DNA from: a bacterium
GTDB taxonomy: Bacteria > Hinthialibacterota > Hinthialibacteria > Hinthialibacterales > Hinthialibacteraceae
Direction of reading: 5' to 3'
Assembly: GCA_963662285.2 (NCBI GenBank)
Contig: CAXXMV010000008.1
Coordinates: 832,001 to 896,000, forward strand
Length of the DNA: 64,000 nt
The position numbers were made by a program, and so were the translations under genes. The notes beneath the pieces are model-generated. The model did no database searches. It was not told the DNA's origin and saw only the letters and a list, made by a program, of their open reading frames with translations. Of the stretch, positions 1-64,000 are shown piece after piece. Position 1 is the stretch's first letter. Each line of letters opens with the position of its first letter.

Positions 1-1084
1 CAGCTATAATCGATGCTTTGCCATATCCAAAGGCCTCAACATATCCGCCGAGATTCTTGATGCGTCCGCTGAAGGCCGGATTGCGCGTCCTCGAACCTCC
101 TCCGGTCAGAGTCTCGCGGAATCCCCGGTCCTGCTGATCGACCATGCCCCGCCCCAGCGTTCCGTATAGTTCGATTTCCTGATTGACGGCGCCGTCAAAA
201 TCGCGTGGATTGATCCAATTATTGTGATACTCGCCATACATGCCATCGGTATAGGTTACGCCAACCGACATAGCATCCCAGGTCATAATATCCTCATGGT
301 TGGAAAACTCATCCACCGGACGCCCTTCTTTTTCAGCGATTATCTGAAAATACTCGCCCCAATTCGCCAACAGGTTCTTTTGCCCGACGGCATGCAAACT
401 GGCTGGAATAACGCCTAAATAATGATCGACCACATCCAACCAATGGCATCCCACATAAGTAAATGGATTGGAATCTTCGGCCCATTTGAAGATTTCGGTA
501 GATACATCGATAGGCTCTTCTAGACAGGCGCGCACCCGGTTGATTACGCCGTATTTTTCCCTGGCGTGAGTCATCATATCCCGCACGAATGGATCATAGC
601 GTTTATGCATATCAGCGGACACGATTACATTCTTCGCTTCCGCAAGAGCAATGATCTCATCTATCTCAGAAGTTTTTAGGCAAACCGGCTTTTCTGTAAT
701 AACATGAACGCCCCGCTCAATGGCGGCCAGTATTGGCGCCACATGCAGATGGTCGGGAGTCGCTACGAACAGAATATCCGGTTCACACTCATCCAGCATG
801 TCGACCCAAACATCTTCACCATAATATGCTTTAACGTCGGAATTAGTGAATTCCTGCTTGAACCATTCGACGATGCGGTCGGCGCTTCCGGTTTCGGGGC
901 TATGCGTACCAACTGCAACAAAACGGCATTGGATATCAGCCGTCAGCGGCGCGAAGTGACTCATACCGATTGAGGTCAAACCTCCGGCAAAGCCGCCCCG
1001 CTCAAAATCTTTCAAGGTCTGACCAATGATCTCTTCAAAGAACATTCCGCCGCCAACAACCGCGATTTTCAATTCCCGCACCAT
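1..1084 (-). CDS. Gfo/Idh/MocA family NAD(P)-dependent oxidoreductase, 3' end cut by the window edge
   Basis: Not in the ORF track. Hand translation from ATG at 1084 gives MVRELKIAVVGGGMFF..., then ILFVATPDHLH and HVITEKP, which are family signatures. Confidence 0.85.
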   Translation of the reverse strand, partial: MVRELKIAVVGGGMFFEEIIGQTLKDFERGGFAGGLTSIGMSHFAPLTADIQCRFVAVGTHSPETGSADRIVEWFKQEFTNSDVKAYYGEDVWVDMLDECEPDILFVATPDHLHVAPILAAIERGVHVITEKPVCLKTSEIDEIIALAEAKNVIVSADMHKRYDPFVRDMMTHAREKYGVINRVRACLEEPIDVSTEIFKWAEDSNPFTYVGCHWLDVVDHYLGVIPASLHAVGQKNLLANWGEYFQIIAEKEGRPVDEFSNHEDIMTWDAMSVGVTYTDGMYGEYHNNWINPRDFDGAVNQEIELYGTLGRGMVDQQDRGFRETLTGGGSRTRNPAFSGRIKNLGGYVEAFGYGKASIIA

Positions 1085-1217
1085 GAGCCTCACCTTTTAC
1101 TATCAGATTATTCTGCCAACCAGCATATATTTATTTCAAATACTTAGGCATAATATTACTATTACTATTTAGTTAGATCATATATACCTGTCCAGTAATA
1201 CTAAAGGGGATAATTAA

Positions 1218-2171
1218 ATGAAAAACCTTACAAATTCCAACCGCCGATCTTTTTTCAAAGCTTCAGCCATCGGGCTGGCTTATGCAGGACTTAATCAAAG
1301 CGGCGTGGCACATGCTTCTTCTAACCAAAATCCTATCAGGCTGGGGGGTCCCATTCATGAGAAATACAGTTCCCCCGAAGAGTGGGTCGCCGCCGTCAAA
1401 CGGCTTGGTTTCAGCGCCGCCTATTGCCCCATCGACCATCAACAAGGTGATGATGTTGTAAAAGCCTACGCCGATGCAGCCCGTAGGGCTGATATAATCA
1501 TCGCTGAAGTCGGCGCCTGGAGCAATCCCATTGATCCCGACGACGCCAAACGTAACGCAGCCCTGCAAAAATGCAAAAACCAGCTGGCGCTGGCCGACCG
1601 CATCGGCGCAGAATGCTGCGTAAATATCACTGGTTCAGTGGGAGAAAAGTGGGATGGTCATGACCCCGCTAACCTGACTCAGGATACCTTCGATCTGATC
1701 GTAGAGACCACCCGCAATATCATAGATGCAGTAAAACCGACTCGAACCTTTTACACCTTGGAAACCATGCCCTGGGCTTATCCCGATTCAGCCGACTCAT
1801 ATCTGCGCCTGATCAAAGCCATCGACCGCAAACAATGCGCGGCTCATCTTGACCCGGTCAATATTGTCTCCAGCCCGCAACGCTACTATGCCAATGGCGC
1901 CATGATCCGCGAGTGCTTCCAAAAACTAAGTCCATTCCTCAAAAGCTGCCATGCCAAAGATATTCTAATGCAACAGCAATTGACGGTTCACCTGGATGAA
2001 ATACGCCCCGGACTAGGCAATCTGGACTACAAAGTTTTCTTGCAGGAATTAGCCAAACTAAAAGATATACCGCTAATGCTGGAACATCTCAGCACTGCCC
2101 AGGAATATAAACTGGCCGCCGACCACATCCGCTCAGTAGCTAAACAAAACAATATCAAAATTAAAGTATAG
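1218..2171 (+). CDS. Sugar phosphate isomerase/epimerase (xylose isomerase-like TIM barrel) with Tat signal
   Basis: Twin-arginine motif NRRSFFK; metal-ligand pattern LETM...HLD..N...HAKD...LEH. Confidence 0.8.
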   Translation: MKNLTNSNRRSFFKASAIGLAYAGLNQSGVAHASSNQNPIRLGGPIHEKYSSPEEWVAAVKRLGFSAAYCPIDHQQGDDVVKAYADAARRADIIIAEVGAWSNPIDPDDAKRNAALQKCKNQLALADRIGAECCVNITGSVGEKWDGHDPANLTQDTFDLIVETTRNIIDAVKPTRTFYTLETMPWAYPDSADSYLRLIKAIDRKQCAAHLDPVNIVSSPQRYYANGAMIRECFQKLSPFLKSCHAKDILMQQQLTVHLDEIRPGLGNLDYKVFLQELAKLKDIPLMLEHLSTAQEYKLAADHIRSVAKQNNIKIKV

Positions 2172-2230
2172 AGTAGGGTTTAGGTTTGAATAGACGCTTA
2201 TTTCGATGACAGACACCCCTACACGGGGCT

Positions 2231-2331
2231 GGGCGCCAAGGGCAAGACCGCAATGCGGTCAGCCCTTGATGCGATAACCTACGCATCTCAAAACTTCTCC
2301 GGGCGCCAAGGGCAATGTCCCCTATCCCACC
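2231..2331. repeat. REP-like mosaic: family A hairpin plus the left half of a family F hairpin
   Basis: GGGCGCCAAGGGCAAGACCGCAATGCGGTCAGCCCTTGAT...CCTAC; the same block recurs at about 4596-4720. Confidence 0.8.
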
Positions 2332-2389
2332 GGGCTACTCTCCGTACACAAATCTAAAGAGGAGAATGAAACGGGGTACATCATTGATC

Positions 2390-2508
2390 GGGGAGTATCA
2401 TAGAATGGGGAGCATCATAGGATGGGGAGCATCATAGGATGGGGAGCATCATAGGATGGGGAGCATCATAGGATGGGGAGCATCATAGGATGGGGAGCAT
2501 CATAGAAT
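2390..2508 (+). repeat. Tandem repeat, 7 x 17 bp (GGGGAGCATCATAGGAT)
   Basis: Read directly; the array runs into the hairpin GGGAGCATCGGCTTCTAGCCGGT at 2509-2533. Confidence 0.95.
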
Positions 2509-2606
2509 GGGGAGCATCGGCTTCTAGCCGGTGTGTCAAATAGAATAGAATAAGCCCCATTAAGCATAATCATTTCCATGGAGATTGGGGGATGAAAAAT
2601 GAATAA

Positions 2607-2742
2607 CCGATTTGTGTTGTGATGCCGGATCACATGCACATCCTCCTTACGCTATTGGAAATTCCAAACCTTGGATATCATTCGATCACAACAATACTTC
2701 ATATTTGTATGAAGAGAACCGACGGGATTGGCGTACCGGCTA
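2607..2742 (+). pseudogene. REP-associated tyrosine transposase (RAYT / IS200-like Y1 HUH) fragment
   Basis: Translates PICVVMPDHMHILLTLLEIPNLGYHSITTILH, containing the HUH motif (MPDHxH). It lies between inverted hairpins at 2509-2533 and about 2735-2758. Confidence 0.7.
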
Positions 2743-2951
2743 GAAGCCGATGCTTCCCTTTTTGATTCTCTCTGGTTATTGATAGAGTGTTTTTTCAGTT
2801 TATCAGAGGTAGGCGTAATTGCCACTGCTTCAATTTAACAACAATGTGTACGGAGTGTAGCCCCACAGGAGAGGGCCAGGGTGAGGGGGATTTTCAAATT
2901 ACTTATGTTATGCGGACGCCAAGGGCAGTATCCCGGGCGTCCGCTTCATCT

Positions 2952-4538
2952 TTATTGGTTATTAACAATACGGATAGCCAAATCATCAACAAAATCCGGC
3001 GCGCCAAACGCCGCTTTGCCATTACTAATTACAACATTTTTAGAACCGGCCTCACCCGATTTTGGATCAAAAAAATGCGCAGTGTATTTACCGTCAGAGA
3101 AAGGTAAACCGGCCAATTTTATCGGTCCGCCGCGCATATTATACTTGTATCCTTCCATACCTGTTGGAGAAGACATATAAATAATAATCTCTTTTTCAGA
3201 TGATAAAACAAAATTATGTCCTAATGGTGAAATGAAAAAGTTACCCTTAAAATCCAATTCACCATAAGAGATGATTTGGTTAAAGAATTGCCTCAGCAAG
3301 AGAGCATCGTCTTCAAATTTGTTCCAGCCATTGGGATCGTAATTCAGCTTATAACCCGGTTTGTCTTCAGCAGGAAACCATTTCCTGACCCCTTTTGCAT
3401 AAATGTCCATCTGCTGACATTTAACCATCATCATCTTCCATAAGTATTTCCGCAAATGAACGCGCATTTCCGGAATCCGGTAATCCCAACTATGACCCGA
3501 ATCATCCCTCGACTCCTGAGCTACATAAGGTTTCTTATACTTGCTGATCCATTCCCGTGCATTTGCGGTGTGGTGCTGATTGCCAAAGATCATCACATCA
3601 AAATACGGGCGCGAAAACACCCAGTCCATTTCTGAACCCGGCTCTGGAGCGCCCCCGCTCTGGTTAAATGGATATCCCTCCAGATGCCCGCCATCGGTTG
3701 CTAAAATAATTGCCCGGTCAGGATTCAATGTTTTCCACTTAGCGCGTACGGCATGCGCCATCGCCTCGATCCATTGAGATGTCTTGCTCCAATCCGAATA
3801 ATTCATGGCCAGTTCGTGCACCAATTCATAATAGATATTATCTAAATCATACGTTTCTTGAATGATTTTTTCAAAGTAGGCTTTTTGAATATCAAACAGT
3901 TCAGTATTTCCATCCGCTATGGAATGATAAAACTGTAAACGGTTATTTTTATTTTTTTCAGAATTAAGATGATCCGTGCAGGAATTAATATTATTACGGG
4001 GATTAAAAAAATGCCCATCCCAATTATTCTCCGCTATTTTCTTATTGTAATTCCAGAGCTGCCATCCGTTGAACATCAACAGATCGATAATGATCCCTTT
4101 TGATTGGAGATACTCGCATTGCCGCCGAAATCGTTTCCAGTATCTTTCATCAAACCTGGTCAGATCAAACACGCGGCTTCCCGGCTCAGTCTCCTGGAAG
4201 GGGAATAACACATTATCAAGAGAACCGCCGTTTTCCTGAGTGATTATTTCAATATGAGACCAACTGCCCGGCAAATAAGCCCGGCAATGATTCATACCAT
4301 GAGCCGCCTGCCAATCAGCCCATTTTTTATAATCATAAGCATCTTCTGAAGCATAAAACAGGAAATCCGACATGGCGCCAAAAGAGAGCAAAGGTTTCCC
4401 ATGATAGGAAAAATAGACATGCTCCGTCCCGGCTTTTTCCAGCATCAGTCCTTGAGCATTTATATCTCTTAGAGCAAACGTGCAAATGATTAGAGTTAAT
4501 ACAAAATATTTCCAAAGACGTTGAACATAATTCATCAT
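2952..4538 (-). CDS. Secreted glycoside-hydrolase-like TIM-barrel protein (DUF4038/DUF6298-like)
   Basis: Signal peptide after MMNYVQ; motifs FDLTRFDERYWKRF and NIYYELVHE. The ORF-track extension to 4619 runs through repeat DNA and was trimmed. Confidence 0.6.
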   Translation of the reverse strand: MMNYVQRLWKYFVLTLIICTFALRDINAQGLMLEKAGTEHVYFSYHGKPLLSFGAMSDFLFYASEDAYDYKKWADWQAAHGMNHCRAYLPGSWSHIEIITQENGGSLDNVLFPFQETEPGSRVFDLTRFDERYWKRFRRQCEYLQSKGIIIDLLMFNGWQLWNYNKKIAENNWDGHFFNPRNNINSCTDHLNSEKNKNNRLQFYHSIADGNTELFDIQKAYFEKIIQETYDLDNIYYELVHELAMNYSDWSKTSQWIEAMAHAVRAKWKTLNPDRAIILATDGGHLEGYPFNQSGGAPEPGSEMDWVFSRPYFDVMIFGNQHHTANAREWISKYKKPYVAQESRDDSGHSWDYRIPEMRVHLRKYLWKMMMVKCQQMDIYAKGVRKWFPAEDKPGYKLNYDPNGWNKFEDDALLLRQFFNQIISYGELDFKGNFFISPLGHNFVLSSEKEIIIYMSSPTGMEGYKYNMRGGPIKLAGLPFSDGKYTAHFFDPKSGEAGSKNVVISNGKAAFGAPDFVDDLAIRIVNNQ

Positions 4539-4561
4539 AAAATGCTCCCATCCACTTATCG

Positions 4562-4781
4562 TTAGTCGCCAAGGATAATGTCCCCTCTCCCGGCCGGGTG
4601 CCAAGGGCAAGACCGCCATGCGGTCAGCCCTTGATGCGATAACTTACGTATCTCAAAACTTCTCCGAACACCAAGAACAATGTCCCCTCTTCCACCGGGA
4701 GAGAGCTAGGGTGAGGGGAATATACAAACAACTTAAGATGATCCCCAAGTGCAGTGTCCAGCCCTTGATTCAATAACCTAC
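4562..4781. repeat. REP-like mosaic (families A and F)
   Basis: Contains an uninterrupted F hairpin (CCCCTCTTCCACCGGGAGAGAG..AGGGTGAGGGG) and family A copies. The last GTAG overlaps the stop codon of the peroxidase gene. Confidence 0.8.
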
Positions 4782-5368
4782 GATTTCACATATCCCTCAA
4801 GAGCTTTTTCGATAGCTTTAATAATCGTTTCACCGTTTGGATTATCTTTACTGCGGAAACGGCGCAACAACTCGCCTTTTTGCCCGATGAGGAATTTCTC
4901 GAAATTCCACTTGATGGGGCCAATAAAATCGGGATTCTTCTGCGTGGTCAAAAACTTGAACAAAGGCGCTTGATCTTTTCCAACCACCGAAGACTTGGCA
5001 AACATGGGAAAGTTAACCTGGTAATTTTCCTGGCAAAAGAATTTGATTTCCTTGTTGGTTCCCGGTTCCTGTTGGCCGAAATTATTGGCGGGGAATCCCA
5101 GTACCACCAGCCCTTTTTCAGTATAATCCGTGGCTAGTTTAACCAGGTCGGCGTACTGTTTGGTGAAACCGCATTTGGATGCGGTATTAACCAGCAAGAT
5201 AACTTTACCCTTATATTTCTTAAGTGGAACGATTTTACCATCTATATCTTTGACGGTAAAATCGTATAAACTCTGCGGGTTCTCTTTTACTGGGATGGCA
5301 TTCTCGGACGCCATCCCCGATTGAACGGTCAAGGATATTATCGCTAATAAAAGCAGAAAGCGTTTCAT
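4778..5368 (-). CDS. Glutathione peroxidase family protein, Cys type, with signal peptide
   Basis: Motifs VNTASKCGFT, LGFPANNFGQQEPG and IKWNFEKFL. Confidence 0.92.
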   Translation of the reverse strand: MKRFLLLLAIISLTVQSGMASENAIPVKENPQSLYDFTVKDIDGKIVPLKKYKGKVILLVNTASKCGFTKQYADLVKLATDYTEKGLVVLGFPANNFGQQEPGTNKEIKFFCQENYQVNFPMFAKSSVVGKDQAPLFKFLTTQKNPDFIGPIKWNFEKFLIGQKGELLRRFRSKDNPNGETIIKAIEKALEGYVKS

Positions 5369-5434
5369 CAGACCTGCTCCTTAAAAACCGGCGCTACACG
5401 GTTGAAACAGAAGGTTTCTTAATCAACCAAAGAC

Positions 5435-6433
5435 TTACTGCATTTTTATCATTGAGCGCGATGATGGAAACACCTGAGAAGAAGGCCATTCATGCGATGA
5501 AGTAAACTGCTCCGCATTCCATTTCCATGGCACCCTCATGCGATGCCGCAAAACATGAGGCCCCATCGATGGCGATGCGCCGGAAGTTGAAATCTCTAAA
5601 CCGGCTGCGTTATAGAACACTTCCTCAAACTCTTCGCTAACCACAGCCCACTCTTCATCGGTCACGCTGCTGGGTTCCATTGGTGGAAGCGCCAGGCAGT
5701 TTGATCGCACAAGGGATCGATATACTCCATCTTTATTCTTTAACCCTAATTCGAACTCATACTTCTGATTGGGAGCAAGATTCAAATACCAACTGTTAGC
5801 ATCAAGCACCACCGGCGTCTCCTGAATTATGTCGCCTTTTTCATTGAGTACTCTTAAATAAGATTCCGAAACATCAAAATACCACTCGCCTTCTTCGTTG
5901 CAGATCTGGCTGCGCATTGCTTCCGATATCTCCCAATAGAGATAAGCCCAATGCGGATCGCGGGGCAGCGCCCTCATAACGGTTATGCCATATCCACCAG
6001 GCAAATCCGGCCCCTCTTCACCAACCCAGACGCTATCCGGCTCCTTCAGTTTCGGTTTTGCTACAGGTTCCGGCATAACTGCGGATGTTACTGAAGGCAT
6101 CTCAACCGGCGCTTTATTGATAGGTGCAATTTGCGCCCTTTCAGGAAGCGACAATTTTTGGCGTGCGCTTTTCGTATGCTCTGCAACCGTGATGGAAGAT
6201 GGAATCTTATCTAATGCTTCAATAAATTGATTCTCTTTTTTACTCTTCTTTTTCATAGACGATCCTTCTTCCGGCGCATTACTCATAACAGCCAACATAT
6301 CTGATTTTGTAGTAAAAATTCCACGAATGGAATTGAATTGTTTCACCAAACTGCCGAAAGCCGTTTTTATTAAAGAAATAATCTCATCAATAATGGAACT
6401 GCCGGATTCATTAAACGGTTTTTTATCAGTCAT
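5435..6433 (-). CDS. DUF4912 domain protein
   Basis: Motifs LPGGYG...LPRDPHWAYLYWE, SWYL and LVRSN; Ser-rich tail. Confidence 0.8.
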   Translation of the reverse strand: MTDKKPFNESGSSIIDEIISLIKTAFGSLVKQFNSIRGIFTTKSDMLAVMSNAPEEGSSMKKKSKKENQFIEALDKIPSSITVAEHTKSARQKLSLPERAQIAPINKAPVEMPSVTSAVMPEPVAKPKLKEPDSVWVGEEGPDLPGGYGITVMRALPRDPHWAYLYWEISEAMRSQICNEEGEWYFDVSESYLRVLNEKGDIIQETPVVLDANSWYLNLAPNQKYEFELGLKNKDGVYRSLVRSNCLALPPMEPSSVTDEEWAVVSEEFEEVFYNAAGLEISTSGASPSMGPHVLRHRMRVPWKWNAEQFTSSHEWPSSQVFPSSRSMIKMQ

Positions 6434-6518
6434 GATCCTGTTCTCTTTCCTGCTGAATTAATACTTAATTTTCTTAATTCATACATAACGGATTTACTTA
6501 TCACTCTAGTTATTATAC

Positions 6519-6534
6519 TGCAATTTTTATACCA
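6519..6534 (-). promoter_or_regulatory. Putative sigma54 (-24/-12) promoter for the DUF4912 gene
   Basis: The minus strand reads TGGTATAAAAATTGCA, i.e. GG-N10-GC spacing, about 85 bp upstream of the start codon. Confidence 0.6.
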
Positions 6535-6701
6535 GGCTATTATTCATTCGTCATTATCATACTGTCAGCATTTTCAGCACTTAAATTCACAGATTAATTC
6601 TCTACAAGTAAAGGTATATGAATATGTTACGTAAAAACAACATTCAACTGTTCAAGTAATTTATTACAAAAACAGGTCTAATCCTTAATTATATCATATA
6701 C

Positions 6702-6737
6702 AGTTCAAAACGAGACAATCATGTCAATATCGAGACA
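6702..6737. promoter_or_regulatory. Putative tandem binding sites for a sigma54 enhancer-binding protein
   Basis: TGTC-N8-GACA palindrome at 6722-6737 and a degenerate copy AGTT-N8-GACA at 6702-6717, 20 bp apart. Confidence 0.4.
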
Positions 6738-6961
6738 AATCAACCCGCTTTTGAACACTTTTATTATTATTTCATACTCTTCAATTGTATAAAATTCAGT
6801 CTTAAACCGTTATATCAATAACTTGTCATAGCATTTTAGATCGTATATAGTGATGTGAATTTATTCAGTTATAAATTCTTATATTCAGTACTGTTTCACG
6901 CTTATATTTTTTATGTTAAGGAAGGTTTCCCGGTTTGCCGGGCAACCGGATAATTAATTTA

Positions 6962-8098
6962 ATGAAGTGGTACCATTTCCTTTTTATATTCACTCAAGGC
7001 TTCATTCTCTCCTTGTTACTAACTCCGGTTATGCGGCGTATTGCTCCTGTATTTGGCTTTCTGGATCACCCCGGAAACCGGAAAGTACACCACCACCCCA
7101 AACCCTTACTTGGCGGCGCCGCCATTTTCCTGGCCTTCATCACAGTTGTACTGGGCGATTTACTTATACTTAAATACCTATATTCACTAAACTTGCCAAC
7201 TGACAAATGGTTTCTGCAGCAAATCATCTTAATGGCCGCCAACGCCAAAGGCGCCGAAAAAGCTTTAACCCAATTAATCGGCTTCCTTCTTGGCGGCGCG
7301 GTATTATTCATCATCGGCCTGATTGATGACCGCTTTGGCATGTCTCCCCTGCTTAAACTCAGCGGACAGATTATAGCTGCCGTAATCCTCTATTTTGCTG
7401 ATATCAAAATCGGTTTATTCATCAATTATCAACTTATCAATTTCTTCCTCACCCTCTTCTGGATTGTCCTTATCACCAACTCTTTCAACCTTTTAGATAA
7501 CATGGATGGTCTTTCCGGAGGAGTGGCCGCCATCTGCCTCTTTCTTCTGGGAATTTCTACCCAACTGGTCGGAGAACAGTTTTTTATGTCCTCTATATCC
7601 TTTGCGCTGGCTGGATGCATCGTAGGATTCCTCCTTTTCAACATCAATCCATCATCTATCTTCATGGGTGACGCAGGATCATTGTTTATCGGCTATGCAG
7701 TCTCGGCTCTCACTATTCAGGCCACCTTTTATCAATCGGGAACCTTGAGCGGCACCCCTTGGGCGGTGGTAATGCCATTCGTCATCCTGGCCGTGCCGAT
7801 TTTCGATACCCTATCCGTCATTCTCATCCGTGTACGCAATGGTAAACCAATCTATGTGGGCGACAAAAACCATTTTTCCCATAGACTGGTCGCTTTAGGA
7901 ATGAGCCATCGCCGGGCGGTTTTCTTCATCCACCTGATAACTCTCTGCGAAGGAAGCGCCGCTTTGATTCTGGCCATCATCCCCACTTCCTTCGGCGCTT
8001 ATGTGGTTCTAACCCAAACCATCATCTTCTTCATTATCATTTCCATGCTCGAAAACATCCGCAATCATTTCAACAACAATTCACAACCCAACAAGTAG
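6962..8098 (+). CDS. wecA: Undecaprenyl-phosphate GlcNAc-1-phosphate transferase (WecA/TagO type, MraY-like)
   Basis: Motifs RKVH..PKPLLGG, GLIDD, NSFNLLDNMDGL, FMGDAGS and DKNHFSHRL. ATG at 6962 is preferred as start. Confidence 0.85.
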   Translation: MKWYHFLFIFTQGFILSLLLTPVMRRIAPVFGFLDHPGNRKVHHHPKPLLGGAAIFLAFITVVLGDLLILKYLYSLNLPTDKWFLQQIILMAANAKGAEKALTQLIGFLLGGAVLFIIGLIDDRFGMSPLLKLSGQIIAAVILYFADIKIGLFINYQLINFFLTLFWIVLITNSFNLLDNMDGLSGGVAAICLFLLGISTQLVGEQFFMSSISFALAGCIVGFLLFNINPSSIFMGDAGSLFIGYAVSALTIQATFYQSGTLSGTPWAVVMPFVILAVPIFDTLSVILIRVRNGKPIYVGDKNHFSHRLVALGMSHRRAVFFIHLITLCEGSAALILAIIPTSFGAYVVLTQTIIFFIIISMLENIRNHFNNNSQPNK

Positions 8099-8340
8099 GG
8101 TGCGCCCCTTGTGGGCGCCCGAACCTTCCAACACCTAAAAAACAACTATTAGATTTTGATCATAATGCCAATTGAAAAATCTAAGGTTATTGAAAACAAC
8201 CCCCTCTTGAATTCTCCCCCAACTTGGGGAAGAGGGATTTTGAGATATAACCAATTGTATAGTTTCAACTTAGTATTGCAAAAAACCATAGTATCACATT
8301 CCTCTCCCAAGATTGGGAGAGGTTAGGAGAGGGTTGATAG
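8095..8340. repeat. REP-like hairpins: family C at 8095-8121, family E pair at about 8198-8340
   Basis: GTAGGGTGCGCCCCTTGTGGGCGCCC; CCTCTCCCAAGATTGGGAGAGGTTAGGAGAGGGTTG. Confidence 0.75.
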
Positions 8341-8425
8341 CGACCACCCTTGTAAATGAATATCCATACAAAAAACCTCCAGATTTATCATAGTATCGAT
8401 TTTATTAAAAATATTAAAAATATCC

Positions 8426-8483
8426 TTGACAAATATCCTGAGTTATAGTTATATACTTAATTCCTATAGGAATGATCGGATAT
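8426..8483 (+). promoter_or_regulatory. Putative promoter (TTGACA) and Rrf2 operator
   Basis: TTGACA at 8426-8431 with an ambiguous -10. A 25-bp pseudo-palindrome AATTCCTATAGGAATGATCGGATAT (8459-8483) has symmetric CC/GG, as in IscR-type sites. Confidence 0.4.
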
Positions 8484-8506
8484 AGAAAATATTTTAGGTA
8501 TAAGTC

Positions 8507-8959
8507 GTGAAACTATCGACAAGAGCAAGATATTCCATTCGTTTTATGATTTTCCTCGCCGATCATACTGAGGAAAACCGCCCCATCGGCTTAAAGGAAA
8601 TCGCGGAAAAACGCGATCTATCCATGCGTTATCTTGAACAATTGGTGGTTCCTCTGAAAAACGCTTCTTTAATACGGAGCGTGGCGGGAAAATACGGGGG
8701 ATACTTACTTGCCAAAGACGCCAAAGAAATCAAAGTAGGCGAAATTGTCGAAACAGCTATCGGTCCCATCAACCTGATGGACTGCCTGCAACCGGATAAC
8801 GAATGTAAGTATTTAGAAGTTTGCTCCGTAAGGCGCATGTGGGGACTAATCAACACTCGCATAACGGATGTACTTTACGACTATACCCTGGCTGATCTTT
8901 CAGAAAAGAAAATGTGGGAAATGATTGATAAAAAAGATGGACTGCTGCCTTGTCATTAG
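8507..8959 (+). CDS. Rrf2 family transcriptional regulator, probably Fe-S binding
   Basis: MKLSTRARY, YLEQL and G.YGGY.L motifs; three Cys (C-x6-C-x5-C). Confidence 0.92.
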   Translation: MKLSTRARYSIRFMIFLADHTEENRPIGLKEIAEKRDLSMRYLEQLVVPLKNASLIRSVAGKYGGYLLAKDAKEIKVGEIVETAIGPINLMDCLQPDNECKYLEVCSVRRMWGLINTRITDVLYDYTLADLSEKKMWEMIDKKDGLLPCH

Positions 8960-9028
8960 AATCTTATTAATTAAAAACCTTGTAGAAATGATTTATAAAA
9001 CAATTCATAAAAATCAAGGAGAATAAGG

Positions 9029-9976
9029 ATGAGTAGCACGGTATTGCTCCACTTGGTAACCTATGCGGCCATCATTGCCTTTCTATTAGCCGTGGTAATC
9101 CGATTTATTCGAATCAACTCAATGCCCATGCATTTACGTTGGGAACTGTATCCAGTCGCTCATGAGCCAGGAGCAAAAGCCAGGTACGGCGGTTCTCATT
9201 TAGAGGAAATCGATTGGTGGACCAAACCAAAAGAATCCTCCAGAATCAATGAGATGCGCTATATGATCCCGGAAATGCTCTTTCTGGTCGCCTTGTTCGA
9301 GCATAACCGCAAATTATGGCTGCGTTCTTTTCCATTTCATTTTGGACTTTATTTATTATCAGGAACCATCGGTTTTATCTTTTTTGGAGCTATTCTGGAA
9401 CTTGCAGGCATCCCGGTTACCAATGGTGAAAATGCGTCAATCATCGGTATGGGCGTATTCTACCTTACCCAGATCATCGGCGTAATCGGCATGACATTGG
9501 CCGCTTTCGGCAGCATCGGTCTACTGCATATACGACTGACTGATCCCGACTTGAGCGATTACACCTCGGCCAACGCCATTTTCAACCTGGTATTTTTTAT
9601 AGTTGTTCTAATGATCGCCTGGATTACCTTTATCCTTATTGATCCCACATACCAACTGACCAGAGCCTACATACAAAGTCTCGTCACCTTTAACTTCGCC
9701 GCTCCTGTGGAGAGTGCATTGTTAGGGATTGAAATCCTTTTATCCGTCCTGTTAATCGCCTACATCCCCATGACTCACATGTCCCACTTTTTCTTGAAGT
9801 GGTTCACTTATCATAAAATCCGTTGGGATGATGAAGGTTACACTCCAGGCAGTAAATTAGAAAAGAAGATATTCCAACAGGTTCAATATCCGGTTACCTG
9901 GTCCGCCCCACACTTAAAAGCCGATGGTAAAAAGAATTGGCTGGATATCGCCACTGAGGAGATTGATGAAAAATGA
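9029..9976 (+). CDS. NarI/DsrM-like membrane cytochrome b
   Basis: Multiple TM helices; heme-ligand-type His in FPFHFG and THMSHF; HLRWELYPVAHE motif; overlaps the next gene (ATGA). Confidence 0.8.
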   Translation: MSSTVLLHLVTYAAIIAFLLAVVIRFIRINSMPMHLRWELYPVAHEPGAKARYGGSHLEEIDWWTKPKESSRINEMRYMIPEMLFLVALFEHNRKLWLRSFPFHFGLYLLSGTIGFIFFGAILELAGIPVTNGENASIIGMGVFYLTQIIGVIGMTLAAFGSIGLLHIRLTDPDLSDYTSANAIFNLVFFIVVLMIAWITFILIDPTYQLTRAYIQSLVTFNFAAPVESALLGIEILLSVLLIAYIPMTHMSHFFLKWFTYHKIRWDDEGYTPGSKLEKKIFQQVQYPVTWSAPHLKADGKKNWLDIATEEIDEK

Positions 9977-11589
9977 AGAAACGGGTAAAAATCAACGATG
10001 TCAGCAAACCGACCGCGCAATTAACGTGTGTTGATCCAAGTGATCAGCCGCCGTTTCCTGCACCGATGGATGAATCATACACTGCTCCTGAGTGGAAACC
10101 TCTGTCCGAAAAAGCCAAAGATCAATATGAGATAAACCTGGACGGAACCCTTGTACTATCTCTGCCAAAACCCAAAAACAAGGAAGAGGAAGACGAACTG
10201 GTTCGCCAATTTCTATCCGGCCTGGAAAAACTCTTCACCAAAGAGAACAACTGGACATTTCTACAGCCCATGGTTCTATCGATGGAGAATTGCGCCCGCT
10301 GCCAAACCTGCTCCGATTCATGCCACATCTATGAAATGAGCGGCAAAAACGATATATACCGCCCCACCTACCGCGCTGAAATCCTGCGCCGCCTCTATTT
10401 CAAATACCTCAAACCGGGCGGCAAGTTCTTCGGTAAATGGCGCCACGGCGATATTGACCTCAACTGGCAAACCGTCTCCCGGCTGGCTGAACTGGCCTAT
10501 CGCTGCAATCTCTGCCGCCGTTGCGCATCAACCTGCCCCATCGGCGTCGACAATGGCTTAATCACCCATGATCTACGAAAATTATTCAGCCAGGAAATGG
10601 GCATCCACCCCACTGAGTTGCACGACAACGGCGCCGTGCTGCAAATGAAGGTCGGTTCCTCCACCGGAATGAATCCGCTGGTCGTTAAAGATAATATCGA
10701 ATTCATCGATGAAGACACTACTGATAAGACTGGCATAAAAACTGAAACTCCCTGGGATGTAGAAGGCGCTGACGTGTTGCTTCTACATAACGCTGGCGAG
10801 ATACTTTCATGGCCCGAAAACCACGGCGCCTTCGCCACGCTGTTTAACGCCGCCGGCATCAGTTGGACTCTATCATCTGAATCACAGGAAGCCCTCGGTT
10901 ACGACAATATCAATTACGGCCTGTTTTACGATGATTTCATGCTGGCTAAAGTCGCCATCAAACACGCCAAAGCGGCGGCCAAACTGGGCGTTAAGAAAAT
11001 CGTGCTGGGCGAATGCGGCCACGCCCATAAAGCATTGACCGTCATAGCCGACCGCGTCTTAACTGGCGACCTCAACATCCCCAGAGAGAGCGCCATCACT
11101 CTGATGGAAAACATAGTCTCGTCAGGCAAAATAGAATTCGACCCGTCTCGCAATGATTTCCCCGTCACCCTGCATGATCCATGCAACATGGTTCGGCTGA
11201 TGGGAATCGTTGAGCCGCAAAGAAAAATTCTGCGCAAACTCTGCCCTCAATTCCGTGAAATGACTCCTCATGGAGTGAACAATTACTGCTGCGGCGGAGG
11301 CTCCGGTTTCGCTCTGATGTCGGGTCATAATTTTGAAGATTGGCGTATGCAGGTAGCCAGCCGCAAAAAACTTGACCAAATATTAAACGCCTTCAAGGAC
11401 GAAATGGATTCATCCATCCATAAATATATCTGCGCCCCCTGCTCTAACTGCAAAGGCTCAATGCGCGATATAATTCATTATTACGATTTATGGAATAAAT
11501 ACGGCATCGGTTACGGCGGCATAGTAGAACTGATCGTCAACGCTATGGTAGATGTAAAACCAGGGTATATAGAATGGGAAATGTATTAA
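9973..11589 (+). CDS. DsrK/HdrD-like Fe-S protein with a CCG domain
   Basis: Two CxxCxxCxxxC motifs (CARCQTCSDSC, CNLCRRCASTC); GECGH, HDPC, CCGGG and CAPCSNC. Confidence 0.85.
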   Translation: MKKRVKINDVSKPTAQLTCVDPSDQPPFPAPMDESYTAPEWKPLSEKAKDQYEINLDGTLVLSLPKPKNKEEEDELVRQFLSGLEKLFTKENNWTFLQPMVLSMENCARCQTCSDSCHIYEMSGKNDIYRPTYRAEILRRLYFKYLKPGGKFFGKWRHGDIDLNWQTVSRLAELAYRCNLCRRCASTCPIGVDNGLITHDLRKLFSQEMGIHPTELHDNGAVLQMKVGSSTGMNPLVVKDNIEFIDEDTTDKTGIKTETPWDVEGADVLLLHNAGEILSWPENHGAFATLFNAAGISWTLSSESQEALGYDNINYGLFYDDFMLAKVAIKHAKAAAKLGVKKIVLGECGHAHKALTVIADRVLTGDLNIPRESAITLMENIVSSGKIEFDPSRNDFPVTLHDPCNMVRLMGIVEPQRKILRKLCPQFREMTPHGVNNYCCGGGSGFALMSGHNFEDWRMQVASRKKLDQILNAFKDEMDSSIHKYICAPCSNCKGSMRDIIHYYDLWNKYGIGYGGIVELIVNAMVDVKPGYIEWEMY

Positions 11590-11595
11590 AATCCC

Positions 11596-12170
11596 GTAGG
11601 GTGGGTCACGCCTCACCGACCCACCAAAACCACCTACAAGTGGGCTGGGCGCCAAGGGCAAGACAGCTGGGTGCCAAGGGCAGTGTCCTTCCTGCCCTTG
11701 ATGCGATCACCTAATCAATTACTAGTGTATTTGTGGTGTCTGGGGCGCCAAGGGCAAGAGCGCATTGCGCTCAGCCCTTGATCAAACCACCTACGCGTAG
11801 GGTGGGCTAAAAGCGATAGCGTAGCCCACCAAAAACAACTGTAGATAAACATTCCTCTCCCAAGATTGGGAGAGGTCAGGAGAGGGTTGATAACAATCAC
11901 CCATGTAATTGAATTTACAATGATGTTAGAAACAATTCGGGTGCCAAGGGCAGTGTCCTTCCTGCCCTTGATGCGATCACCTAATCAATTACTAGTGTAT
12001 TTGTGGTGTCTGGGGCGCCAAGGGCAAGAGCGCATTGCGCTCAACCCTTGATTAAACCACCGACGAGTAGGGTGGGCTAAAAGCGATAGCGTAGCCCACC
12101 AAAAACAACTGTAGATAAACATTCCTCTCCCAAGATTGGGAGAGGTCAGGAGAGGGTTGATAACAATAAC
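11596..12170. repeat. REP mosaic containing a direct duplication of about 230 bp (period 270 bp)
   Basis: The block at about 11669-11898 recurs at about 11939-12168; each copy has hairpins A-A-B-E. Confidence 0.9.
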
Positions 12171-12229
12171 TTACGTATCTCAAACCACTTCCCGGCTCAT
12201 AAGAGATAAAGTTAAATAGGACAAAAACA

Positions 12230-12658
12230 ATGAATCAAAACAATATTGCTTCTCCTCTAAACCATGATGAGAAAAAAATATTAGTCGTTGATGACGAACC
12301 AGATATTCTAACCTATTTAACTGTTCTCATGGAAAATAATGGTTACCAGACTTTCCAAGCTCTCAACGCGGTAGAGGCGATGCAAAAGATCACGGAAATA
12401 AAGCCGGATTTAATAACTCTGGATATCATGATGCCCAAAAAATCCGGCATCGCTTTTTACCGTGAACTTAAACTGAATCAGCAGACGCTGGACATACCGG
12501 TTATATTCATCAGCGCCTTCAGCATGGCCAGGGATTTTATGGGACCGGGTTTCAGGAAACTGATTCCGGATATGGACATTCCTGAACCCGAGGCGTTCAT
12601 TGAAAAGCCGGTTGACATTCCCCGATTACTTGAAATGATTAATAAAATATTGGGATGA
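12230..12658 (+). CDS. Single-domain response regulator
   Basis: ILVVDDE, LDIMMP and EKP motifs. Confidence 0.9.
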   Translation: MNQNNIASPLNHDEKKILVVDDEPDILTYLTVLMENNGYQTFQALNAVEAMQKITEIKPDLITLDIMMPKKSGIAFYRELKLNQQTLDIPVIFISAFSMARDFMGPGFRKLIPDMDIPEPEAFIEKPVDIPRLLEMINKILG

Positions 12659-12667
12659 GATTTTCTC

Positions 12668-14470
12668 ATGCAAAAAACCGATTTAAGGGATTGGCTTCAT
12701 AACGAACTTTTTGAACGGGTTCCATCGAACATCGCGATTATTGATCGTGAATACCACATTGTTGAAGCCAATAAAAATTTCAAGGAAACCTTTGGCGAAT
12801 GGCAGGGGAAACTTTGTCATAATATTTTCCGTAATCGCAATACTCCCTGTTCTTCATGCAAAGCGGAACAGACTTTCCATGACGGCCAATCCCGCGTCAG
12901 TGAAGAGTCGCGCTTAAACCGGCATGGTTCCTCTTCCTATTACGTGGTTCATTTCGAACCGATTATCAGCCCAAATGGTGAAATCCCGTATGTCATAGAG
13001 ATGTCCCGCGATGTCACCGAAAACAAACGGCTTCAGAGAGAACATGATATCCTTTTCGACCGCGTTCCCTGTTATGTAACCGTTCTGGATCGCGGCATGA
13101 AGATTGTGCGGAACAATGAGATGTTCCGCAAAACATTTGGCGAAAGCCTTGGCAAAAAGTGTTATGAAATATACCGGCAGCGAATCCAGCCTTGTGATAA
13201 TTGCCCTGCCATAAAAACCTTCACCGATGGCCAGGTTCATACCGCTCATAAATCCGGCGTTAACAAAAACGGAGAGACGATCTTCTACCATGTGACCACT
13301 TCCTCTCTCAGCCGTAGCGAAAAAAGTCCCACTCATGTCATTGAAATGTCGCTGGACATAACCGAAACCAGGCAATTGGAAATGCGCCTCAATGAGTCGC
13401 ATGATTTTCAGGCCAGCCTGATTGAAAGCGCCATCGACAGCATTATCGCCGCCGATCCCGATGGACTGGTCACCCTGTTCAATCCATCAGCCGAAAAGCT
13501 CTTCAACTATAACGCCGATGAAGTCATCAACCGGAAAAAGATCGATCAGTTCGTCCCGCCAGATTTTATTGACGTCATTACTAAAGGCGAAAACCGTTGC
13601 CTGCTCGCGGAATCCAAAGCGCGCAATCGTGATAAACAAAGCGTCCCCGTCCGGTTTTCCGGCGTGGTGCTAAAAAGCGGAAAGAAGCATCTGGGCAGCG
13701 CCGCTTTCTTTCAGGATTTACGTGAAATCAAAAAAATGGAACACGATAAACTGGAAGCCGAACGCCTGGCCGCCGTCGGGCAAACCGTCGCCGGTCTGGC
13801 TCATGGCATTAAAAATGTACTCATGGGACTGGATGGCGGCATGTATGTCATGCAATCCGGCATGAACAATAGCAACTCGGATCTGACCCACCGGGGCTGG
13901 GAGATGCTGCAAAATAATATCGAACGCATCTCACTATACGTCAAGGATTTCTTGAACTTCGCCAAAGGCAAAACATCCATTAACGTGACATCGGTAGATC
14001 CCGGCCTTCTTGCCCGTGAAGTGATAGACCTTTTCACGACTGTGGCGGATAAGGCCGGGATTACTATCCAGGCTGAACTTTCTGATAATATCGCTCCGGC
14101 CAATATGGATTATGAAGCAATTCACACCTGTCTTGTCAATCTGGTATCCAATGCTATCGACGCCTGTGAAATGAGTGAAAAAGACGGGGGCGTCGTGATT
14201 TTGAGATTGTTTGAAGATAAACAAACCATTGTTTTTGAAGTTTGCGACAACGGATGCGGTATGGACTATGAAATCAAAAAGAAAGTTTTCACCACTTTCT
14301 TCTCCACCAAAGGTTCCGCCAAAGGAACCGGGCTGGGATTATTGGTCACCAGACGCATCACTCAGGAACACGGAGGCCGGATTACTCTTGAATCCACCGA
14401 AAGCGAAGGTTCCATTTTTAGATTGGAATTTCCAAGAAAACGGTTGCCGCCCCTGACAGAGATGGCATAA
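12668..14470 (+). CDS. Multi-PAS sensor histidine kinase
   Basis: Three PAS repeats, two with C...CxxC; H-box AHGIKN; N-box NAIDA; G-boxes DNGCG and GTGLGL. Confidence 0.92.
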   Translation: MQKTDLRDWLHNELFERVPSNIAIIDREYHIVEANKNFKETFGEWQGKLCHNIFRNRNTPCSSCKAEQTFHDGQSRVSEESRLNRHGSSSYYVVHFEPIISPNGEIPYVIEMSRDVTENKRLQREHDILFDRVPCYVTVLDRGMKIVRNNEMFRKTFGESLGKKCYEIYRQRIQPCDNCPAIKTFTDGQVHTAHKSGVNKNGETIFYHVTTSSLSRSEKSPTHVIEMSLDITETRQLEMRLNESHDFQASLIESAIDSIIAADPDGLVTLFNPSAEKLFNYNADEVINRKKIDQFVPPDFIDVITKGENRCLLAESKARNRDKQSVPVRFSGVVLKSGKKHLGSAAFFQDLREIKKMEHDKLEAERLAAVGQTVAGLAHGIKNVLMGLDGGMYVMQSGMNNSNSDLTHRGWEMLQNNIERISLYVKDFLNFAKGKTSINVTSVDPGLLAREVIDLFTTVADKAGITIQAELSDNIAPANMDYEAIHTCLVNLVSNAIDACEMSEKDGGVVILRLFEDKQTIVFEVCDNGCGMDYEIKKKVFTTFFSTKGSAKGTGLGLLVTRRITQEHGGRITLESTESEGSIFRLEFPRKRLPPLTEMA

Positions 14471-14568
14471 TACCTAGACAATGCATTACATGACTTGACT
14501 TGACTTGACTTGATTTTATTTTTTTCATATACGCAATTTTCGATCACAATAATAAAGGAGAATGGGTA

Positions 14569-15087
14569 ATGACATCACCTTCAGAAAAGAAAATCCTCGT
14601 AGTGGATGACGAACCGGATGTACGGTTGTATCTGCAAACCGTGCTGGCCGACGCTGGATTCCAGGTCGAAACCGCCTGTGATGGATACCAGGCTCTGGAA
14701 ATTTTTGAATCCAATCCACCAGACGCCGTCTCTCTCGACTTGGTCATGCCCAGAAAATCAGGGGCTAAGTTTCTTTATGAATATCATAAACATGATGAAT
14801 GGCGCCATATTCCCGTAATACTGGTCACCGCCCACGCCAAAGATGATTTAGGACAAGACGATTTCAATGACATCATGTCCAATCTGTCTATTGTCGGGCC
14901 GGAAACCTACCTGGAAAAACCAGTTAAACCTCTGACATACGTCAACAGTTTCAAACGCGCCTTGGGAATTGAAATCACGGAAGAGCCTCATTCAAAAGAA
15001 GAAACCAAAGACGAAATCAAAGGCCTTCTAAATAACGCCGATCCACAAAAAATGGATCAAATTCTAAATCTATTAAAGCAGAAATAA
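14569..15087 (+). CDS. Response regulator receiver with a short C-terminal tail
   Basis: ILVVDDE, LDLVMP and EKP motifs. Confidence 0.9.
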   Translation: MTSPSEKKILVVDDEPDVRLYLQTVLADAGFQVETACDGYQALEIFESNPPDAVSLDLVMPRKSGAKFLYEYHKHDEWRHIPVILVTAHAKDDLGQDDFNDIMSNLSIVGPETYLEKPVKPLTYVNSFKRALGIEITEEPHSKEETKDEIKGLLNNADPQKMDQILNLLKQK

Positions 15088-15091
15088 AACC

Positions 15092-15182
15092 ACCTACGCG
15101 TAGGGTGGGTCAGCCTCACCGACCCACCAAAAAACAACCTACGCGTAGGGTGGGTCAGCCTCACCGACCCACCAAAAAACAA
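15092..15182 (+). repeat. Two tandem family B REP hairpins
   Basis: CCTACGCGTAGGGTGGGTCAGCCTCACCGACCCACCAAAAAAC occurs twice. Confidence 0.9.
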
Positions 15183-15202
15183 CCCAGAATAAGGATAATA
15201 GA

Positions 15203-15616
15203 ATGGAAAACAACCTGAATAAAAAATCAATCCTGATCATTGATGATGAGCCGGATATAGTAACGTACCTGGAGACTCTCTTCTCTGATAACGGATACGA
15301 CGCAATGACCGCATCTAATGGCGTTGAAGCCATGGAAAAAGTCCAAAGCAAAATACCGGATTTAATCACTCTTGATATTTCAATGCCGGAAAAATCAGGC
15401 ATCAGATTCTACCGTGAATTGAAAGACGATCCTCAACTCTCCGGCATACCGGTATTGGTCATAACCGGCGTCACCGGATACGGAGGCGATGCGGATAGTT
15501 TTGAACAATTCCTGGCTTCCCGCAAACAAGTTCCTCCTCCGGACGGTTTTATCGGAAAACCTCTGGAAGACGCCAACGCCCTCTTGGCGAAGATCAGTGA
15601 ATTGATCAATCCATAA
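15203..15616 (+). CDS. Single-domain response regulator
   Basis: ILIIDDE, LDISMP and GKP motifs. Confidence 0.9.
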   Translation: MENNLNKKSILIIDDEPDIVTYLETLFSDNGYDAMTASNGVEAMEKVQSKIPDLITLDISMPEKSGIRFYRELKDDPQLSGIPVLVITGVTGYGGDADSFEQFLASRKQVPPPDGFIGKPLEDANALLAKISELINP

Positions 15617-15735
15617 AGGCTGCGCGGTTCCTTTCAGAGGTTGTTATGCATTCGTTATGAGAAAGCGGGAGCTTAAATTACGGCAAAATTCTATTTTTAC
15701 TGGTTTAACCCAGCTCAAGAGATAGAATAATATGT

Positions 15736-16182
15736 ATGAGTGAAACATACCGTATTTCCATATCGTGGTTAAGCGTATTATTGATCCTACTCTTAGGGTT
15801 CGAGAATACTATTGCTTTTTCCACTCCTCAAACATTGGATTGCTCAACCATTTCCGCTGTACCAGACTGCCCGGAAGAGGTAACTTGTTGTTGCTCTGAA
15901 GATGAAAGAACCGGATCATGTTGTGATGCACCAGACCATACCAGCGTTTCCAATATTGAATCATGCCATTGCGGGATATTCTCAAACTCTAACCAGCCTG
16001 CTACTCCAACCAGATATTACTCAGAATTTAACTCTTACGAAAAGAAAAATAACAATAATTGCTCTGTTAATTCATATACTTATAATGGGATATTTCATCA
16101 AAACACCATCTGCATTTCCTGTTCCAGTCTCATAAATACATGCCCTTCACCATGCATAGCGAAAGTGCGCCTGCGTCTTTAG
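15736..16182 (+). CDS. Small Cys-rich exported hypothetical protein heading the cus operon
   Basis: Hydrophobic N-terminus; CCC, CC and CHC clusters. Such proteins often sit upstream of metal efflux operons. Confidence 0.5.
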   Translation: MSETYRISISWLSVLLILLLGFENTIAFSTPQTLDCSTISAVPDCPEEVTCCCSEDERTGSCCDAPDHTSVSNIESCHCGIFSNSNQPATPTRYYSEFNSYEKKNNNNCSVNSYTYNGIFHQNTICISCSSLINTCPSPCIAKVRLRL

Positions 16183-16290
16183 ATTTCTTATATGTTCATA
16201 ACTCATCTCATGTCATTTCCAATTTTTCCGGTTTTGTAAAATCGTAAATTATTAATGTTGTGATTTCATAAATGACAGATAGGAAAAATC

Positions 16291-16527
16291 ATGTTGCCCA
16301 AAACCATTGTTTTTCTATTACTAATTTTCACGTTCTCAGGACAGTCAGCCTTTCCTGATGACAAAATTCATTTGCCGGATTTAATCAAAACCGCTGTCGA
16401 AAGCAATACCGATATCCAATCAGCCAAAGCGCAATGGACGCAAACCATCGAGCGCTACCCCCAGGCGACCTCCCTGGATGATCCCATATTAAATTTCTCA
16501 TATTACATAGAAAACGTAGAAACCCGC
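16291..16527 (+). pseudogene. N-terminal fragment of a TolC/CusC outer-membrane efflux protein, truncated at a REP insertion
   Basis: Signal peptide, then L.DLIKTAVESN.DI..A...PQATSLDDP...VETR; the reading frame then enters family A repeat DNA. Confidence 0.75.
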
Positions 16528-16670
16528 CGGGCGCCAAGGGCAAGACCGCAACGCGGTCAGCCCTTGATCAAGCCACCCAATATAATCCAAAGTGAAACGG
16601 CAAGAATAGGCGCCAAGCCGGGCGCCGGGCGCCAAGGGCAGTGTATTTTCAGCCCTTGATCAAACCACCC
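16528..16670. repeat. Two family A hairpins in place of the body of tolC/cusC
   Basis: CGGGCGCCAAGGGCAAGACCGCAACGCGGTCAGCCCTTGATC and GGGCGCCAAGGGCAGTGTATTTTCAGCCCTTGATC. Confidence 0.85.
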
Positions 16671-16712
16671 AATATTAACCGGATTTAATCAATTAAATTA
16701 AGGAGATCAATC

Positions 16713-18632
16713 ATGAATCAAATCAATAGATCGTTTCTATCAAAATACTCAGGCGTCCTGATAGGAATCATTATAGGATTCGCCCTTGCGCTGTTTTTTA
16801 TCCCACACCCCGCCGATCAACATTCAATCAACAATATTGAAAAACCAGCGGAGGAAGCGCCCACTCTATGGACCTGCTCCATGCATCCCAATGTTCAAAA
16901 AACCGAACCGGGAGACTGCCCCTTTTGCGGCATGGATTTAATCCCCCTGATCTCTTCAGGAGATGACGGAGAACCACGGCAATTGACCATGTCCCCGGTC
17001 GCCATGAAACTGGCGGAAATCCAAACCACCGCGGTGCGCCGTGAATTCATCGAACGAGAACTGCGCCTGTCCGGCAAAGTGGCTTACGACGAGACCCGGT
17101 TGAAATATATCACCGCCTGGTTTCCGGGTCGCCTGGACCGCCTGTTCGTCGATTATACCGGAACCCCTGTACAAAAAGGCGACCACCTGGTTGAGATATA
17201 CAGCCCTGCAATAACCACCGATCAGGAAGCCTTGCTCCAAGCGCTGCAAGCCAGCAAAACGCTGGCCAACTCTACCGTGTCACAGGTTCGCGCCAGCCGC
17301 ACTGATGTTCTTGACCGGGCGCGGGAGAGATTGCGCCTGCTGGGATTAACCGCTTAACAAATTCAGGAAATTGAAACTCGCGGTTCTCCTTCAGAACGGA
17401 TCACCTTTTACTCTCCCATCAACGGCGTCGTGATCCACAAGAACACCCTGCAGGGAGATTACGTCCAAACCGGAACCCGGATTTACACCATCGCCGATTT
17501 AAGCCAGGTCTGGTTGAAAATGGATGCCTACGAGTCGGATCTAACATGGATTCATTATGGACAGCAAGTTGAATTCACCACCATCTCTTACCCCGGCCAA
17601 GTCTTCCACGGCCGGATATCGTTCATCGATCCATTCTTAAATGAACTAACCAGGACAGTTAAAGTCTGGGTTAACGTCGCTAACCCGAACGGCAAACTGA
17701 AACCGGATATGTTCATCAATGCAGTAGTTCGCGCCAAAGTTAACGCAAACGGAGAATTCCTCGATCAGCAATTGGCAGGCAAATGGATCAGCCCAATGCA
17801 CCCCGAAATAATCAAAGACCAACCGGGAACCTGTGATATCTGCGGCATGCCGCTGGTTAAAGCTGAAAGCCTCGGCTACGTCGACGCGGATAAAAATATA
17901 GAACCGCCCCTCATCATCCCCGGCACGGCCCCGCTCATCACCGGAACGCGGGCCGTGGTTTATGTAAAAATTCCCGATGCGGAAAAACCTACATTCGAGG
18001 GACGCGAAATCATATTAGGAGCAAGGCTTAAAGACCATTACATTGTTAAGTCAGGTCTGGAAGAAGGCGACCAGGTCGTCGTCAAAGGCAATTTCAAAAT
18101 TGACGGCGCCCTGCAGATTCAAGCCAAACCCAGCATGATGAGTCCAGCGGATCAAAAACCAAGTGACGCGCCCGAACCTTCAGAAGCCATGCCTGCCAGT
18201 CCTGTAAGCCCTGAAGCGGCGCCGCAAATCCTTCCATCTACAAGCATCCCGGATTTCCTCTCAGCCTATAAATCAATATGGACGGCGTTGTATAGCGATG
18301 ATCTACCCAAAGCCCGACAAGGTTCCAAAGCATGGGTGGATGCCGCCAAAAAGCATTCCTTAAAAAACATAGAGATGATCGGTCACAAAGTGATGCATGC
18401 CTCCGATATTGAAATTGCCCGGCAGGCCTTCGGGCAAATGTCCGGCCTGCTTATTGCTGCAATAGAAAAGCATGGCTCGCAATCCGGCGTCCTCTATGCC
18501 GCCCACTGCCCTATGGCTTTTGATAACAAGGGCGCCCGATGGCTGCAATGGGATCAAAAAATCCTTAATCCCTACTTCGGAGACGCCATGCTGGAATGCG
18601 GCGCCATAACCAAAACATTCGCCGCCAAATAG
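16713..18632 (+). pseudogene. cusB: CusB-type RND adaptor (heavy-metal-binding domains, C-terminal DUF3347-like domain) with an in-frame stop
   Basis: WTCSMHP, CDICGMPL and HCPMAFDNKGA.W motifs. TAA at 17355-17357 in GLTA*QIQEIE; both ORF pieces are in the same frame. Confidence 0.85.
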
Positions 18633-18651
18633 AACGAAAGAGCGCTGAATC

Positions 18652-20965
18652 ATGTTAGATAAACTAATCAGGTTTTGCCTTGAAAATAAAATCGTCGTAG
18701 CGCTGATGGTGGTTTTCCTGGTTCTCTGGGGAATCATGGTGGCGCCCTTCGACTGGAATATCTCCGCCATTCGCCCATCTGCTGTTCTCCACCAAAAAAA
18801 TTCGCAGCCATGTCATGCGCTACCTGCTCTACGCGCTGCTCTGCATCATCGGCGTCATCGCCGCATTCACCGTTGCATGGTGGATCGGGATCATTATCCT
18901 GGGCTTTGCGTTCTATCACTTTATCTCCCAACGAATGCCAGATCATGCAAAAAAGCGTATGCCCCTGGCGCTCAACCTAATCGCTCTACTGGTTATTATA
19001 ACGGTATTGAGCAATCACTGGCTGCCGCTTGGACCGGGTAAAGGAGTAACCCGCAACTGGATTTTCGTAGTAGGATTATTAGGCGGCATCCTGGCGCTGA
19101 TCCAATTGTTCCAATATTTCTACGCCCCCATCCTGCGTTGGTGCCTGGATCATAAATTATTATTTCTAACCATTCCAACCATGCTTATTCTCTGGGGCGC
19201 GGTTATCTGGCTGGGATTCGACAAACTATTCGGATTCCTGCCCCGCTTCGTCATGACTGCGCCGATCATCTCCAGCATCAGCCATGCCTTCCCCGGCCTG
19301 GGCAAAGAGTTCATGCCCGATCTGGATGAAGGCTCCTATCTCTACATGCCCACCACCATGCCCCATGCCTCCATCGGCGAAGCCATGGATGTATTGCAGA
19401 AGTTGGATATGGCCATCAACGCCATCCCCGAAGTCGAACAGGTAGTCGGCAAAATAGGCCGCGTCGAGAGTCCCCTTGACCCCGCTCCCATCTCTATGGT
19501 CGAGACCATAATTAATTACAAATCCGAATACATAGTCGATCAGGATGGTCATTGGCTGCGCTTCAAATACAACCGCGATACAGCCCAATTTGAACGCGAT
19601 GAGCATAATGAACTGATACCCGACGCCAACGGCATGCCCTTCCGCCAGTGGCGCGATGAGATCAAGTCTCCCGGTGATATATGGGATGCCATTGTAAAAG
19701 CCGCCCAAATTCCGGGAACCACTTCCGCCCCCAAACTGCAACCCATCGCCGCCCGCATCGTCATGCTGCAAAGCGGCATGCGCGCCCCTATGGGCATTAA
19801 AATAAAAGGCCCCGATCTGCAAACCATCGAAAATGTCGGCTTGCAGATCGAACAATTTTTGCAAGAGGTTCCATCAGTTAAAGCCGAAGCCGTCTTCGCC
19901 GACCGCATCGTAGGCAAACCGTATCTGGAAATCGACATAGACCGCGACGCCATCGCCCGCTATGGAATCACCATCCGTCAGATTCAGGATGTTATCGAGA
20001 TTGCCATCGGCGGTCGCAGCATCACCACCACTATCGAAGGACGTGAGAGATACTCAGTTCGCGTCCGTTACCTGCGCGAGCTGCGCGACTCCATCGAATC
20101 CCTGGGATCAATCCTGGTTCCTTCGCCTACCGGCGCCCAGATTCCATTACGGGAACTATCCGAAACCAAATACGTCCGGGGGCCGCAAGTAATTAAAAGC
20201 GAAGACACATTCCTGATTGGCTATGTTCTCTTTGACAAGAAGGATGGTTACACAGAGGTTGATACAGTTGAGCAAGCCCAGGCTTACTTAAAACAAAAAC
20301 AACAATCCGGCGAATTAATCATCCCGTCAGGCGTGAGTTATACCTTCGCGGGCAACTACCAAAACCAGCTGCGCTCCGAAAAACGTCTGTGCGTTGTGCT
20401 GCCCCTGGCCTTATTCGTAATTTTCATGATCCTCTATTTTCAATTCAAAGACGCGCCGACCACCCTGATTGTATTTTCGGGAATCCTGGTCGCCTGGGCT
20501 GGCGGTTTTCAAATGCTCTGGCTCTACTCGCAGGACTGGTTCCTCAACTTCAACATTTTCGGAGAAAACATGCGCAACCTCTTCCAGGTTCAGCCCTTCA
20601 ACCTGAGCGTCGCCGTCTGGGTAGGATTCCTCGCCCTTTTCGGCATCGCCACCGATGACGGCGTAATCATCACCACCTACTTAAATCAGTCCTTCTCCAA
20701 CAATCGGCCAACATCGATCCAGGCCATACGCCAGGCCACTCTCGAAGCTGGCAGACGCCGCATCCGTCCCTGCCTGATGACCGTGACCACAACCATCCTG
20801 GCCTTGATACCAGTGCTAACCTCCAAAGGACGCGGCGCCGACATCATGATCCCCATGGCCATCCCCTCATTCGGAGGAATGACGGTCGTCCTCATCACCG
20901 TCTTCGTCGTACCAGTGCTGTACTGCGCCCTTCAAGAAATGCGATTCAAGACTGTTCCAAAATGA
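18652..20965 (+). pseudogene. cusA: CusA/CzcA RND permease with a large internal deletion and frameshift near 18763
   Basis: The N-terminus MLDKLIRFCLENK...APFDWNIS jumps to the mid-protein sequence PPFAHLLF in another frame. The C-terminal half has GKEFMPDLDEG, GIATDDG and RIRPCLMT. Confidence 0.85.
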
Positions 20966-21066
20966 AAACAAAATTGTAAACCAATCTATCCATTGTATAA
21001 TTGATATGCTATAAAGTAGATAATAAAACTGGATTTTGATATAAATCCATAACAAAAGGAGAAGAA

Positions 21067-23241
21067 ATGCACAAAATATCAATTTTACTATTTGGACTAC
21101 TGATTATCTGCCCCATGAGTTATGCGGCCGATGACACGGATATCTGGATCGCTGGCTTTGAATGGGAAGAAGACAGTTTCGATTGGGTGTTTAGCGGCGG
21201 TAAAGTGGCTTACTCAGTTGGCGACGATCCCGAAGTGGACGGCGCCCCGCGCCTCGAAGGCGAAAGCGGTCTATTAGTGGAATACTCGGCCGATCAAGGT
21301 GACACCTATGGCACGTCCACAATGCAATTCACTTCGGCGATAGATCTGACCGGCATGCGTGAACTGCATATTTCATTCTACTTTTTCCCCGATGCGGAAG
21401 CTCATTCCAGCAATGGATATATCATGCGCTTTTCAATCCCCGGCGGGATTGGCTTGGGCGAGCACACCGTCCCCGGCGCTGGTGAATGGCATGAACTGGT
21501 CATCCCCATTGATCCCTACAGTTCTGAAAACGAATTGTCCAGCATCAATCAACTTCAGATTATTTTCATGCCCGGCGAAATGGTCACCGGTCGGGTCTAC
21601 ATCGATAATATCTTCGCACGCCGTCCGGCCAACGCCCCTGGAATAGCAATGGAAACCATTTATGGCTTGAATAAAACCAATGCCAATAATACAGCGCCTG
21701 AAGGTTGGGCTAATTCTAACGGGGAAGCGCCCATCATGGGCGACGCCGTAGCCGTTCCCAGCGAAGGCGCAGATTACATGGAAATGATTCTCAGCGGCGC
21801 ATGGGAAATCAACGCCACAACCATCAATGCCATCAACGATTTCGATAAATGGGATCAAACCATTGGCATTGTTTGCGACGCCATGATGAGCGATTCATTT
21901 GATGGTTCATGGCACAATTTCATGTTAAGAGTCACATCGAGCACTGGTGGAACGCTAACCTTGCCTATCCGCGCTACCGGAGGATGGAAAGGCGAATGGC
22001 ATACCATCGGTTGGGGATTGGACATCGGACCCCATCTGGCTGCCATTCAAAGCGGCGGAACATTCAACCTGCAATTCGTCACCCAGAGCGCTGATGGAAC
22101 CGGTGGTTCAATTTACGTCGATAATATCCGCGCAGTCCTCTCCACTTCATATACTATGGTCACCCGTTCCATCAATCCCAAACAGTATGAAGGCGGCGAA
22201 ACCTTCAACATCACGCTCGACATCAATAACTCCGAAGATGGCAAGCAAGTAACCATTGAAGAAATATTGCCCGAAGGATTCAGCGCCGCTGCTATCAGCG
22301 ATGGTGGAACCTTAGCCGATGGCAAAATCACCTGGGATCTAACTATCCCAGCTGGTCAAACCTCCTTGACCTACCAATGCACCTCTCCAGCAACGCCAAC
22401 CGGACAGGCCTATTGGTCCGGTACTGCATTAGGCGATGATATCCGGGGCGCAGTTACATCATTCTTTATATCCCCTGAATTAAAAGAGACCATGGTTTCA
22501 GCGCCGAAACTATCCAACACCGTAACCCTGGACGGTAAACTTGATCCGGCTGAATATGATGGCGCCAACTCATATTTCTTCGATCATGATACATCCAACG
22601 GCAACGTGGCGCCTGGAGTGCATATTACCGGCACGGAATATCCGTCCGCCGAAGAAAATGTCACCTTCCAAATTTTCCATGATGATACTTATATTTACGT
22701 TGGTATGGATGTCGTCGATCCCAGTCTTAATTTTGACGGCAGCACAGCTGGTTATCAAAACGATAGCGCGGAAATCTATTTCGATGGCAACATGTCCCGC
22801 TCCGCCAATAAAGAACAGACTCCGTTTGGTCCACAGTTGACAGTGGTTGGCGATGGCAGCATAGCCTCATCCAATGGCTCGGCCCTCGATGTCCAGGCTA
22901 TCGGTAACGGCAATTTCACCGAAGAAGGCAGAGATTCCGCCTCCGGTCCGGTCTATTGGGGATTCGGCGCGGCGCCCAAAGACGACAACTCCGGATATAT
23001 AGTTGAATACCGCGTTGACAAGACCGTCATCCTTGATCCGGCGGATCGTACTCTATTAGGATTCGACATCCTCATGAACAGTTCCGAAGCAGGTCTAGTC
23101 GATACCCGCACCGGTAAATGGGGTTGGCACTCAACCGGTCCTGATGGCGTGGTAGGCGAATTCTGGGACGACGAAACCGGATGGGGCCTATTAACCATCC
23201 TGGACGGCGGTACCAGTGTTTCTGATTGGAGCCTGTTCTAG
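21067..23241 (+). CDS. Large secreted protein with carbohydrate-binding-like beta-sandwich domains and a C-terminal CBM9/DOMON-like domain
   Basis: Signal peptide; repeated G.(I/V)Y(I/V)DNI strands; VTLDGKLD...DDTYIYVG...DSAEIYFD; ends TSVSDWSLF. Confidence 0.65.
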   Translation: MHKISILLFGLLIICPMSYAADDTDIWIAGFEWEEDSFDWVFSGGKVAYSVGDDPEVDGAPRLEGESGLLVEYSADQGDTYGTSTMQFTSAIDLTGMRELHISFYFFPDAEAHSSNGYIMRFSIPGGIGLGEHTVPGAGEWHELVIPIDPYSSENELSSINQLQIIFMPGEMVTGRVYIDNIFARRPANAPGIAMETIYGLNKTNANNTAPEGWANSNGEAPIMGDAVAVPSEGADYMEMILSGAWEINATTINAINDFDKWDQTIGIVCDAMMSDSFDGSWHNFMLRVTSSTGGTLTLPIRATGGWKGEWHTIGWGLDIGPHLAAIQSGGTFNLQFVTQSADGTGGSIYVDNIRAVLSTSYTMVTRSINPKQYEGGETFNITLDINNSEDGKQVTIEEILPEGFSAAAISDGGTLADGKITWDLTIPAGQTSLTYQCTSPATPTGQAYWSGTALGDDIRGAVTSFFISPELKETMVSAPKLSNTVTLDGKLDPAEYDGANSYFFDHDTSNGNVAPGVHITGTEYPSAEENVTFQIFHDDTYIYVGMDVVDPSLNFDGSTAGYQNDSAEIYFDGNMSRSANKEQTPFGPQLTVVGDGSIASSNGSALDVQAIGNGNFTEEGRDSASGPVYWGFGAAPKDDNSGYIVEYRVDKTVILDPADRTLLGFDILMNSSEAGLVDTRTGKWGWHSTGPDGVVGEFWDDETGWGLLTILDGGTSVSDWSLF

Positions 23242-23271
23242 CAAACCTGTAAACAGTCTAAAGTAAGTAAT

Positions 23272-23305
23272 TTGAGGGTGGGCTAAAATTATAGCCCACC
23301 CTCAA
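23272..23305. terminator. Hairpin related to family B, probable terminator
   Basis: TTGAGGGTGGGCTA / TAGCCCACCCTCAA stem 30 bp after the stop; the U-tract is weak. Confidence 0.5.
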
Positions 23306-23494
23306 TTATTACATGCAGGCGCCAGCAAGTAGCTGTGAGTATGAGATATAAACGCCAGTATAACCCGTCAAATCCACTTATTCCCAACCATACCCTCCCC
23401 ATCAAAAAACACCTGTCTTTTATTTTCATCAGACAACAACCTATACCCTGTTATATAATATAAATCAATCAATCCTTTTGAACTGGAGGGAATC

Positions 23495-24022
23495 ATGAAA
23501 GCATTTTTTACTTTTGTCTTCGGCATGTTAATCATCTCCGTCATTTCCTGGTTCCTGCTCACTTATGTACTGGTATCGGATGTGCAACGCGTTGAACGTA
23601 CCATAGAGAAAGCCCGGCGCTGCTTCGAAAACGGCGCCCTGATCAGCTTGGCCAATATGTTCGCCAAGGATTATCAGCACGAGAACGGCCTGGGACGCGA
23701 CGAAGCCCTTGGCGCACTCAAAGAACTTTTCCAACAGACCTCAGATATTCGCATACGTTTGATCAGCTCATCAACCAAGGTTGATGGCGCCCTGGCCCAA
23801 TCAACCGTGCGCTTCCTCTTTTCGGGTAAATCACTCCATACCTATCCCTATATTCAATCTCTTCTTTCCAACGCTTCAAAAGAAAGTAAAGAAATTCATA
23901 TTACATTCATTAAAGATGGACGTTCGTGGAAAATTCATCGTACCTCTATCAAAGTGGTTAGAGTACAGGCGCGCGCCCGTAATATTCAACCAGAGTTTCT
24001 CGCATCGGTGCGCAACGATTAA
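23495..24022 (+). CDS. Membrane-anchored hypothetical protein, possibly NTF2/SnoaL-like
   Basis: RBS GGAGG, one N-terminal TM segment, FAKDY..NG pattern and C-terminal F.KDGRSWKI. Confidence 0.55.
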   Translation: MKAFFTFVFGMLIISVISWFLLTYVLVSDVQRVERTIEKARRCFENGALISLANMFAKDYQHENGLGRDEALGALKELFQQTSDIRIRLISSSTKVDGALAQSTVRFLFSGKSLHTYPYIQSLLSNASKESKEIHITFIKDGRSWKIHRTSIKVVRVQARARNIQPEFLASVRND

Positions 24023-24205
24023 TTCTCCTCAGACTCCAACCACAATTACAATAACGTTGTCAACATCTTCCCTCTACATCAAGTTACGGGTAGGATTAGA
24101 GCGGTTAACAACCGCATAGACGCACGTTGTTTTGAAAATCACTGGCACTCGTAATATAATAATTATTATCAAAATAAAATCATTACCAGATCATTTAATT
24201 TATTC

Positions 24206-24958
24206 ATGAATATGAACCAAAACAGAGTTATTCGCGAACAGGAACATTTCGATAAACTTGCCCAGGATACCGGTGAAATCTGGTGGGGAAGCGCCACTCC
24301 GGCAGGCAAATTACGCAAGCAACGGCGCGCCAGGCTGATTCTGGATGCCATCAGCTCCTATGATGATCCACTGGTTTTGGAATTAGGCTGCGGCACCGGC
24401 GCCTTGACGCGCTATATTCTGGACATGAATCCAACGTTGCGGCTGATTGGATTCGACGTCTCGCCGCTTTGCATCAAAGAAGCCATTGAGCGTTTTCAGC
24501 AGTTTAAAAGAGTCGATTTTCAAGTCGCCAATGCTTATCAGTTGCCCTTCAAAGACAACATCGCCGAAGCGGTGATTGGCGCATCAGTCATTCATCATCT
24601 GGATGTCGAAAAATCCTTGCAGGAATGTTTCCGGGTTCTTAAACCGGGCGGTTCGGTCTGGTTTTCTGAACCGAACATGATGAATCCCCAAGTCGCCATT
24701 GAAAAGAACATCCACTTCATCGGCCGCTTGTTGGATAATACCGACGATGAGACAGCTTTCTTTCGCTGGCGCCTGGCCCGACAACTGCGGGACGCCGGAT
24801 TCGACAAGGTCTGCGTCACGCCCTACGATTTCATGCATCCCATCATCCCCAAACCGCTGATCCCTTTAATCAATGGATTAGGATTATTACTCGAATCAAT
24901 CCCCATTGCCAGAGAGATTTCAGGATCACTGATCGTCCAAGCTGAGAAGCCAAAATGA
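24206..24958 (+). CDS. Class I SAM-dependent methyltransferase
   Basis: VLELGCGTG, LPF and RVLKPGG motifs. Confidence 0.9.
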   Translation: MNMNQNRVIREQEHFDKLAQDTGEIWWGSATPAGKLRKQRRARLILDAISSYDDPLVLELGCGTGALTRYILDMNPTLRLIGFDVSPLCIKEAIERFQQFKRVDFQVANAYQLPFKDNIAEAVIGASVIHHLDVEKSLQECFRVLKPGGSVWFSEPNMMNPQVAIEKNIHFIGRLLDNTDDETAFFRWRLARQLRDAGFDKVCVTPYDFMHPIIPKPLIPLINGLGLLLESIPIAREISGSLIVQAEKPK

Positions 24959-25132
24959 AGCCGTTAATTTGTAAAAAAAATTCATACAAAAAACTCCATC
25001 TCTTAGAACCATCTCTTAGTCTCCTCTCCCCACAGGAAAGGAATAGCATAAGTAATATTCTAAATCTACTCAAGCGTAGGATGGGTCAGCCTCACCGACC
25101 CATCACAAATCCACCCCTGACGACTAAAACCT

Positions 25133-27103
25133 ATGAATAATAAAACCTATCCAATCCAATTCTTATTTCTGTTGATCTGGTGGATTAGTTTTCTGATCTA
25201 CCCCCTGTGGCATCTACCAGTTTCGGTGAAAATGCAGAGCGTTGCCTGCATCGGTTTATTCGCCGTAATGATAATATGCAGTCTATTATTCCGCGCAATA
25301 TGCCAATTAAAGTTCGATGAGGGCGCCATCCAAAATCAAGTAGGGTGCGCCTCTTGTGGGCGCCCGTTCGATGAGAGCGCCATTCCAGACCAGCCATCAA
25401 GAGACATCATCTTTTTCATGATTCTCTTCGGCGCTGTCTTCCTGCTCCATATTCCATTCCTGAACGCCCCGGTATTAACCGGATTGGATACCATCGATCA
25501 TGGCGCCGTCCCCGCAGTCATCGCGCAAAAGATTGTAGAACCAATCAACCGGGCGCTGGGATTTTCGATAAGACCCATATTATCAACTATGGTTCTCGCC
25601 TGGTTGACGGCGCTGCTATGCTTTTCCGGCCTGCGCAGCAAAATGGCTGAGATTTTTCACCGGATCGCCGCAACGGCCATGCAGCGCTACTGGGTCGCCA
25701 TAGCCATCATGGGCGGCGTAACCGCGATCTTTGCTATGGCATTGATAAAATCATCCATCCTCAATAGTTTTGACGACCTCAATCCACTGTTTCGTTATCC
25801 CCCGGTTTCCAAGTTGATCGCCATTCCGGTCTATATCTGCTTTGGACTTCATGAATGGATAAGCCGTGTTATTCAGATCGGCTTCACTTTCGGCGGGGCC
25901 ATATATATATACTATCTGGCCGGATTGTTCGGTGGGAAAACATCGTCGCGGGCTGCGGCTATACTCTTTGTTCTGTTGCCGCCCATTTTTCATTACGGCA
26001 ATACGGTAATGATCGAAGGCGGGACGCTGTTTCTGGTATTGGCCGGTTTCTTTTATTGGATTAGATTCATCGAACATAAGCGCCGCAATGATTTGATTCT
26101 GGGAACCCTTTTCGCTACTATGGCCTGTTTATATAAACACACTGCGGTCTGCCTGATTCCCGGTTTCGCTTTGATGACCTGCTACGATACAATGTTTCCC
26201 CGCACCAAACGTACATTGCAATATTTCCTGCCATCCGTGCTGGCCTGCCTGATTCCGGCTATCACCATTGTTTTATACATGAAGTTATCAGGATTCAATT
26301 CAGACGTGCCATCGCAGTTGAAACTACCAACCCTGGCAGTGTTACTCGGTAATCTTAAAGCAATGACTGAAGGCGTCACGCCTGTCATCGCCGCATTATT
26401 CCTGGCCGGTCTTATCGCCCTGCCCTTGATGCGTAAATGGAGAACATTCTGGATTCTTTTTGGTTGGATTGCCGCCCACTATATTCTGACCTGCATGTCC
26501 AAGGCATCCCTGAACGTACGGCAGGCTCTGCCTTATTACCTGGGTTTGATGATACCTGCGGCGTTATTGCTCGAAAGAATCACCAACGCCCGGCGCTGGA
26601 TGCAAATCGCATTGGTATATACCGCTCTTCCGCTATTTTTGATATGGTCATGCCTGTTTATGGATAGAACGCAGGATTATAAACAAATCGGACGCGCCAT
26701 GGGCGACCGTTCTTACATCAATTTCGCCAATTGGCGCAGCATGTATCTCCCCTATCCGCAAACCATTGAACGATTGAAAGAATTAACCAGTCCGGGCGAT
26801 GTGATCTACGCGCCCATGACCAACGAACCGGTATATTTTTATATAGCGAAATTTAATCTTGAGGATCGAATTTACCAACGTGAATTATGGGCGCCGAAAA
26901 CCGGACAAACCCTCGACTCCTTGATGGATCATTGCCGCAGCATTAAAGCAAAATGGTTGGTTTTTCCTGCCGGCCGCTGGTTGTATGCAGACGCCAATCT
27001 GGCTTTGATAGAACAATTATTCGATCAAGCCCCCCCAGGCTTGGTTTTAACCGATGTTATCCAACAAGGCCAGGAAAAAATCGGCATTTGGAAAGTGCAA
27101 TAA
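25133..27103 (+). CDS. GT-C fold membrane glycosyltransferase (ArnT/PMT-like)
   Basis: Many TM segments; YPP motif, ISR, MIEG and ACLYK motifs. Confidence 0.7.
   Translation: MNNKTYPIQFLFLLIWWISFLIYPLWHLPVSVKMQSVACIGLFAVMIICSLLFRAICQLKFDEGAIQNQVGCASCGRPFDESAIPDQPSRDIIFFMILFGAVFLLHIPFLNAPVLTGLDTIDHGAVPAVIAQKIVEPINRALGFSIRPILSTMVLAWLTALLCFSGLRSKMAEIFHRIAATAMQRYWVAIAIMGGVTAIFAMALIKSSILNSFDDLNPLFRYPPVSKLIAIPVYICFGLHEWISRVIQIGFTFGGAIYIYYLAGLFGGKTSSRAAAILFVLLPPIFHYGNTVMIEGGTLFLVLAGFFYWIRFIEHKRRNDLILGTLFATMACLYKHTAVCLIPGFALMTCYDTMFPRTKRTLQYFLPSVLACLIPAITIVLYMKLSGFNSDVPSQLKLPTLAVLLGNLKAMTEGVTPVIAALFLAGLIALPLMRKWRTFWILFGWIAAHYILTCMSKASLNVRQALPYYLGLMIPAALLLERITNARRWMQIALVYTALPLFLIWSCLFMDRTQDYKQIGRAMGDRSYINFANWRSMYLPYPQTIERLKELTSPGDVIYAPMTNEPVYFYIAKFNLEDRIYQRELWAPKTGQTLDSLMDHCRSIKAKWLVFPAGRWLYADANLALIEQLFDQAPPGLVLTDVIQQGQEKIGIWKVQ
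25340..25365 (+). repeat. Family C REP hairpin inside a coding sequence
   Basis: GTAGGGTGCGCCTCTTGTGGGCGCCC is nearly identical to the intergenic copies at 8095 and 31212. Confidence 0.85.
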
Positions 27104-27122
27104 TTCCTCTAAATAAGCCTCT

Positions 27123-27908
27123 CTATTTATCATGAATGTGCATACCGCTGGGTCTTGATGCAACTGATCCACCATCCGTTTGGGGTTGAGTGAGGGGCGC
27201 CGGGACGCCCGAAGCAATAGAACGCCGGTTATCCAGCGCTTCATCTTTCAAGCAATCATCGCATTTGGTTTTTCCCGTGGTCAACTCCTTGCCGCAACCC
27301 TGACATTTGGTTTTAGATCTCGCAATCGTCAAGCGCTTGATCCGCTCAAGTTCCTCGATCATCGAATGAATGACGGCAGCTCCGTCATCCCGTGATTCAG
27401 GAATATTATACACATTCTCAAAAGCTTCACATTCATCCTTATCCGGCGCGGGATTCTGTAAAAAGTCATAAACCTGATCCCGCACTATTTGATACATAGG
27501 ATCGCATACTATCATGGGAGGCGACAGATTCTTTTCCGCACGCATAGTATCAATAAAACGATAAGCCACCATATGAGCAAACCAGACGCCCTCCGACTTA
27601 AGGGCTTTATTATATCTCTGGCAACGCGCGGCGAAATTATATGGAAATTTATTTATAACATTAAAAAGTTCCATTTCCTGAACTGCTTCTTTTTCTGTTT
27701 TCAAATCTTCTTTCGCCGTTTTATCCAGTTTCTTGGTTTGTCCAGCGCTATAAAGTAGATCACGGCATATAGCCAGAACGAAAGATGTCATATTTTTAGA
27801 ACACATTTTGCAATATGGGATGTTCTCCAGGCGTTCTTGCCCGCAATAAGGGCAGATACTACCATCCCATACAACCTCTATTTCCACCTCAGGAGCATTT
27901 CCCAACAT
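27123..27908 (-). CDS. Hypothetical protein with two zinc ribbons, reminiscent of flagellar-operon YvyF
   Basis: CPYC..CKMC and CQGCGK..TG..CDDC motifs; GMH tail. Confidence 0.55.
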   Translation of the reverse strand: MLGNAPEVEIEVVWDGSICPYCGQERLENIPYCKMCSKNMTSFVLAICRDLLYSAGQTKKLDKTAKEDLKTEKEAVQEMELFNVINKFPYNFAARCQRYNKALKSEGVWFAHMVAYRFIDTMRAEKNLSPPMIVCDPMYQIVRDQVYDFLQNPAPDKDECEAFENVYNIPESRDDGAAVIHSMIEELERIKRLTIARSKTKCQGCGKELTTGKTKCDDCLKDEALDNRRSIASGVPAPLTQPQTDGGSVASRPSGMHIHDK

Positions 27909-28341
27909 TTTCTTTGATCTCCTAATTACAATGCCTATTTATTAAATAGTACTTATTTTTTAATAATTCATCCGATCTAATAGTTTCATATAAATTCGCT
28001 ATAATTGACTCACCCGATATTAGAATAATTTATTATGAATATTCAATCAACCTTAATTTAATAAACTATATATCAATTTCACCGCAAAATCAGTAAATTC
28101 CATACCTCTATCGATAGAAAGCAAAATCGGGAACTTACTACCTAAATCAATAAAAATATAGATTGACCAGAATTATTAAAATTTAAATTTAAATCGCAAA
28201 ACCCCTTGTCATAAATATAGTTAAATCAAACTATTAAAATTGTTGCGATAAATTAGATACAACTTTTTACATTAATTTGAAAACTACGCCCTCCTTTTTC
28301 GTTACTATCTTATAGAAAACCTAGTCATGAGGTGAGCAATC

Positions 28342-29331
28342 GTGGCAACAGTTCTACACCAATTTCGTAATGAAGAAGAGCAGGAACAAATAAAACTCTT
28401 TTATTTAGAACGACTAATGGATCAATTAGATTCAGGATGCGCCTATATGGCTAGAGCGACGTTTCTTCGCTATAGAGCGCATTTTGAGTCCATCCTCCAA
28501 TCCAGTCATATAAATCGATTAGAGCAAACCACTCAACAGCAGAGCGTCTGGAATCATAATGATGAATTAATTTTCCTGGATCGCATGAAAAATGCATGGC
28601 TCTTCGGAGAATATAAAACCGTGCATGATTGCGGACATGAAATTCTGCTTCATCAGCGCGATAAAAAAGATGCCAATTTAGAATTGATCGAACAGGTTCA
28701 AAACCTGCTCGCATCTAATAATGCTTATTACATTGAACCCGACAGCATCAACATCAACACCTTCGTCAACGCCAAGGTGGCCTTTGTGGTGGGACAACGG
28801 AAATCACAGAGTAATCCGGGAAAACTGCTGAATGGCAATCCCGGCTTTTACCTGAAGGATGCATGCGGCATGCGATACCGCTGCTTCATTAAACAGGTAA
28901 ATGATATTGAGGAAGGCGCTGAATTAAAACTGAAGATCACTAATATACCTGGCCTGGTCTTTGCCACTCTGAACACCCAGGAACCGATAATCTATCTGGA
29001 ACCGCGCACAATACCGGGTGAGACCATAGAAATCGAAATCGGCAGCCTGTCCCACACCGAGAACAGTTTCACCTTTAGGCATCATAGTTACGATGGTTTT
29101 TTATGGTTTAAGCGGCACGGCGTCAACAAGAGAATTTTTAATAAAGCCACCCTGCGTCCGGGAGACCGGATCACCGCCCGCGTACTATATACCTCGGAAG
29201 AAGAAAAACGGTCTTCTTCCGGCAACATCACCCGTTTGGGTATTATTAAAGCTATACCGCTGAGGCGGGTCGTTCCGGTATCGACCCTGATGGTTGATCA
29301 AGAAAACGGCGTTGCCAAAGCTCTAAACTGA
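28342..29331 (+). CDS. Hypothetical protein with a helical N-terminus and possible OB/S1-like C-terminal domains
   Basis: 329-aa ORF with RBS GAGGTG; beta-rich segments such as LRPGDRITARVL. Confidence 0.6.
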   Translation: MATVLHQFRNEEEQEQIKLFYLERLMDQLDSGCAYMARATFLRYRAHFESILQSSHINRLEQTTQQQSVWNHNDELIFLDRMKNAWLFGEYKTVHDCGHEILLHQRDKKDANLELIEQVQNLLASNNAYYIEPDSININTFVNAKVAFVVGQRKSQSNPGKLLNGNPGFYLKDACGMRYRCFIKQVNDIEEGAELKLKITNIPGLVFATLNTQEPIIYLEPRTIPGETIEIEIGSLSHTENSFTFRHHSYDGFLWFKRHGVNKRIFNKATLRPGDRITARVLYTSEEEKRSSSGNITRLGIIKAIPLRRVVPVSTLMVDQENGVAKALN

Positions 29332-31195
29332 GGAGAATCCATAACTGGTTGTTATAGTCTCTTCTCCCGTCTTGATGATCCCTTAATACCTGATCAACCG
29401 ACCGGGGGTTAAAAAGCCCCCGGCGGTTGACGGTAGAGACGGAACAGACATCTTCTATCATCTCCCGCAAATCGCCCCTGAACCATTCACCCACCGGAAT
29501 CTCAAAACCATGCTTGCGCCGGTCCAGAATCTCATCGGGCAGCGCATCGCGAAACGCTTCTTTTAGAATCCATTTAGTCGTCTTGCCATGCAATTTCGCA
29601 TTGCTTGGCAGCGAACATCCCCACTCAACAAACTTGTGATCCAGAAACGGCACCCGCACTTCCAGCGAATGCAGCATCGACATCCGGTCAACCTTGCGCA
29701 GCATATCCGCCGCCAGGTTATGACGCAAATCCACCCACAACATCCGGTTCAGATCATCAAAGCGAGGCATCTCATCAAACAACTCTCTCCGGTAATTCCA
29801 GGGAGCATTAAAATCGATTTCGTTTAATATTTCCCGCCTCAACAACGGTCCGCGAATCTCATCTTCAAAATGGATCGCCCATTTCAAATGCCGTTCAAAC
29901 GGATCAGGGTCAAGGCCACGGAAGAACTTCTTGATCTGACGCAGATAATCCATCACCACATTGGCGTGCGACTCCGGCATCCGGTCAGCCACCGAACGGC
30001 CAAACCAACCCAATATTGGAGCGGGAATAAACGAACAGAATTTCCTGAAATACTCCGCCTGATATTTACGGTATCCCGCGAACAATTCATCGCCCCCGTC
30101 TCCCGAAAGCACAACTTTCACCTGCTCCGCCGCCAGTTTGGATACGAAATAAACCGGCAGGCTCGATGAATCGGCCAGCGGCTCATCCAGTTGCCAGGTG
30201 ACGTCATCCAGCGCATTGAGCAGGTCATTGGGCGATAGATAATGTTCGTAGTGATCAGTCCCGAAACGATCAGATACCAAGCGGGCGTGGGGCGTTTCAT
30301 CGAACAAACCCAATCCTTTATACCCGATGGAAAATGTCTTGAAATCCGACCCGATCTCATCATGCATCAGGGCGGTGAGAACGCTCGAATCGATGCCGCC
30401 GGAAAGAAACGCTCCAACCGGGACATCCGCCAGTAGATGCTGGCGCACCACATCCCGCAAACGTTGCGCCAGTTCTTTGGGATGAGCCTCTTCATCAAGC
30501 GTCTCGATTGATCCGATAGATTCTTCAGGCCGCCAATAACCATGAATATTTATAACGCCATTCTCGAAAACCAGCATCTCGCCGGGGCGTAACTGCCTGA
30601 TTCCCTTAAACATGGTATAAGGAGCGGGAGCGGAGAGATAAGCCAGATATAGGTTTAACGCTTCATGGTCAATTTCGCGTGGAACATCCGCATCCAGCAG
30701 GATTGATTTAATCTCAGAACCAAAGCGCAGGGCCTTGCCGTCGAAATAATAGTACAGTGGTTTAATGCCCAACCGGTCACGTGCCAGAATCAACCTCCGG
30801 CGCTGCGCATCCCACAAGGATACAGCGAACATGCCCTGGGCGTGTTCCAGAAAAGAGTCGCCGTATTCGCGGTAAAGATGCAGAAAACTCTCAGTATCAG
30901 CGTGAGTGCGGTAGGTATATCCTTTGGTTTGCAACTGCTGCTTGATTGAGGGATGGTTATACAACTCGCCGTTATAAGCGATCCAAAAGCGCTGATCTTC
31001 AGTCGACATAGGCATATGCCCGTCGCTCAACCCGATGATCGACAGACGGCGCGATCCCAGACCAACGCCGTCAGCAATATAATGACCTTCATCATCCGGT
31101 CCGCGATGCTGAATAATCCGCGTCATGGATTCTAAAAGCCCACGATTCACTTTAACTTGAGAATCTGTATAAGCAATTCCACATATTCCACACAT
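29252..31195 (-). CDS. asnB: Asparagine synthase (glutamine-hydrolysing) family amidotransferase
   Basis: MCGICG, HRGPD, RRLSII, FLSGGIDSS, SGDGGDELFAGY and EVRVPFLD motifs. Confidence 0.95.
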   Translation of the reverse strand: MCGICGIAYTDSQVKVNRGLLESMTRIIQHRGPDDEGHYIADGVGLGSRRLSIIGLSDGHMPMSTEDQRFWIAYNGELYNHPSIKQQLQTKGYTYRTHADTESFLHLYREYGDSFLEHAQGMFAVSLWDAQRRRLILARDRLGIKPLYYYFDGKALRFGSEIKSILLDADVPREIDHEALNLYLAYLSAPAPYTMFKGIRQLRPGEMLVFENGVINIHGYWRPEESIGSIETLDEEAHPKELAQRLRDVVRQHLLADVPVGAFLSGGIDSSVLTALMHDEIGSDFKTFSIGYKGLGLFDETPHARLVSDRFGTDHYEHYLSPNDLLNALDDVTWQLDEPLADSSSLPVYFVSKLAAEQVKVVLSGDGGDELFAGYRKYQAEYFRKFCSFIPAPILGWFGRSVADRMPESHANVVMDYLRQIKKFFRGLDPDPFERHLKWAIHFEDEIRGPLLRREILNEIDFNAPWNYRRELFDEMPRFDDLNRMLWVDLRHNLAADMLRKVDRMSMLHSLEVRVPFLDHKFVEWGCSLPSNAKLHGKTTKWILKEAFRDALPDEILDRRKHGFEIPVGEWFRGDLREMIEDVCSVSTVNRRGLFNPRSVDQVLRDHQDGRRDYNNQLWILLSLELWQRRFLDQPSGSIPERPASAV

Positions 31196-31211
31196 AGGCG
31201 TTTATTCACCG

Positions 31212-32046
31212 TAGGGTGCGCCCCTAGTGGGCGCCCGAAATTCCCAAGACCAGCAGGTAGCACATGGTGGGCAAAAAGCGAAGTAACACGTAGGGTGTGC
31301 TAAAAGCGAAGCGTAGCCCACCAAAGCCACCTACATCTGAACCATCTTAAATGCAACAGTTTTATTTCAAAAGAGATAGATCAACATCAATCCTCAGAAC
31401 ATAAACAAATCACTCCAAAAATACACCCCCGAAAACCAACCACCAACACCTAATTAATCTCAAAAAAATCCTTGAATCATCACGACGCGCCTGATATTCC
31501 GGGCACCCATGAAGGACGCCCCTACGGGTTTATCATGTGTTTTTTTGTTGGTAAAAATTATTGGATTAACGTAGGTGATCGCATCAAGGGCTGACCGCGT
31601 TGCGGTCTTGCCCTTGGCACCCGCGCCCGCCTGATTAATCCAAAAAAATCCTTGAATCATCACGACGCGCCTGATATTCCGGGCGCCCATGAAGGACGCC
31701 CCTACGGGTTTATCATGTGTTTTTTTTGTTGGTAAAGATCATTGGATTACCATAGGTATAGTCAAGGGCAGAAAGGACACTGCCCTTGGCACCCATCCCG
31801 ATTTTGGTTACGCTTTGTTTTTTTATATTCATCGTTAATTATCATATTGGGCGCCCATGAAGGGCGCCCCTACGGGTTTATCATGTGTTTTTTTTGTTGG
31901 TAAAAGTTATTGGATTACCATAGGTGTAGTCAAGGGCAGAAAGGACACTGCCCTTGGCACCCATCCCGATTTTGGTTACGCTTTGTTTTTTTTATATTCA
32001 TCGTTAATTATCATATTGGGCGCCCATGAAGGACGCCCCTACGGGT
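31212..32046. repeat. Large REP mosaic (families A, B, C) with internal tandem duplications
   Basis: Duplicated blocks with periods of about 180 and about 167 bp; shares modules in inverted orientation with 34387-34590. Confidence 0.9.
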
Positions 32047-32075
32047 TTTTTTAACGATTTTTCCAATGTTATTGT

Positions 32076-33665
32076 TCAGCGTTTTTTGCTGAACATTATT
32101 ATTGGGGGCGGGGTTGAGGCTGGTTCTGTGGCCGGGCCGAATTGTACGGCGTAGATTGACCAGGCCAGGGCGTAAATTGTGTCGTCGTGTTGGCCTGCGG
32201 GGTGGCCGAAGGAGATTTGGCCGTTGGGGTTTCTGCGGTATTCGAAGGTTTGCAATTCCTCGAAAAATGTTTGGGGGAGATTGCCCGGTAATTCCAGCAA
32301 TTTTTGGCGTAACAGGCGGTGCAGCTCGTGAAATGCAGTTCTCTGGGCTGAGGCGGTCGGGTTGATTAATTGGGTGTTGATTTTTAATGACTCGCAATAT
32401 TCCGCCAAGCCCTTGCCTTGATAATTTTCCACTCCGGCGTGTTCGACGCCGTATTTATCCACTAAATCATTGACTGTTTTGCGCAGTTCGTTATCTGATG
32501 CGCGTTCCAGGACTCTCATATCCAATAATCTGAAGCGCGGTTCGGAATTTATGTCGTCGTCGGGCCACCATCTTGCTACTACGGCCAGGGCGTTGCGGTC
32601 GTGGGTCTGATCGTAGGACAGCGCCAGGTCGACTCCAAGCGAGCAGACCGCCTGGGGTGGAATTTTGTTCTGGTTGGGCGGGATGGTGTTGGCTTCGATC
32701 AAGCCGTTGAACATGCCGTAAGCGCCGTCGACCCATTCGCCCATCACTTCGGCGCGGAATTCCAACTCGTTTTTGGATTGGCGCAGGCGTTCGATCTCTT
32801 CGGCGGTTATGTTGGGATTGGCGGTGCTGGGGCATTGGATTACGGCGATATTTTTACCGTTTTCTTTGGCTTGGGCGGTGTAGCCGTAGACCCATGAGCC
32901 GGTGGTTGAGGGCGATGAGACGATGTAGAGGCGGCCTTTTTTTTCGGCGCTGGTGATCATGGCGTACTCGACCGCCTTGCGGATTTCGTCGCCATGCTCC
33001 ATGAAGCAGGCTTCGTCGAGGAAAATGGATATGCCCGATTCCTGGCCGTTGGTTTTGGGGTGGTAGCCGCGAATGGTGTCTGGATTGGCGGGCAGCAGTT
33101 TGATGGTGGAATCGTTTTTGAAGACCACCTGCTCGTTGGAAATGCTTCTGACCCATTGGTAGACGGGCGATTCGCGGATCAGTTCGATGATCCGGGCGCC
33201 GAAATCGGAGCTCATGCGTTGGCCGGACGAGACTACCAGTGCGATGTGGCGTGCGTTGATTATGGCGTAGAAAATGGCGGTTACGCAGGCGGCGATTGAT
33301 TTTCCCGCGCCGCGTCCCGCGATCATCAGGTTGATCCTTTTTTGGGAGAGGCAGAATTTTTTCTGGTGTTCATAGAGGTCGATGTTGAGCGCTTCGCTGG
33401 AAAATTTTACCGGGTCTTCGCTCCAGGAGTCGGGGATTTCGAATTTTGCGTCGGGTGCAGCTGCGGGTTGTTTTAACATGAACCTTTGCAGGCTCAAGTA
33501 GGTGTTGGTGCATTGAAAGGCCAGCCGGTATTGCGATTGCACCTTGGGATCGGAGATATCATGTTTCTGGTTGATTAATTCATCGGTGATATTATCAAAC
33601 AAGATTTCATGTGTTTTTGACATATTTTCTAAAACTGAATTGTTAGACATTTTCTTATCCCGCAT
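32076..33665 (-). CDS. Terminase large subunit-like protein (Terminase_6-type ATPase plus RNase H-fold nuclease), orphan
   Basis: Q motif LYEHQ; Walker A GRGAGKS; TIRG; Walker B IFLDEA; coupling motif VSSP; FRAEVMGEW; nuclease motifs GVDLA and HDD. Confidence 0.85.
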   Translation of the reverse strand: MRDKKMSNNSVLENMSKTHEILFDNITDELINQKHDISDPKVQSQYRLAFQCTNTYLSLQRFMLKQPAAAPDAKFEIPDSWSEDPVKFSSEALNIDLYEHQKKFCLSQKRINLMIAGRGAGKSIAACVTAIFYAIINARHIALVVSSGQRMSSDFGARIIELIRESPVYQWVRSISNEQVVFKNDSTIKLLPANPDTIRGYHPKTNGQESGISIFLDEACFMEHGDEIRKAVEYAMITSAEKKGRLYIVSSPSTTGSWVYGYTAQAKENGKNIAVIQCPSTANPNITAEEIERLRQSKNELEFRAEVMGEWVDGAYGMFNGLIEANTIPPNQNKIPPQAVCSLGVDLALSYDQTHDRNALAVVARWWPDDDINSEPRFRLLDMRVLERASDNELRKTVNDLVDKYGVEHAGVENYQGKGLAEYCESLKINTQLINPTASAQRTAFHELHRLLRQKLLELPGNLPQTFFEELQTFEYRRNPNGQISFGHPAGQHDDTIYALAWSIYAVQFGPATEPASTPPPIIMFSKKR

Positions 33666-33819
33666 TCGTTTTGGTTTTTAAAAAAAGCCCTCTACCAATA
33701 GGGAGGGTTTCCGCAAAAAAAAGGCTCTAAAGTGCATTTTTTGAAATAAGTTGGGTTTATTCAGGGGGTTAGGGGGATTAATTGATAATGAGGAGCATTG
33801 TTGATTATGGCGGGCATTC

Positions 33820-34603
33820 ATCATCGGGCAACCATAAAGGATTGCCCCTACGGATTATTATCGTTGGTGGTTTTTTTTGTCTGAATCTGGATTTTCTGGA
33901 TTGAAGGATGGGTAGGATTTTTTTTTAATGGGGTGATTATGTTCGAGGATTACTTTACATAATAAGTGGCAGCATCAAGGGCTGACCGCGTTGCGGTCTT
34001 GCCCTTGGCACCCGTATTTTTAGAAATAAGTGGTGTTTTTTAGTGTTTTGAGTATTTTTTTGTGATTAGGTTGTTGTTATCAACCCTCACCTAGCCTCTC
34101 CCAATCTTGGGAGAGGGATTCTGTTACTCGTTGGTGGGTTTTTTTGTCTGAATCTGGATTTTCTGGATTGAAGGATGGGTAGGATTTTTTTTTAATGGGG
34201 TGATTATGTTCGAGGATTACTTTACATAATAAGTGGCAGCATCAAGGGCTGACCGCGTTGCGGTCTTGCCCTTGGCACCCGCCCTTGGCACCCGCGCTTG
34301 GCGCCCGTCGCATAAACCGAAGGTGGAATCATCATCGGGCAACCATGAAGGATTGCCCCTACGGGTTATTATCGTTGGTGGTTTTTGTAGGGGCGCTTTT
34401 TATAGGCGCCCGGAATATCAGGCGCGTCGTGATGATTCAAGGATTTTTTTGGATTAATTAGGTGTTGGTGGTTGGTTTTCGGGGGTGGATTTTTGGTGGG
34501 TCGGTAAGGCGCGACCCACCCTACTGCCCTTGACTACACCTACGTTAATCCAATAACTTTTACCAACAAAAAAACACCGGATAACCAACTCCCCTCTCCC
34601 ACC
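33820..34603. repeat. Large REP mosaic (families A, B, C, D, E, F) with a duplicated block of about 140 bp
   Basis: About 33873-34013 recurs at about 34140-34280, and a related block occurs at about 47635-47745. Confidence 0.9.
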
Positions 34604-36110
34604 TGTACAGACCGGGTAGATGGGTAACACATGTTCGGGGACATGGGTTACAGTTTTTTATCAAAACCGGGATTTATCCCAGGTTATTGTTTGAGTTTTT
34701 TTTTAGGCATCTAGAGATGCTCAGGATAATTGGTTGGCTTAGAGGGAGGAGGTGAATATTTCACCTCCTGCATTATCCCTCGCACCTCGGATCGGCTATC
34801 CCTGGCGGGTTGCACTCCTGCAGCGCCCGCTTCCGTTTCGCCCAACCAATTTCTATTGTGACGCCTTTTTCTGGATTGCCAAGTTATCTTCTTTGATTTC
34901 ATTCAAACGCAGATCGAGCGTCTTGATTTTTTGTCGGCAAAAATATACGTCCATCATCCCATCGGTCATAGCGGGTTTCAAGGCAACCGGGCATCCTACC
35001 AGGGCGCGGCTCACCCGGTAATCTTCACCACGGTACGCCACCCGACCTCCTTGTTGCACCTTCCTGATAATGCTGCCCGGCGCGTACTCGATATCCGGCA
35101 AACTTCCCGGATAAACAAAAGGACTGGACGTATAATGGTTAGCCGGGACATCCATATCCAGGGCTTCGTGAGGACGCTCAAAATTGTATTCATAACGCCA
35201 CTCATCAAACCGCCTTTGGCAATATTCCAAATCCACAAACGATTCCCTTATCAGCAATTCTTGCTTAAAGGTCCGGTGAAATCGCTCGACCTTGCCTTGG
35301 GTTTGCGGATGGTAGGGGCGACCGTGATACACGCGAATACCCAATCGTATCAGCCATATTGTCAATCTGGTGTATTCGCAGGTTTTGCATCCTCCCCACG
35401 GACTTCCGTTATCCATCAACATCGCCCGAGGCATACCATACATCCTGAACACGCTTTCCAGGGAGTCTTGCACGGTTTCCCTTTGCTGATTGGCGCACGA
35501 AAATAATCCGGGAACAAAGCGCGTGCAATCATCCAGAATGCTGAGCGGATAACAGCGTGCTTTGAGCGTGGGAAAATCTCCTTTGAAATCCATTTGCCAC
35601 AATTCGTTGGGCGTATCTTTTTCAAAACGCTTATAGGCTTTGTGCTTGTGACTTTCCTTTTCATCCAGCAATCCCAGTCGGCGTAACACGGCAGTAATAG
35701 TGCTGGCGCTAGGAACATTTTCGTATCCCAATTGAATCAGACGAGAGCGAATTTTGCGTCCTCCCCATCCTTTTTCGCGATTTTCTGTAATGGCTTGCTC
35801 GATAGACTTATCTGTTTGATGAGGGCAAGTATTGGGTTTTTTGGAACGGTCTTGGAGATTTTCGACTCCTCCTTCTTTGTACCGTTTGATCCATTTGTAA
35901 CCCGTCTTACGGCTGATATCAAACCGTTTACATAATTGGCTGATGTTGCTTTCTTCTTGCTGGCTCAACAATACGAATTCTTTTCTCAGAGACATAAGGT
36001 CCACCTCGTTCCAGGGCATATTCTTCGCCTCCTTTCAAGGCTAGAATACACTCAGAAAATGTGTTACCTATGTCCCCGAACACCTGTTACCCATGTCCCA
36101 GGCCTTTACA
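34604..36110 (-). mobile_element. IS481-family insertion sequence, 1507 bp, with 5-bp target duplication CCACC
   Basis: TGT...ACA ends with long imperfect inverted repeats (TGTACAGACC..GGTAACA..TGTTCGGGGACAT); CCACC at 34599-34603 and 36111-36115. Confidence 0.93.
34853..36019 (-). CDS. IS481 family DDE transposase
   Basis: MPW start, HTH, PNELWQMDFKG, DNGSPW, HPQTQGKVERFHRT and RPHEAL motifs. Confidence 0.95.
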   Translation of the reverse strand: MPWNEVDLMSLRKEFVLLSQQEESNISQLCKRFDISRKTGYKWIKRYKEGGVENLQDRSKKPNTCPHQTDKSIEQAITENREKGWGGRKIRSRLIQLGYENVPSASTITAVLRRLGLLDEKESHKHKAYKRFEKDTPNELWQMDFKGDFPTLKARCYPLSILDDCTRFVPGLFSCANQQRETVQDSLESVFRMYGMPRAMLMDNGSPWGGCKTCEYTRLTIWLIRLGIRVYHGRPYHPQTQGKVERFHRTFKQELLIRESFVDLEYCQRRFDEWRYEYNFERPHEALDMDVPANHYTSSPFVYPGSLPDIEYAPGSIIRKVQQGGRVAYRGEDYRVSRALVGCPVALKPAMTDGMMDVYFCRQKIKTLDLRLNEIKEDNLAIQKKASQ

Positions 36111-36230
36111 CCACCGGGAGAGGGTCAGGGTGAGGGGGATTTTCAAACCACCGCCGGGCAAATCATCCGGTAGAAAGGGCTAAAAGCCGCGAAGAGGCAT
36201 AGCCCCATCAAAAAATCCCCGAAGTATATA

Positions 36231-37679
36231 TCAGGAATTTTCCGATGTAGGAACATTAAGATGAACCAGGTTGCCTTCGGCTTCAACTACTTTTTTCTCA
36301 AAGGTTACGTTCTTATTGCCTTCCCATTTCAGGGGATATTTACCGCTGAAGCAGGCGGTGCAGAATTTATCATGCGTTCCATCGGCCGCATTGAGCAGAC
36401 CATTGATTGACAGATAGTAGACCGAATCCACCCTAAGATGTTTCTTTATCTCTTCAAGCGTATGGGTGGCGCCTATAAGTTTGCCGCGTTCAGGCGTATC
36501 AATGCCGTAATAACATGGCTCAATCCACACCGGTGAAGCGATGCGTAGATGAATTTCAGCCGCGCCCGCTTTGCGGAGCATCTTGACGATTTTCCGCATT
36601 GTCGTACCGCGTACGATAGAATCGTCTACTATGATTACCCGCTTGCCTTCCAACACAGACCGGACTGGATTGTACTTTATCTTGGCGCCGAAATCTCTGA
36701 TGCTTTGGCTCGGTTCGATAAAGGTCCGCCCGATGTAATGGCTGCGAATGATGCCTTGTTGAAAGGGGATTTTTGATTCCAGCGAATATCCAATAGCCGA
36801 GCAAATGCTTGAATCCGGAATGGGAACCACTACATCTCCTTCAGTGGGACATTCGCGTGATAATACCCGGCCTAAATTCTCACGGGTGGGATGCACCCGC
36901 TGGCCGAATACATAACTGTCAGGACGGGAAAAATATACTAATTCAAATATACACTGTGCGATTTTAGATTCTTTGCCAAAGAAGCGGCTTTCGATCCGGT
37001 CTTTATGTATTATGAGCATCTCGCCAGGTTCCACTGTCCTGATGTATTCCGCTTCAATGATATCCAGGGCGCTGGTTTCTGAACAGAAAATGTATGAATC
37101 GCCTTTTTTGCCTAGCGAGAGCGGACGAATCCCCAGCGGATCGCGTAATCCGATCACGTATTGATCATTCATGATCACCATGGAATACGCTCCCCTCAGT
37201 TTTTTGAGTGATTCTTCCAGGGCTTGGATAAAATCAGAATGCTTGGAACGCGCCAGTAAGTGAATCAGAATTTCACTATCTGTAGTAGTGCGGAAAATGG
37301 AGCCTTCCGATTCCAATTCGCTGCGTAATTCCAGGGTGTTTATCAGGTTGCCATTATGAGCTACTGAAACCCAGCCGCGCTTGTATTCGCATAAAAGGGG
37401 TTGCGCGTTGGTCAGATCGCTTGCTCCTGTTGTGGAATAGCGTACATGCCCGATAGCACGGTCGCCTCGAAGGTTGTCCAGGGTTTCTCCTTCGAAAATA
37501 TCCGCTACCAGTCCCATCCCCACATGAGATGAGGGATGTTCTCCAGCAGCTGTAACAATCCCGGCGCTTTCCTGACCCCGGTGTTGCAAGGTATACAGAC
37601 CAAGGTAGGTCAAGTGGGAAGCTTCAGCATGACCAGAGATAGCAAATACTCCACACGCATCACGAATTTCATCTGACAT
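36231..37679 (-). CDS. purF: Amidophosphoribosyltransferase
   Basis: DACGVF, LQHRGQESAG, GHVRYST, VDDSIVRGTT and CYYGIDTP motifs. Confidence 0.98.
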   Translation of the reverse strand: MSDEIRDACGVFAISGHAEASHLTYLGLYTLQHRGQESAGIVTAAGEHPSSHVGMGLVADIFEGETLDNLRGDRAIGHVRYSTTGASDLTNAQPLLCEYKRGWVSVAHNGNLINTLELRSELESEGSIFRTTTDSEILIHLLARSKHSDFIQALEESLKKLRGAYSMVIMNDQYVIGLRDPLGIRPLSLGKKGDSYIFCSETSALDIIEAEYIRTVEPGEMLIIHKDRIESRFFGKESKIAQCIFELVYFSRPDSYVFGQRVHPTRENLGRVLSRECPTEGDVVVPIPDSSICSAIGYSLESKIPFQQGIIRSHYIGRTFIEPSQSIRDFGAKIKYNPVRSVLEGKRVIIVDDSIVRGTTMRKIVKMLRKAGAAEIHLRIASPVWIEPCYYGIDTPERGKLIGATHTLEEIKKHLRVDSVYYLSINGLLNAADGTHDKFCTACFSGKYPLKWEGNKNVTFEKKVVEAEGNLVHLNVPTSENS

Positions 37680-37925
37680 ATTTTTTCCGCCTATTGGATT
37701 TTTGGATATGCATTCGAAATGGCTAAACTAACATTACCATATAGTTGGAGAAATTCAACTATATATAGTATTTTAGCAAAAAAAAAGCACAATATAATGA
37801 TATTATCCATATATCGTGCACAGGAAAAGCGTGAAATAATCTGTAAATCTGTTTTATAATGAGATAATGCAATAGAACTGGTAAAGGTGGGAGTTTTGAT
37901 AAAATGATTAAGATTAAGATGCATT

Positions 37926-38276
37926 TTATAGTTCACTCAACCAATTCTTGACGACATTCGCCGCTTCTTGGGGCGATTCTTGTGAATACTGTTTGATAGA
38001 TTCTTGCATTTTCAATCTTCGCTGATCTTCTTTGGAAAGGGCGCCGATATTATCAAAATCATGAATGCCTAATTCGGTATTGGTGAGTTCGCGCCGCTTG
38101 GGATTATAGTGGGTAACAGGTTCAAATTGGATATTAAAATCTTCATTGGCGTCAATCTTTTTGGGCTTGAAATCAGTCCAGGCAAAATAATAACCGATGA
38201 TAATTACAATTGAGAGAAACGCGATTGGCGCCAAAGAGAAGAGTGTATCCACCAGCGTATTCATTATTTTGCTCAA
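37926..38276 (-). CDS. Small single-pass membrane protein with a FliF-like C-terminal helix
   Basis: One TM segment; ends ESIKQYSQESPQEAANVVKNWLSEL. Confidence 0.6.
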   Translation of the reverse strand: MSKIMNTLVDTLFSLAPIAFLSIVIIIGYYFAWTDFKPKKIDANEDFNIQFEPVTHYNPKRRELTNTELGIHDFDNIGALSKEDQRRLKMQESIKQYSQESPQEAANVVKNWLSEL

Positions 38277-38366
38277 AATGACTTTTTTTTGTTACAAACC
38301 GCTTAATTATATTTTCTCTCTCTTGGCGAAAAGTTCAAGGAATGAGCTCGAAATCTCTTAGGATAA

Positions 38367-39098
38367 TTATGATTGTTCGACGATTTCTTCTCCCGGTTCA
38401 AGTTGCAATTTAATACGAATGCCCCAAATCGCGAGATATACAAAGGGTGTGTCGATTAACGCCGCTCCCATTTTGAACAAAAATCCATTTTCTAATAAAC
38501 TTGGAAATCTTGACCACTCAATCACGCCGGATATGCAAAGGATCAGAAGAACGGTTAATGTATCGATTAATTGCGAACAGATCGTCGATGCGTTATTCCT
38601 GAGCCATAAGTGCTTCCCTTTGGTTAATCGTTTCCAAAAATGGAAAATCCTGATATCAATGAACTGCGCCAACAGGTATGCCGACATGGATGCGAATACG
38701 GCTGGTCCGAATAAACCGAAGACTTTGCTGAATTCCTGGTTTGATACCGGAGACCAGCTGGTCTGTGGAACATATTGAGCGACAATGACGATCAGCATGA
38801 CAAATATACTGGCGATGAAACCGGCGACGACTATTTGATCGGCCCGGCGTTTGCCATATATCTCCGACACAATATCCGTAACCAGAAATGTGATAGGATA
38901 GGGCAGTATGCCTACTGAAAGTTCGAAGGTATATGAAAAGAAAGTATGGTCGAACAGCTGAGGACTGAGCGTCCAGTGAAAGAATTTCTGGAAAATCAAA
39001 TTACAGGTCACCAGCGCCGCGATGAATATCGCGGCGCAGATTATAAATATCCGTTCCTGTATAATCACTGTTTTGGGATTCTTATTTAACTCAGTCAT
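38367..39098 (-). CDS. yhhQ: Queuosine precursor transporter (Vut_1 family)
   Basis: GILPYPITFLVTDIVSEIYG, AQFIDI.IF and LWLRNNAST..SQLIDT motifs. Confidence 0.92.
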   Translation of the reverse strand: MTELNKNPKTVIIQERIFIICAAIFIAALVTCNLIFQKFFHWTLSPQLFDHTFFSYTFELSVGILPYPITFLVTDIVSEIYGKRRADQIVVAGFIASIFVMLIVIVAQYVPQTSWSPVSNQEFSKVFGLFGPAVFASMSAYLLAQFIDIRIFHFWKRLTKGKHLWLRNNASTICSQLIDTLTVLLILCISGVIEWSRFPSLLENGFLFKMGAALIDTPFVYLAIWGIRIKLQLEPGEEIVEQS

Positions 39099-39244
39099 AT
39101 TTGTTTCCCGTTCAGAATAAAAAAAAGGTATATTGATGGAATCTATTCTAGTTAATAAGAATTATAGATAAATAGGCTTGAGTGTATAATTGGCTTCATG
39201 AATTGCATGGAATTTTGTATGGTGCGATTTATAATCAATAAACA

Positions 39245-39574
39245 ATGGAAACGGATGCGATGATAGGTAAAATGGTCGAAATCCATTTGCTCAATGGCAA
39301 ATGTTATCTGGGAAAAGTGACTCAAAAAGATCGTGAAGGCATTATTCTGTATTGTATTCCAGTAAAAGCGCTGGAAAGCGTGGCGCCCGGAAGCGGGGCT
39401 ATTGAGCAGATGAGCGAAATGCTGCATACCGTATTCTTCGCCTGGCAGCAGGTGGAGTATGTCGATATAGGCGGCGAGCCGGTTGGTTTTGATTCACTCT
39501 ATGCCAGCTGGTTCCATGAAAAATCGCTGGATGACTTTTTTGAAAAACCATTTTCTACTGAACGGGATCGGTAG
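39245..39574 (+). CDS. Hypothetical protein, possible Sm/LSm-like fold
   Basis: IGKMVEIHLLNGKCYLGKVTQKD.EGIIL resembles the Sm1 motif. Confidence 0.55.
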   Translation: METDAMIGKMVEIHLLNGKCYLGKVTQKDREGIILYCIPVKALESVAPGSGAIEQMSEMLHTVFFAWQQVEYVDIGGEPVGFDSLYASWFHEKSLDDFFEKPFSTERDR

Positions 39575-40045
39575 GGGCGTTCTTGATGGGTATGTCTTTT
39601 AGTTAAGGCTTGCCCGACCAGTTGTTTTCCAAGTGAGAATCATCGCCCCAGTAGGGGATGGTGGTAAAATCAAGATTCATGGAATCCGACAGCAAACCGT
39701 TTTGCCGCCAAATAGCATGCAGCGTATTTCACCCTATGGTTGGTGGTTTGATCAAGGGCTGACCGCATTGCGGTCTTGCCCTTGGCACCCAGTATTGCGG
39801 TCTTGCCCTTGGCGCCCAGCCAGCTGGTTCCATGAAAAATCACTGGATGACTTTTTTGAAAAACCATTTACTACTGAACGGGACCGGTAGGGCGTCTTTC
39901 ATGGCATGTCTTTTAGTTAAAGAATTTCATTCTATCGTTGGTGGTTTGATCAAGGGCTGACCGCATTGCGGTCTTGCCCTTGGCACCCAGCTGACCGCAT
40001 TGCGGTCTTGCCCTTGGCGCCCAGTATTGCGGTCTTGCCCTTGGC
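39503..40045. repeat. Duplicated gene 3' end (39503-39606 and 39819-39920) interleaved with stuttered family A hairpins
   Basis: Direct comparison: about 100 bp, with 3 mismatches in the coding part. Confidence 0.9.
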
Positions 40046-40070
40046 GCCCCATGTGGGCGCCCGAATTACT

Positions 40071-41930
40071 TTACTCTTCTTTTGTTTGTTTCATTACATT
40101 AACCCATAACACGGTGATATCAGCTGGTACGATTCCGGGAATTCTGGCGGCCTGACCTATGGTGGCGGGTTGCACGCGCTCGAATTTCTCGCGCGCTTCG
40201 TTGCGTAGGTTATTGAACTGGCGGTAATTAATACCGGGGGGGATGCGGCGCAGGTCGGCTTTCCGGTCTTCTTCTATTGCTTTCTTCTGGCGCTCGATAT
40301 ATCCATGATACTTGGTTTCGATTTCCAATTGTTCAAGTACTCTGGCATGGTAGGGTTTGATATCAACTCCAAATCGATCCAGGGCGGTTGATGTCATATT
40401 CTTGCGGCGCAGCACATGCAGCAGCGGCGTGGGTTGTGATATCTCGCCCAGTTCCATCTCGCCGAATAGTTCTCTAATTGATTCGCCGGGAACGATAAAC
40501 CGATGCAGCAGTTCCTCTTTTAACTTGGCTATATCGTTTTTCCATCCAACCACCTCTTCGTGCCATTCGCGGGGAATCAGGCCGACTTTATAGCCCAGCT
40601 CCATCAATCTGAAATCAGCGTTATCCTGCCGCAGCATCAAGCGGTATTCGGCTGATGAGGTGAATAGGCGGTATGGTTCTTCGGTTCCCTTGGTTACCAG
40701 GTCATCGCATAACACGCCGACATAGGCTTCGTCGCGTCCAAAGGTTACTGGTTCTTCTCCGGCGATTTTCAAGGCGGCGTTGATTCCGGCCACCAGCCCC
40801 TGGGCGGCGGCTTCTTCGTAGCCCGATGTGCCGTTGATTTGTCCGGCCATGAATAATCCACTGATTCGTTTGCTCTCCATCCAGGGGTAGAGGTCCTGGG
40901 GATTGGAGTAGAAATACTCTACCGCGTATCCCGGTTTGACAATTTCGGCGTTCTCCATTCCGGGGATGGTTTGGATATAGGCCAATTGCACATCCAGCGG
41001 CAGGCTGGTTGAGATGCCGTTGGGGTAGATCAGTTTTCCATCTTTTCCCACCGGTTCAATAAAAACCTGGTGCGAGGTCTTCTCGGGGAATTTCTTTACT
41101 TTATCTTCAATAGAGGGGCAATAGCGCGGCCCGACTCCGGTTATTTTGCCGGTAAACAGGGGTGATTTATCAAAATTATTGGCAATGATCTCATGGGTTT
41201 TTTCAGTAGTGCGGGTCAGGTAGCAGCATACCTGGTTTTGTACACGGGTTTCAGGATGATGTGAAAATGGCTGCGGTGGATCGTCACCTTGCTGTTTTTC
41301 CATTACGTCGTAGTTGATGCTTGATCCCAAGATGCGCGCTGGAGTTCCGGTTTTGAGGCGTCCCAAGGCCAGACCGTGGGATTGCAGGTTGGCCGCCAGT
41401 TGGTTGGAGGTGAAATCATCGATGCGTCCGCCCTCGACTTTATTGAAGCCGAAATGCATCAAGCCGCCCAGAAAGGTTCCCGGAGTGAGGATCACGGTGC
41501 GGCTTTCCAGGCGATGGCCTGAAGCATCGGCGATGCCGTAGACTTTATTATCCTTGATAAGCACCTCGGCGCCTTCTCCTTCGAGGATGTCGAGATTGGG
41601 CGTGGCTTGCAGGCGTTCGACCATGGCGCTGGTGTATAGATCGAAATCGGCCTGGGCGCGGGGCGAGCGCACCGCCGGACCTTTGGAACTATTGAGGATG
41701 CGGAAGTGGATGCCCGCTTTATCTGAGACATGGGCCATGATGCCGCCCAGCGCGTCAATCTCGCGCACCAGTTGTCCTTTGGCCACTCCGCCGATTGCCG
41801 GATTGCAGGACATCTGGGCGATGGTTTTTATCGAGAAAGTCAACAATGCGGTGCGGCGTCCCATCCGCGCCGCAGCCGAAGCCGCCTCGCATCCGGCATG
41901 TCCACCGCCAACAACAATTACGTCATACAT
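40071..41930 (-). CDS. mnmG: tRNA uridine-5-carboxymethylaminomethyl modification enzyme MnmG (GidA)
   Basis: GGGHAGCEAA, SCNPAIGG, RLKTGTP, GPRYCPSIEDK and GQINGTSGYEEAAAQG motifs. Confidence 0.98.
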   Translation of the reverse strand: MYDVIVVGGGHAGCEAASAAARMGRRTALLTFSIKTIAQMSCNPAIGGVAKGQLVREIDALGGIMAHVSDKAGIHFRILNSSKGPAVRSPRAQADFDLYTSAMVERLQATPNLDILEGEGAEVLIKDNKVYGIADASGHRLESRTVILTPGTFLGGLMHFGFNKVEGGRIDDFTSNQLAANLQSHGLALGRLKTGTPARILGSSINYDVMEKQQGDDPPQPFSHHPETRVQNQVCCYLTRTTEKTHEIIANNFDKSPLFTGKITGVGPRYCPSIEDKVKKFPEKTSHQVFIEPVGKDGKLIYPNGISTSLPLDVQLAYIQTIPGMENAEIVKPGYAVEYFYSNPQDLYPWMESKRISGLFMAGQINGTSGYEEAAAQGLVAGINAALKIAGEEPVTFGRDEAYVGVLCDDLVTKGTEEPYRLFTSSAEYRLMLRQDNADFRLMELGYKVGLIPREWHEEVVGWKNDIAKLKEELLHRFIVPGESIRELFGEMELGEISQPTPLLHVLRRKNMTSTALDRFGVDIKPYHARVLEQLEIETKYHGYIERQKKAIEEDRKADLRRIPPGINYRQFNNLRNEAREKFERVQPATIGQAARIPGIVPADITVLWVNVMKQTKEE

Positions 41931-42169
41931 CAGTTATACGCTCCATAATTGAAATCAACAGGATATCCTAGCAGTCAACCGGATAGGCTCAAAGCGAAGC
42001 GTGGTTTTTATAATGGATGCAGAATGGAATATATGAATGGTTTCTATCAGGGAGAAGGAAAATGGATAAGTTAATGAGTGATTGATATTGTTTATTTGCT
42101 AAGAACTACGATAAATACCCGACATTAGATTTTTTGAAAACGCTCTCAACGTTACCCCTTATATTGGGT

Positions 42170-42470
42170 GGCTTGATCATGGGCTGGACACATTGCAGTC
42201 TTGCCCTTGGCGTCCGCATTTGCAAAGGTGATTTTTATCAATCCTCACCTAGCCTTTCCCAATCTTGGGAGAGGGATATTTCCCCCATCGTAGGGTGGAT
42301 TTTTATCGGGCAACCATGAAGGATTGCCCCTACTTTGGGGTGGATTCTTATTATATTCGGGTGGTTGTTATCAACCCTCACCTAGCCTCTCCCAATCTTG
42401 GGAGAGGGATTCTGTGAACCGTAGGTGATCGCATCAAGGGCTGAGCGCATTGCGCTTTTGCCCTTGGCGC
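42170..42470. repeat. REP mosaic (families A, E, D, E, A)
   Basis: The same hairpin modules as in the other intergenic clusters. Confidence 0.85.
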
Positions 42471-42521
42471 TATAAGAGAAAAACAACAGTGGATAATTAA
42501 ATTAGTGATGAACATCTCACC

Positions 42522-43436
42522 TTATTCCTGGTTTTGAAATATGCTGATTGGTATAAGCGATCCGTCTTCCGAACGCACCAGTATGCGTTTTTTCATGGAG
42601 GGAAGAATCTTTTCCATTATTTCCCTGTAATAGCGTATACGAATTGATTTGGGTGATTTCTTGACTTGGGGCAGTAATGCCAGAAATCTATTCACATCTC
42701 CCTTGGCGAAAGATATGCGCTGATCTTTTTCGGCTATGGCGTTAGAAATAATCTCATGCGCTTTTCCACGGGCGCGGGGCAGGACTTGTTCACGGTAAAC
42801 TTTCGCCTTGGTGATAAAACGTGATTTATCCTGTCGGGCGTTTGTAATATCCTGAAACGCCTTACGTACTTCCTCTGGAGGTTCAATGGCTTTGCGCTGG
42901 ATACTGATCACCATTAGTCCTGTATTGCATTTATCAAGGTGTTTTTGAATATCAATCATTACTTGTTTTGAGAGAAGCGCCCAACCAGTGGTTAGCGCGT
43001 CGTCAACTGTTATCTGACCCAGTCGATGCGTGATCGATGCCTCGCCGGTCTTTCGCAGTAGTTCAAATTGCGAAACAGAGCTGAATAAAAAATCTTTGGG
43101 ATTAGATATTACATACTGGATCAAAAGTTGGATGCGCAGGACATTGGTATCTCCGGTCAGCCATTCGCACTGATCAGCAGTAGGCTTCTTGTTCTTAATC
43201 AATTCCGTAATACGAAAACCAACCGGCATATTAAAGATAGTAGACGTCTCTACGCAATATACTCGCCCTATCGGCCAAGGGGCGTGATAATGTAATCCAG
43301 GCGCAACCCGTGAATCGGATATCTTCCCTAGAAATGTGGTGACCGCCGTATGCTTTGGTGAGACTGTATAAAAGCCTGTTATTAACCAGGTTGATAACAG
43401 AATGATTACAATCGAATATATGATTAATCTATTCAT
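42522..43436 (-). CDS. hflK: HflK-like SPFH protein
   Basis: N-terminal TM; PGLHYHAPWPI, LTGDTN, PPEEVRKAFQD and PRARG.A motifs. Confidence 0.85.
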   Translation of the reverse strand: MNRLIIYSIVIILLSTWLITGFYTVSPKHTAVTTFLGKISDSRVAPGLHYHAPWPIGRVYCVETSTIFNMPVGFRITELIKNKKPTADQCEWLTGDTNVLRIQLLIQYVISNPKDFLFSSVSQFELLRKTGEASITHRLGQITVDDALTTGWALLSKQVMIDIQKHLDKCNTGLMVISIQRKAIEPPEEVRKAFQDITNARQDKSRFITKAKVYREQVLPRARGKAHEIISNAIAEKDQRISFAKGDVNRFLALLPQVKKSPKSIRIRYYREIMEKILPSMKKRILVRSEDGSLIPISIFQNQE

Positions 43437-44314
43437 TCTGATATATCTCCCAAAAGATATTTCATCAACTCTGAATCAGCCGGAATTATTATCGAATCAT
43501 TTTTGTTGAAAATATTCTCATACATCTTCAATGATCTTTGGAAACGGTAAAAATCTGGATTCTGCTTGATCGCTTCAGCGTAAATGCGGGCAGCTTCCGC
43601 TTCTCCTTCACTGATTATTTTGGAAGCTTCGATTTCCGCGTCAGTTATGATTTTGCTTCTATCGCGATGGGTGGCGGCGCGAATTTTCATATCTTCTTCT
43701 TCGCCTTCAGAACGGAAACGTGTGGCGATTTGACGCCTTTCTTCTCTCATACGTTCAAATACTGAAAGGCGGTTTTGTTCGTGATAGTTCAGGCGGTTAA
43801 TCTGTATATCAATGATGTTGATGCCATAGGTTTGCGCTTCACGGCTAATCTGGACGGAAATCTTCTCCACCGCAGAGGGCAATTTACTATCGATTTTATC
43901 TGATATTAAGTCAGAGAATGGAATACTGCCCAGTTCAGCTCCGATAGTTGATGACAGAGAAAAAGTAAGACGGGCTTCCGCTCCAATTTTGGTTCCAACG
44001 GCTTTCATAAATTGTATCGGATCATCTATACGCCACACCAGATAACTCTCTACCATGATATTTTTCTTATCACGGGTAAGATATTCGTCACGCGGCAGCT
44101 GCATAAAATTTTTTCTGTTATCGAACCGGTTGATCTTCTCGAAAGGGAAAGGCCATTTAATCATCAAACCAGCTGTAGAATAGGTTCTTACCGGATTGCC
44201 GAAACGCGTCATGACAGCATATTCCGTAACATTGACCACGAATATAAACTGGCTCAATAAAAGTAATGCCAAACCTGCAATTAACGTAATATAGAAATAT
44301 TTCCGGGAATTCAT
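43433..44314 (-). CDS. hflC: HflC-like SPFH protein
   Basis: LTRDKKNI.V..Y..WRI.DP, VFERMREER..A..FRSEGEE and P.FY.F.RSL motifs. Confidence 0.88.
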   Translation of the reverse strand: MNSRKYFYITLIAGLALLLLSQFIFVVNVTEYAVMTRFGNPVRTYSTAGLMIKWPFPFEKINRFDNRKNFMQLPRDEYLTRDKKNIMVESYLVWRIDDPIQFMKAVGTKIGAEARLTFSLSSTIGAELGSIPFSDLISDKIDSKLPSAVEKISVQISREAQTYGINIIDIQINRLNYHEQNRLSVFERMREERRQIATRFRSEGEEEDMKIRAATHRDRSKIITDAEIEASKIISEGEAEAARIYAEAIKQNPDFYRFQRSLKMYENIFNKNDSIIIPADSELMKYLLGDISE

Positions 44315-44317
44315 GAT

Positions 44318-46396
44318 TTATTCCATCTCCTGGTCAGAATAATCCTGAGTTTTTTCTGGATTTTGTTCATTACTCTTGAGCGGCGCAAAACCTTTGTCCC
44401 ATAGCATAAGATTCAACTCAGGCCATTGTGATGAAATGGGCGTAATGATTTTAGATAAGTTTTTCAGGGATTTTTCGTTGGCTTCAAACCTAAGTCGTAA
44501 CCGGGTTTCATCAGGCCATCTTAGGTCGCTGTCTGACAGGGCTGAAAACATTGCAGTATTGCTGAACGCTTTTTGGATAAGAGAATATTTTTCAGAGTGC
44601 GCCAATTCCATTGTTTGCTGGGCTTCTCCACGGGCGTAATGTATTTTCAACTCTTGATCCACCAGCGCTTCGTTCTTTTTGGTTTCCCGGTCTTCCTCAG
44701 CGCTGGCCACGTCGCGGAATGCGAAATGCAGGTTGGCTGGAGCATGAATGCGGATCAGTCTTACTTTTTTCAAATCTATCACTCCCGGCATGGCTTTCTC
44801 GATAAAAGCTGAAGTCAGTTCATAAGCCTGTTTTTCAATATCCCGGCGGGCTGTTGTGAAGGCGGTATCGATTTTCATCGTCGCCAGCGTCCTGGTCAGC
44901 GCAGCGTTGATTGCCTGTCGGATGATTCCAATTGGATCCAAAATCCCGAAAGTATATTCATAAGCGTTTCTGATGCTGAATTCAGCCAGGAAAGTAATAT
45001 CAAGTATATTCTCATCACCAGTTAGAAACTCAGCCTGAAAACGCGACTCCTCATCGGTTTGAATCAGGTTGCCGACCGTATCCTCTAAGCGTTTTCCCGC
45101 TTGCACTAACTTTATTTCATCTGTTTTAACTATGTAATTCTGAGATAACGGAGGTGGAAGATGAATATATAATCCAGGCCCCAATTCGATCGCAACCGGT
45201 TTGCCCAAGCGGGTGATAATGCCGGTCTCTCCAGGCCCGACAATAAAGAAGCACATTTGCAGCCAACAGATCAAACCAATAACCACGATAAGTATCAGCG
45301 CTTTTTTCCATGATGGACGCACTCCGGTTAGTTGCATAAATCCATCGCTGATTTTCATCCAATCAATAGCTGGTGGATTCGACCATATTCCCCGGATCAG
45401 TAAAACAATCAGGGCGCAGCCGCACAACGCGCTGAACAGACTTGGTTGTTCAGCCGAATTCGCAGCGATTTCGTATTCTGAAACGATGGATGGTTGTGGT
45501 ATGGAAAGATTGACCAAAAATCCTATCAGCAAACTGACTATGATTATTGAAACCAGATATATAACGGTTGAGCGCCGCCCTAATAGTTTTGATATGACTG
45601 GAATCGAGCCTAAATTAGTAGCCGGACCCGCCAGCAAAAATACTATAACCGCTCCGGGAGATAATCCTTTGGCCATCATGGCTGCTGCTATCGGAATCGA
45701 TCCGGATGCGCATATATACATCGGCGTACCGATGATCAGCATTACCAGCAGAGAAGAGAATCCTTGTCCCGCCCAACCTTCAAACACCCAATTGGGAATA
45801 AAAACTGTTATGCATCCTGAAATTATAAAACCAATCAATAACCAGAAAGCCAAGTCATTCATTAATTCGGTAAATCCATAACTCAGAGTCTTGCGCCACC
45901 ACGGTATAGGTTGTTCTTCAGGCTCAACTTCGAGAGAAGGATTATCTTCTTCTGGTGAGGAATGATCACTTTGAGAGTCATCATCGTCCCATATATTAAC
46001 CAGTACTCCAGCGACTAAAGCCGTAATGAAAGCGGCGATAGGCCGGATAACCGCCATCGTCAGATTCAGTAATCCAAAAGTAAAGAATACTGAGTCAACT
46101 CCCGTGGCAGGAGTTGAAATAAGGAAAGACGTTGTAGCTCCGCGACTGGCGCCTTTTTTTCTCAACGCGGCGGCGGTGGGCAGCGTCGAGCAGGAGCATA
46201 GCGGCAGTGGAACTCCGCAGATCGAAGCTATTAAGACCGATTTTAAGTTTTTTTTACCCAATAAAGCAATAATTCGCCCTGTAGATATAAACGTATGGAT
46301 AAAACCCGCAGCCATAAAACCAAATAGTATAAATGGCGCTGATGATTGAATAATCAACCATGATTCGTATAAAATTGACAGAAATAATTCAAACAT
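44318..46396 (-). CDS. Fusion of a DUF318/ArsP-like (SO_0444-like) metal permease and an HflK-type SPFH domain
   Basis: N-terminal half: GVPLPLCSCSTLP, FLISTPATGVDS, PMYICAS and FLLAGPATN. C-terminal half: VGPGETGIITRLGK, PGLY.HLP.P, FLTGDENI and AF.DV.SA.ED. Confidence 0.85.
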   Translation of the reverse strand: MFELFLSILYESWLIIQSSAPFILFGFMAAGFIHTFISTGRIIALLGKKNLKSVLIASICGVPLPLCSCSTLPTAAALRKKGASRGATTSFLISTPATGVDSVFFTFGLLNLTMAVIRPIAAFITALVAGVLVNIWDDDDSQSDHSSPEEDNPSLEVEPEEQPIPWWRKTLSYGFTELMNDLAFWLLIGFIISGCITVFIPNWVFEGWAGQGFSSLLVMLIIGTPMYICASGSIPIAAAMMAKGLSPGAVIVFLLAGPATNLGSIPVISKLLGRRSTVIYLVSIIIVSLLIGFLVNLSIPQPSIVSEYEIAANSAEQPSLFSALCGCALIVLLIRGIWSNPPAIDWMKISDGFMQLTGVRPSWKKALILIVVIGLICWLQMCFFIVGPGETGIITRLGKPVAIELGPGLYIHLPPPLSQNYIVKTDEIKLVQAGKRLEDTVGNLIQTDEESRFQAEFLTGDENILDITFLAEFSIRNAYEYTFGILDPIGIIRQAINAALTRTLATMKIDTAFTTARRDIEKQAYELTSAFIEKAMPGVIDLKKVRLIRIHAPANLHFAFRDVASAEEDRETKKNEALVDQELKIHYARGEAQQTMELAHSEKYSLIQKAFSNTAMFSALSDSDLRWPDETRLRLRFEANEKSLKNLSKIITPISSQWPELNLMLWDKGFAPLKSNEQNPEKTQDYSDQEME

Positions 46397-46634
46397 AAAA
46401 CCTCTTGAGTGGTTGCAAAAAGTTTATTAGCAATATAAGCGCTGGATTCTGCTTTATTAATCAAAATAGTGTAAATGAGGAAATCTCTGAAATACCCCGG
46501 ATTCATGTTATCTACAAAAAGTAATCATAGTCAAGCAGAGTGCTAATTTTATTTTTGAATCAAGTCCACCTTATATTTTGACCACAATATTCAGATAATT
46601 ATACTTGCAACCAATATTCAACATAGGAGATATC

Positions 46635-47633
46635 ATGAAAAAACAAACCAGCCATAAACTGTGTAAAGCAAAACTAAATATCTTTGTGTTTAGCCTTACC
46701 CTGTTATGCGCTTTATCCTATATAAGTGGTATGGCGAATGCTGAAATCATGATGTATGCTGATTCCACTGATGGTAAGCCTTATAGCAAGGACCCGGCGG
46801 TGGTGCGGTTTAAGGGGCATTACTATCTTTATCATTCCATGCGTAAGAACAATGGTTGGGTGATTGGGATTGCGGAGAGCAATGACCTGGTGATTTGGAA
46901 GAAAACCGGCGCGGTATTACCCGCTGCGGCATACGAGGCCAAGGGCATCTGCGCTCCGGGGGCTATTGTGTTGAACGGCAAGGTGCATCTGTTTTATCAA
47001 CGCTATGGCTATGGCGCTCAGGACGCTATCTGTCATGCCTATTCTGATGATGGGATTAACTTTGAGCGCGACCCAACCAATCCGGTTTTTCATCCGACTG
47101 GCGCCTGGAACAGCGGACGCGCCATCGATGCTGATGTTATTGTTCATAATGATAAACTGTTGCTCTATTTCGCTACCCGCGATCCCGAAGGCAAGGTGCA
47201 GAAAATCGGCGTGGCTTCGGCGCCATTGAAGTCGGATTTCTCGCGCCCGGTGTGGACGCAACTGTGCGACTCGGCCATCCTTGAACCGGAATTACCCTGG
47301 GAGAAGCAGTGCATTGAAGCGTCGGCCATGTGCAAGCGCGGCGGTAAACTCTTTATGTTCTACGCCGGGGCTTATAACAACCAACCGCAGCAGATCGGCT
47401 GCGCGGTAAGCGACGACGGCGTTAAATGGACCAGGATTTCTGATGAGCCGTTTCTACCCAATGGCAAGCCGGGAGAGTGGAACTCATCCGAATCAGGGCA
47501 TCCCTATCTTTTTGAAGATGACGACGGCAGAACCTACCTCTTCTATCAGGGTAACAACGATAAGGGTAAAACCTGGTTTTTGTCTCAGGTTGAGATTGGT
47601 TGGAAGGATGGTTTGCCGTTTTTGGTGAAGTGA
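46635..47633 (+). CDS. Five-bladed beta-propeller glycoside hydrolase (GH43/GH32-like), secreted
   Basis: Signal peptide; SKDP, CAPG, AIDA and IEAS motifs; repeated S.DG..W. ATG at 46635 follows AGGAG. Confidence 0.8.
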   Translation: MKKQTSHKLCKAKLNIFVFSLTLLCALSYISGMANAEIMMYADSTDGKPYSKDPAVVRFKGHYYLYHSMRKNNGWVIGIAESNDLVIWKKTGAVLPAAAYEAKGICAPGAIVLNGKVHLFYQRYGYGAQDAICHAYSDDGINFERDPTNPVFHPTGAWNSGRAIDADVIVHNDKLLLYFATRDPEGKVQKIGVASAPLKSDFSRPVWTQLCDSAILEPELPWEKQCIEASAMCKRGGKLFMFYAGAYNNQPQQIGCAVSDDGVKWTRISDEPFLPNGKPGEWNSSESGHPYLFEDDDGRTYLFYQGNNDKGKTWFLSQVEIGWKDGLPFLVK

Positions 47634-47634
47634 T

Positions 47635-48145
47635 TTTTTTGTCTGAATCTGGATGGGCAGGATTGAAGGATGGGCAGGATTTATTTTTAATGGGGTAATT
47701 ATATTCGGGGATTAATCGACATAATAAGTGGCAGCATCAAGGGCAGAAAATACACTGCCCTTGGCACCCATGCCGTCTTGCCCTTGGCGCCCGCAATTTG
47801 CAAAGGTGATATTTATCAACCCTCACCTAACCTCTCCCAATCTTGGGAGAGGGATTTTGTGAATCATAGGTGATCGCATCAAGGGCTGAGCGCATTGCGC
47901 TCTTGCCCTTGGCACCCGCCTTTAACTCTGCAATATCCTAAGTGATCTCATCAAGGGTAGAAAATACACTACTCTTGGCGCCCATGACCGTCGTAGGTGT
48001 AGTCAAGGGTAGAAAGGACACTACCCTTGGCACCCGTCGCATCTACCGTAGGTGGAATCATAATCGGGCAACCATGAAGGATTGCCCCTACTTTTTATTG
48101 TAGGTGGATTTTTGGTGGGTCGATGAGGCCGACCCACCCTACGCG
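47635..48145. repeat. REP mosaic (several family A variants plus D, E and B)
   Basis: Includes both GGGCA..TGCCC and GGGTA..TACCC stem variants. Confidence 0.88.
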
Positions 48146-48190
48146 GTGGTGGATTGTTTTCTTTGGTGGATTGATTTCTTTGGTGGATTG

Positions 48191-48778
48191 TTATTTTATG
48201 GCACGGGTTTGGATTACTATTTTTCTGGGTTTTTTGTCTAGTTGCTGCACTATTAACTTTCCGCTTTTCTCGAAGACCCAGACTGGTTGATTGGTGTAGA
48301 CTACGTAATGATTATCGGGAACCATGAACTCGAAGGCGTGGCTGGTTTCATAGATGAAGACGTAACGTCCGTCGTTATCTATGGTGAAGTTGCTTTCGGG
48401 CATGTTGACCTTTACCGTAATCTGCAAGGTCTTCTTCTCGCCCTGTTTGATCGGTTCGGAATAGGTTATTTTCACCATGGGATCATTGGTTTTGACGTCA
48501 TACACGACCACATATTCCAATTCACGCTTGGCGGCGATGTCGAATACTGATTCGACCTCGAACTTGCCCTTGGTGGCGTCGTGGATCATGCCGCCCGATG
48601 GGAAGAGGAAGACTTTATTACCGACCTGCGCGTCTTCGATTTCGTAAGTTAACCGCATGGCGCTCTTGGATAAATCCAGCGCTTCATAACGCATATCGCC
48701 AAACGCAAATGATGGTACAATAAGCAGCGCAATAAAACCAATAATTGTTCTTTTCATCTTGCTAAACCTCTGGTTCAA
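48191..48778 (-). CDS. Secreted beta-rich hypothetical protein
   Basis: Signal peptide MKRTIIG..AFG; the start may be a few codons downstream. Confidence 0.65.
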   Translation of the reverse strand: MNQRFSKMKRTIIGFIALLIVPSFAFGDMRYEALDLSKSAMRLTYEIEDAQVGNKVFLFPSGGMIHDATKGKFEVESVFDIAAKRELEYVVVYDVKTNDPMVKITYSEPIKQGEKKTLQITVKVNMPESNFTIDNDGRYVFIYETSHAFEFMVPDNHYVVYTNQPVWVFEKSGKLIVQQLDKKPRKIVIQTRAIK

Positions 48779-48949
48779 TTTGGATATAGCTTAACTATAT
48801 AACAATATTGCGTAAATGCGTATATCTGATTAGCCATAAATTATACAGAAATATTGATCAATTTGATAAAAATATATTTGAATCGACTTGATATTGTCTG
48901 GTTTTGCATTTAGGTTTATATCAATTATTAAATATGGAGTGATGATCGA

Positions 48950-50179
48950 ATGGCTCATTTGGCAATAAATGGCGGGACGCCGCTTCGCACTGAACTTTTT
49001 TCTTCATGGCCGGTCTATGATGACCGGGAAAAAGAAGCCTTTGTGGAAGAATTGGAAAAAATTCAGTGGGGCATAGATTCTCCATCAATCGCGGCTTTCG
49101 AAGAACGCTTCGCTGAGTATTGCGGGGCCAAATATGCGGTGGCATGCACCAATGGAACCGATGCCATATATATTGCGTTGCAAGCCATGGGCATCAAAGC
49201 GGGTGATGAGGTTATCGCGCCTCCATATACTTTCATAGCTACCGCAACAGCGGTTCTGATGGCCAATGCCATACCTGTTTTCGCTGATATTGATCCCGAT
49301 ACATTCAATATCGATCCTGAATCGATCAAAAGCATGATTACGCCCCGAACCAAAGCGATTATCCCGGTGCATATCGCCGGGAATCCGGCTAACCTGGACG
49401 CCATTTGCGATATAGCACGGGAACATAAGCTGCAAGTATTGGAAGATTCGGCCCAGGCCATCGGCGCTGAATGGCGAGGCCAGCGGGTTGGTTCGATTGG
49501 CGACGCAGGCACATTCTCGTTTCAGACATCAAAAAATCTCTCCTCCGGCGAAGGCGGCGCCATCGTCACCAACAACGAGCAACTGGCCAAGAGAATCCGC
49601 ACATTCACCAATTGCGGCCGGGTCGAAGGGGGCGCCTGGTATGATCATCACGAAGTGGCCGGCAACCACCGCCTGGGTGGATTTCAGGCGGCGGTTCTGT
49701 TGGTTGGCATGGAGCGTCTCGAAAGTCAGATGAAGAAGCGTGAAGAGAACGCGCGTTATCTGGCATCTCTGCTGGATGATATAGAGGGCGTATCTCTGAC
49801 CGGTTCATATCAGGGAACCACGCGGCATGCCTATCATCTGGGAATTATGAAATATAATGCGGAAGCCTTCAAAGGGCTTCCCAAAAAACGTTTTGTTGAG
49901 GTTTTGGAGAAAGAGGGCATTGATTGTTCTGATGGTTATCTGCCCTTGTATAATTATCATATATTCCGTAATTTCCCGGAAAAAGTGAGCGGCTACAAGG
50001 AAATATACCAGGGGCGGGTGGATTACAGCGCGGTTCACTGTCCGGTATGCGAACGGCTTTGCGAGCATGAAGCAGTGTGGATATTCCAGGAAATGTTTCT
50101 CGGGACGCAGCAGGATATGGATGACATAGCTGAAGCTATTCTTAAAATTCAACGCTACGCAGACGAAGCGTTTGCATAG
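48950..50179 (+). CDS. DegT/DnrJ/EryC1/StrS PLP-dependent aminotransferase
   Basis: NGTDA, PPYTFIAT, EDSAQA and FSFQTSKNLSSGEGG motifs. Confidence 0.93.
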   Translation: MAHLAINGGTPLRTELFSSWPVYDDREKEAFVEELEKIQWGIDSPSIAAFEERFAEYCGAKYAVACTNGTDAIYIALQAMGIKAGDEVIAPPYTFIATATAVLMANAIPVFADIDPDTFNIDPESIKSMITPRTKAIIPVHIAGNPANLDAICDIAREHKLQVLEDSAQAIGAEWRGQRVGSIGDAGTFSFQTSKNLSSGEGGAIVTNNEQLAKRIRTFTNCGRVEGGAWYDHHEVAGNHRLGGFQAAVLLVGMERLESQMKKREENARYLASLLDDIEGVSLTGSYQGTTRHAYHLGIMKYNAEAFKGLPKKRFVEVLEKEGIDCSDGYLPLYNYHIFRNFPEKVSGYKEIYQGRVDYSAVHCPVCERLCEHEAVWIFQEMFLGTQQDMDDIAEAILKIQRYADEAFA

Positions 50180-50219
50180 ACCGGTTGGCATAAATCATTG
50201 ATATGGAAGGTGACAACTG

Positions 50220-51594
50220 ATGATTGAAACAGCAGTCATTCTGGCAGCTGGCGCTGGAAGCAAAATCTGGCCTTATAGCGATACCTGGCCGAAGGCTGCG
50301 CTTCCCATCGCTAACCGGCCTCTGATTTATTGGCAGATAAAAACGCTGCAAAGCTGCGGCGTGAAAAATATTTTCGTGGTCGTCAGTCATCTAGCATCCC
50401 AGCTGCGTAACGTTTCTGATCTGGTCGGAGTGCAATGCGTCGAGCAGAAGAATCCCCAGGGAACCGCCGACTCCCTGTTATGCGGCTTGGCCTGCGTTAA
50501 AGATGAACGCTTTCTGGTCTGTTATGGCGATGCGCTTTTCACCGAAGAAGACCTGAAACGCTTGTTGGCCGCCGCCGCTGACGGCAATCGTGATGCGGCA
50601 TTGGTTCAACTGCTTAGGAAGAATGATTCCAAAGAGTGGCTCTGCGCCAACTTGAAGCATAACTCGATTAGCGAAATCATCGGTCATCCGCGAGAGGCTT
50701 CTCACCGTTTATGCGGAGTTTATGCGCTGTCGCGCAATATTATGCCTGATCTGGTAAATAATCCCGGCATTATGACATCAGTCGAAGTCGGCGCCATGCC
50801 TCATCAGGAGTCTGAACTGGCTGAGTCGCTCAGCCGCTTTATCCAGTGGCGCAGGCGAACTTCGCGCGGTTGAGACCAAGAACCTTTTCTTTGATATTGA
50901 TAAGCCCTGGCATCTACTTGACGCCAACGAAGCATATTTGAATTATCTCGGTACAAAATTATCCGGTAATGATATTCATGAGGATGCACGGGTTGATCCA
51001 AATGCTGAAATTGGAGGTTACCTGGTGGTTGGCAAGGGATCGCTGATCGGTCCCGGAGTCAAGATCAAGGGTAATCTCTGGGTTGGCGATAATGCCAAAG
51101 TTATTGATGGCGCCATTGTCGGCAGGGATGTATCAATCAGCGACGACTCTATTGTCCGTGATTATTGCAGTATTGAGCCAAGGTCTTCTATCGGCAAAGC
51201 ATGCGTAGTTGGTCATGCCGCCGAATTCGGCGGCATCCTGATGGATGGGGCCTATTCATATCACTATGGCGAATATTGGGGGATCATTGGCCGTTCGGCG
51301 GATTTAGGCGCCGCCACGGTATGCGGCAACCTGCGCTTTGATGATCAAAGGACTTCTCATAGAATAAAGGGGCGGCGCGAGACTCCCGCGTCCAATGGCG
51401 CAAACGCAGCGTATTTAGGGGATTACACCCGCACCGGCGTCAACGCCATCCTCATGCCCGGCGTCAAGGTCGGACCCTACAGCGTGATCGGTTCAGGCGT
51501 GATCTTGAACGAAGATTTAGCCAATAATTCTCTAGTTTACGTTAAGCAGGAACTGGTTAGAACTTCCTGGGGGCCATCTAAATATGGATGGTAA
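50220..51594 (+). pseudogene. Sugar-phosphate nucleotidyltransferase with a hexapeptide-repeat domain (GlmU-like), frameshifted near 50850
   Basis: ILAAGAGS..WP...PK motif. After FIQ the protein continues in another frame (GELRAVETKNLFFDIDKPWHLLDAN), which is in frame with the LbH ORF at 50938. This could be a sequencing error. Confidence 0.75.
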
Positions 51595-51751
51595 ATTACT
51601 CTAAATTCAAAAAAATGCTCCGATTGATCTTGCATGATCGATTTGAGAATGTAATCTTAATTATCAGCAGTCAGGGTGGTTTAAAAGCGAAGCGCAGCCA
51701 CCAAAGCCATTCTAATATTATAAATGATGCTGTTTTAATCAGGAGAAGGTT

Positions 51752-52915
51752 ATGATGAGAAATCGGTTTGGAGTTTTATTCGGATTATGCATGGTTTTAT
51801 CATTATCTGTTCAGAGTTTTGATGCCTCAGCTAATGAATCGCAAACGAAAGCAGGTGTAAGTATGGAAAAACAAGATTTCGGCAAAACCGCAGACGGACA
51901 AGCTGTAGATTTATATACTCTACAAAACTCCAAAGGGATGAAAGTCCGCATCATGACCTATGGCGGCATCATTGTATCTATAGAAGTCCCGGACAAGGAT
52001 GGCAAATCCGCTGACGTTACACTCGGATTCGATTCTCTGGAAGGATATCTAGGAAAGCATCCATATTTTGGCGCCATCGTCGGGCGTTACGGCAACCGTA
52101 TTTGCAAAGGCAAGTTCACCCTCGACGGCCAAGAATATACTCTAGCCATCAATAATGGCGAGAATGCGTTGCATGGCGGTCTTAAGGGATTCGATAAAGC
52201 GGTATGGAAAGCCAGCCAGATAGAACGTGAAGGGCAGCCTGCTTTGCAGCTGACTTATCTCAGCAAAGATGGTGAAGAAGGATATCCCGGTAATCTGCAA
52301 TGCACGGTTGTCTATTCCATCGCTGATGATAACGAGCTGATGATTTCCTATGAACTGGAAACAGATAAAGCCACTCCCATTAATGTGACTAACCATACTT
52401 ATTTCAACCTGGCTGGCGAGGGCAATGGAACGATTCTGGATCATGTCGCCATGCTCAAGGCGGATCGTTTCACGCCAGTAGACGAAACCTTGATTCCCAT
52501 CGGCGAGTTGCGCAGCGTCAAGGATACTCCCATGGATTTCTCCGAGCCAACCAGAATCGGCGACCGCATTGATCAGGATGACCAGCAGATAAAGTTCGGC
52601 GGCGGTTATGATCATAACTGGGTTTTGAACAGCGGCGGCGGCAAATTAGCTCTGGGCGGCCGCGTATGTGAACCGACTTCAGGCCGCGTGTTGGAATTCT
52701 ACACCACTGAACCGGGCGTTCAGTTCTATTGCGGCAATTTCCTGGATGGAACAGTTGTCGGCAAAGGCGGCAAAGCATATAAACGCCGTTTTGGGTTCTG
52801 CCTGGAAACCCAGCATTTCCCCGATTCACCCAATCAACCTAATTTCCCCTCAGTAATTCTGCAACCGGGTAAATGCTACAAATCAATGACCATTTATAAA
52901 TTCTCAACCAAGTAA
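51752..52915 (+). CDS. galM: Aldose 1-epimerase with signal peptide
   Basis: YFGAIVGRYGNRI, LHGG..GFDK, NHTYFNL, GYDHNW and CLETQHFPDSPN motifs. Confidence 0.93.
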   Translation: MMRNRFGVLFGLCMVLSLSVQSFDASANESQTKAGVSMEKQDFGKTADGQAVDLYTLQNSKGMKVRIMTYGGIIVSIEVPDKDGKSADVTLGFDSLEGYLGKHPYFGAIVGRYGNRICKGKFTLDGQEYTLAINNGENALHGGLKGFDKAVWKASQIEREGQPALQLTYLSKDGEEGYPGNLQCTVVYSIADDNELMISYELETDKATPINVTNHTYFNLAGEGNGTILDHVAMLKADRFTPVDETLIPIGELRSVKDTPMDFSEPTRIGDRIDQDDQQIKFGGGYDHNWVLNSGGGKLALGGRVCEPTSGRVLEFYTTEPGVQFYCGNFLDGTVVGKGGKAYKRRFGFCLETQHFPDSPNQPNFPSVILQPGKCYKSMTIYKFSTK

Positions 52916-52938
52916 AACACATCATTCATTATAATCAT

Positions 52939-52977
52939 AAATCCCCCAAGTTCGATTTGGACTTGGGGGATTTTTTA
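52939..52977 (+). terminator. Intrinsic terminator after galM
   Basis: AAATCCCCCAAGT / ACTTGGGGGATTT stem followed by a T-run. Confidence 0.7.
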
Positions 52978-52989
52978 TTCCAAAGCACT

Positions 52990-53090
52990 CCCGATGGGAC
53001 ACGCTTTCGCTTTGTCCCATCCTACGCGCTTTATACAAGGTGGCTTGATCAAGGGCTGACCGCATGGCGGTCTTGCCCTTGGCGCCCATC
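52990..53090. repeat. REP-like hairpins (families G and A)
   Basis: CCGATGGGACACGCT..CGCTTTGTC.CATCCTAC also occurs at about 54016 and 55681. Confidence 0.8.
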
Positions 53091-53163
53091 TTTGATGAAT
53101 TTTTATAACCAAACCTTACAGTAATTATGTTATAATGAAAAAACACTTAATTTCTGGAGAGAT

Positions 53164-53964
53164 ATGACCATGAAAACTCAAAACCGCCGCTCTTTTCTTC
53201 AAATAGTTGGTTCTGGTATGCTTTGTTCGTCCATGCTGTCAAGCAGCCAATTATGCTCCGCTGAAGCAAGCGAATTCCCCGCCCTGCTTGCCGGATTCAG
53301 CTGGATTGAACACGCCGCATTTCGCATTGAAGTTAACGGCAAAGTGATTTACTTTGATCCATACAAAATCACTGCCAGCAAAGCAGAGGCGGACTTTATT
53401 TTCATCTCCCACGAACATGGCGACCATTGCAGCCTTACCGATGTCCGCAAAATTATTAAGGATTCATCCAAAATAATCACTGAACCGGATTCGGCCAAAA
53501 AACTGAACACCTACGCCTCTCAAACCACAACCATGGCGCCCGGCGATAAACTGGAACTGGATGGATTCAAAATAGAAGCCGTCCGTTCTTATAACATTAA
53601 TAAAACCAATCACCCGAAATCAAAGAATTGGCTTGGTTTCATTGTCACATTGCCCGATGGCCGAACCGTCTACCATGCAGGCGATACGGACGTCATTCCC
53701 GAAATGAAAACCATCAAGACCGATATAGCCATGCTGCCCTGCGGTGGAAAGTACACCATGAATGCAGACGAAGCCGCTCAAGCCGCGCGGGATATCGCCC
53801 CGAAAATTGTTATCCCCATGCATTATGGAACTGTTGTTGGTACTAAAGCAGACGCTGATAAACTTGCCGCATCTCTCAAAAACGAGATTGAAGTGTTTGT
53901 CTTCGAAAAAGGGCAAAGCATTCCGCCTTTGAAAGTTGGGGCGAATAATTGGGAGAAGTTGTGA
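53164..53964 (+). CDS. MBL-fold metallo-hydrolase with Tat signal
   Basis: NRRSFLQ; SHEHGDH, YHAGDT and IPMHY motifs. Confidence 0.88.
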   Translation: MTMKTQNRRSFLQIVGSGMLCSSMLSSSQLCSAEASEFPALLAGFSWIEHAAFRIEVNGKVIYFDPYKITASKAEADFIFISHEHGDHCSLTDVRKIIKDSSKIITEPDSAKKLNTYASQTTTMAPGDKLELDGFKIEAVRSYNINKTNHPKSKNWLGFIVTLPDGRTVYHAGDTDVIPEMKTIKTDIAMLPCGGKYTMNADEAAQAARDIAPKIVIPMHYGTVVGTKADADKLAASLKNEIEVFVFEKGQSIPPLKVGANNWEKL

Positions 53965-54012
53965 GGGGGTTGGGGATAAGAAGTTTTGGTTTGATTGGAC
54001 GGTTTACGCCTT

Positions 54013-54420
54013 ATCCGATGGGACACGCTGGCGCTTTGTCTCATCCTACGCGTTACGAAAATCGGGCAACCACAAGGGATTGCCCCTACGGCTGGGCGCC
54101 AAGGGCAAGACCGCAATGCGGTCAGCCCTTGATGCGATAACCTACGATTCCACCAAGTTCCCCTGTCCCCAGAGCCGGGTGCCAAAGGCAGTGTTCTTTC
54201 TGCCCTTGATTAAGTCCACCATTACACCAAAACGACTCAATTGGTTCAAAAAAATCCCCCTAATTAACACAAAATCCTTGAAGTATCTCGACGCACCTGA
54301 TATTCCGGGCTCCCACGAGAGCAATGTCATTAAGATAAGGAATTTCACCTTATCGTTGGTGGTTTGATCAAGGGCTGACCGCAATGCGGTCTTGCCCTTG
54401 GCACCCGCTTTGTCCCATCC
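54013..54420. repeat. REP mosaic (G, D, A, A) plus an orphan CAATGTCATTAAG MITE end
   Basis: The same modules as elsewhere; CAATGTCATTAAGATAAGG at about 54322. Confidence 0.85.
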
Positions 54421-54429
54421 TTCCTTTGG

Positions 54430-55518
54430 CTATTGCCCCCGGTAATCCAGGATGGCGCTTTCATTGAAGACGGCGTGCATTACTACGGTGCGGTCGTCGG
54501 TGGTGTAGACGATGTGGATTTTTCCGTCGCGCGATTGTATGGCGTAGGGATAGGCGAAGGTGTTGTCGCCGTCGCGAATGTTGCGTTTATACGGGTAGGT
54601 CTTGTCGTTGTCAGTTGAAATGGCCACGGTTAATGGCGTTCTTTCGTTCATGTTGTCGTTGTAGACCAGCAGAAGATGGCCGTTTTGCAGTTTGATGAAG
54701 CCTACGGCGGAGTTGGGGTTCTTGAACCGGGTGGGTTGGGCTTCGCTCCAGGTCCATCCACCGTCGTGCGATTCGGATCGCCATAAATAGCCATTATCGG
54801 TCGGTTCGAAATCTCCAGCCCGGCGTATGTAGCAGATCAGGTGATCGTCGGTGAGTTGGACAGGCTCGGCTTGAAGGTTGCCGATTGATGACTTGATGCG
54901 TCCCGTCTCTTTCCAGGTTTTATCCTTCGGGTTGTATCGCATAAAATACGAGCAGGTATCGGGGGCGCTGAATTCGGTATCGTGACCCGTTTCGTAATAG
55001 AGCGGCAGAAGGTATTCCCCGTTGTTGAGCACGATGGGCGCTCCCCGCGCCATGGTTCCTTCATCCATAGTTAGCATGAAAGAATCAGACCAGGTCCGGG
55101 CGCCATCCCGCGACACTTTTCCCTTGACGCGCGCGGTCGACCATGTATCGCCGTAGCGGTTGACGTAGAACAACCAAACCAGCCCATCCGGCGCCTGCCA
55201 TATCACGGGGTTGCCCTCGGAACGATCCGGGGTATCGGCAATGATCCGGGGCGCAGACCATCTCCTGGCGCCCTTTTTGAGACGGCAGGCGTATACGGCT
55301 GTATCAATGCCATACTCACCGGAGCCGCCGTAGTAAGCGATCATGAAATCACCGTTGTCGAGTTCGGTGATCGATGCTGGATGTTTGTAGGCGGCTTCGT
55401 ATTCCGGACCGGCTACCCGCGTGATCTGGATATCGCCGGATTGATCTTGTTGCAGGCTGGTCAACGCACAGCCGCTCAAACACATGACGCACAGTATGGC
55501 GATGCCGTAGATTCTCAT
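54430..55518 (-). CDS. Sialidase/BNR-repeat lipoprotein
   Basis: Lipobox LSGC; Asp-boxes SRDGARTW, SHDGGWTW and STDNDKTY; C-terminal AYP. Confidence 0.85.
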   Translation of the reverse strand: MRIYGIAILCVMCLSGCALTSLQQDQSGDIQITRVAGPEYEAAYKHPASITELDNGDFMIAYYGGSGEYGIDTAVYACRLKKGARRWSAPRIIADTPDRSEGNPVIWQAPDGLVWLFYVNRYGDTWSTARVKGKVSRDGARTWSDSFMLTMDEGTMARGAPIVLNNGEYLLPLYYETGHDTEFSAPDTCSYFMRYNPKDKTWKETGRIKSSIGNLQAEPVQLTDDHLICYIRRAGDFEPTDNGYLWRSESHDGGWTWSEAQPTRFKNPNSAVGFIKLQNGHLLLVYNDNMNERTPLTVAISTDNDKTYPYKRNIRDGDNTFAYPYAIQSRDGKIHIVYTTDDRTVVMHAVFNESAILDYRGQ

Positions 55519-55627
55519 AAGTAGACTCCCAGGGCGTCTATTGTTGTTCCAATATTGGAACTGGATTATTTGGTTATTATAAATTATTTAGAAGGGCAAA
55601 GGCAAGGCGAAGCCTTAAGTTATAGTT

Positions 55628-55832
55628 TCAAGGATTGGATGCATTGCGGTCTTGCCCTTGGCGCCCGCAAATTGAACTCTTCCGATGGGACACGCTGGCG
55701 CTTTGTCTCATCCTACGCGCCATATTTCCATTTTACGAAAATCGGGCAACCACAAGGGATTGCCCCTACGGCTATACAAATAAATACGGTGGACACAATC
55801 AAGGGCAGAAAATACACTGCCCTTGGCGCCCG
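55628..55832. repeat. REP mosaic (families A, G, D, A)
   Basis: The G+D block is nearly identical to about 54015-54092. Confidence 0.85.
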
Positions 55833-55835
55833 CGG

Positions 55836-55906
55836 GAATATTTCGCCCGGATAATCCGTTCGGAATCGGATTTATTCGAACCAATCCGGTCAGGAAGGGA
55901 TTGGCG
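55836..55906 (+). pseudogene. RAYT C-terminal fragment
   Basis: EYFARIIRSESDLFE, then after a frame change NPVRKGLA, matching the RAYT C-terminal pattern (F-D-R-I-I-R...Y-I-x-x-N-P-V-x-x-G-L). It ends in the same hairpin as 2735-2758. Confidence 0.6.
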
Positions 55907-55907
55907 C

Positions 55908-56005
55908 ACCGGCTAGAAGCCGATGCTCCCCTTTTTAATGCTCCCCTTTTTAATGTTTCCCTTTTTGATGTTTTCCTTTTTGATGTTTTCCTTTTTGATG
56001 CTCTC
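55908..56005. repeat. Family H hairpin followed by about 5 x 15-bp tandem units (ATGCTCCCCTTTTTA-like)
   Basis: Read directly. Confidence 0.85.
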
Positions 56006-56074
56006 TGGATATCTATAAGGATTACAGCTATGCCTTGCGCTGTTTATAATACGGCAAAGGAAAAAAGTAAAGTT

Positions 56075-56707
56075 ATGAGAATTATTGCCGGTAAGTATAA
56101 AAACAAGAAAATCGAATCACCTGAAGGAATAAAGACGCGTCCAATTCTGGTTCGGGTGCGTAAGTCGTTGTTTGATATTATTCAACCCTATATGGAGAAC
56201 GCCAGGCTGCTTGATCTATTCTCCGGCAGCGGGATTATGGCGCTGGAAGCGTTCAGCCGGGGCGCGGCATTTGTTATGAGCGTCGATTCTGACGCCCATG
56301 CGGCCAAGACCGCAGAGACCAATCATAAGAACGTTTGCCCTGATAAACCATACCGCCTGATACGCGGGGATGTGATACAAATGCTGCCGCGCCTGCCCTT
56401 TCAGGAAGAGCCTTTCGATATTATCGGCATCACTCCGCCTTATGGTCATGACCTCGCCAATCAGACGCTCCAAATTCTGGATCAGAATCCAAACTGGTTT
56501 AAGCCGGAAACGGTGATTTACGTCCAGAGTGGATATAAGGAAGATATTAAATTGGAGTGGCAAAACCTGGAACATGTCCGAACGCGGAAATATGGCAAGA
56601 CGGTTATGGATTTCTTCATGCCCTTTGAAAAAGAGGAATCAGCGCAAGATGCATCGGAAGAGCCTACTCCGGCGAATTCTTTAGAAACTCCAACACCTGA
56701 CGCATAG
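56075..56707 (+). CDS. rsmD: 16S rRNA m2G966 methyltransferase
   Basis: MRIIAGKYK, TRP..RVRKSLF, LDLFSGSG, EAFSRGA and PPY motifs. The upstream ORF extension is repeat-derived. Confidence 0.88.
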   Translation: MRIIAGKYKNKKIESPEGIKTRPILVRVRKSLFDIIQPYMENARLLDLFSGSGIMALEAFSRGAAFVMSVDSDAHAAKTAETNHKNVCPDKPYRLIRGDVIQMLPRLPFQEEPFDIIGITPPYGHDLANQTLQILDQNPNWFKPETVIYVQSGYKEDIKLEWQNLEHVRTRKYGKTVMDFFMPFEKEESAQDASEEPTPANSLETPTPDA

Positions 56708-57266
56708 CCTTGCCCCGGTGGCTGATGGCGTGTTTATCTTCAGCAGCCACTTGAGCCAGGGTTTTCTGGTAGGGGGGATAATAAAAGACCGGGTCGTACC
56801 CGAATCCTCCGTCGCCATGCTTTTCCAGAGTAATAATCCCCTCGACGGTTTGGCGGGTGGTGAACAAGACCTTACCGTCCCGCGCCAGTGCGGCGGCGCA
56901 GACGAAACGCGCCGTGCGCTTCTCATCGGGCACGCCGATTAACTCTTGCAGAACCTTTTGCAGATTCTCTTCGTCGGTTGAATCCTCGCCGTTGGCGTAG
57001 CGCGCTGAATAGACTCCCGGAGCGCCATTGAGCGCGTCCACTTCAAGACCGGAATCGTCGGCTATGGTTAAATGACCGGTATATTGTGAAACTTCGATAG
57101 CCTTTTTCTGCGAGTTTCCTAAAAAGGTCTCAGCGTCTTCGATCACCTCAGGGCAGTCAGGAAACTCACGCAGGGTTAGAATCCGCCATCCCAGGTTCTC
57201 AACCAGCTGTTGCATTTCCTTCTGCTTCTTCAAATTCCGCGTCGCCAGGACAATAGAGTTTTTCAT
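56664..57266 (-). CDS. rdgB: Non-canonical purine NTP pyrophosphatase (HAM1 family)
   Basis: LATRN..K, ADDSGLEVDAL.GAPGVYSARY, GFGYDPVF and ISHRG motifs; start at ATG 57266. Confidence 0.95.
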   Translation of the reverse strand: MKNSIVLATRNLKKQKEMQQLVENLGWRILTLREFPDCPEVIEDAETFLGNSQKKAIEVSQYTGHLTIADDSGLEVDALNGAPGVYSARYANGEDSTDEENLQKVLQELIGVPDEKRTARFVCAAALARDGKVLFTTRQTVEGIITLEKHGDGGFGYDPVFYYPPYQKTLAQVAAEDKHAISHRGKAMRQVLEFLKNSPE

Positions 57267-57330
57267 GTTTAAGATAACTTTTCCGAATGTCATTATGTTA
57301 AGGAAGTTCTGCCTATCTTTAGCGGCTTTA

Positions 57331-57898
57331 TCAAGGGTAGAAAGGACACTACCCTTGGCGCCCGCGCGCTCTTGCCCTTGGCGTTCGAGCATCCGCGCCT
57401 GTTTAATCATAAGTGGTTTTCAAGGGTAGAAAGAACACTACCCTTGGCGCCCGCGCGCTCTTGCCCTTGGCGTTCGAGCATCCGCGCCTGTTTAATCGTA
57501 GGTGGTTTTCAAGGGTAGAAAGGACACTACCCTTGGCACCCGCGCGCTCTTGCCCTTGGCGTTCGAGCATCCGCGCCTGTTTAATCATAAGTGGTTTTCA
57601 AGGGTAGAAAGGACACTACCCTTGGCACCCGCGCGCTCTTGCCCTTGGCGTTCGAGCATCTGCGCCTGTTTAATCATAAGTGGTTTTCAAGGGTAGAAAG
57701 GACACTACCCTTGGCACCCGCGCGCTCTTGCCCTTGGCGTTCGAGCATCCGCGCCTGTTTAATCGTAGGTGGTTTTCAAGGGTAGAAAGGACACTACCCT
57801 TGGCACCCGCGCGCTCTTGCCCTTGGCGTTCGAGCATCCGCGCCTGTTTAATCATAAGTGGTTTTCAAGGGTAGAAAGGACACTACCCTTGGCACCCG
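57331..57898. repeat. Tandem array of 89-bp units (6 full and 1 partial) built from family A hairpins
   Basis: Units start at 57331, 57420, 57509, 57598, 57687, 57776 and 57865; they are near-identical and have no unique spacers. Confidence 0.95.
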
Positions 57899-58340
57899 CT
57901 CTTGGCGCCCGCGTTCCGCGCCCTTGGCGCCCGCCGGGCTTATCGGGCGCCTATAAAAGGCAATGTCATTAACTTAAGAATTTCAGCCTATCGTTAGTGG
58001 CTTGATCAAGGGCTGAGCGCCGCGTGGTCTTGTCCTTGGCGCCCGCGCCTGTTTAATCGTAGGTGGTTTTCAAGGGTAGAAAGGACACTACCCTTGGCGC
58101 CCGCTCTTGGCGCCCGCGTTCCGCGCCCTTGGCGCCCGCCGGGCTTATCGGGCGCCTATAAAAGGCAATGTCATTACGTTAAGAATTTCAGCCTATCGTT
58201 AGTGGCTTGATCAAGGGCTGAGCGCATTGCGCTCTTGCCCTTGGCGCCCGCACCCGCCCTTGGCGTTCGCTGATTATTTCCATGATAGGGTGGTTGTTAT
58301 CAACCCTCTCCTAGCCTCTCCCAATCTTGGGAGAGGGATT
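57840..58340. repeat. Duplication with a period of about 205 bp (A and C hairpins plus CAATGTCATTA ends), then a family E hairpin
   Basis: About 57840-58044 recurs at about 58045-58250. Confidence 0.88.
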
Positions 58341-58390
58341 TGTATACACAGTTTTTTTGTATGACAAAAACGAAATAATATAACTAGTTA

Positions 58391-59011
58391 TTATGCAAAA
58401 GGCGCCCGGTTGCGGTTGCGTGAGCGGGGCGGCTGTAGGATTTCTGATAAGATAACCGCTGCTTTCAGAGGTTCCGTCTCGGCGCTTTTAACGATAGCAG
58501 ATATCGTCGAAGGTAATGACCGTTTCTGCTCAACCGGCTGCGACATAATTTTTGGTATACGTTTTTTTAGGTTTTTTGGAATTTCGGGCGGCTTTTTATC
58601 TTTCATCTTTTTAGGTTTAGGCGCTTTGGGTAGATCAATGATTTCCGGTTCAACTTCATTGATATCCAACATCTCACGCAGCATCCTGCTCCACATTGGT
58701 TCATCAGGTTTGGATTCAGGTTTTGGCGCCGATGGCGTATAGACGTCTTTCCGCATGGTGAAAGGAGCTTCTTTTTTAGGTTGTGATCTTGCCTCTGATT
58801 TGTCTTCATAAGCGTATTCACGCTTTTTTTCATATTCAAAAACCGGAGTTACTGGAGGATCATTATATGCAGGTTTTGAGGGCGCCGCAGGATTATAAGG
58901 CTCTTTTTTCTTCTGATTATTTTTATTTTCCCTCATTTTCTTCGACAGACCCTGCATGCCGGTCAACACCAGAAAAACCACCACTGCGAGGATTTCAAAT
59001 AAATTGTCCAT
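58391..59011 (-). CDS. Hypothetical membrane-anchored Pro/Lys-rich protein
   Basis: TM segment after MDNLFE; ends LKAAVILSEILQPP; upstream RBS GGGGAG supports ATG 59011. Confidence 0.7.
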   Translation of the reverse strand: MDNLFEILAVVVFLVLTGMQGLSKKMRENKNNQKKKEPYNPAAPSKPAYNDPPVTPVFEYEKKREYAYEDKSEARSQPKKEAPFTMRKDVYTPSAPKPESKPDEPMWSRMLREMLDINEVEPEIIDLPKAPKPKKMKDKKPPEIPKNLKKRIPKIMSQPVEQKRSLPSTISAIVKSAETEPLKAAVILSEILQPPRSRNRNRAPFA

Positions 59012-59310
59012 TGGATCTATTACTCCCCACCCTTTTTTTATGTTATGAGCTGGCAAAAAGTGAATGCATGACCAAACTTACTCAATATCCTGCATGAATC
59101 ACCCTTGAATATTGACAAATTATTGTAACTATAAAAACAGTTTTTGAATTATAACCGTTTCGTCTTTATATAATAGCACAATTCTAATTAGACGTCGCCT
59201 ATCTGTAAATATTCAAGCATATACTTTCCGTCATCTTGACCATCTATATATATCTCATACGATTGATCATATCTCTGAGTCACGTATTAAACATGAAAGG
59301 CTGATGTCGA

Positions 59311-60045
59311 TTGAGCGATCTATCTTTTCCCAGAAGTCTTGCCATCATTCCGGCGCGGGGCGGTTCTAAAGGTCTACCCCGTAAGAACGTACGTCCCCTG
59401 GGCGACATTCCGCTTATCGCTCATACCATTCGCGCTGCGGTACAGAGCTGCATCAAGCGGGTAATCGTCACGACTGATGATGACGAAATATCGGCTATCG
59501 CGCGGCAGTATGGCGCGGAGGTTCCCTTCAAGCGGCCTCCGCAATTTTCCGGCGATAAGGCCACCTCGTTATCCGTCTTGATCCATGCGGTGGAGCACAT
59601 GGAAGATGTCGAAGATATTACTGTCGAGCATGTGGTATATCTTCAGCCGACATCGCCTTTCCGTAATGCTCAGCATATTGATGACGCCGTAAAACGCTAC
59701 ATGGCGACTGGCACAACGTCATTGATTTCCGTTACCGACGTCAGCGAGTTTCATCCCTATTTCATGTTCACCAAGGATGACGAAGGGGTATTGGAACCGT
59801 TGCATAAGATTGATCCACGCCCTTTGCGGCGCCAGGACCTGCCGCCCATCTACCGCATTAACGGCGCCATTTATATCACCAAGCGGGATTATTTCCGCAA
59901 TATAGCGCCGGAAGCCGCCATATTCGATTGGAATTCGCTTGCTTCGCTGGTTATGGATACGCCCAGTTCGATAGATATCAATGATTACCTGGATTTCAAA
60001 CAGGCCGAATGGTTAATAGAACATCACGAGGGAGCGCAAAAATGA
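59311..60045 (+). CDS. neuA: Acylneuraminate (nonulosonate) cytidylyltransferase
   Basis: AIIPARGGSKGLPRKN, LQPTSPFR, RRQDLP..Y..NGAIY and SIDIND motifs. Confidence 0.92.
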   Translation: MSDLSFPRSLAIIPARGGSKGLPRKNVRPLGDIPLIAHTIRAAVQSCIKRVIVTTDDDEISAIARQYGAEVPFKRPPQFSGDKATSLSVLIHAVEHMEDVEDITVEHVVYLQPTSPFRNAQHIDDAVKRYMATGTTSLISVTDVSEFHPYFMFTKDDEGVLEPLHKIDPRPLRRQDLPPIYRINGAIYITKRDYFRNIAPEAAIFDWNSLASLVMDTPSSIDINDYLDFKQAEWLIEHHEGAQK

Positions 60046-61190
60046 AACGTATAGCCGTCATCACTGGAACCAGAGCTGAATATGGCATCCTCAAGCCGGT
60101 TATCGATAAGATAGATTTTGATCCGACCATGCAGTTGCAACTGGTGGTCACCGGATCGCATCTCTCGCCGGAGCATGGCTTGACGGTGAATGATATCATC
60201 AACGATGGAATTGTCATTGCATCGCGGGTCGATATGCTGCTAAGCGGCGACTCGGCGCCGGTTATGGGCAAAAGCCTGGGCATCGGCGTAACCGGATTGA
60301 CCACCGAACTGGAACGTCTGGCGCCGGAAATGGTCATTGTGCTGGGCGACCGCATCGAGGCTTTCGCCGGGGCTATCGCCGGGCTTTTCTGCGGCGCGTT
60401 GGTAGTGCATATCCACGGGGGCGAACTGACCCAGGGCGGCCTGGATGAATACATGCGGCACGCCATCACCAAACTGGCGCACCTTCATTTCACCGCCACC
60501 GAACAAGCCAAAAACCGCGTTATAAATCTGGGCGAGCATCCCGGTTTCGTCTTTTGCTCCGGATCGCCGGGATTGGATGACCTGCTGGATTTCCCTGCTC
60601 TTTCTGCTGAGGAAATGGAAGAGAAACTGGGTTTTTCTGTGGCTGAACCTTATGCGCTGGTGGTGCAGCATCCCGTATCCACTCACGCCGGTTCGGCGGC
60701 TGATGAGATGAGCCAGGTTCTTGAAGCGGTCAAGCAATGCGGCATCCCCGCCGTGCTGGCTTATCCCAACGCCGACGCCGGGCGCAACGCCATGATGGAT
60801 GTGATCCGAAGCTATGAATCCGAAGATTGGCTCAATACCTACATTAACCTGCCGCGCAAATACTACTGCAACCTGCTGCGCAACGCGGCTGTTATGGTGG
60901 GCAACAGCAGTTCCGGTCTGATCGACGCCGGGTCATTCGGCGTCCCGGTAGTTAATATCGGCCAGCGCCAGTTGGGACGCGAACGCGGCGCCAACGTGAT
61001 CGACGCGCCTATGGTTGAAGCTGCATCAATTCAAAAAATCATTCAGCAAGCCCTGTCAGATGAATTCAAAGAGACCGCCCGAAACGCCGTTAATCCCTAC
61101 GGCGATGGAGATGCATCAGGCAAGATTCATTGCATCCTGCAAACCATCGATGCAGACCTTGCGCGTAAATCTAAACGATTGCCTTGGTGA
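60042..61190 (+). CDS. neuC: UDP-GlcNAc 2-epimerase (hydrolysing)
   Basis: TGTRAEYG, LGDR.E, HIHGGE, RHAITKLAH, GNSSSG and NPYGDG motifs; ATGA overlap with neuA. Confidence 0.93.
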   Translation: MKRIAVITGTRAEYGILKPVIDKIDFDPTMQLQLVVTGSHLSPEHGLTVNDIINDGIVIASRVDMLLSGDSAPVMGKSLGIGVTGLTTELERLAPEMVIVLGDRIEAFAGAIAGLFCGALVVHIHGGELTQGGLDEYMRHAITKLAHLHFTATEQAKNRVINLGEHPGFVFCSGSPGLDDLLDFPALSAEEMEEKLGFSVAEPYALVVQHPVSTHAGSAADEMSQVLEAVKQCGIPAVLAYPNADAGRNAMMDVIRSYESEDWLNTYINLPRKYYCNLLRNAAVMVGNSSSGLIDAGSFGVPVVNIGQRQLGRERGANVIDAPMVEAASIQKIIQQALSDEFKETARNAVNPYGDGDASGKIHCILQTIDADLARKSKRLPW

Positions 61191-61462
61191 AGCAAAACTC
61201 ACGCAATTAAGTGGGTGGCAAGGGCAAGACCGCCTTGCGGTCAGCCCTTGATGCTATCACTTATGTTTATGTATACACATCAAGACACTCATACGATTAT
61301 AGTTCTTTTATAGTTATGATGATAAAATTCATTATTTATTGAAAATAGATTACCGAACTATATATCAAACAATTGCCGTGTTACATTAATTATTAGGCAA
61401 TGTGTGTCGTATGATTTTAGAACTATTTGAGTAATAACGAATAATTTGTATAGGGGGAATAA

Positions 61463-62734
61463 ATGAACTATTCAAAAATGAGTTTTATAAAGAATCGCGA
61501 TCTTTTAAAGGAAGATTGTAAAGTTGATGATTTATTGGATTTCTCTGAATATAAAGATAAATTGAATAGTAAATTGGAATCCATTAAGACATCTTCATTG
61601 CTAGGGTATGTCGGTGGTTTTGGAAAAGGTAAAAGCACTCTGATCTATCAAATAAAAAAGGAAAATGACAAACAGGCTAAATGGATAGATTTTGATGCTT
61701 GGAAATTTCCTGATAGAAAAGATTTATGGGAAGGATTTGTTTTGGAATTCGCCTCTCAAATTAACGATAAAAAGTTAAAAGAGACTGTTAGAAAAATTGA
61801 CGGAAAAAAAAATGATGATAAAGAAACTCTAATAAGTACGCTTGCGAGTATTCCAGGTCTTGCTTCTTTAAATAATTTAAACCACTTTTTAGACAAATCT
61901 CCTGCCAAAAGAGTATTTGAGATTCAAGCAATATTGACAGGGATTATTAATGAAATTGATCAAGACATATTTATTGTAGTGGAAGATATTGATAGATCGG
62001 GTGATGCCGGGATTTTCTTTTTAGAAACACTGAATCAATTTATCAAGAATTTGGATAGTGAAAAACGTGTTGTTGCGATTATACCAATATCTGATAAAAA
62101 ATTTGAATATAAAATTGATTCATATTTGAAATGTCTTGATTATATTGATTTTTTTGATCCTAAAGTTCCTAGTCTATATAAATTTGTTGAAGAAATATTT
62201 GATGACGGAGATCAATTTATTGGTAATGAGACATATAAATCTCAGATATCTTCTTTCTTTAATGGTCTATTTCGTGTATATCCAGACACGACAATGAGAC
62301 TTATAAAACTAATTCTGCGCAAATCAGAGATGAATTATATAAATATGCAAAATGATGGATATGAACCGGATTGGAGAACAACAATCGCATTTGAGACGTC
62401 AAAATATTTTAACAGAACAGATAGAGAAGATGCTTTAAATGAAAAGTGGTTTTACGATTTTAAAGAAAATAAGATTATTCGTAGTGGATCACTATTTACT
62501 GCATTTTTTGATATTTTAGAATGTGATAGTCATGGTTTTGAATATGAAGATATTGGAGATGATATTCATAAACAAGGTGAAATTGTGTTCCCGAAAAATG
62601 ATATTAGAATAGTACCAAATAAAGAATGTGGAGATAGCCCTAATTATCCGTATAGGGTAAGAAAGTATCGAACAAGTGAATCTGATTCAGAATATTCATT
62701 AATTGTGGTTCGTGACTATTATTTAGGTTATTAA
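61463..62734 (+). CDS. KAP-family P-loop NTPase, AT-rich
   Basis: Walker A GGFGKGKST, FDAWKF and Walker B IVVEDIDR; clearly more AT-rich than its neighbours. Confidence 0.85.
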   Translation: MNYSKMSFIKNRDLLKEDCKVDDLLDFSEYKDKLNSKLESIKTSSLLGYVGGFGKGKSTLIYQIKKENDKQAKWIDFDAWKFPDRKDLWEGFVLEFASQINDKKLKETVRKIDGKKNDDKETLISTLASIPGLASLNNLNHFLDKSPAKRVFEIQAILTGIINEIDQDIFIVVEDIDRSGDAGIFFLETLNQFIKNLDSEKRVVAIIPISDKKFEYKIDSYLKCLDYIDFFDPKVPSLYKFVEEIFDDGDQFIGNETYKSQISSFFNGLFRVYPDTTMRLIKLILRKSEMNYINMQNDGYEPDWRTTIAFETSKYFNRTDREDALNEKWFYDFKENKIIRSGSLFTAFFDILECDSHGFEYEDIGDDIHKQGEIVFPKNDIRIVPNKECGDSPNYPYRVRKYRTSESDSEYSLIVVRDYYLGY

Positions 62735-62850
62735 AAAGATTTAAACTTGCATTTATTGTATTTATGAATAAATGATGGATCAAACTACGTACGAGCACCT
62801 AAGCCAGTTTTATGACACACCGGATCAAGTTAAAACTCCCTAAAATAAAA

Positions 62851-63297
62851 CTATTTCGTATTAACCGTCTCAGAGTCTTCGACTGGGGTTTCTATCCATT
62901 GGCGGGGTTCCTGGAGTAGTTGTTGGGGGATGTCGGCGTCATCCGAGAGTCCCATGGATGACAGGGTGAAGATGGATTTGAGCAGTTCCTGTTCATTGCG
63001 TTGATCGATGGCTTTTTTGGCTCTTTCAATCTGGTCGCGTACTATCAGCCTACGGTTGGAATTTTTGCTTTCATGACCGATTTTCGTGACGTAGCGGCTT
63101 TCCAGTTGGACGATGAAGCGGTTCATATCTTTCCAGGATAATGAAACGCGTTTACGCCGTCCCAACGAACCTACGGAGCGGTCGAAATAATATAGTAGTG
63201 AGAAAAAAATAGCCAAGACCACCAATGGCCATAGCAGGTGCGATAGGATCACTCCATAAGCCTTGGTAAACTCAACAAGAAATTCCGGCGTACCCAT
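62851..63297 (-). CDS. Hypothetical membrane protein
   Basis: 148-aa ORF with one TM segment (LLWPLVVLAIFF). Confidence 0.6.
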   Translation of the reverse strand: MGTPEFLVEFTKAYGVILSHLLWPLVVLAIFFSLLYYFDRSVGSLGRRKRVSLSWKDMNRFIVQLESRYVTKIGHESKNSNRRLIVRDQIERAKKAIDQRNEQELLKSIFTLSSMGLSDDADIPQQLLQEPRQWIETPVEDSETVNTK

Positions 63298-63580
63298 CAG
63301 AGAATAATACCTGCTATCAAAGAAGATTATGATGAATCAATGTTCCGAGTCGCATCTTTAGTTTAAGTCTGTCAATTATAACATCTTATCAACAACAAGA
63401 GTAACGGTGATGTTATAATCCGTAAAGATGAATTACCGTTTATCTTACATATACTATTATTTCTAATTGATTATTTCAGTGTAACAGTTTATTCACATGA
63501 AATATCAATATAATAATTATGCTTTATACAAAGCATTTATTTCCAAATTCTCCCCCCCAAGTTTGGGGGAAGTTAGATGC

Positions 63581-63714
63581 CAATGTCATTAAGTTAAGGA
63601 ATTTCACCCTATCGTTAGTGGCTTGATCAAGGGCTGGACACAATGCGGTCTTGCCCTTGGCGCCCATACTCTCCCGGCGGGAGAGGGGACAACTTGGCTA
63701 ACTTAATGACATTG
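63581..63714. mobile_element. 134-bp MITE with perfect 16-bp terminal inverted repeats and a degenerate 10-bp target duplication
   Basis: CAATGTCATTAAGTTA ... TAACTTAATGACATTG; flanks AGTTAGATGC and AGTTAGAGGG match 8/10. It sits inside an E-like hairpin repeat and carries A and F hairpins. Confidence 0.8.
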
Positions 63715-63828
63715 AGTTAGAGGGGGGTTGCGTCTCAACGAATCAACCCCCACCTAACCTCCCCCAGGCTTGGGGGAGGGATAACGCAATTCAATTGGCT
63801 GACCGGTTACATTTCGATTTTGCATGGA

Positions 63829-64000
63829 TTATTTCGTTGTTGCACGTTTATCTCCACCAATAGCTTCCAAAGGCCATTTGCGGGTTCGTAAAGCGGCCAA
63901 AATTATTTTTACCGCGCCATCAAGCGTTGTACTGGCCATGTTGATAACCATATCATAAGCCGCTGGATCCTCAATTTTTTGTTTGAAATAACGTTTGATA
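63829..64000 (-). CDS. C-terminus of a cytidylate-kinase-like family protein (partial)
   Basis: Hand translation: IKRYFKQKIEDPAAYDMVINMASTTLDGAVKII...*. Confidence 0.65.
   Translation of the reverse strand, partial: IKRYFKQKIEDPAAYDMVINMASTTLDGAVKIILAALRTRKWPLEAIGGDKRATTK

Follow-up and report, generated by a model that had tools for sequence, protein, structure and literature searches.

Genes for large terminases count as viral hallmarks and serve as routine markers for calling prophages. The stretch of bacterial DNA analysed here (64 kb, hereafter the window) contains one such gene between inverted repeats, which raises the question of whether it belongs to a virus, to a mobile cassette or to the host. 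A preliminary description of the sequence had offered two readings: a domesticated stand-alone motor or nuclease, and cargo carried in a ~3.1-kb cassette with REPs as its boundaries. The features of the locus are listed in Table 1.

Table 1. Features of the terminase locus and its surroundings (window positions).
Feature	Position	Strand	Basis or remark
asnB	29252-31195	(-)	Pfam
Downstream spacer: dispersed hairpin modules, arranged as three or four composite units of ~170-180 nt in tandem	31196..32075	(.)	80% repeat-covered; outside the TerL unit
TerL-family ORF, intact, 529 aa, ATG start	32076..33665	(-)	ORF call, Pfam, PHROG, alignment, fold model
Predicted RNase H-like nuclease domain, ~residues 335-510	32136..32663	(-)	Invariant columns, profile alignment, fold matches
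Predicted ATPase domain, ~residues 81-325	32691..33425	(-)	Invariant columns, Pfam Terminase_6N, fold matches
Clade-specific N-terminal extension, residues 1-80	33426..33665	(-)	AlphaFold model, homologue comparison
Upstream spacer: 267-nt direct duplication, dispersed hairpin modules	33666..34852	(.)	60% repeat-covered
Conserved 5′ element, ends 14 nt before the ATG	33679..33741	(-)	Alignment, sequence model R1, folding
Palindromic hairpin of the 5′ element, then T-run	33688-33707	(-)	Alignment, folding
TGCGG box of the 5′ element	33711-33715	(-)	5′ element alignment
TTAATCCCC box	33773..33781	(-)	Alignment with relatives
Copies of the direct duplication in the upstream spacer	33858-34014 and 34124-34281		
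IS481-family transposase gene, between the upstream spacer and purF	34853..36019	(-)	rve, rve_3, HTH_32, LZ_Tnp_IS481; outside the unit
purF	36231-37679	(-)	Pfam

The terminase-like protein and its clade

The translation, Pfam, PHROG and fold matches all agree with the initial recognition of an intact 529-aa large-terminase ORF carrying the motifs LYEHQ, GRGAGKS, IFLDEA, VSSP, GVDLA and HDD. The ORF matches Pfam Terminase_6N (E 4.7e-16, residues 114-321) and the PHROG family phrog_2, ‘terminase large subunit’ (E 3e-38), and its AlphaFold model, with a mean pLDDT of 84.7, finds the D6E, T4 gp17 and Sf6 large terminases in a fold search with E of ~1e-18 to 1e-17. The only NCBIfam match was termin_lrg_T7, which scored 25 bits where the cut-off is 150, and the ESM Atlas search gave generic terminase clusters only. 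An in-frame ATG at codon 6 (33650) is an alternative start leading to a 524-aa form (P0001).

The ATPase domain contains Q101, a Walker A motif at A116-S123 including R118, R150, the Walker B pair D217-E218 and S251-P252, and its fold matches are the ATPase domains of T4 gp17 and P74-26. The nuclease domain features D346, E413 and H493-D494-D495; its profile aligns with the nuclease of the G20c/P74-26 TerL, the HDD included (E ~6e-6 to 8e-6), and 5m1f and 5tge are its fold matches. Pfam Terminase_6C was detected in relatives only, with the window protein below threshold. An alignment of 30 clade sequences has 70 invariant columns, among them Q101, G117-R118-G119, R150, D217-E218, S251-P252, D346, E413 and H493-D494-D495, while K122 of the Walker A motif is almost invariant (at least 90%). 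The C-terminal tail is conserved as well, with a nearly invariant F525 and the consensus P-x-I-x-F. Judged by its sequence, the ORF is a homologue of the large terminase (TerL) with the predicted ATPase and nuclease domains of this family.

The N-terminal extension of about 80 aa noticed earlier is also real. Alignments to the nearest proteins outside the clade, which do not possess it, begin at query residues 78-88, and two long helices (2-32 and 40-64) are modelled in it. The extension can be aligned throughout the clade, and one subclade has an additional winged-helix-like N-terminal domain, for which the winged-helix fold matches are weak (best E 9e-3; none at E ≤0.001). A model of two copies of residues 1-76 scored 0.02 for self-association, the mark being 0.42, which speaks neither for nor against it.

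Identities within the clade range from 45 to 76%, the closest homologues (P0002-P0004) being 68-76% identical. Across the 1.84 billion representatives scanned, the scores were 416-553 bits (46-58% identity) inside the clade and then dropped to 232 bits (32%). A quick tree recovered the clade as monophyletic (SH-aLRT 99, stem 0.97), with inner branches that are short compared with outgroup branches of 2-4. Identity to any sequenced phage TerL is at most 25%, the value of the best match among 50,697 phage records.

The gene occurs in 14 MAGs in 1-2 copies per MAG. The sources with names are Hinthialibacter (2) and Omnitrophota (1), and the loci lie in MAGs labelled Omnitrophota or ‘bacterium’, including SURF_12. 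The MnmG protein of the window is 65-80% identical to Hinthialibacter- or Omnitrophota-labelled proteins, after which identity drops to 58%. SURF_12 is given as an OLB16 MAG in PMC9324843, a paper in which the word ‘terminase’ does not occur. Searches of the literature on terminases in Omnitrophota/Hinthialibacter and on orphan or domesticated terminases yielded no description of the clade, which is compact, so far undescribed and located in the chromosomes of bacteria of the Hinthialibacterota (OLB16) type.

The TerL core is under purifying selection, with dN/dS values of 0.12-0.24 in six pairs, which argues against relaxed selection; the neighbouring genes gave 0.08 (ftsH), 0.11 (VIT1), 0.18 (GT9) and 0.22 (dockerin protein). 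The dS of TerL was below that of its neighbours (0.43 vs. 0.70-0.93, and 0.17 vs. 0.26), and its GC3 was the highest or among the highest locally in six of nine loci tested, the window included.

Chromosomal context and flanking repeats

The neighbours named in the preliminary description, asnB and IS481/purF, were confirmed in coordinates and family, and so was the lack of phage genes: portal, capsid and small-terminase Pfam families were found in none of the 43 window ORFs of at least 150 aa, and the only integrase-family match among them was the IS transposase. Counts for the relatives refer to 10-kb flanks at 16 loci, with the contexts of P0002-P0004 left out. Phage structural Pfam families were absent from all 124 ORFs within 5.5 kb of the gene at these loci, and none of 50 neighbouring ORFs devoid of Pfam matches fell into the PHROG head, tail or connector categories. 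No conserved partner gene was found within 10 kb, and neighbour families are shared only inside two syntenic groups. Most neighbours are housekeeping genes; some neighbours in L001 and L012 belong to PHROG families whose function is unknown. A tRNA gene, a hallmark of integration, is adjacent in L001 only (~400 nt upstream), with none in the window. The TerL of this clade is always solitary at the 16 loci, with no viral morphogenesis module around it, and the closest homologues do not lie in prophages as far as the 10-kb flanks show. One position, adjoining ftsH-folP in L013-L016, is stable across dS of ~0.7-0.96.

Both inverted repeat pairs seen around the gene exist. The block at 31415-31525 recurs inverted at 34496-34387 (111 nt, 92.8% identity, E 1e-41), and the one at 31878-31939 recurs inverted at 34584-34524 (62 nt, 91.9%, E 1e-19), the upstream arms of both lying in the spacer before the gene. 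These pairs, together with the rarity of both modules elsewhere in the 64 kb, speak for a repeat-bounded cassette of ~3.1 kb; however, the flanks are mosaics of hairpin modules that occur in 18 of 39 spacers and make up 37% of intergenic bases in the window. A partial copy of a module at 54259-54315 (45-55 nt, 85-89%), already noticed in the preliminary description, bears out its caution that the module is not exclusive to the locus. The pair 42368-42468/47813-47913 reaches 159 bits, the same score as the 111-nt pair, and brackets unrelated genes, and the pair 2227-2334/4592-4699 brackets another ORF, so the bracketing of the TerL gene is nothing unusual. Inverted flanks occur in one of 15 testable loci, namely the window itself, and in none of the 14 related loci. 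Of the expectation that homologues would be both solitary and repeat-flanked, only the former part stood.

The repeats resemble REP/RAYT and MITE-like systems in that the spacers are full of short hairpin repeats in both orientations, flanking a nuclease gene. RAYTs are Y1 (IS200/IS605-type) transposases; here, by contrast, the enzyme is a TerL, no Y1 transposase was found in the 64-kb window, the repeats are dispersed genome-wide, and no relative shows the inverted flanks. The bracketing inverted repeats are copies of the ubiquitous intergenic hairpin repeats of this genome and lie outside the TerL unit. The cassette reading is largely refuted and its remaining probability is minute. The case shows that, in a repeat-rich genome, inverted repeats flanking a gene call for a genome-wide control.

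The 5′ element and the edges of the unit

A conserved element of ~60 nt precedes the gene and consists of an AATCCCC box, a TTCTGCGCC box and a short palindromic hairpin. Sequence model R1 scores the window copy at 32.9 bits (E 1.2e-8) and has 14 matches in 303,790 bases, every one of them directly upstream of a TerL gene. The element was found by the model in 14 of the 16 testable TerL copies, once weakly, and was not found at L001 and L011. In the relatives, the TTAATCCCC box is separated from the TGCG box by 5-6 nt, compared with 57 nt in the window, as if ~50 nt had been inserted there.

RNAalifold gave no consensus pairs for the alignment of the element because the register of the hairpin shifts by a bulge; the hairpins were scored by per-sequence folds instead. 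The energy of the window hairpin is lower than that of 98.7% of shuffles, and 9 of 12 sequences fold better than their shuffles. A search of Rfam with positions 31000-35000 gave no matches at E ≤1. The simplest reading of the palindromic 5′ element is a promoter/operator or attenuator of the TerL gene itself.

The edges of the unit are visible in the relatives. L007 and L008 lie on contigs of 582 kb and 396 kb from one MAG, with TerL copies at different sites. Only 1,705 nt are common to the two, at 97.8% identity and in unrelated surroundings; the common stretch begins with TTTTAATCCCCC and stops 6 nt past the stop codon. The homology between L002 and L003 begins with ATTAATCCCC and ends at the stop codon, and the unit is flipped relative to a conserved VIT1 block. 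The edges seen in relatives fall at a 5′ box, which precedes the start codon by ~40-75 nt, and at the stop codon, not at the outlying repeats. The unit consists of the ~60-nt 5′ element and the ORF, with no further conservation around it, and it was copied or flipped in both locus comparisons. No terminal inverted repeats, target-site duplications, target-site preference or empty site were found at the four junctions visible in L007/L008 and L002/L003, which is compatible with elements that have neither terminal repeats nor duplications. The two 98%-identical copies in one MAG, the L002/L003 flip, the high GC3 and the low dS are hints of mobility, as opposed to undisturbed vertical inheritance.

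Origin and possible role of the gene

With moderate confidence, we favour a host-retained, stand-alone TerL motor-nuclease encoded by a self-contained single-gene unit. The domesticated enzyme of the preliminary description fits with the solitary homologues, the invariant catalytic residues and the purifying selection. The protein would combine an ATP-driven translocase for double-strand DNA with a coupled endonuclease, its own N-terminal module may find or hold DNA in place of a separate small terminase, and the host lineage would have retained (exapted) the gene rather than carrying a decaying prophage fragment. A candidate phylum would thereby keep a lone TerL with apparently intact catalytic residues, under selection and with an N-terminal module and a private cis element. 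This would be an unambiguous example of a packaging motor taken over for a non-viral job, or else a new selfish element, and it is directly testable since both the protein and a putative DNA site are defined.

The protein shares with the TerL of tailed phages (T4 gp17; Thermus D6E, P74-26 and G20c; Sf6 gp2) an ASCE ATPase joined to an RNase H-like nuclease, the adenine-binding Q, the Walker A arginine, the Walker B DE and a D/E/D nuclease triad with HDD. It differs from them in low sequence identity, low divergence within the clade, the 80-aa helical N-terminal extension, the conserved 5′ element of its own and a solitary gene without portal, small terminase or capsid genes nearby. As a virus-derived packaging enzyme that a bacterial lineage keeps under purifying selection, it is similar to the RcGTA-type TerL. 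Free-standing homing endonuclease genes and insertion sequences without terminal inverted repeats are likewise single-gene units that have sharp edges, occur as copies at unrelated sites and bring 5′ signals of their own, a hairpin among them, but they encode another enzyme class.

One alternative is a selfish single-gene cassette, in which the ATPase-nuclease derived from TerL would move its own gene, either by homing or by unconventional transposition; the AATCCCC box and hairpin would form the left end of the cassette, and the region of the stop codon its right end. The sharply bounded L007/L008 copies, the flipped L002/L003 unit, a context that is different at every non-sister locus, the GC3 values and the low dS agree with it. 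We nevertheless consider it rather unlikely: the junctions show neither terminal inverted repeats nor target-site duplications, there are just 1-2 copies per MAG, the ftsH-folP position is stable, sharp edges could also come from gene conversion between old paralogues, and strand transfer is not known to be catalysed by any terminase. That TerL has turned into a mobile-element enzyme that recognises the AATCCCC box and hairpin, then cuts and moves or homes the 1.7-kb unit, is a speculative and doubtful suggestion; if true, this would be a new class of single-gene cassette and the first known case in which a transposable or homing element has a DNA-packaging motor as its only enzyme. Similarly doubtful is a packaging enzyme of a dispersed GTA-like or tailocin-like system whose genes for capsid, portal and tail would be located in other parts of the chromosome. 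Known GTAs have the terminase in a head-tail cluster beside the portal gene, whereas no structural phage or GTA gene was found in 64 kb of this genome or within 10 kb at the 16 loci, and the 5′ element precedes no other gene in 304 kb, which means that no shared regulon is visible. The apparently intact ATPase and nuclease residues and the conserved C-terminal tail would suit such a system; the restriction to a single lineage under purifying selection resembles GTAs, and GTA genomes can be multilocus, according to PMC5026251.

A role in anti-phage defence, for example as a decoy or saboteur of phage packaging, is very unlikely. A single gene with a nuclease would be in keeping with it, as would the defence-like neighbours at three loci (methylases and an HNH endonuclease in L014, a SocA/Panacea antitoxin in L004 and TnpB in L007). 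However, the search of PADLOC-DB 2.0 with TerL matched no family at E ≤0.01, the neighbours are mostly of the housekeeping type, and its compactness and conservation set the clade apart from defence genes, which are typically patchy. A decaying prophage remnant would explain a viral hallmark gene in a chromosome near an IS element, but it is contradicted by the data, and its probability is close to nil: the ORF is intact and keeps all clade-invariant residues, the dN/dS values are low, and the solitary gene is conserved in the 14 MAGs. In such genomes, a terminase match is not evidence of a prophage.

The terminase and its clade

Codon 6 of the terminase ORF is another in-frame ATG, and a protein starting there matches the 524-aa entry of the protein collection (P0001). 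All the motifs attributed to the intact 529-aa ORF in the preliminary description are present in the translation, and the HMM and structure searches proposed there confirmed a large terminase. The ORF matches Pfam Terminase_6N (E = 4.7e-16) and the PHROG family phrog_2 'terminase large subunit' (E = 3e-38). The AlphaFold model (mean pLDDT 84.7; 30 homologues as input) matches the full-length large terminases of D6E, T4 and Sf6 with E values of ~1e-18 to 1e-17, as well as individual domain structures (ATPase and nuclease) from P74-26 and G20c. The family profile aligns to the G20c/P74-26 nuclease, HDD motif included.

Conservation was counted on a 30-sequence alignment of the family, which contains 70 invariant columns. 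Residues Q101, G117-R118-G119, R150, D217-E218, S251-P252, D346, E413 and H493-D494-D495 are invariant, and K122 is nearly so (at least 90%). Q101 is the adenine-binding residue, G117-R118-G119 with K122 belong to Walker A and D217-E218 to Walker B; D346, E413 and H493-D494-D495 are the nuclease residues. The dN/dS of the terminase core, a further check proposed earlier, was 0.12–0.24 in six pairs; other genes of the same genome pairs gave 0.08 (ftsH), 0.11 (VIT1), 0.18 (GT9) and 0.22 (a dockerin protein). By all available sequence tests, the protein is functional. The dS of the terminase core was lower than that of adjacent genes in L002/L003 and L013/L014/L015 (0.43 versus 0.70–0.93, 0.17 versus 0.26 and 0.71–0.75 versus 0.90–0.96), which may reflect codon constraint, gene conversion or more recent exchange.

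A word-indexed search returned 48 further proteins with 45–76% identity to the window terminase. When 1.84 billion representatives were scanned exhaustively with HMMER, a sharp score step followed the clade members (416–553 bits); the next full-length protein outside the clade scored 232 bits with 32% identity and lacks the first ~80 residues. A quick maximum-likelihood tree of 47 of the 49 clade proteins (P0001 included; two below 470 aa omitted) and 8 outgroups indicates monophyly (SH-aLRT 99, stem 0.97), with short inner branches and outgroup branches of 2–4 substitutions per site. Of 50,697 phage records, the top match has 25% identity. The window MnmG is 65–80% identical to proteins labelled, where named, Hinthialibacter or Omnitrophota/Omnitrophica, after which identity falls to 58%; named TerL sources bear the same labels. 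One clade locus comes from MAG SURF_12, assigned in PMC9324843 to OLB16 (Candidatus Hinthialibacterota), a phylum once placed in Omnitrophota. Going by these labels, the window probably belongs to this phylum as well. The portions of the literature searched contain no description of the clade, nor of solitary conserved terminases in these bacteria. Its genomic lifestyle, N-terminal module and cis element are new, whereas the fold and chemistry are those of known TerL proteins, shared with the large terminases of tailed phages.

Residues 1–80 form two long helices in the AlphaFold model and can be aligned across the clade. In a subclade of 7 proteins, monophyletic in the tree, this extension is preceded by ~100 extra residues, modelled as helix-strand-helix-helix-strand-strand (pLDDT 78) and weakly resembling winged-helix DNA-binding domains (best E = 9e-3). 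As modelled, the extra domain and the two-helix extension resemble a small-terminase-like, putative DNA-binding part fused to TerL. From the helical extension and the winged-helix-like subclade domain, we infer that the N-terminal module would stand in for a small terminase in recognising DNA or in assembly.

Features of the terminase gene and its surroundings (window coordinates unless a locus is named)
Feature	Position	Strand or orientation	Remarks
TerL-family ORF	32076–33665	−	Intact, 529 aa, ATG start
TGCGG box and hairpin	33688–33715		5′ element of the terminase gene
TTAATCCCC box	33773–33781		Displaced, as if ~50 nt were inserted
Inverted pair 1	31415–31525 / 34496–34387	Inverted	111 nt, 92.8%
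Inverted pair 2	31878–31939 / 34584–34524	Inverted	62 nt, 91.9%
Partial third copy	near 54259–54315		Confirmed in the window
Extra N-terminal domain	first ~100 codons of the terminase ORF in L011, L013, L014, L016		Proteins P0042–P0049

Genomic setting, 5′ element and repeats

Pfam confirmed the neighbours reported from sequence alone: asnB, an IS481-type transposase and purF. Apart from the IS transposase, the other 42 window ORFs of at least 150 aa include no member of a phage structural or integrase family, which bears out the reported lack of portal, capsid, small terminase and integrase genes in the 64 kb. Sixteen loci with clade homologues (L001–L016) were collected from 14 related MAGs, with flanks of up to 10 kb on each side. 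Phage structural families are absent from the 124 ORFs within 5.5 kb of the terminase gene, and the neighbours are ftsH, folP, rpsF-ssb-rpsR, hisF, der, glnA, tpiA, ispF, purM-like and similar genes. Of the 51 among these 124 ORFs that lacked a Pfam match, 44 were scanned against PHROGs together with six window ORFs, the remaining seven being antisense or duplicate. None of these 50 fell into the head, tail or connector category, and five, including the ORFs adjoining the terminase gene in L001 and L012, match pilin or families of unknown function. When all 1,436 ORFs within 10 kb were compared with one another, neighbour families were shared between loci only inside the syntenic groups L013–L016 and L002–L003. 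A tRNA lies near the terminase gene in one locus only.

The IS481-family gene (34853–36019, −) lies between the upstream terminase spacer and purF. In L007, a TnpB-type ORF (8229–9551, −; Cas12f1-like TNB domain, 1e-23) stands directly upstream of the terminase copy; L008, the other copy of that MAG, is without it. L014 carries two DNA methylase genes (N6_N4_Mtase, Dam) and an HNH endonuclease gene (8187–9224, 15285–15914 and 16443–16991) within 6 kb of the terminase, and has right-hand synteny in common with L013 and a different left flank. L016, a 4.8-kb contig binned with L014's MAG, encodes a terminase 99.9% identical to that of L015 (another MAG) and 93% identical to that of L014, with the same synteny; it is probably co-binned strain variation, not a second genomic copy.

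Upstream of the start codon, divergent loci have in common TTAATCCCC, a few bases on TTCTGCGCC and then a short palindromic hairpin of the CTCTA..TAGAG type, in many cases with a T-run after it. A model of the aligned element, using sequence alone, gave 14 matches in the 303,790 bases scanned, all directly upstream of clade genes. The element was present at 14 of the 16 testable copies (weak in L009) and was not found at L001 and L011; L015 was outside the count because the contig end cuts its upstream region. In 9 of 12 sequences, the hairpin exceeds its shuffled versions in stability; the stem sequences vary between loci, and Rfam gave no match. The element and the terminase ORF together form a unit. 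L007 and L008, long contigs of a single MAG, have only 1,705 nt in common (97.8%), from TTTTAATCCCCC to 6 nt past the stop codon, while L002/L003 homology extends from ATTAATCCCC to the stop codon, with the unit flipped relative to a conserved VIT1-GT9 block. Neither terminal repeats nor target duplications can be seen at the unit edges.

The two inverted repeat pairs and the diverged copy described earlier are real. Several short hairpin-forming modules make up a mosaic in each terminase spacer, some of them in tandem, with 3–4 tandem units of ~170–180 nt downstream and a 267-nt duplication upstream; most modules recur in many other window spacers. By self-comparison of the window, such repeats account for 37% of intergenic bases (5,935 of 15,842) and 0.6% of genic bases (279 of 48,158). 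The REP-bounded 3.1-kb cassette suggested in the preliminary description was not supported: hairpin repeats are present in 18 of 39 spacers, the 111-nt pair (159 bits) is equalled by 42368–42468/47813–47913 around unrelated genes, and, of 15 testable loci, the window alone has inverted flank-to-flank matches. Another pair, 2227–2334/4592–4699, surrounds a different ORF. Among the other testable loci, four show direct repeats between their flanks and ten show neither kind; the flanks of L012 and L015 were too short for the count. As to whether homologues are consistently solitary and repeat-flanked, the former held in 16 loci with flanks of up to 10 kb and the latter failed for inverted repeats; the repeats are a property of the genome and not of the terminase gene.

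Upstream of its unit, L002 carries hairpin modules in a 362-nt tandem array (8582–9663), with one further module copy downstream (11650–11832); repeat-rich spacers are thus common in the lineage. Related sequence lies upstream of the L003 unit (5883–6056) despite a different neighbouring gene; some repeat DNA may travel with the unit's 5′ side. Tandem or mosaic arrays also occupy intergenic window positions 57327–58347, 11669–12167, 39503–40049, 47634–48142 and 2227–2518, with copies 96–98% alike in the phased array 57327–57899.

Possible roles of the terminase

We lean towards regarding the terminase as a stand-alone TerL-type ATP-driven DNA translocase-endonuclease, which the host lineage would retain and which would combine an integral N-terminal module with a regulatory element of its own. 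Paralogous copies, sharp unit edges and the L002/L003 flip would also suit the main rival, a selfish single-gene cassette, as would a terminase GC3 at or close to the local maximum in six of nine loci tested (window included) and a terminase dS below that of neighbouring genes. However, end repeats are absent, copy number is low and the position beside ftsH is stable in L013–L016, and we consider such a cassette rather unlikely. A dispersed GTA-like system, in which the terminase would stand apart from structural genes, is slightly less likely than the cassette, judged on the 64 kb of the window and the flanks of up to 10 kb in the 16 loci. The other readings are unlikely: a defence gene decidedly so (the terminase matches no PADLOC defence model), repeat-bounded cargo still more so, its flanking modules being widespread, and a prophage remnant least credible of all.

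Other genes of the window

A KAP-family P-loop NTPase ORF (61463–62734, +) is very atypical in composition, with GC 0.29 and GC3 0.20 against 0.41–0.68 for GC3 of the other 42 ORFs of at least 150 aa. It has weak PADLOC matches (PDC-S20, 8.8e-7; PifA, 1.7e-5) and has the look of a recent acquisition, possibly with a role in defence. The adjacent ORFs 16713–17357 and 17430–18632 (+) match successive halves of the HlyD_D23/CusB profile (positions 3–92 and 120–213, respectively), and the next, an AcrB-like ORF of 716 aa (18815–20965, +), covers a partial stretch of a 1021-position profile; 16713–20965 may represent a split or truncated heavy-metal efflux operon.
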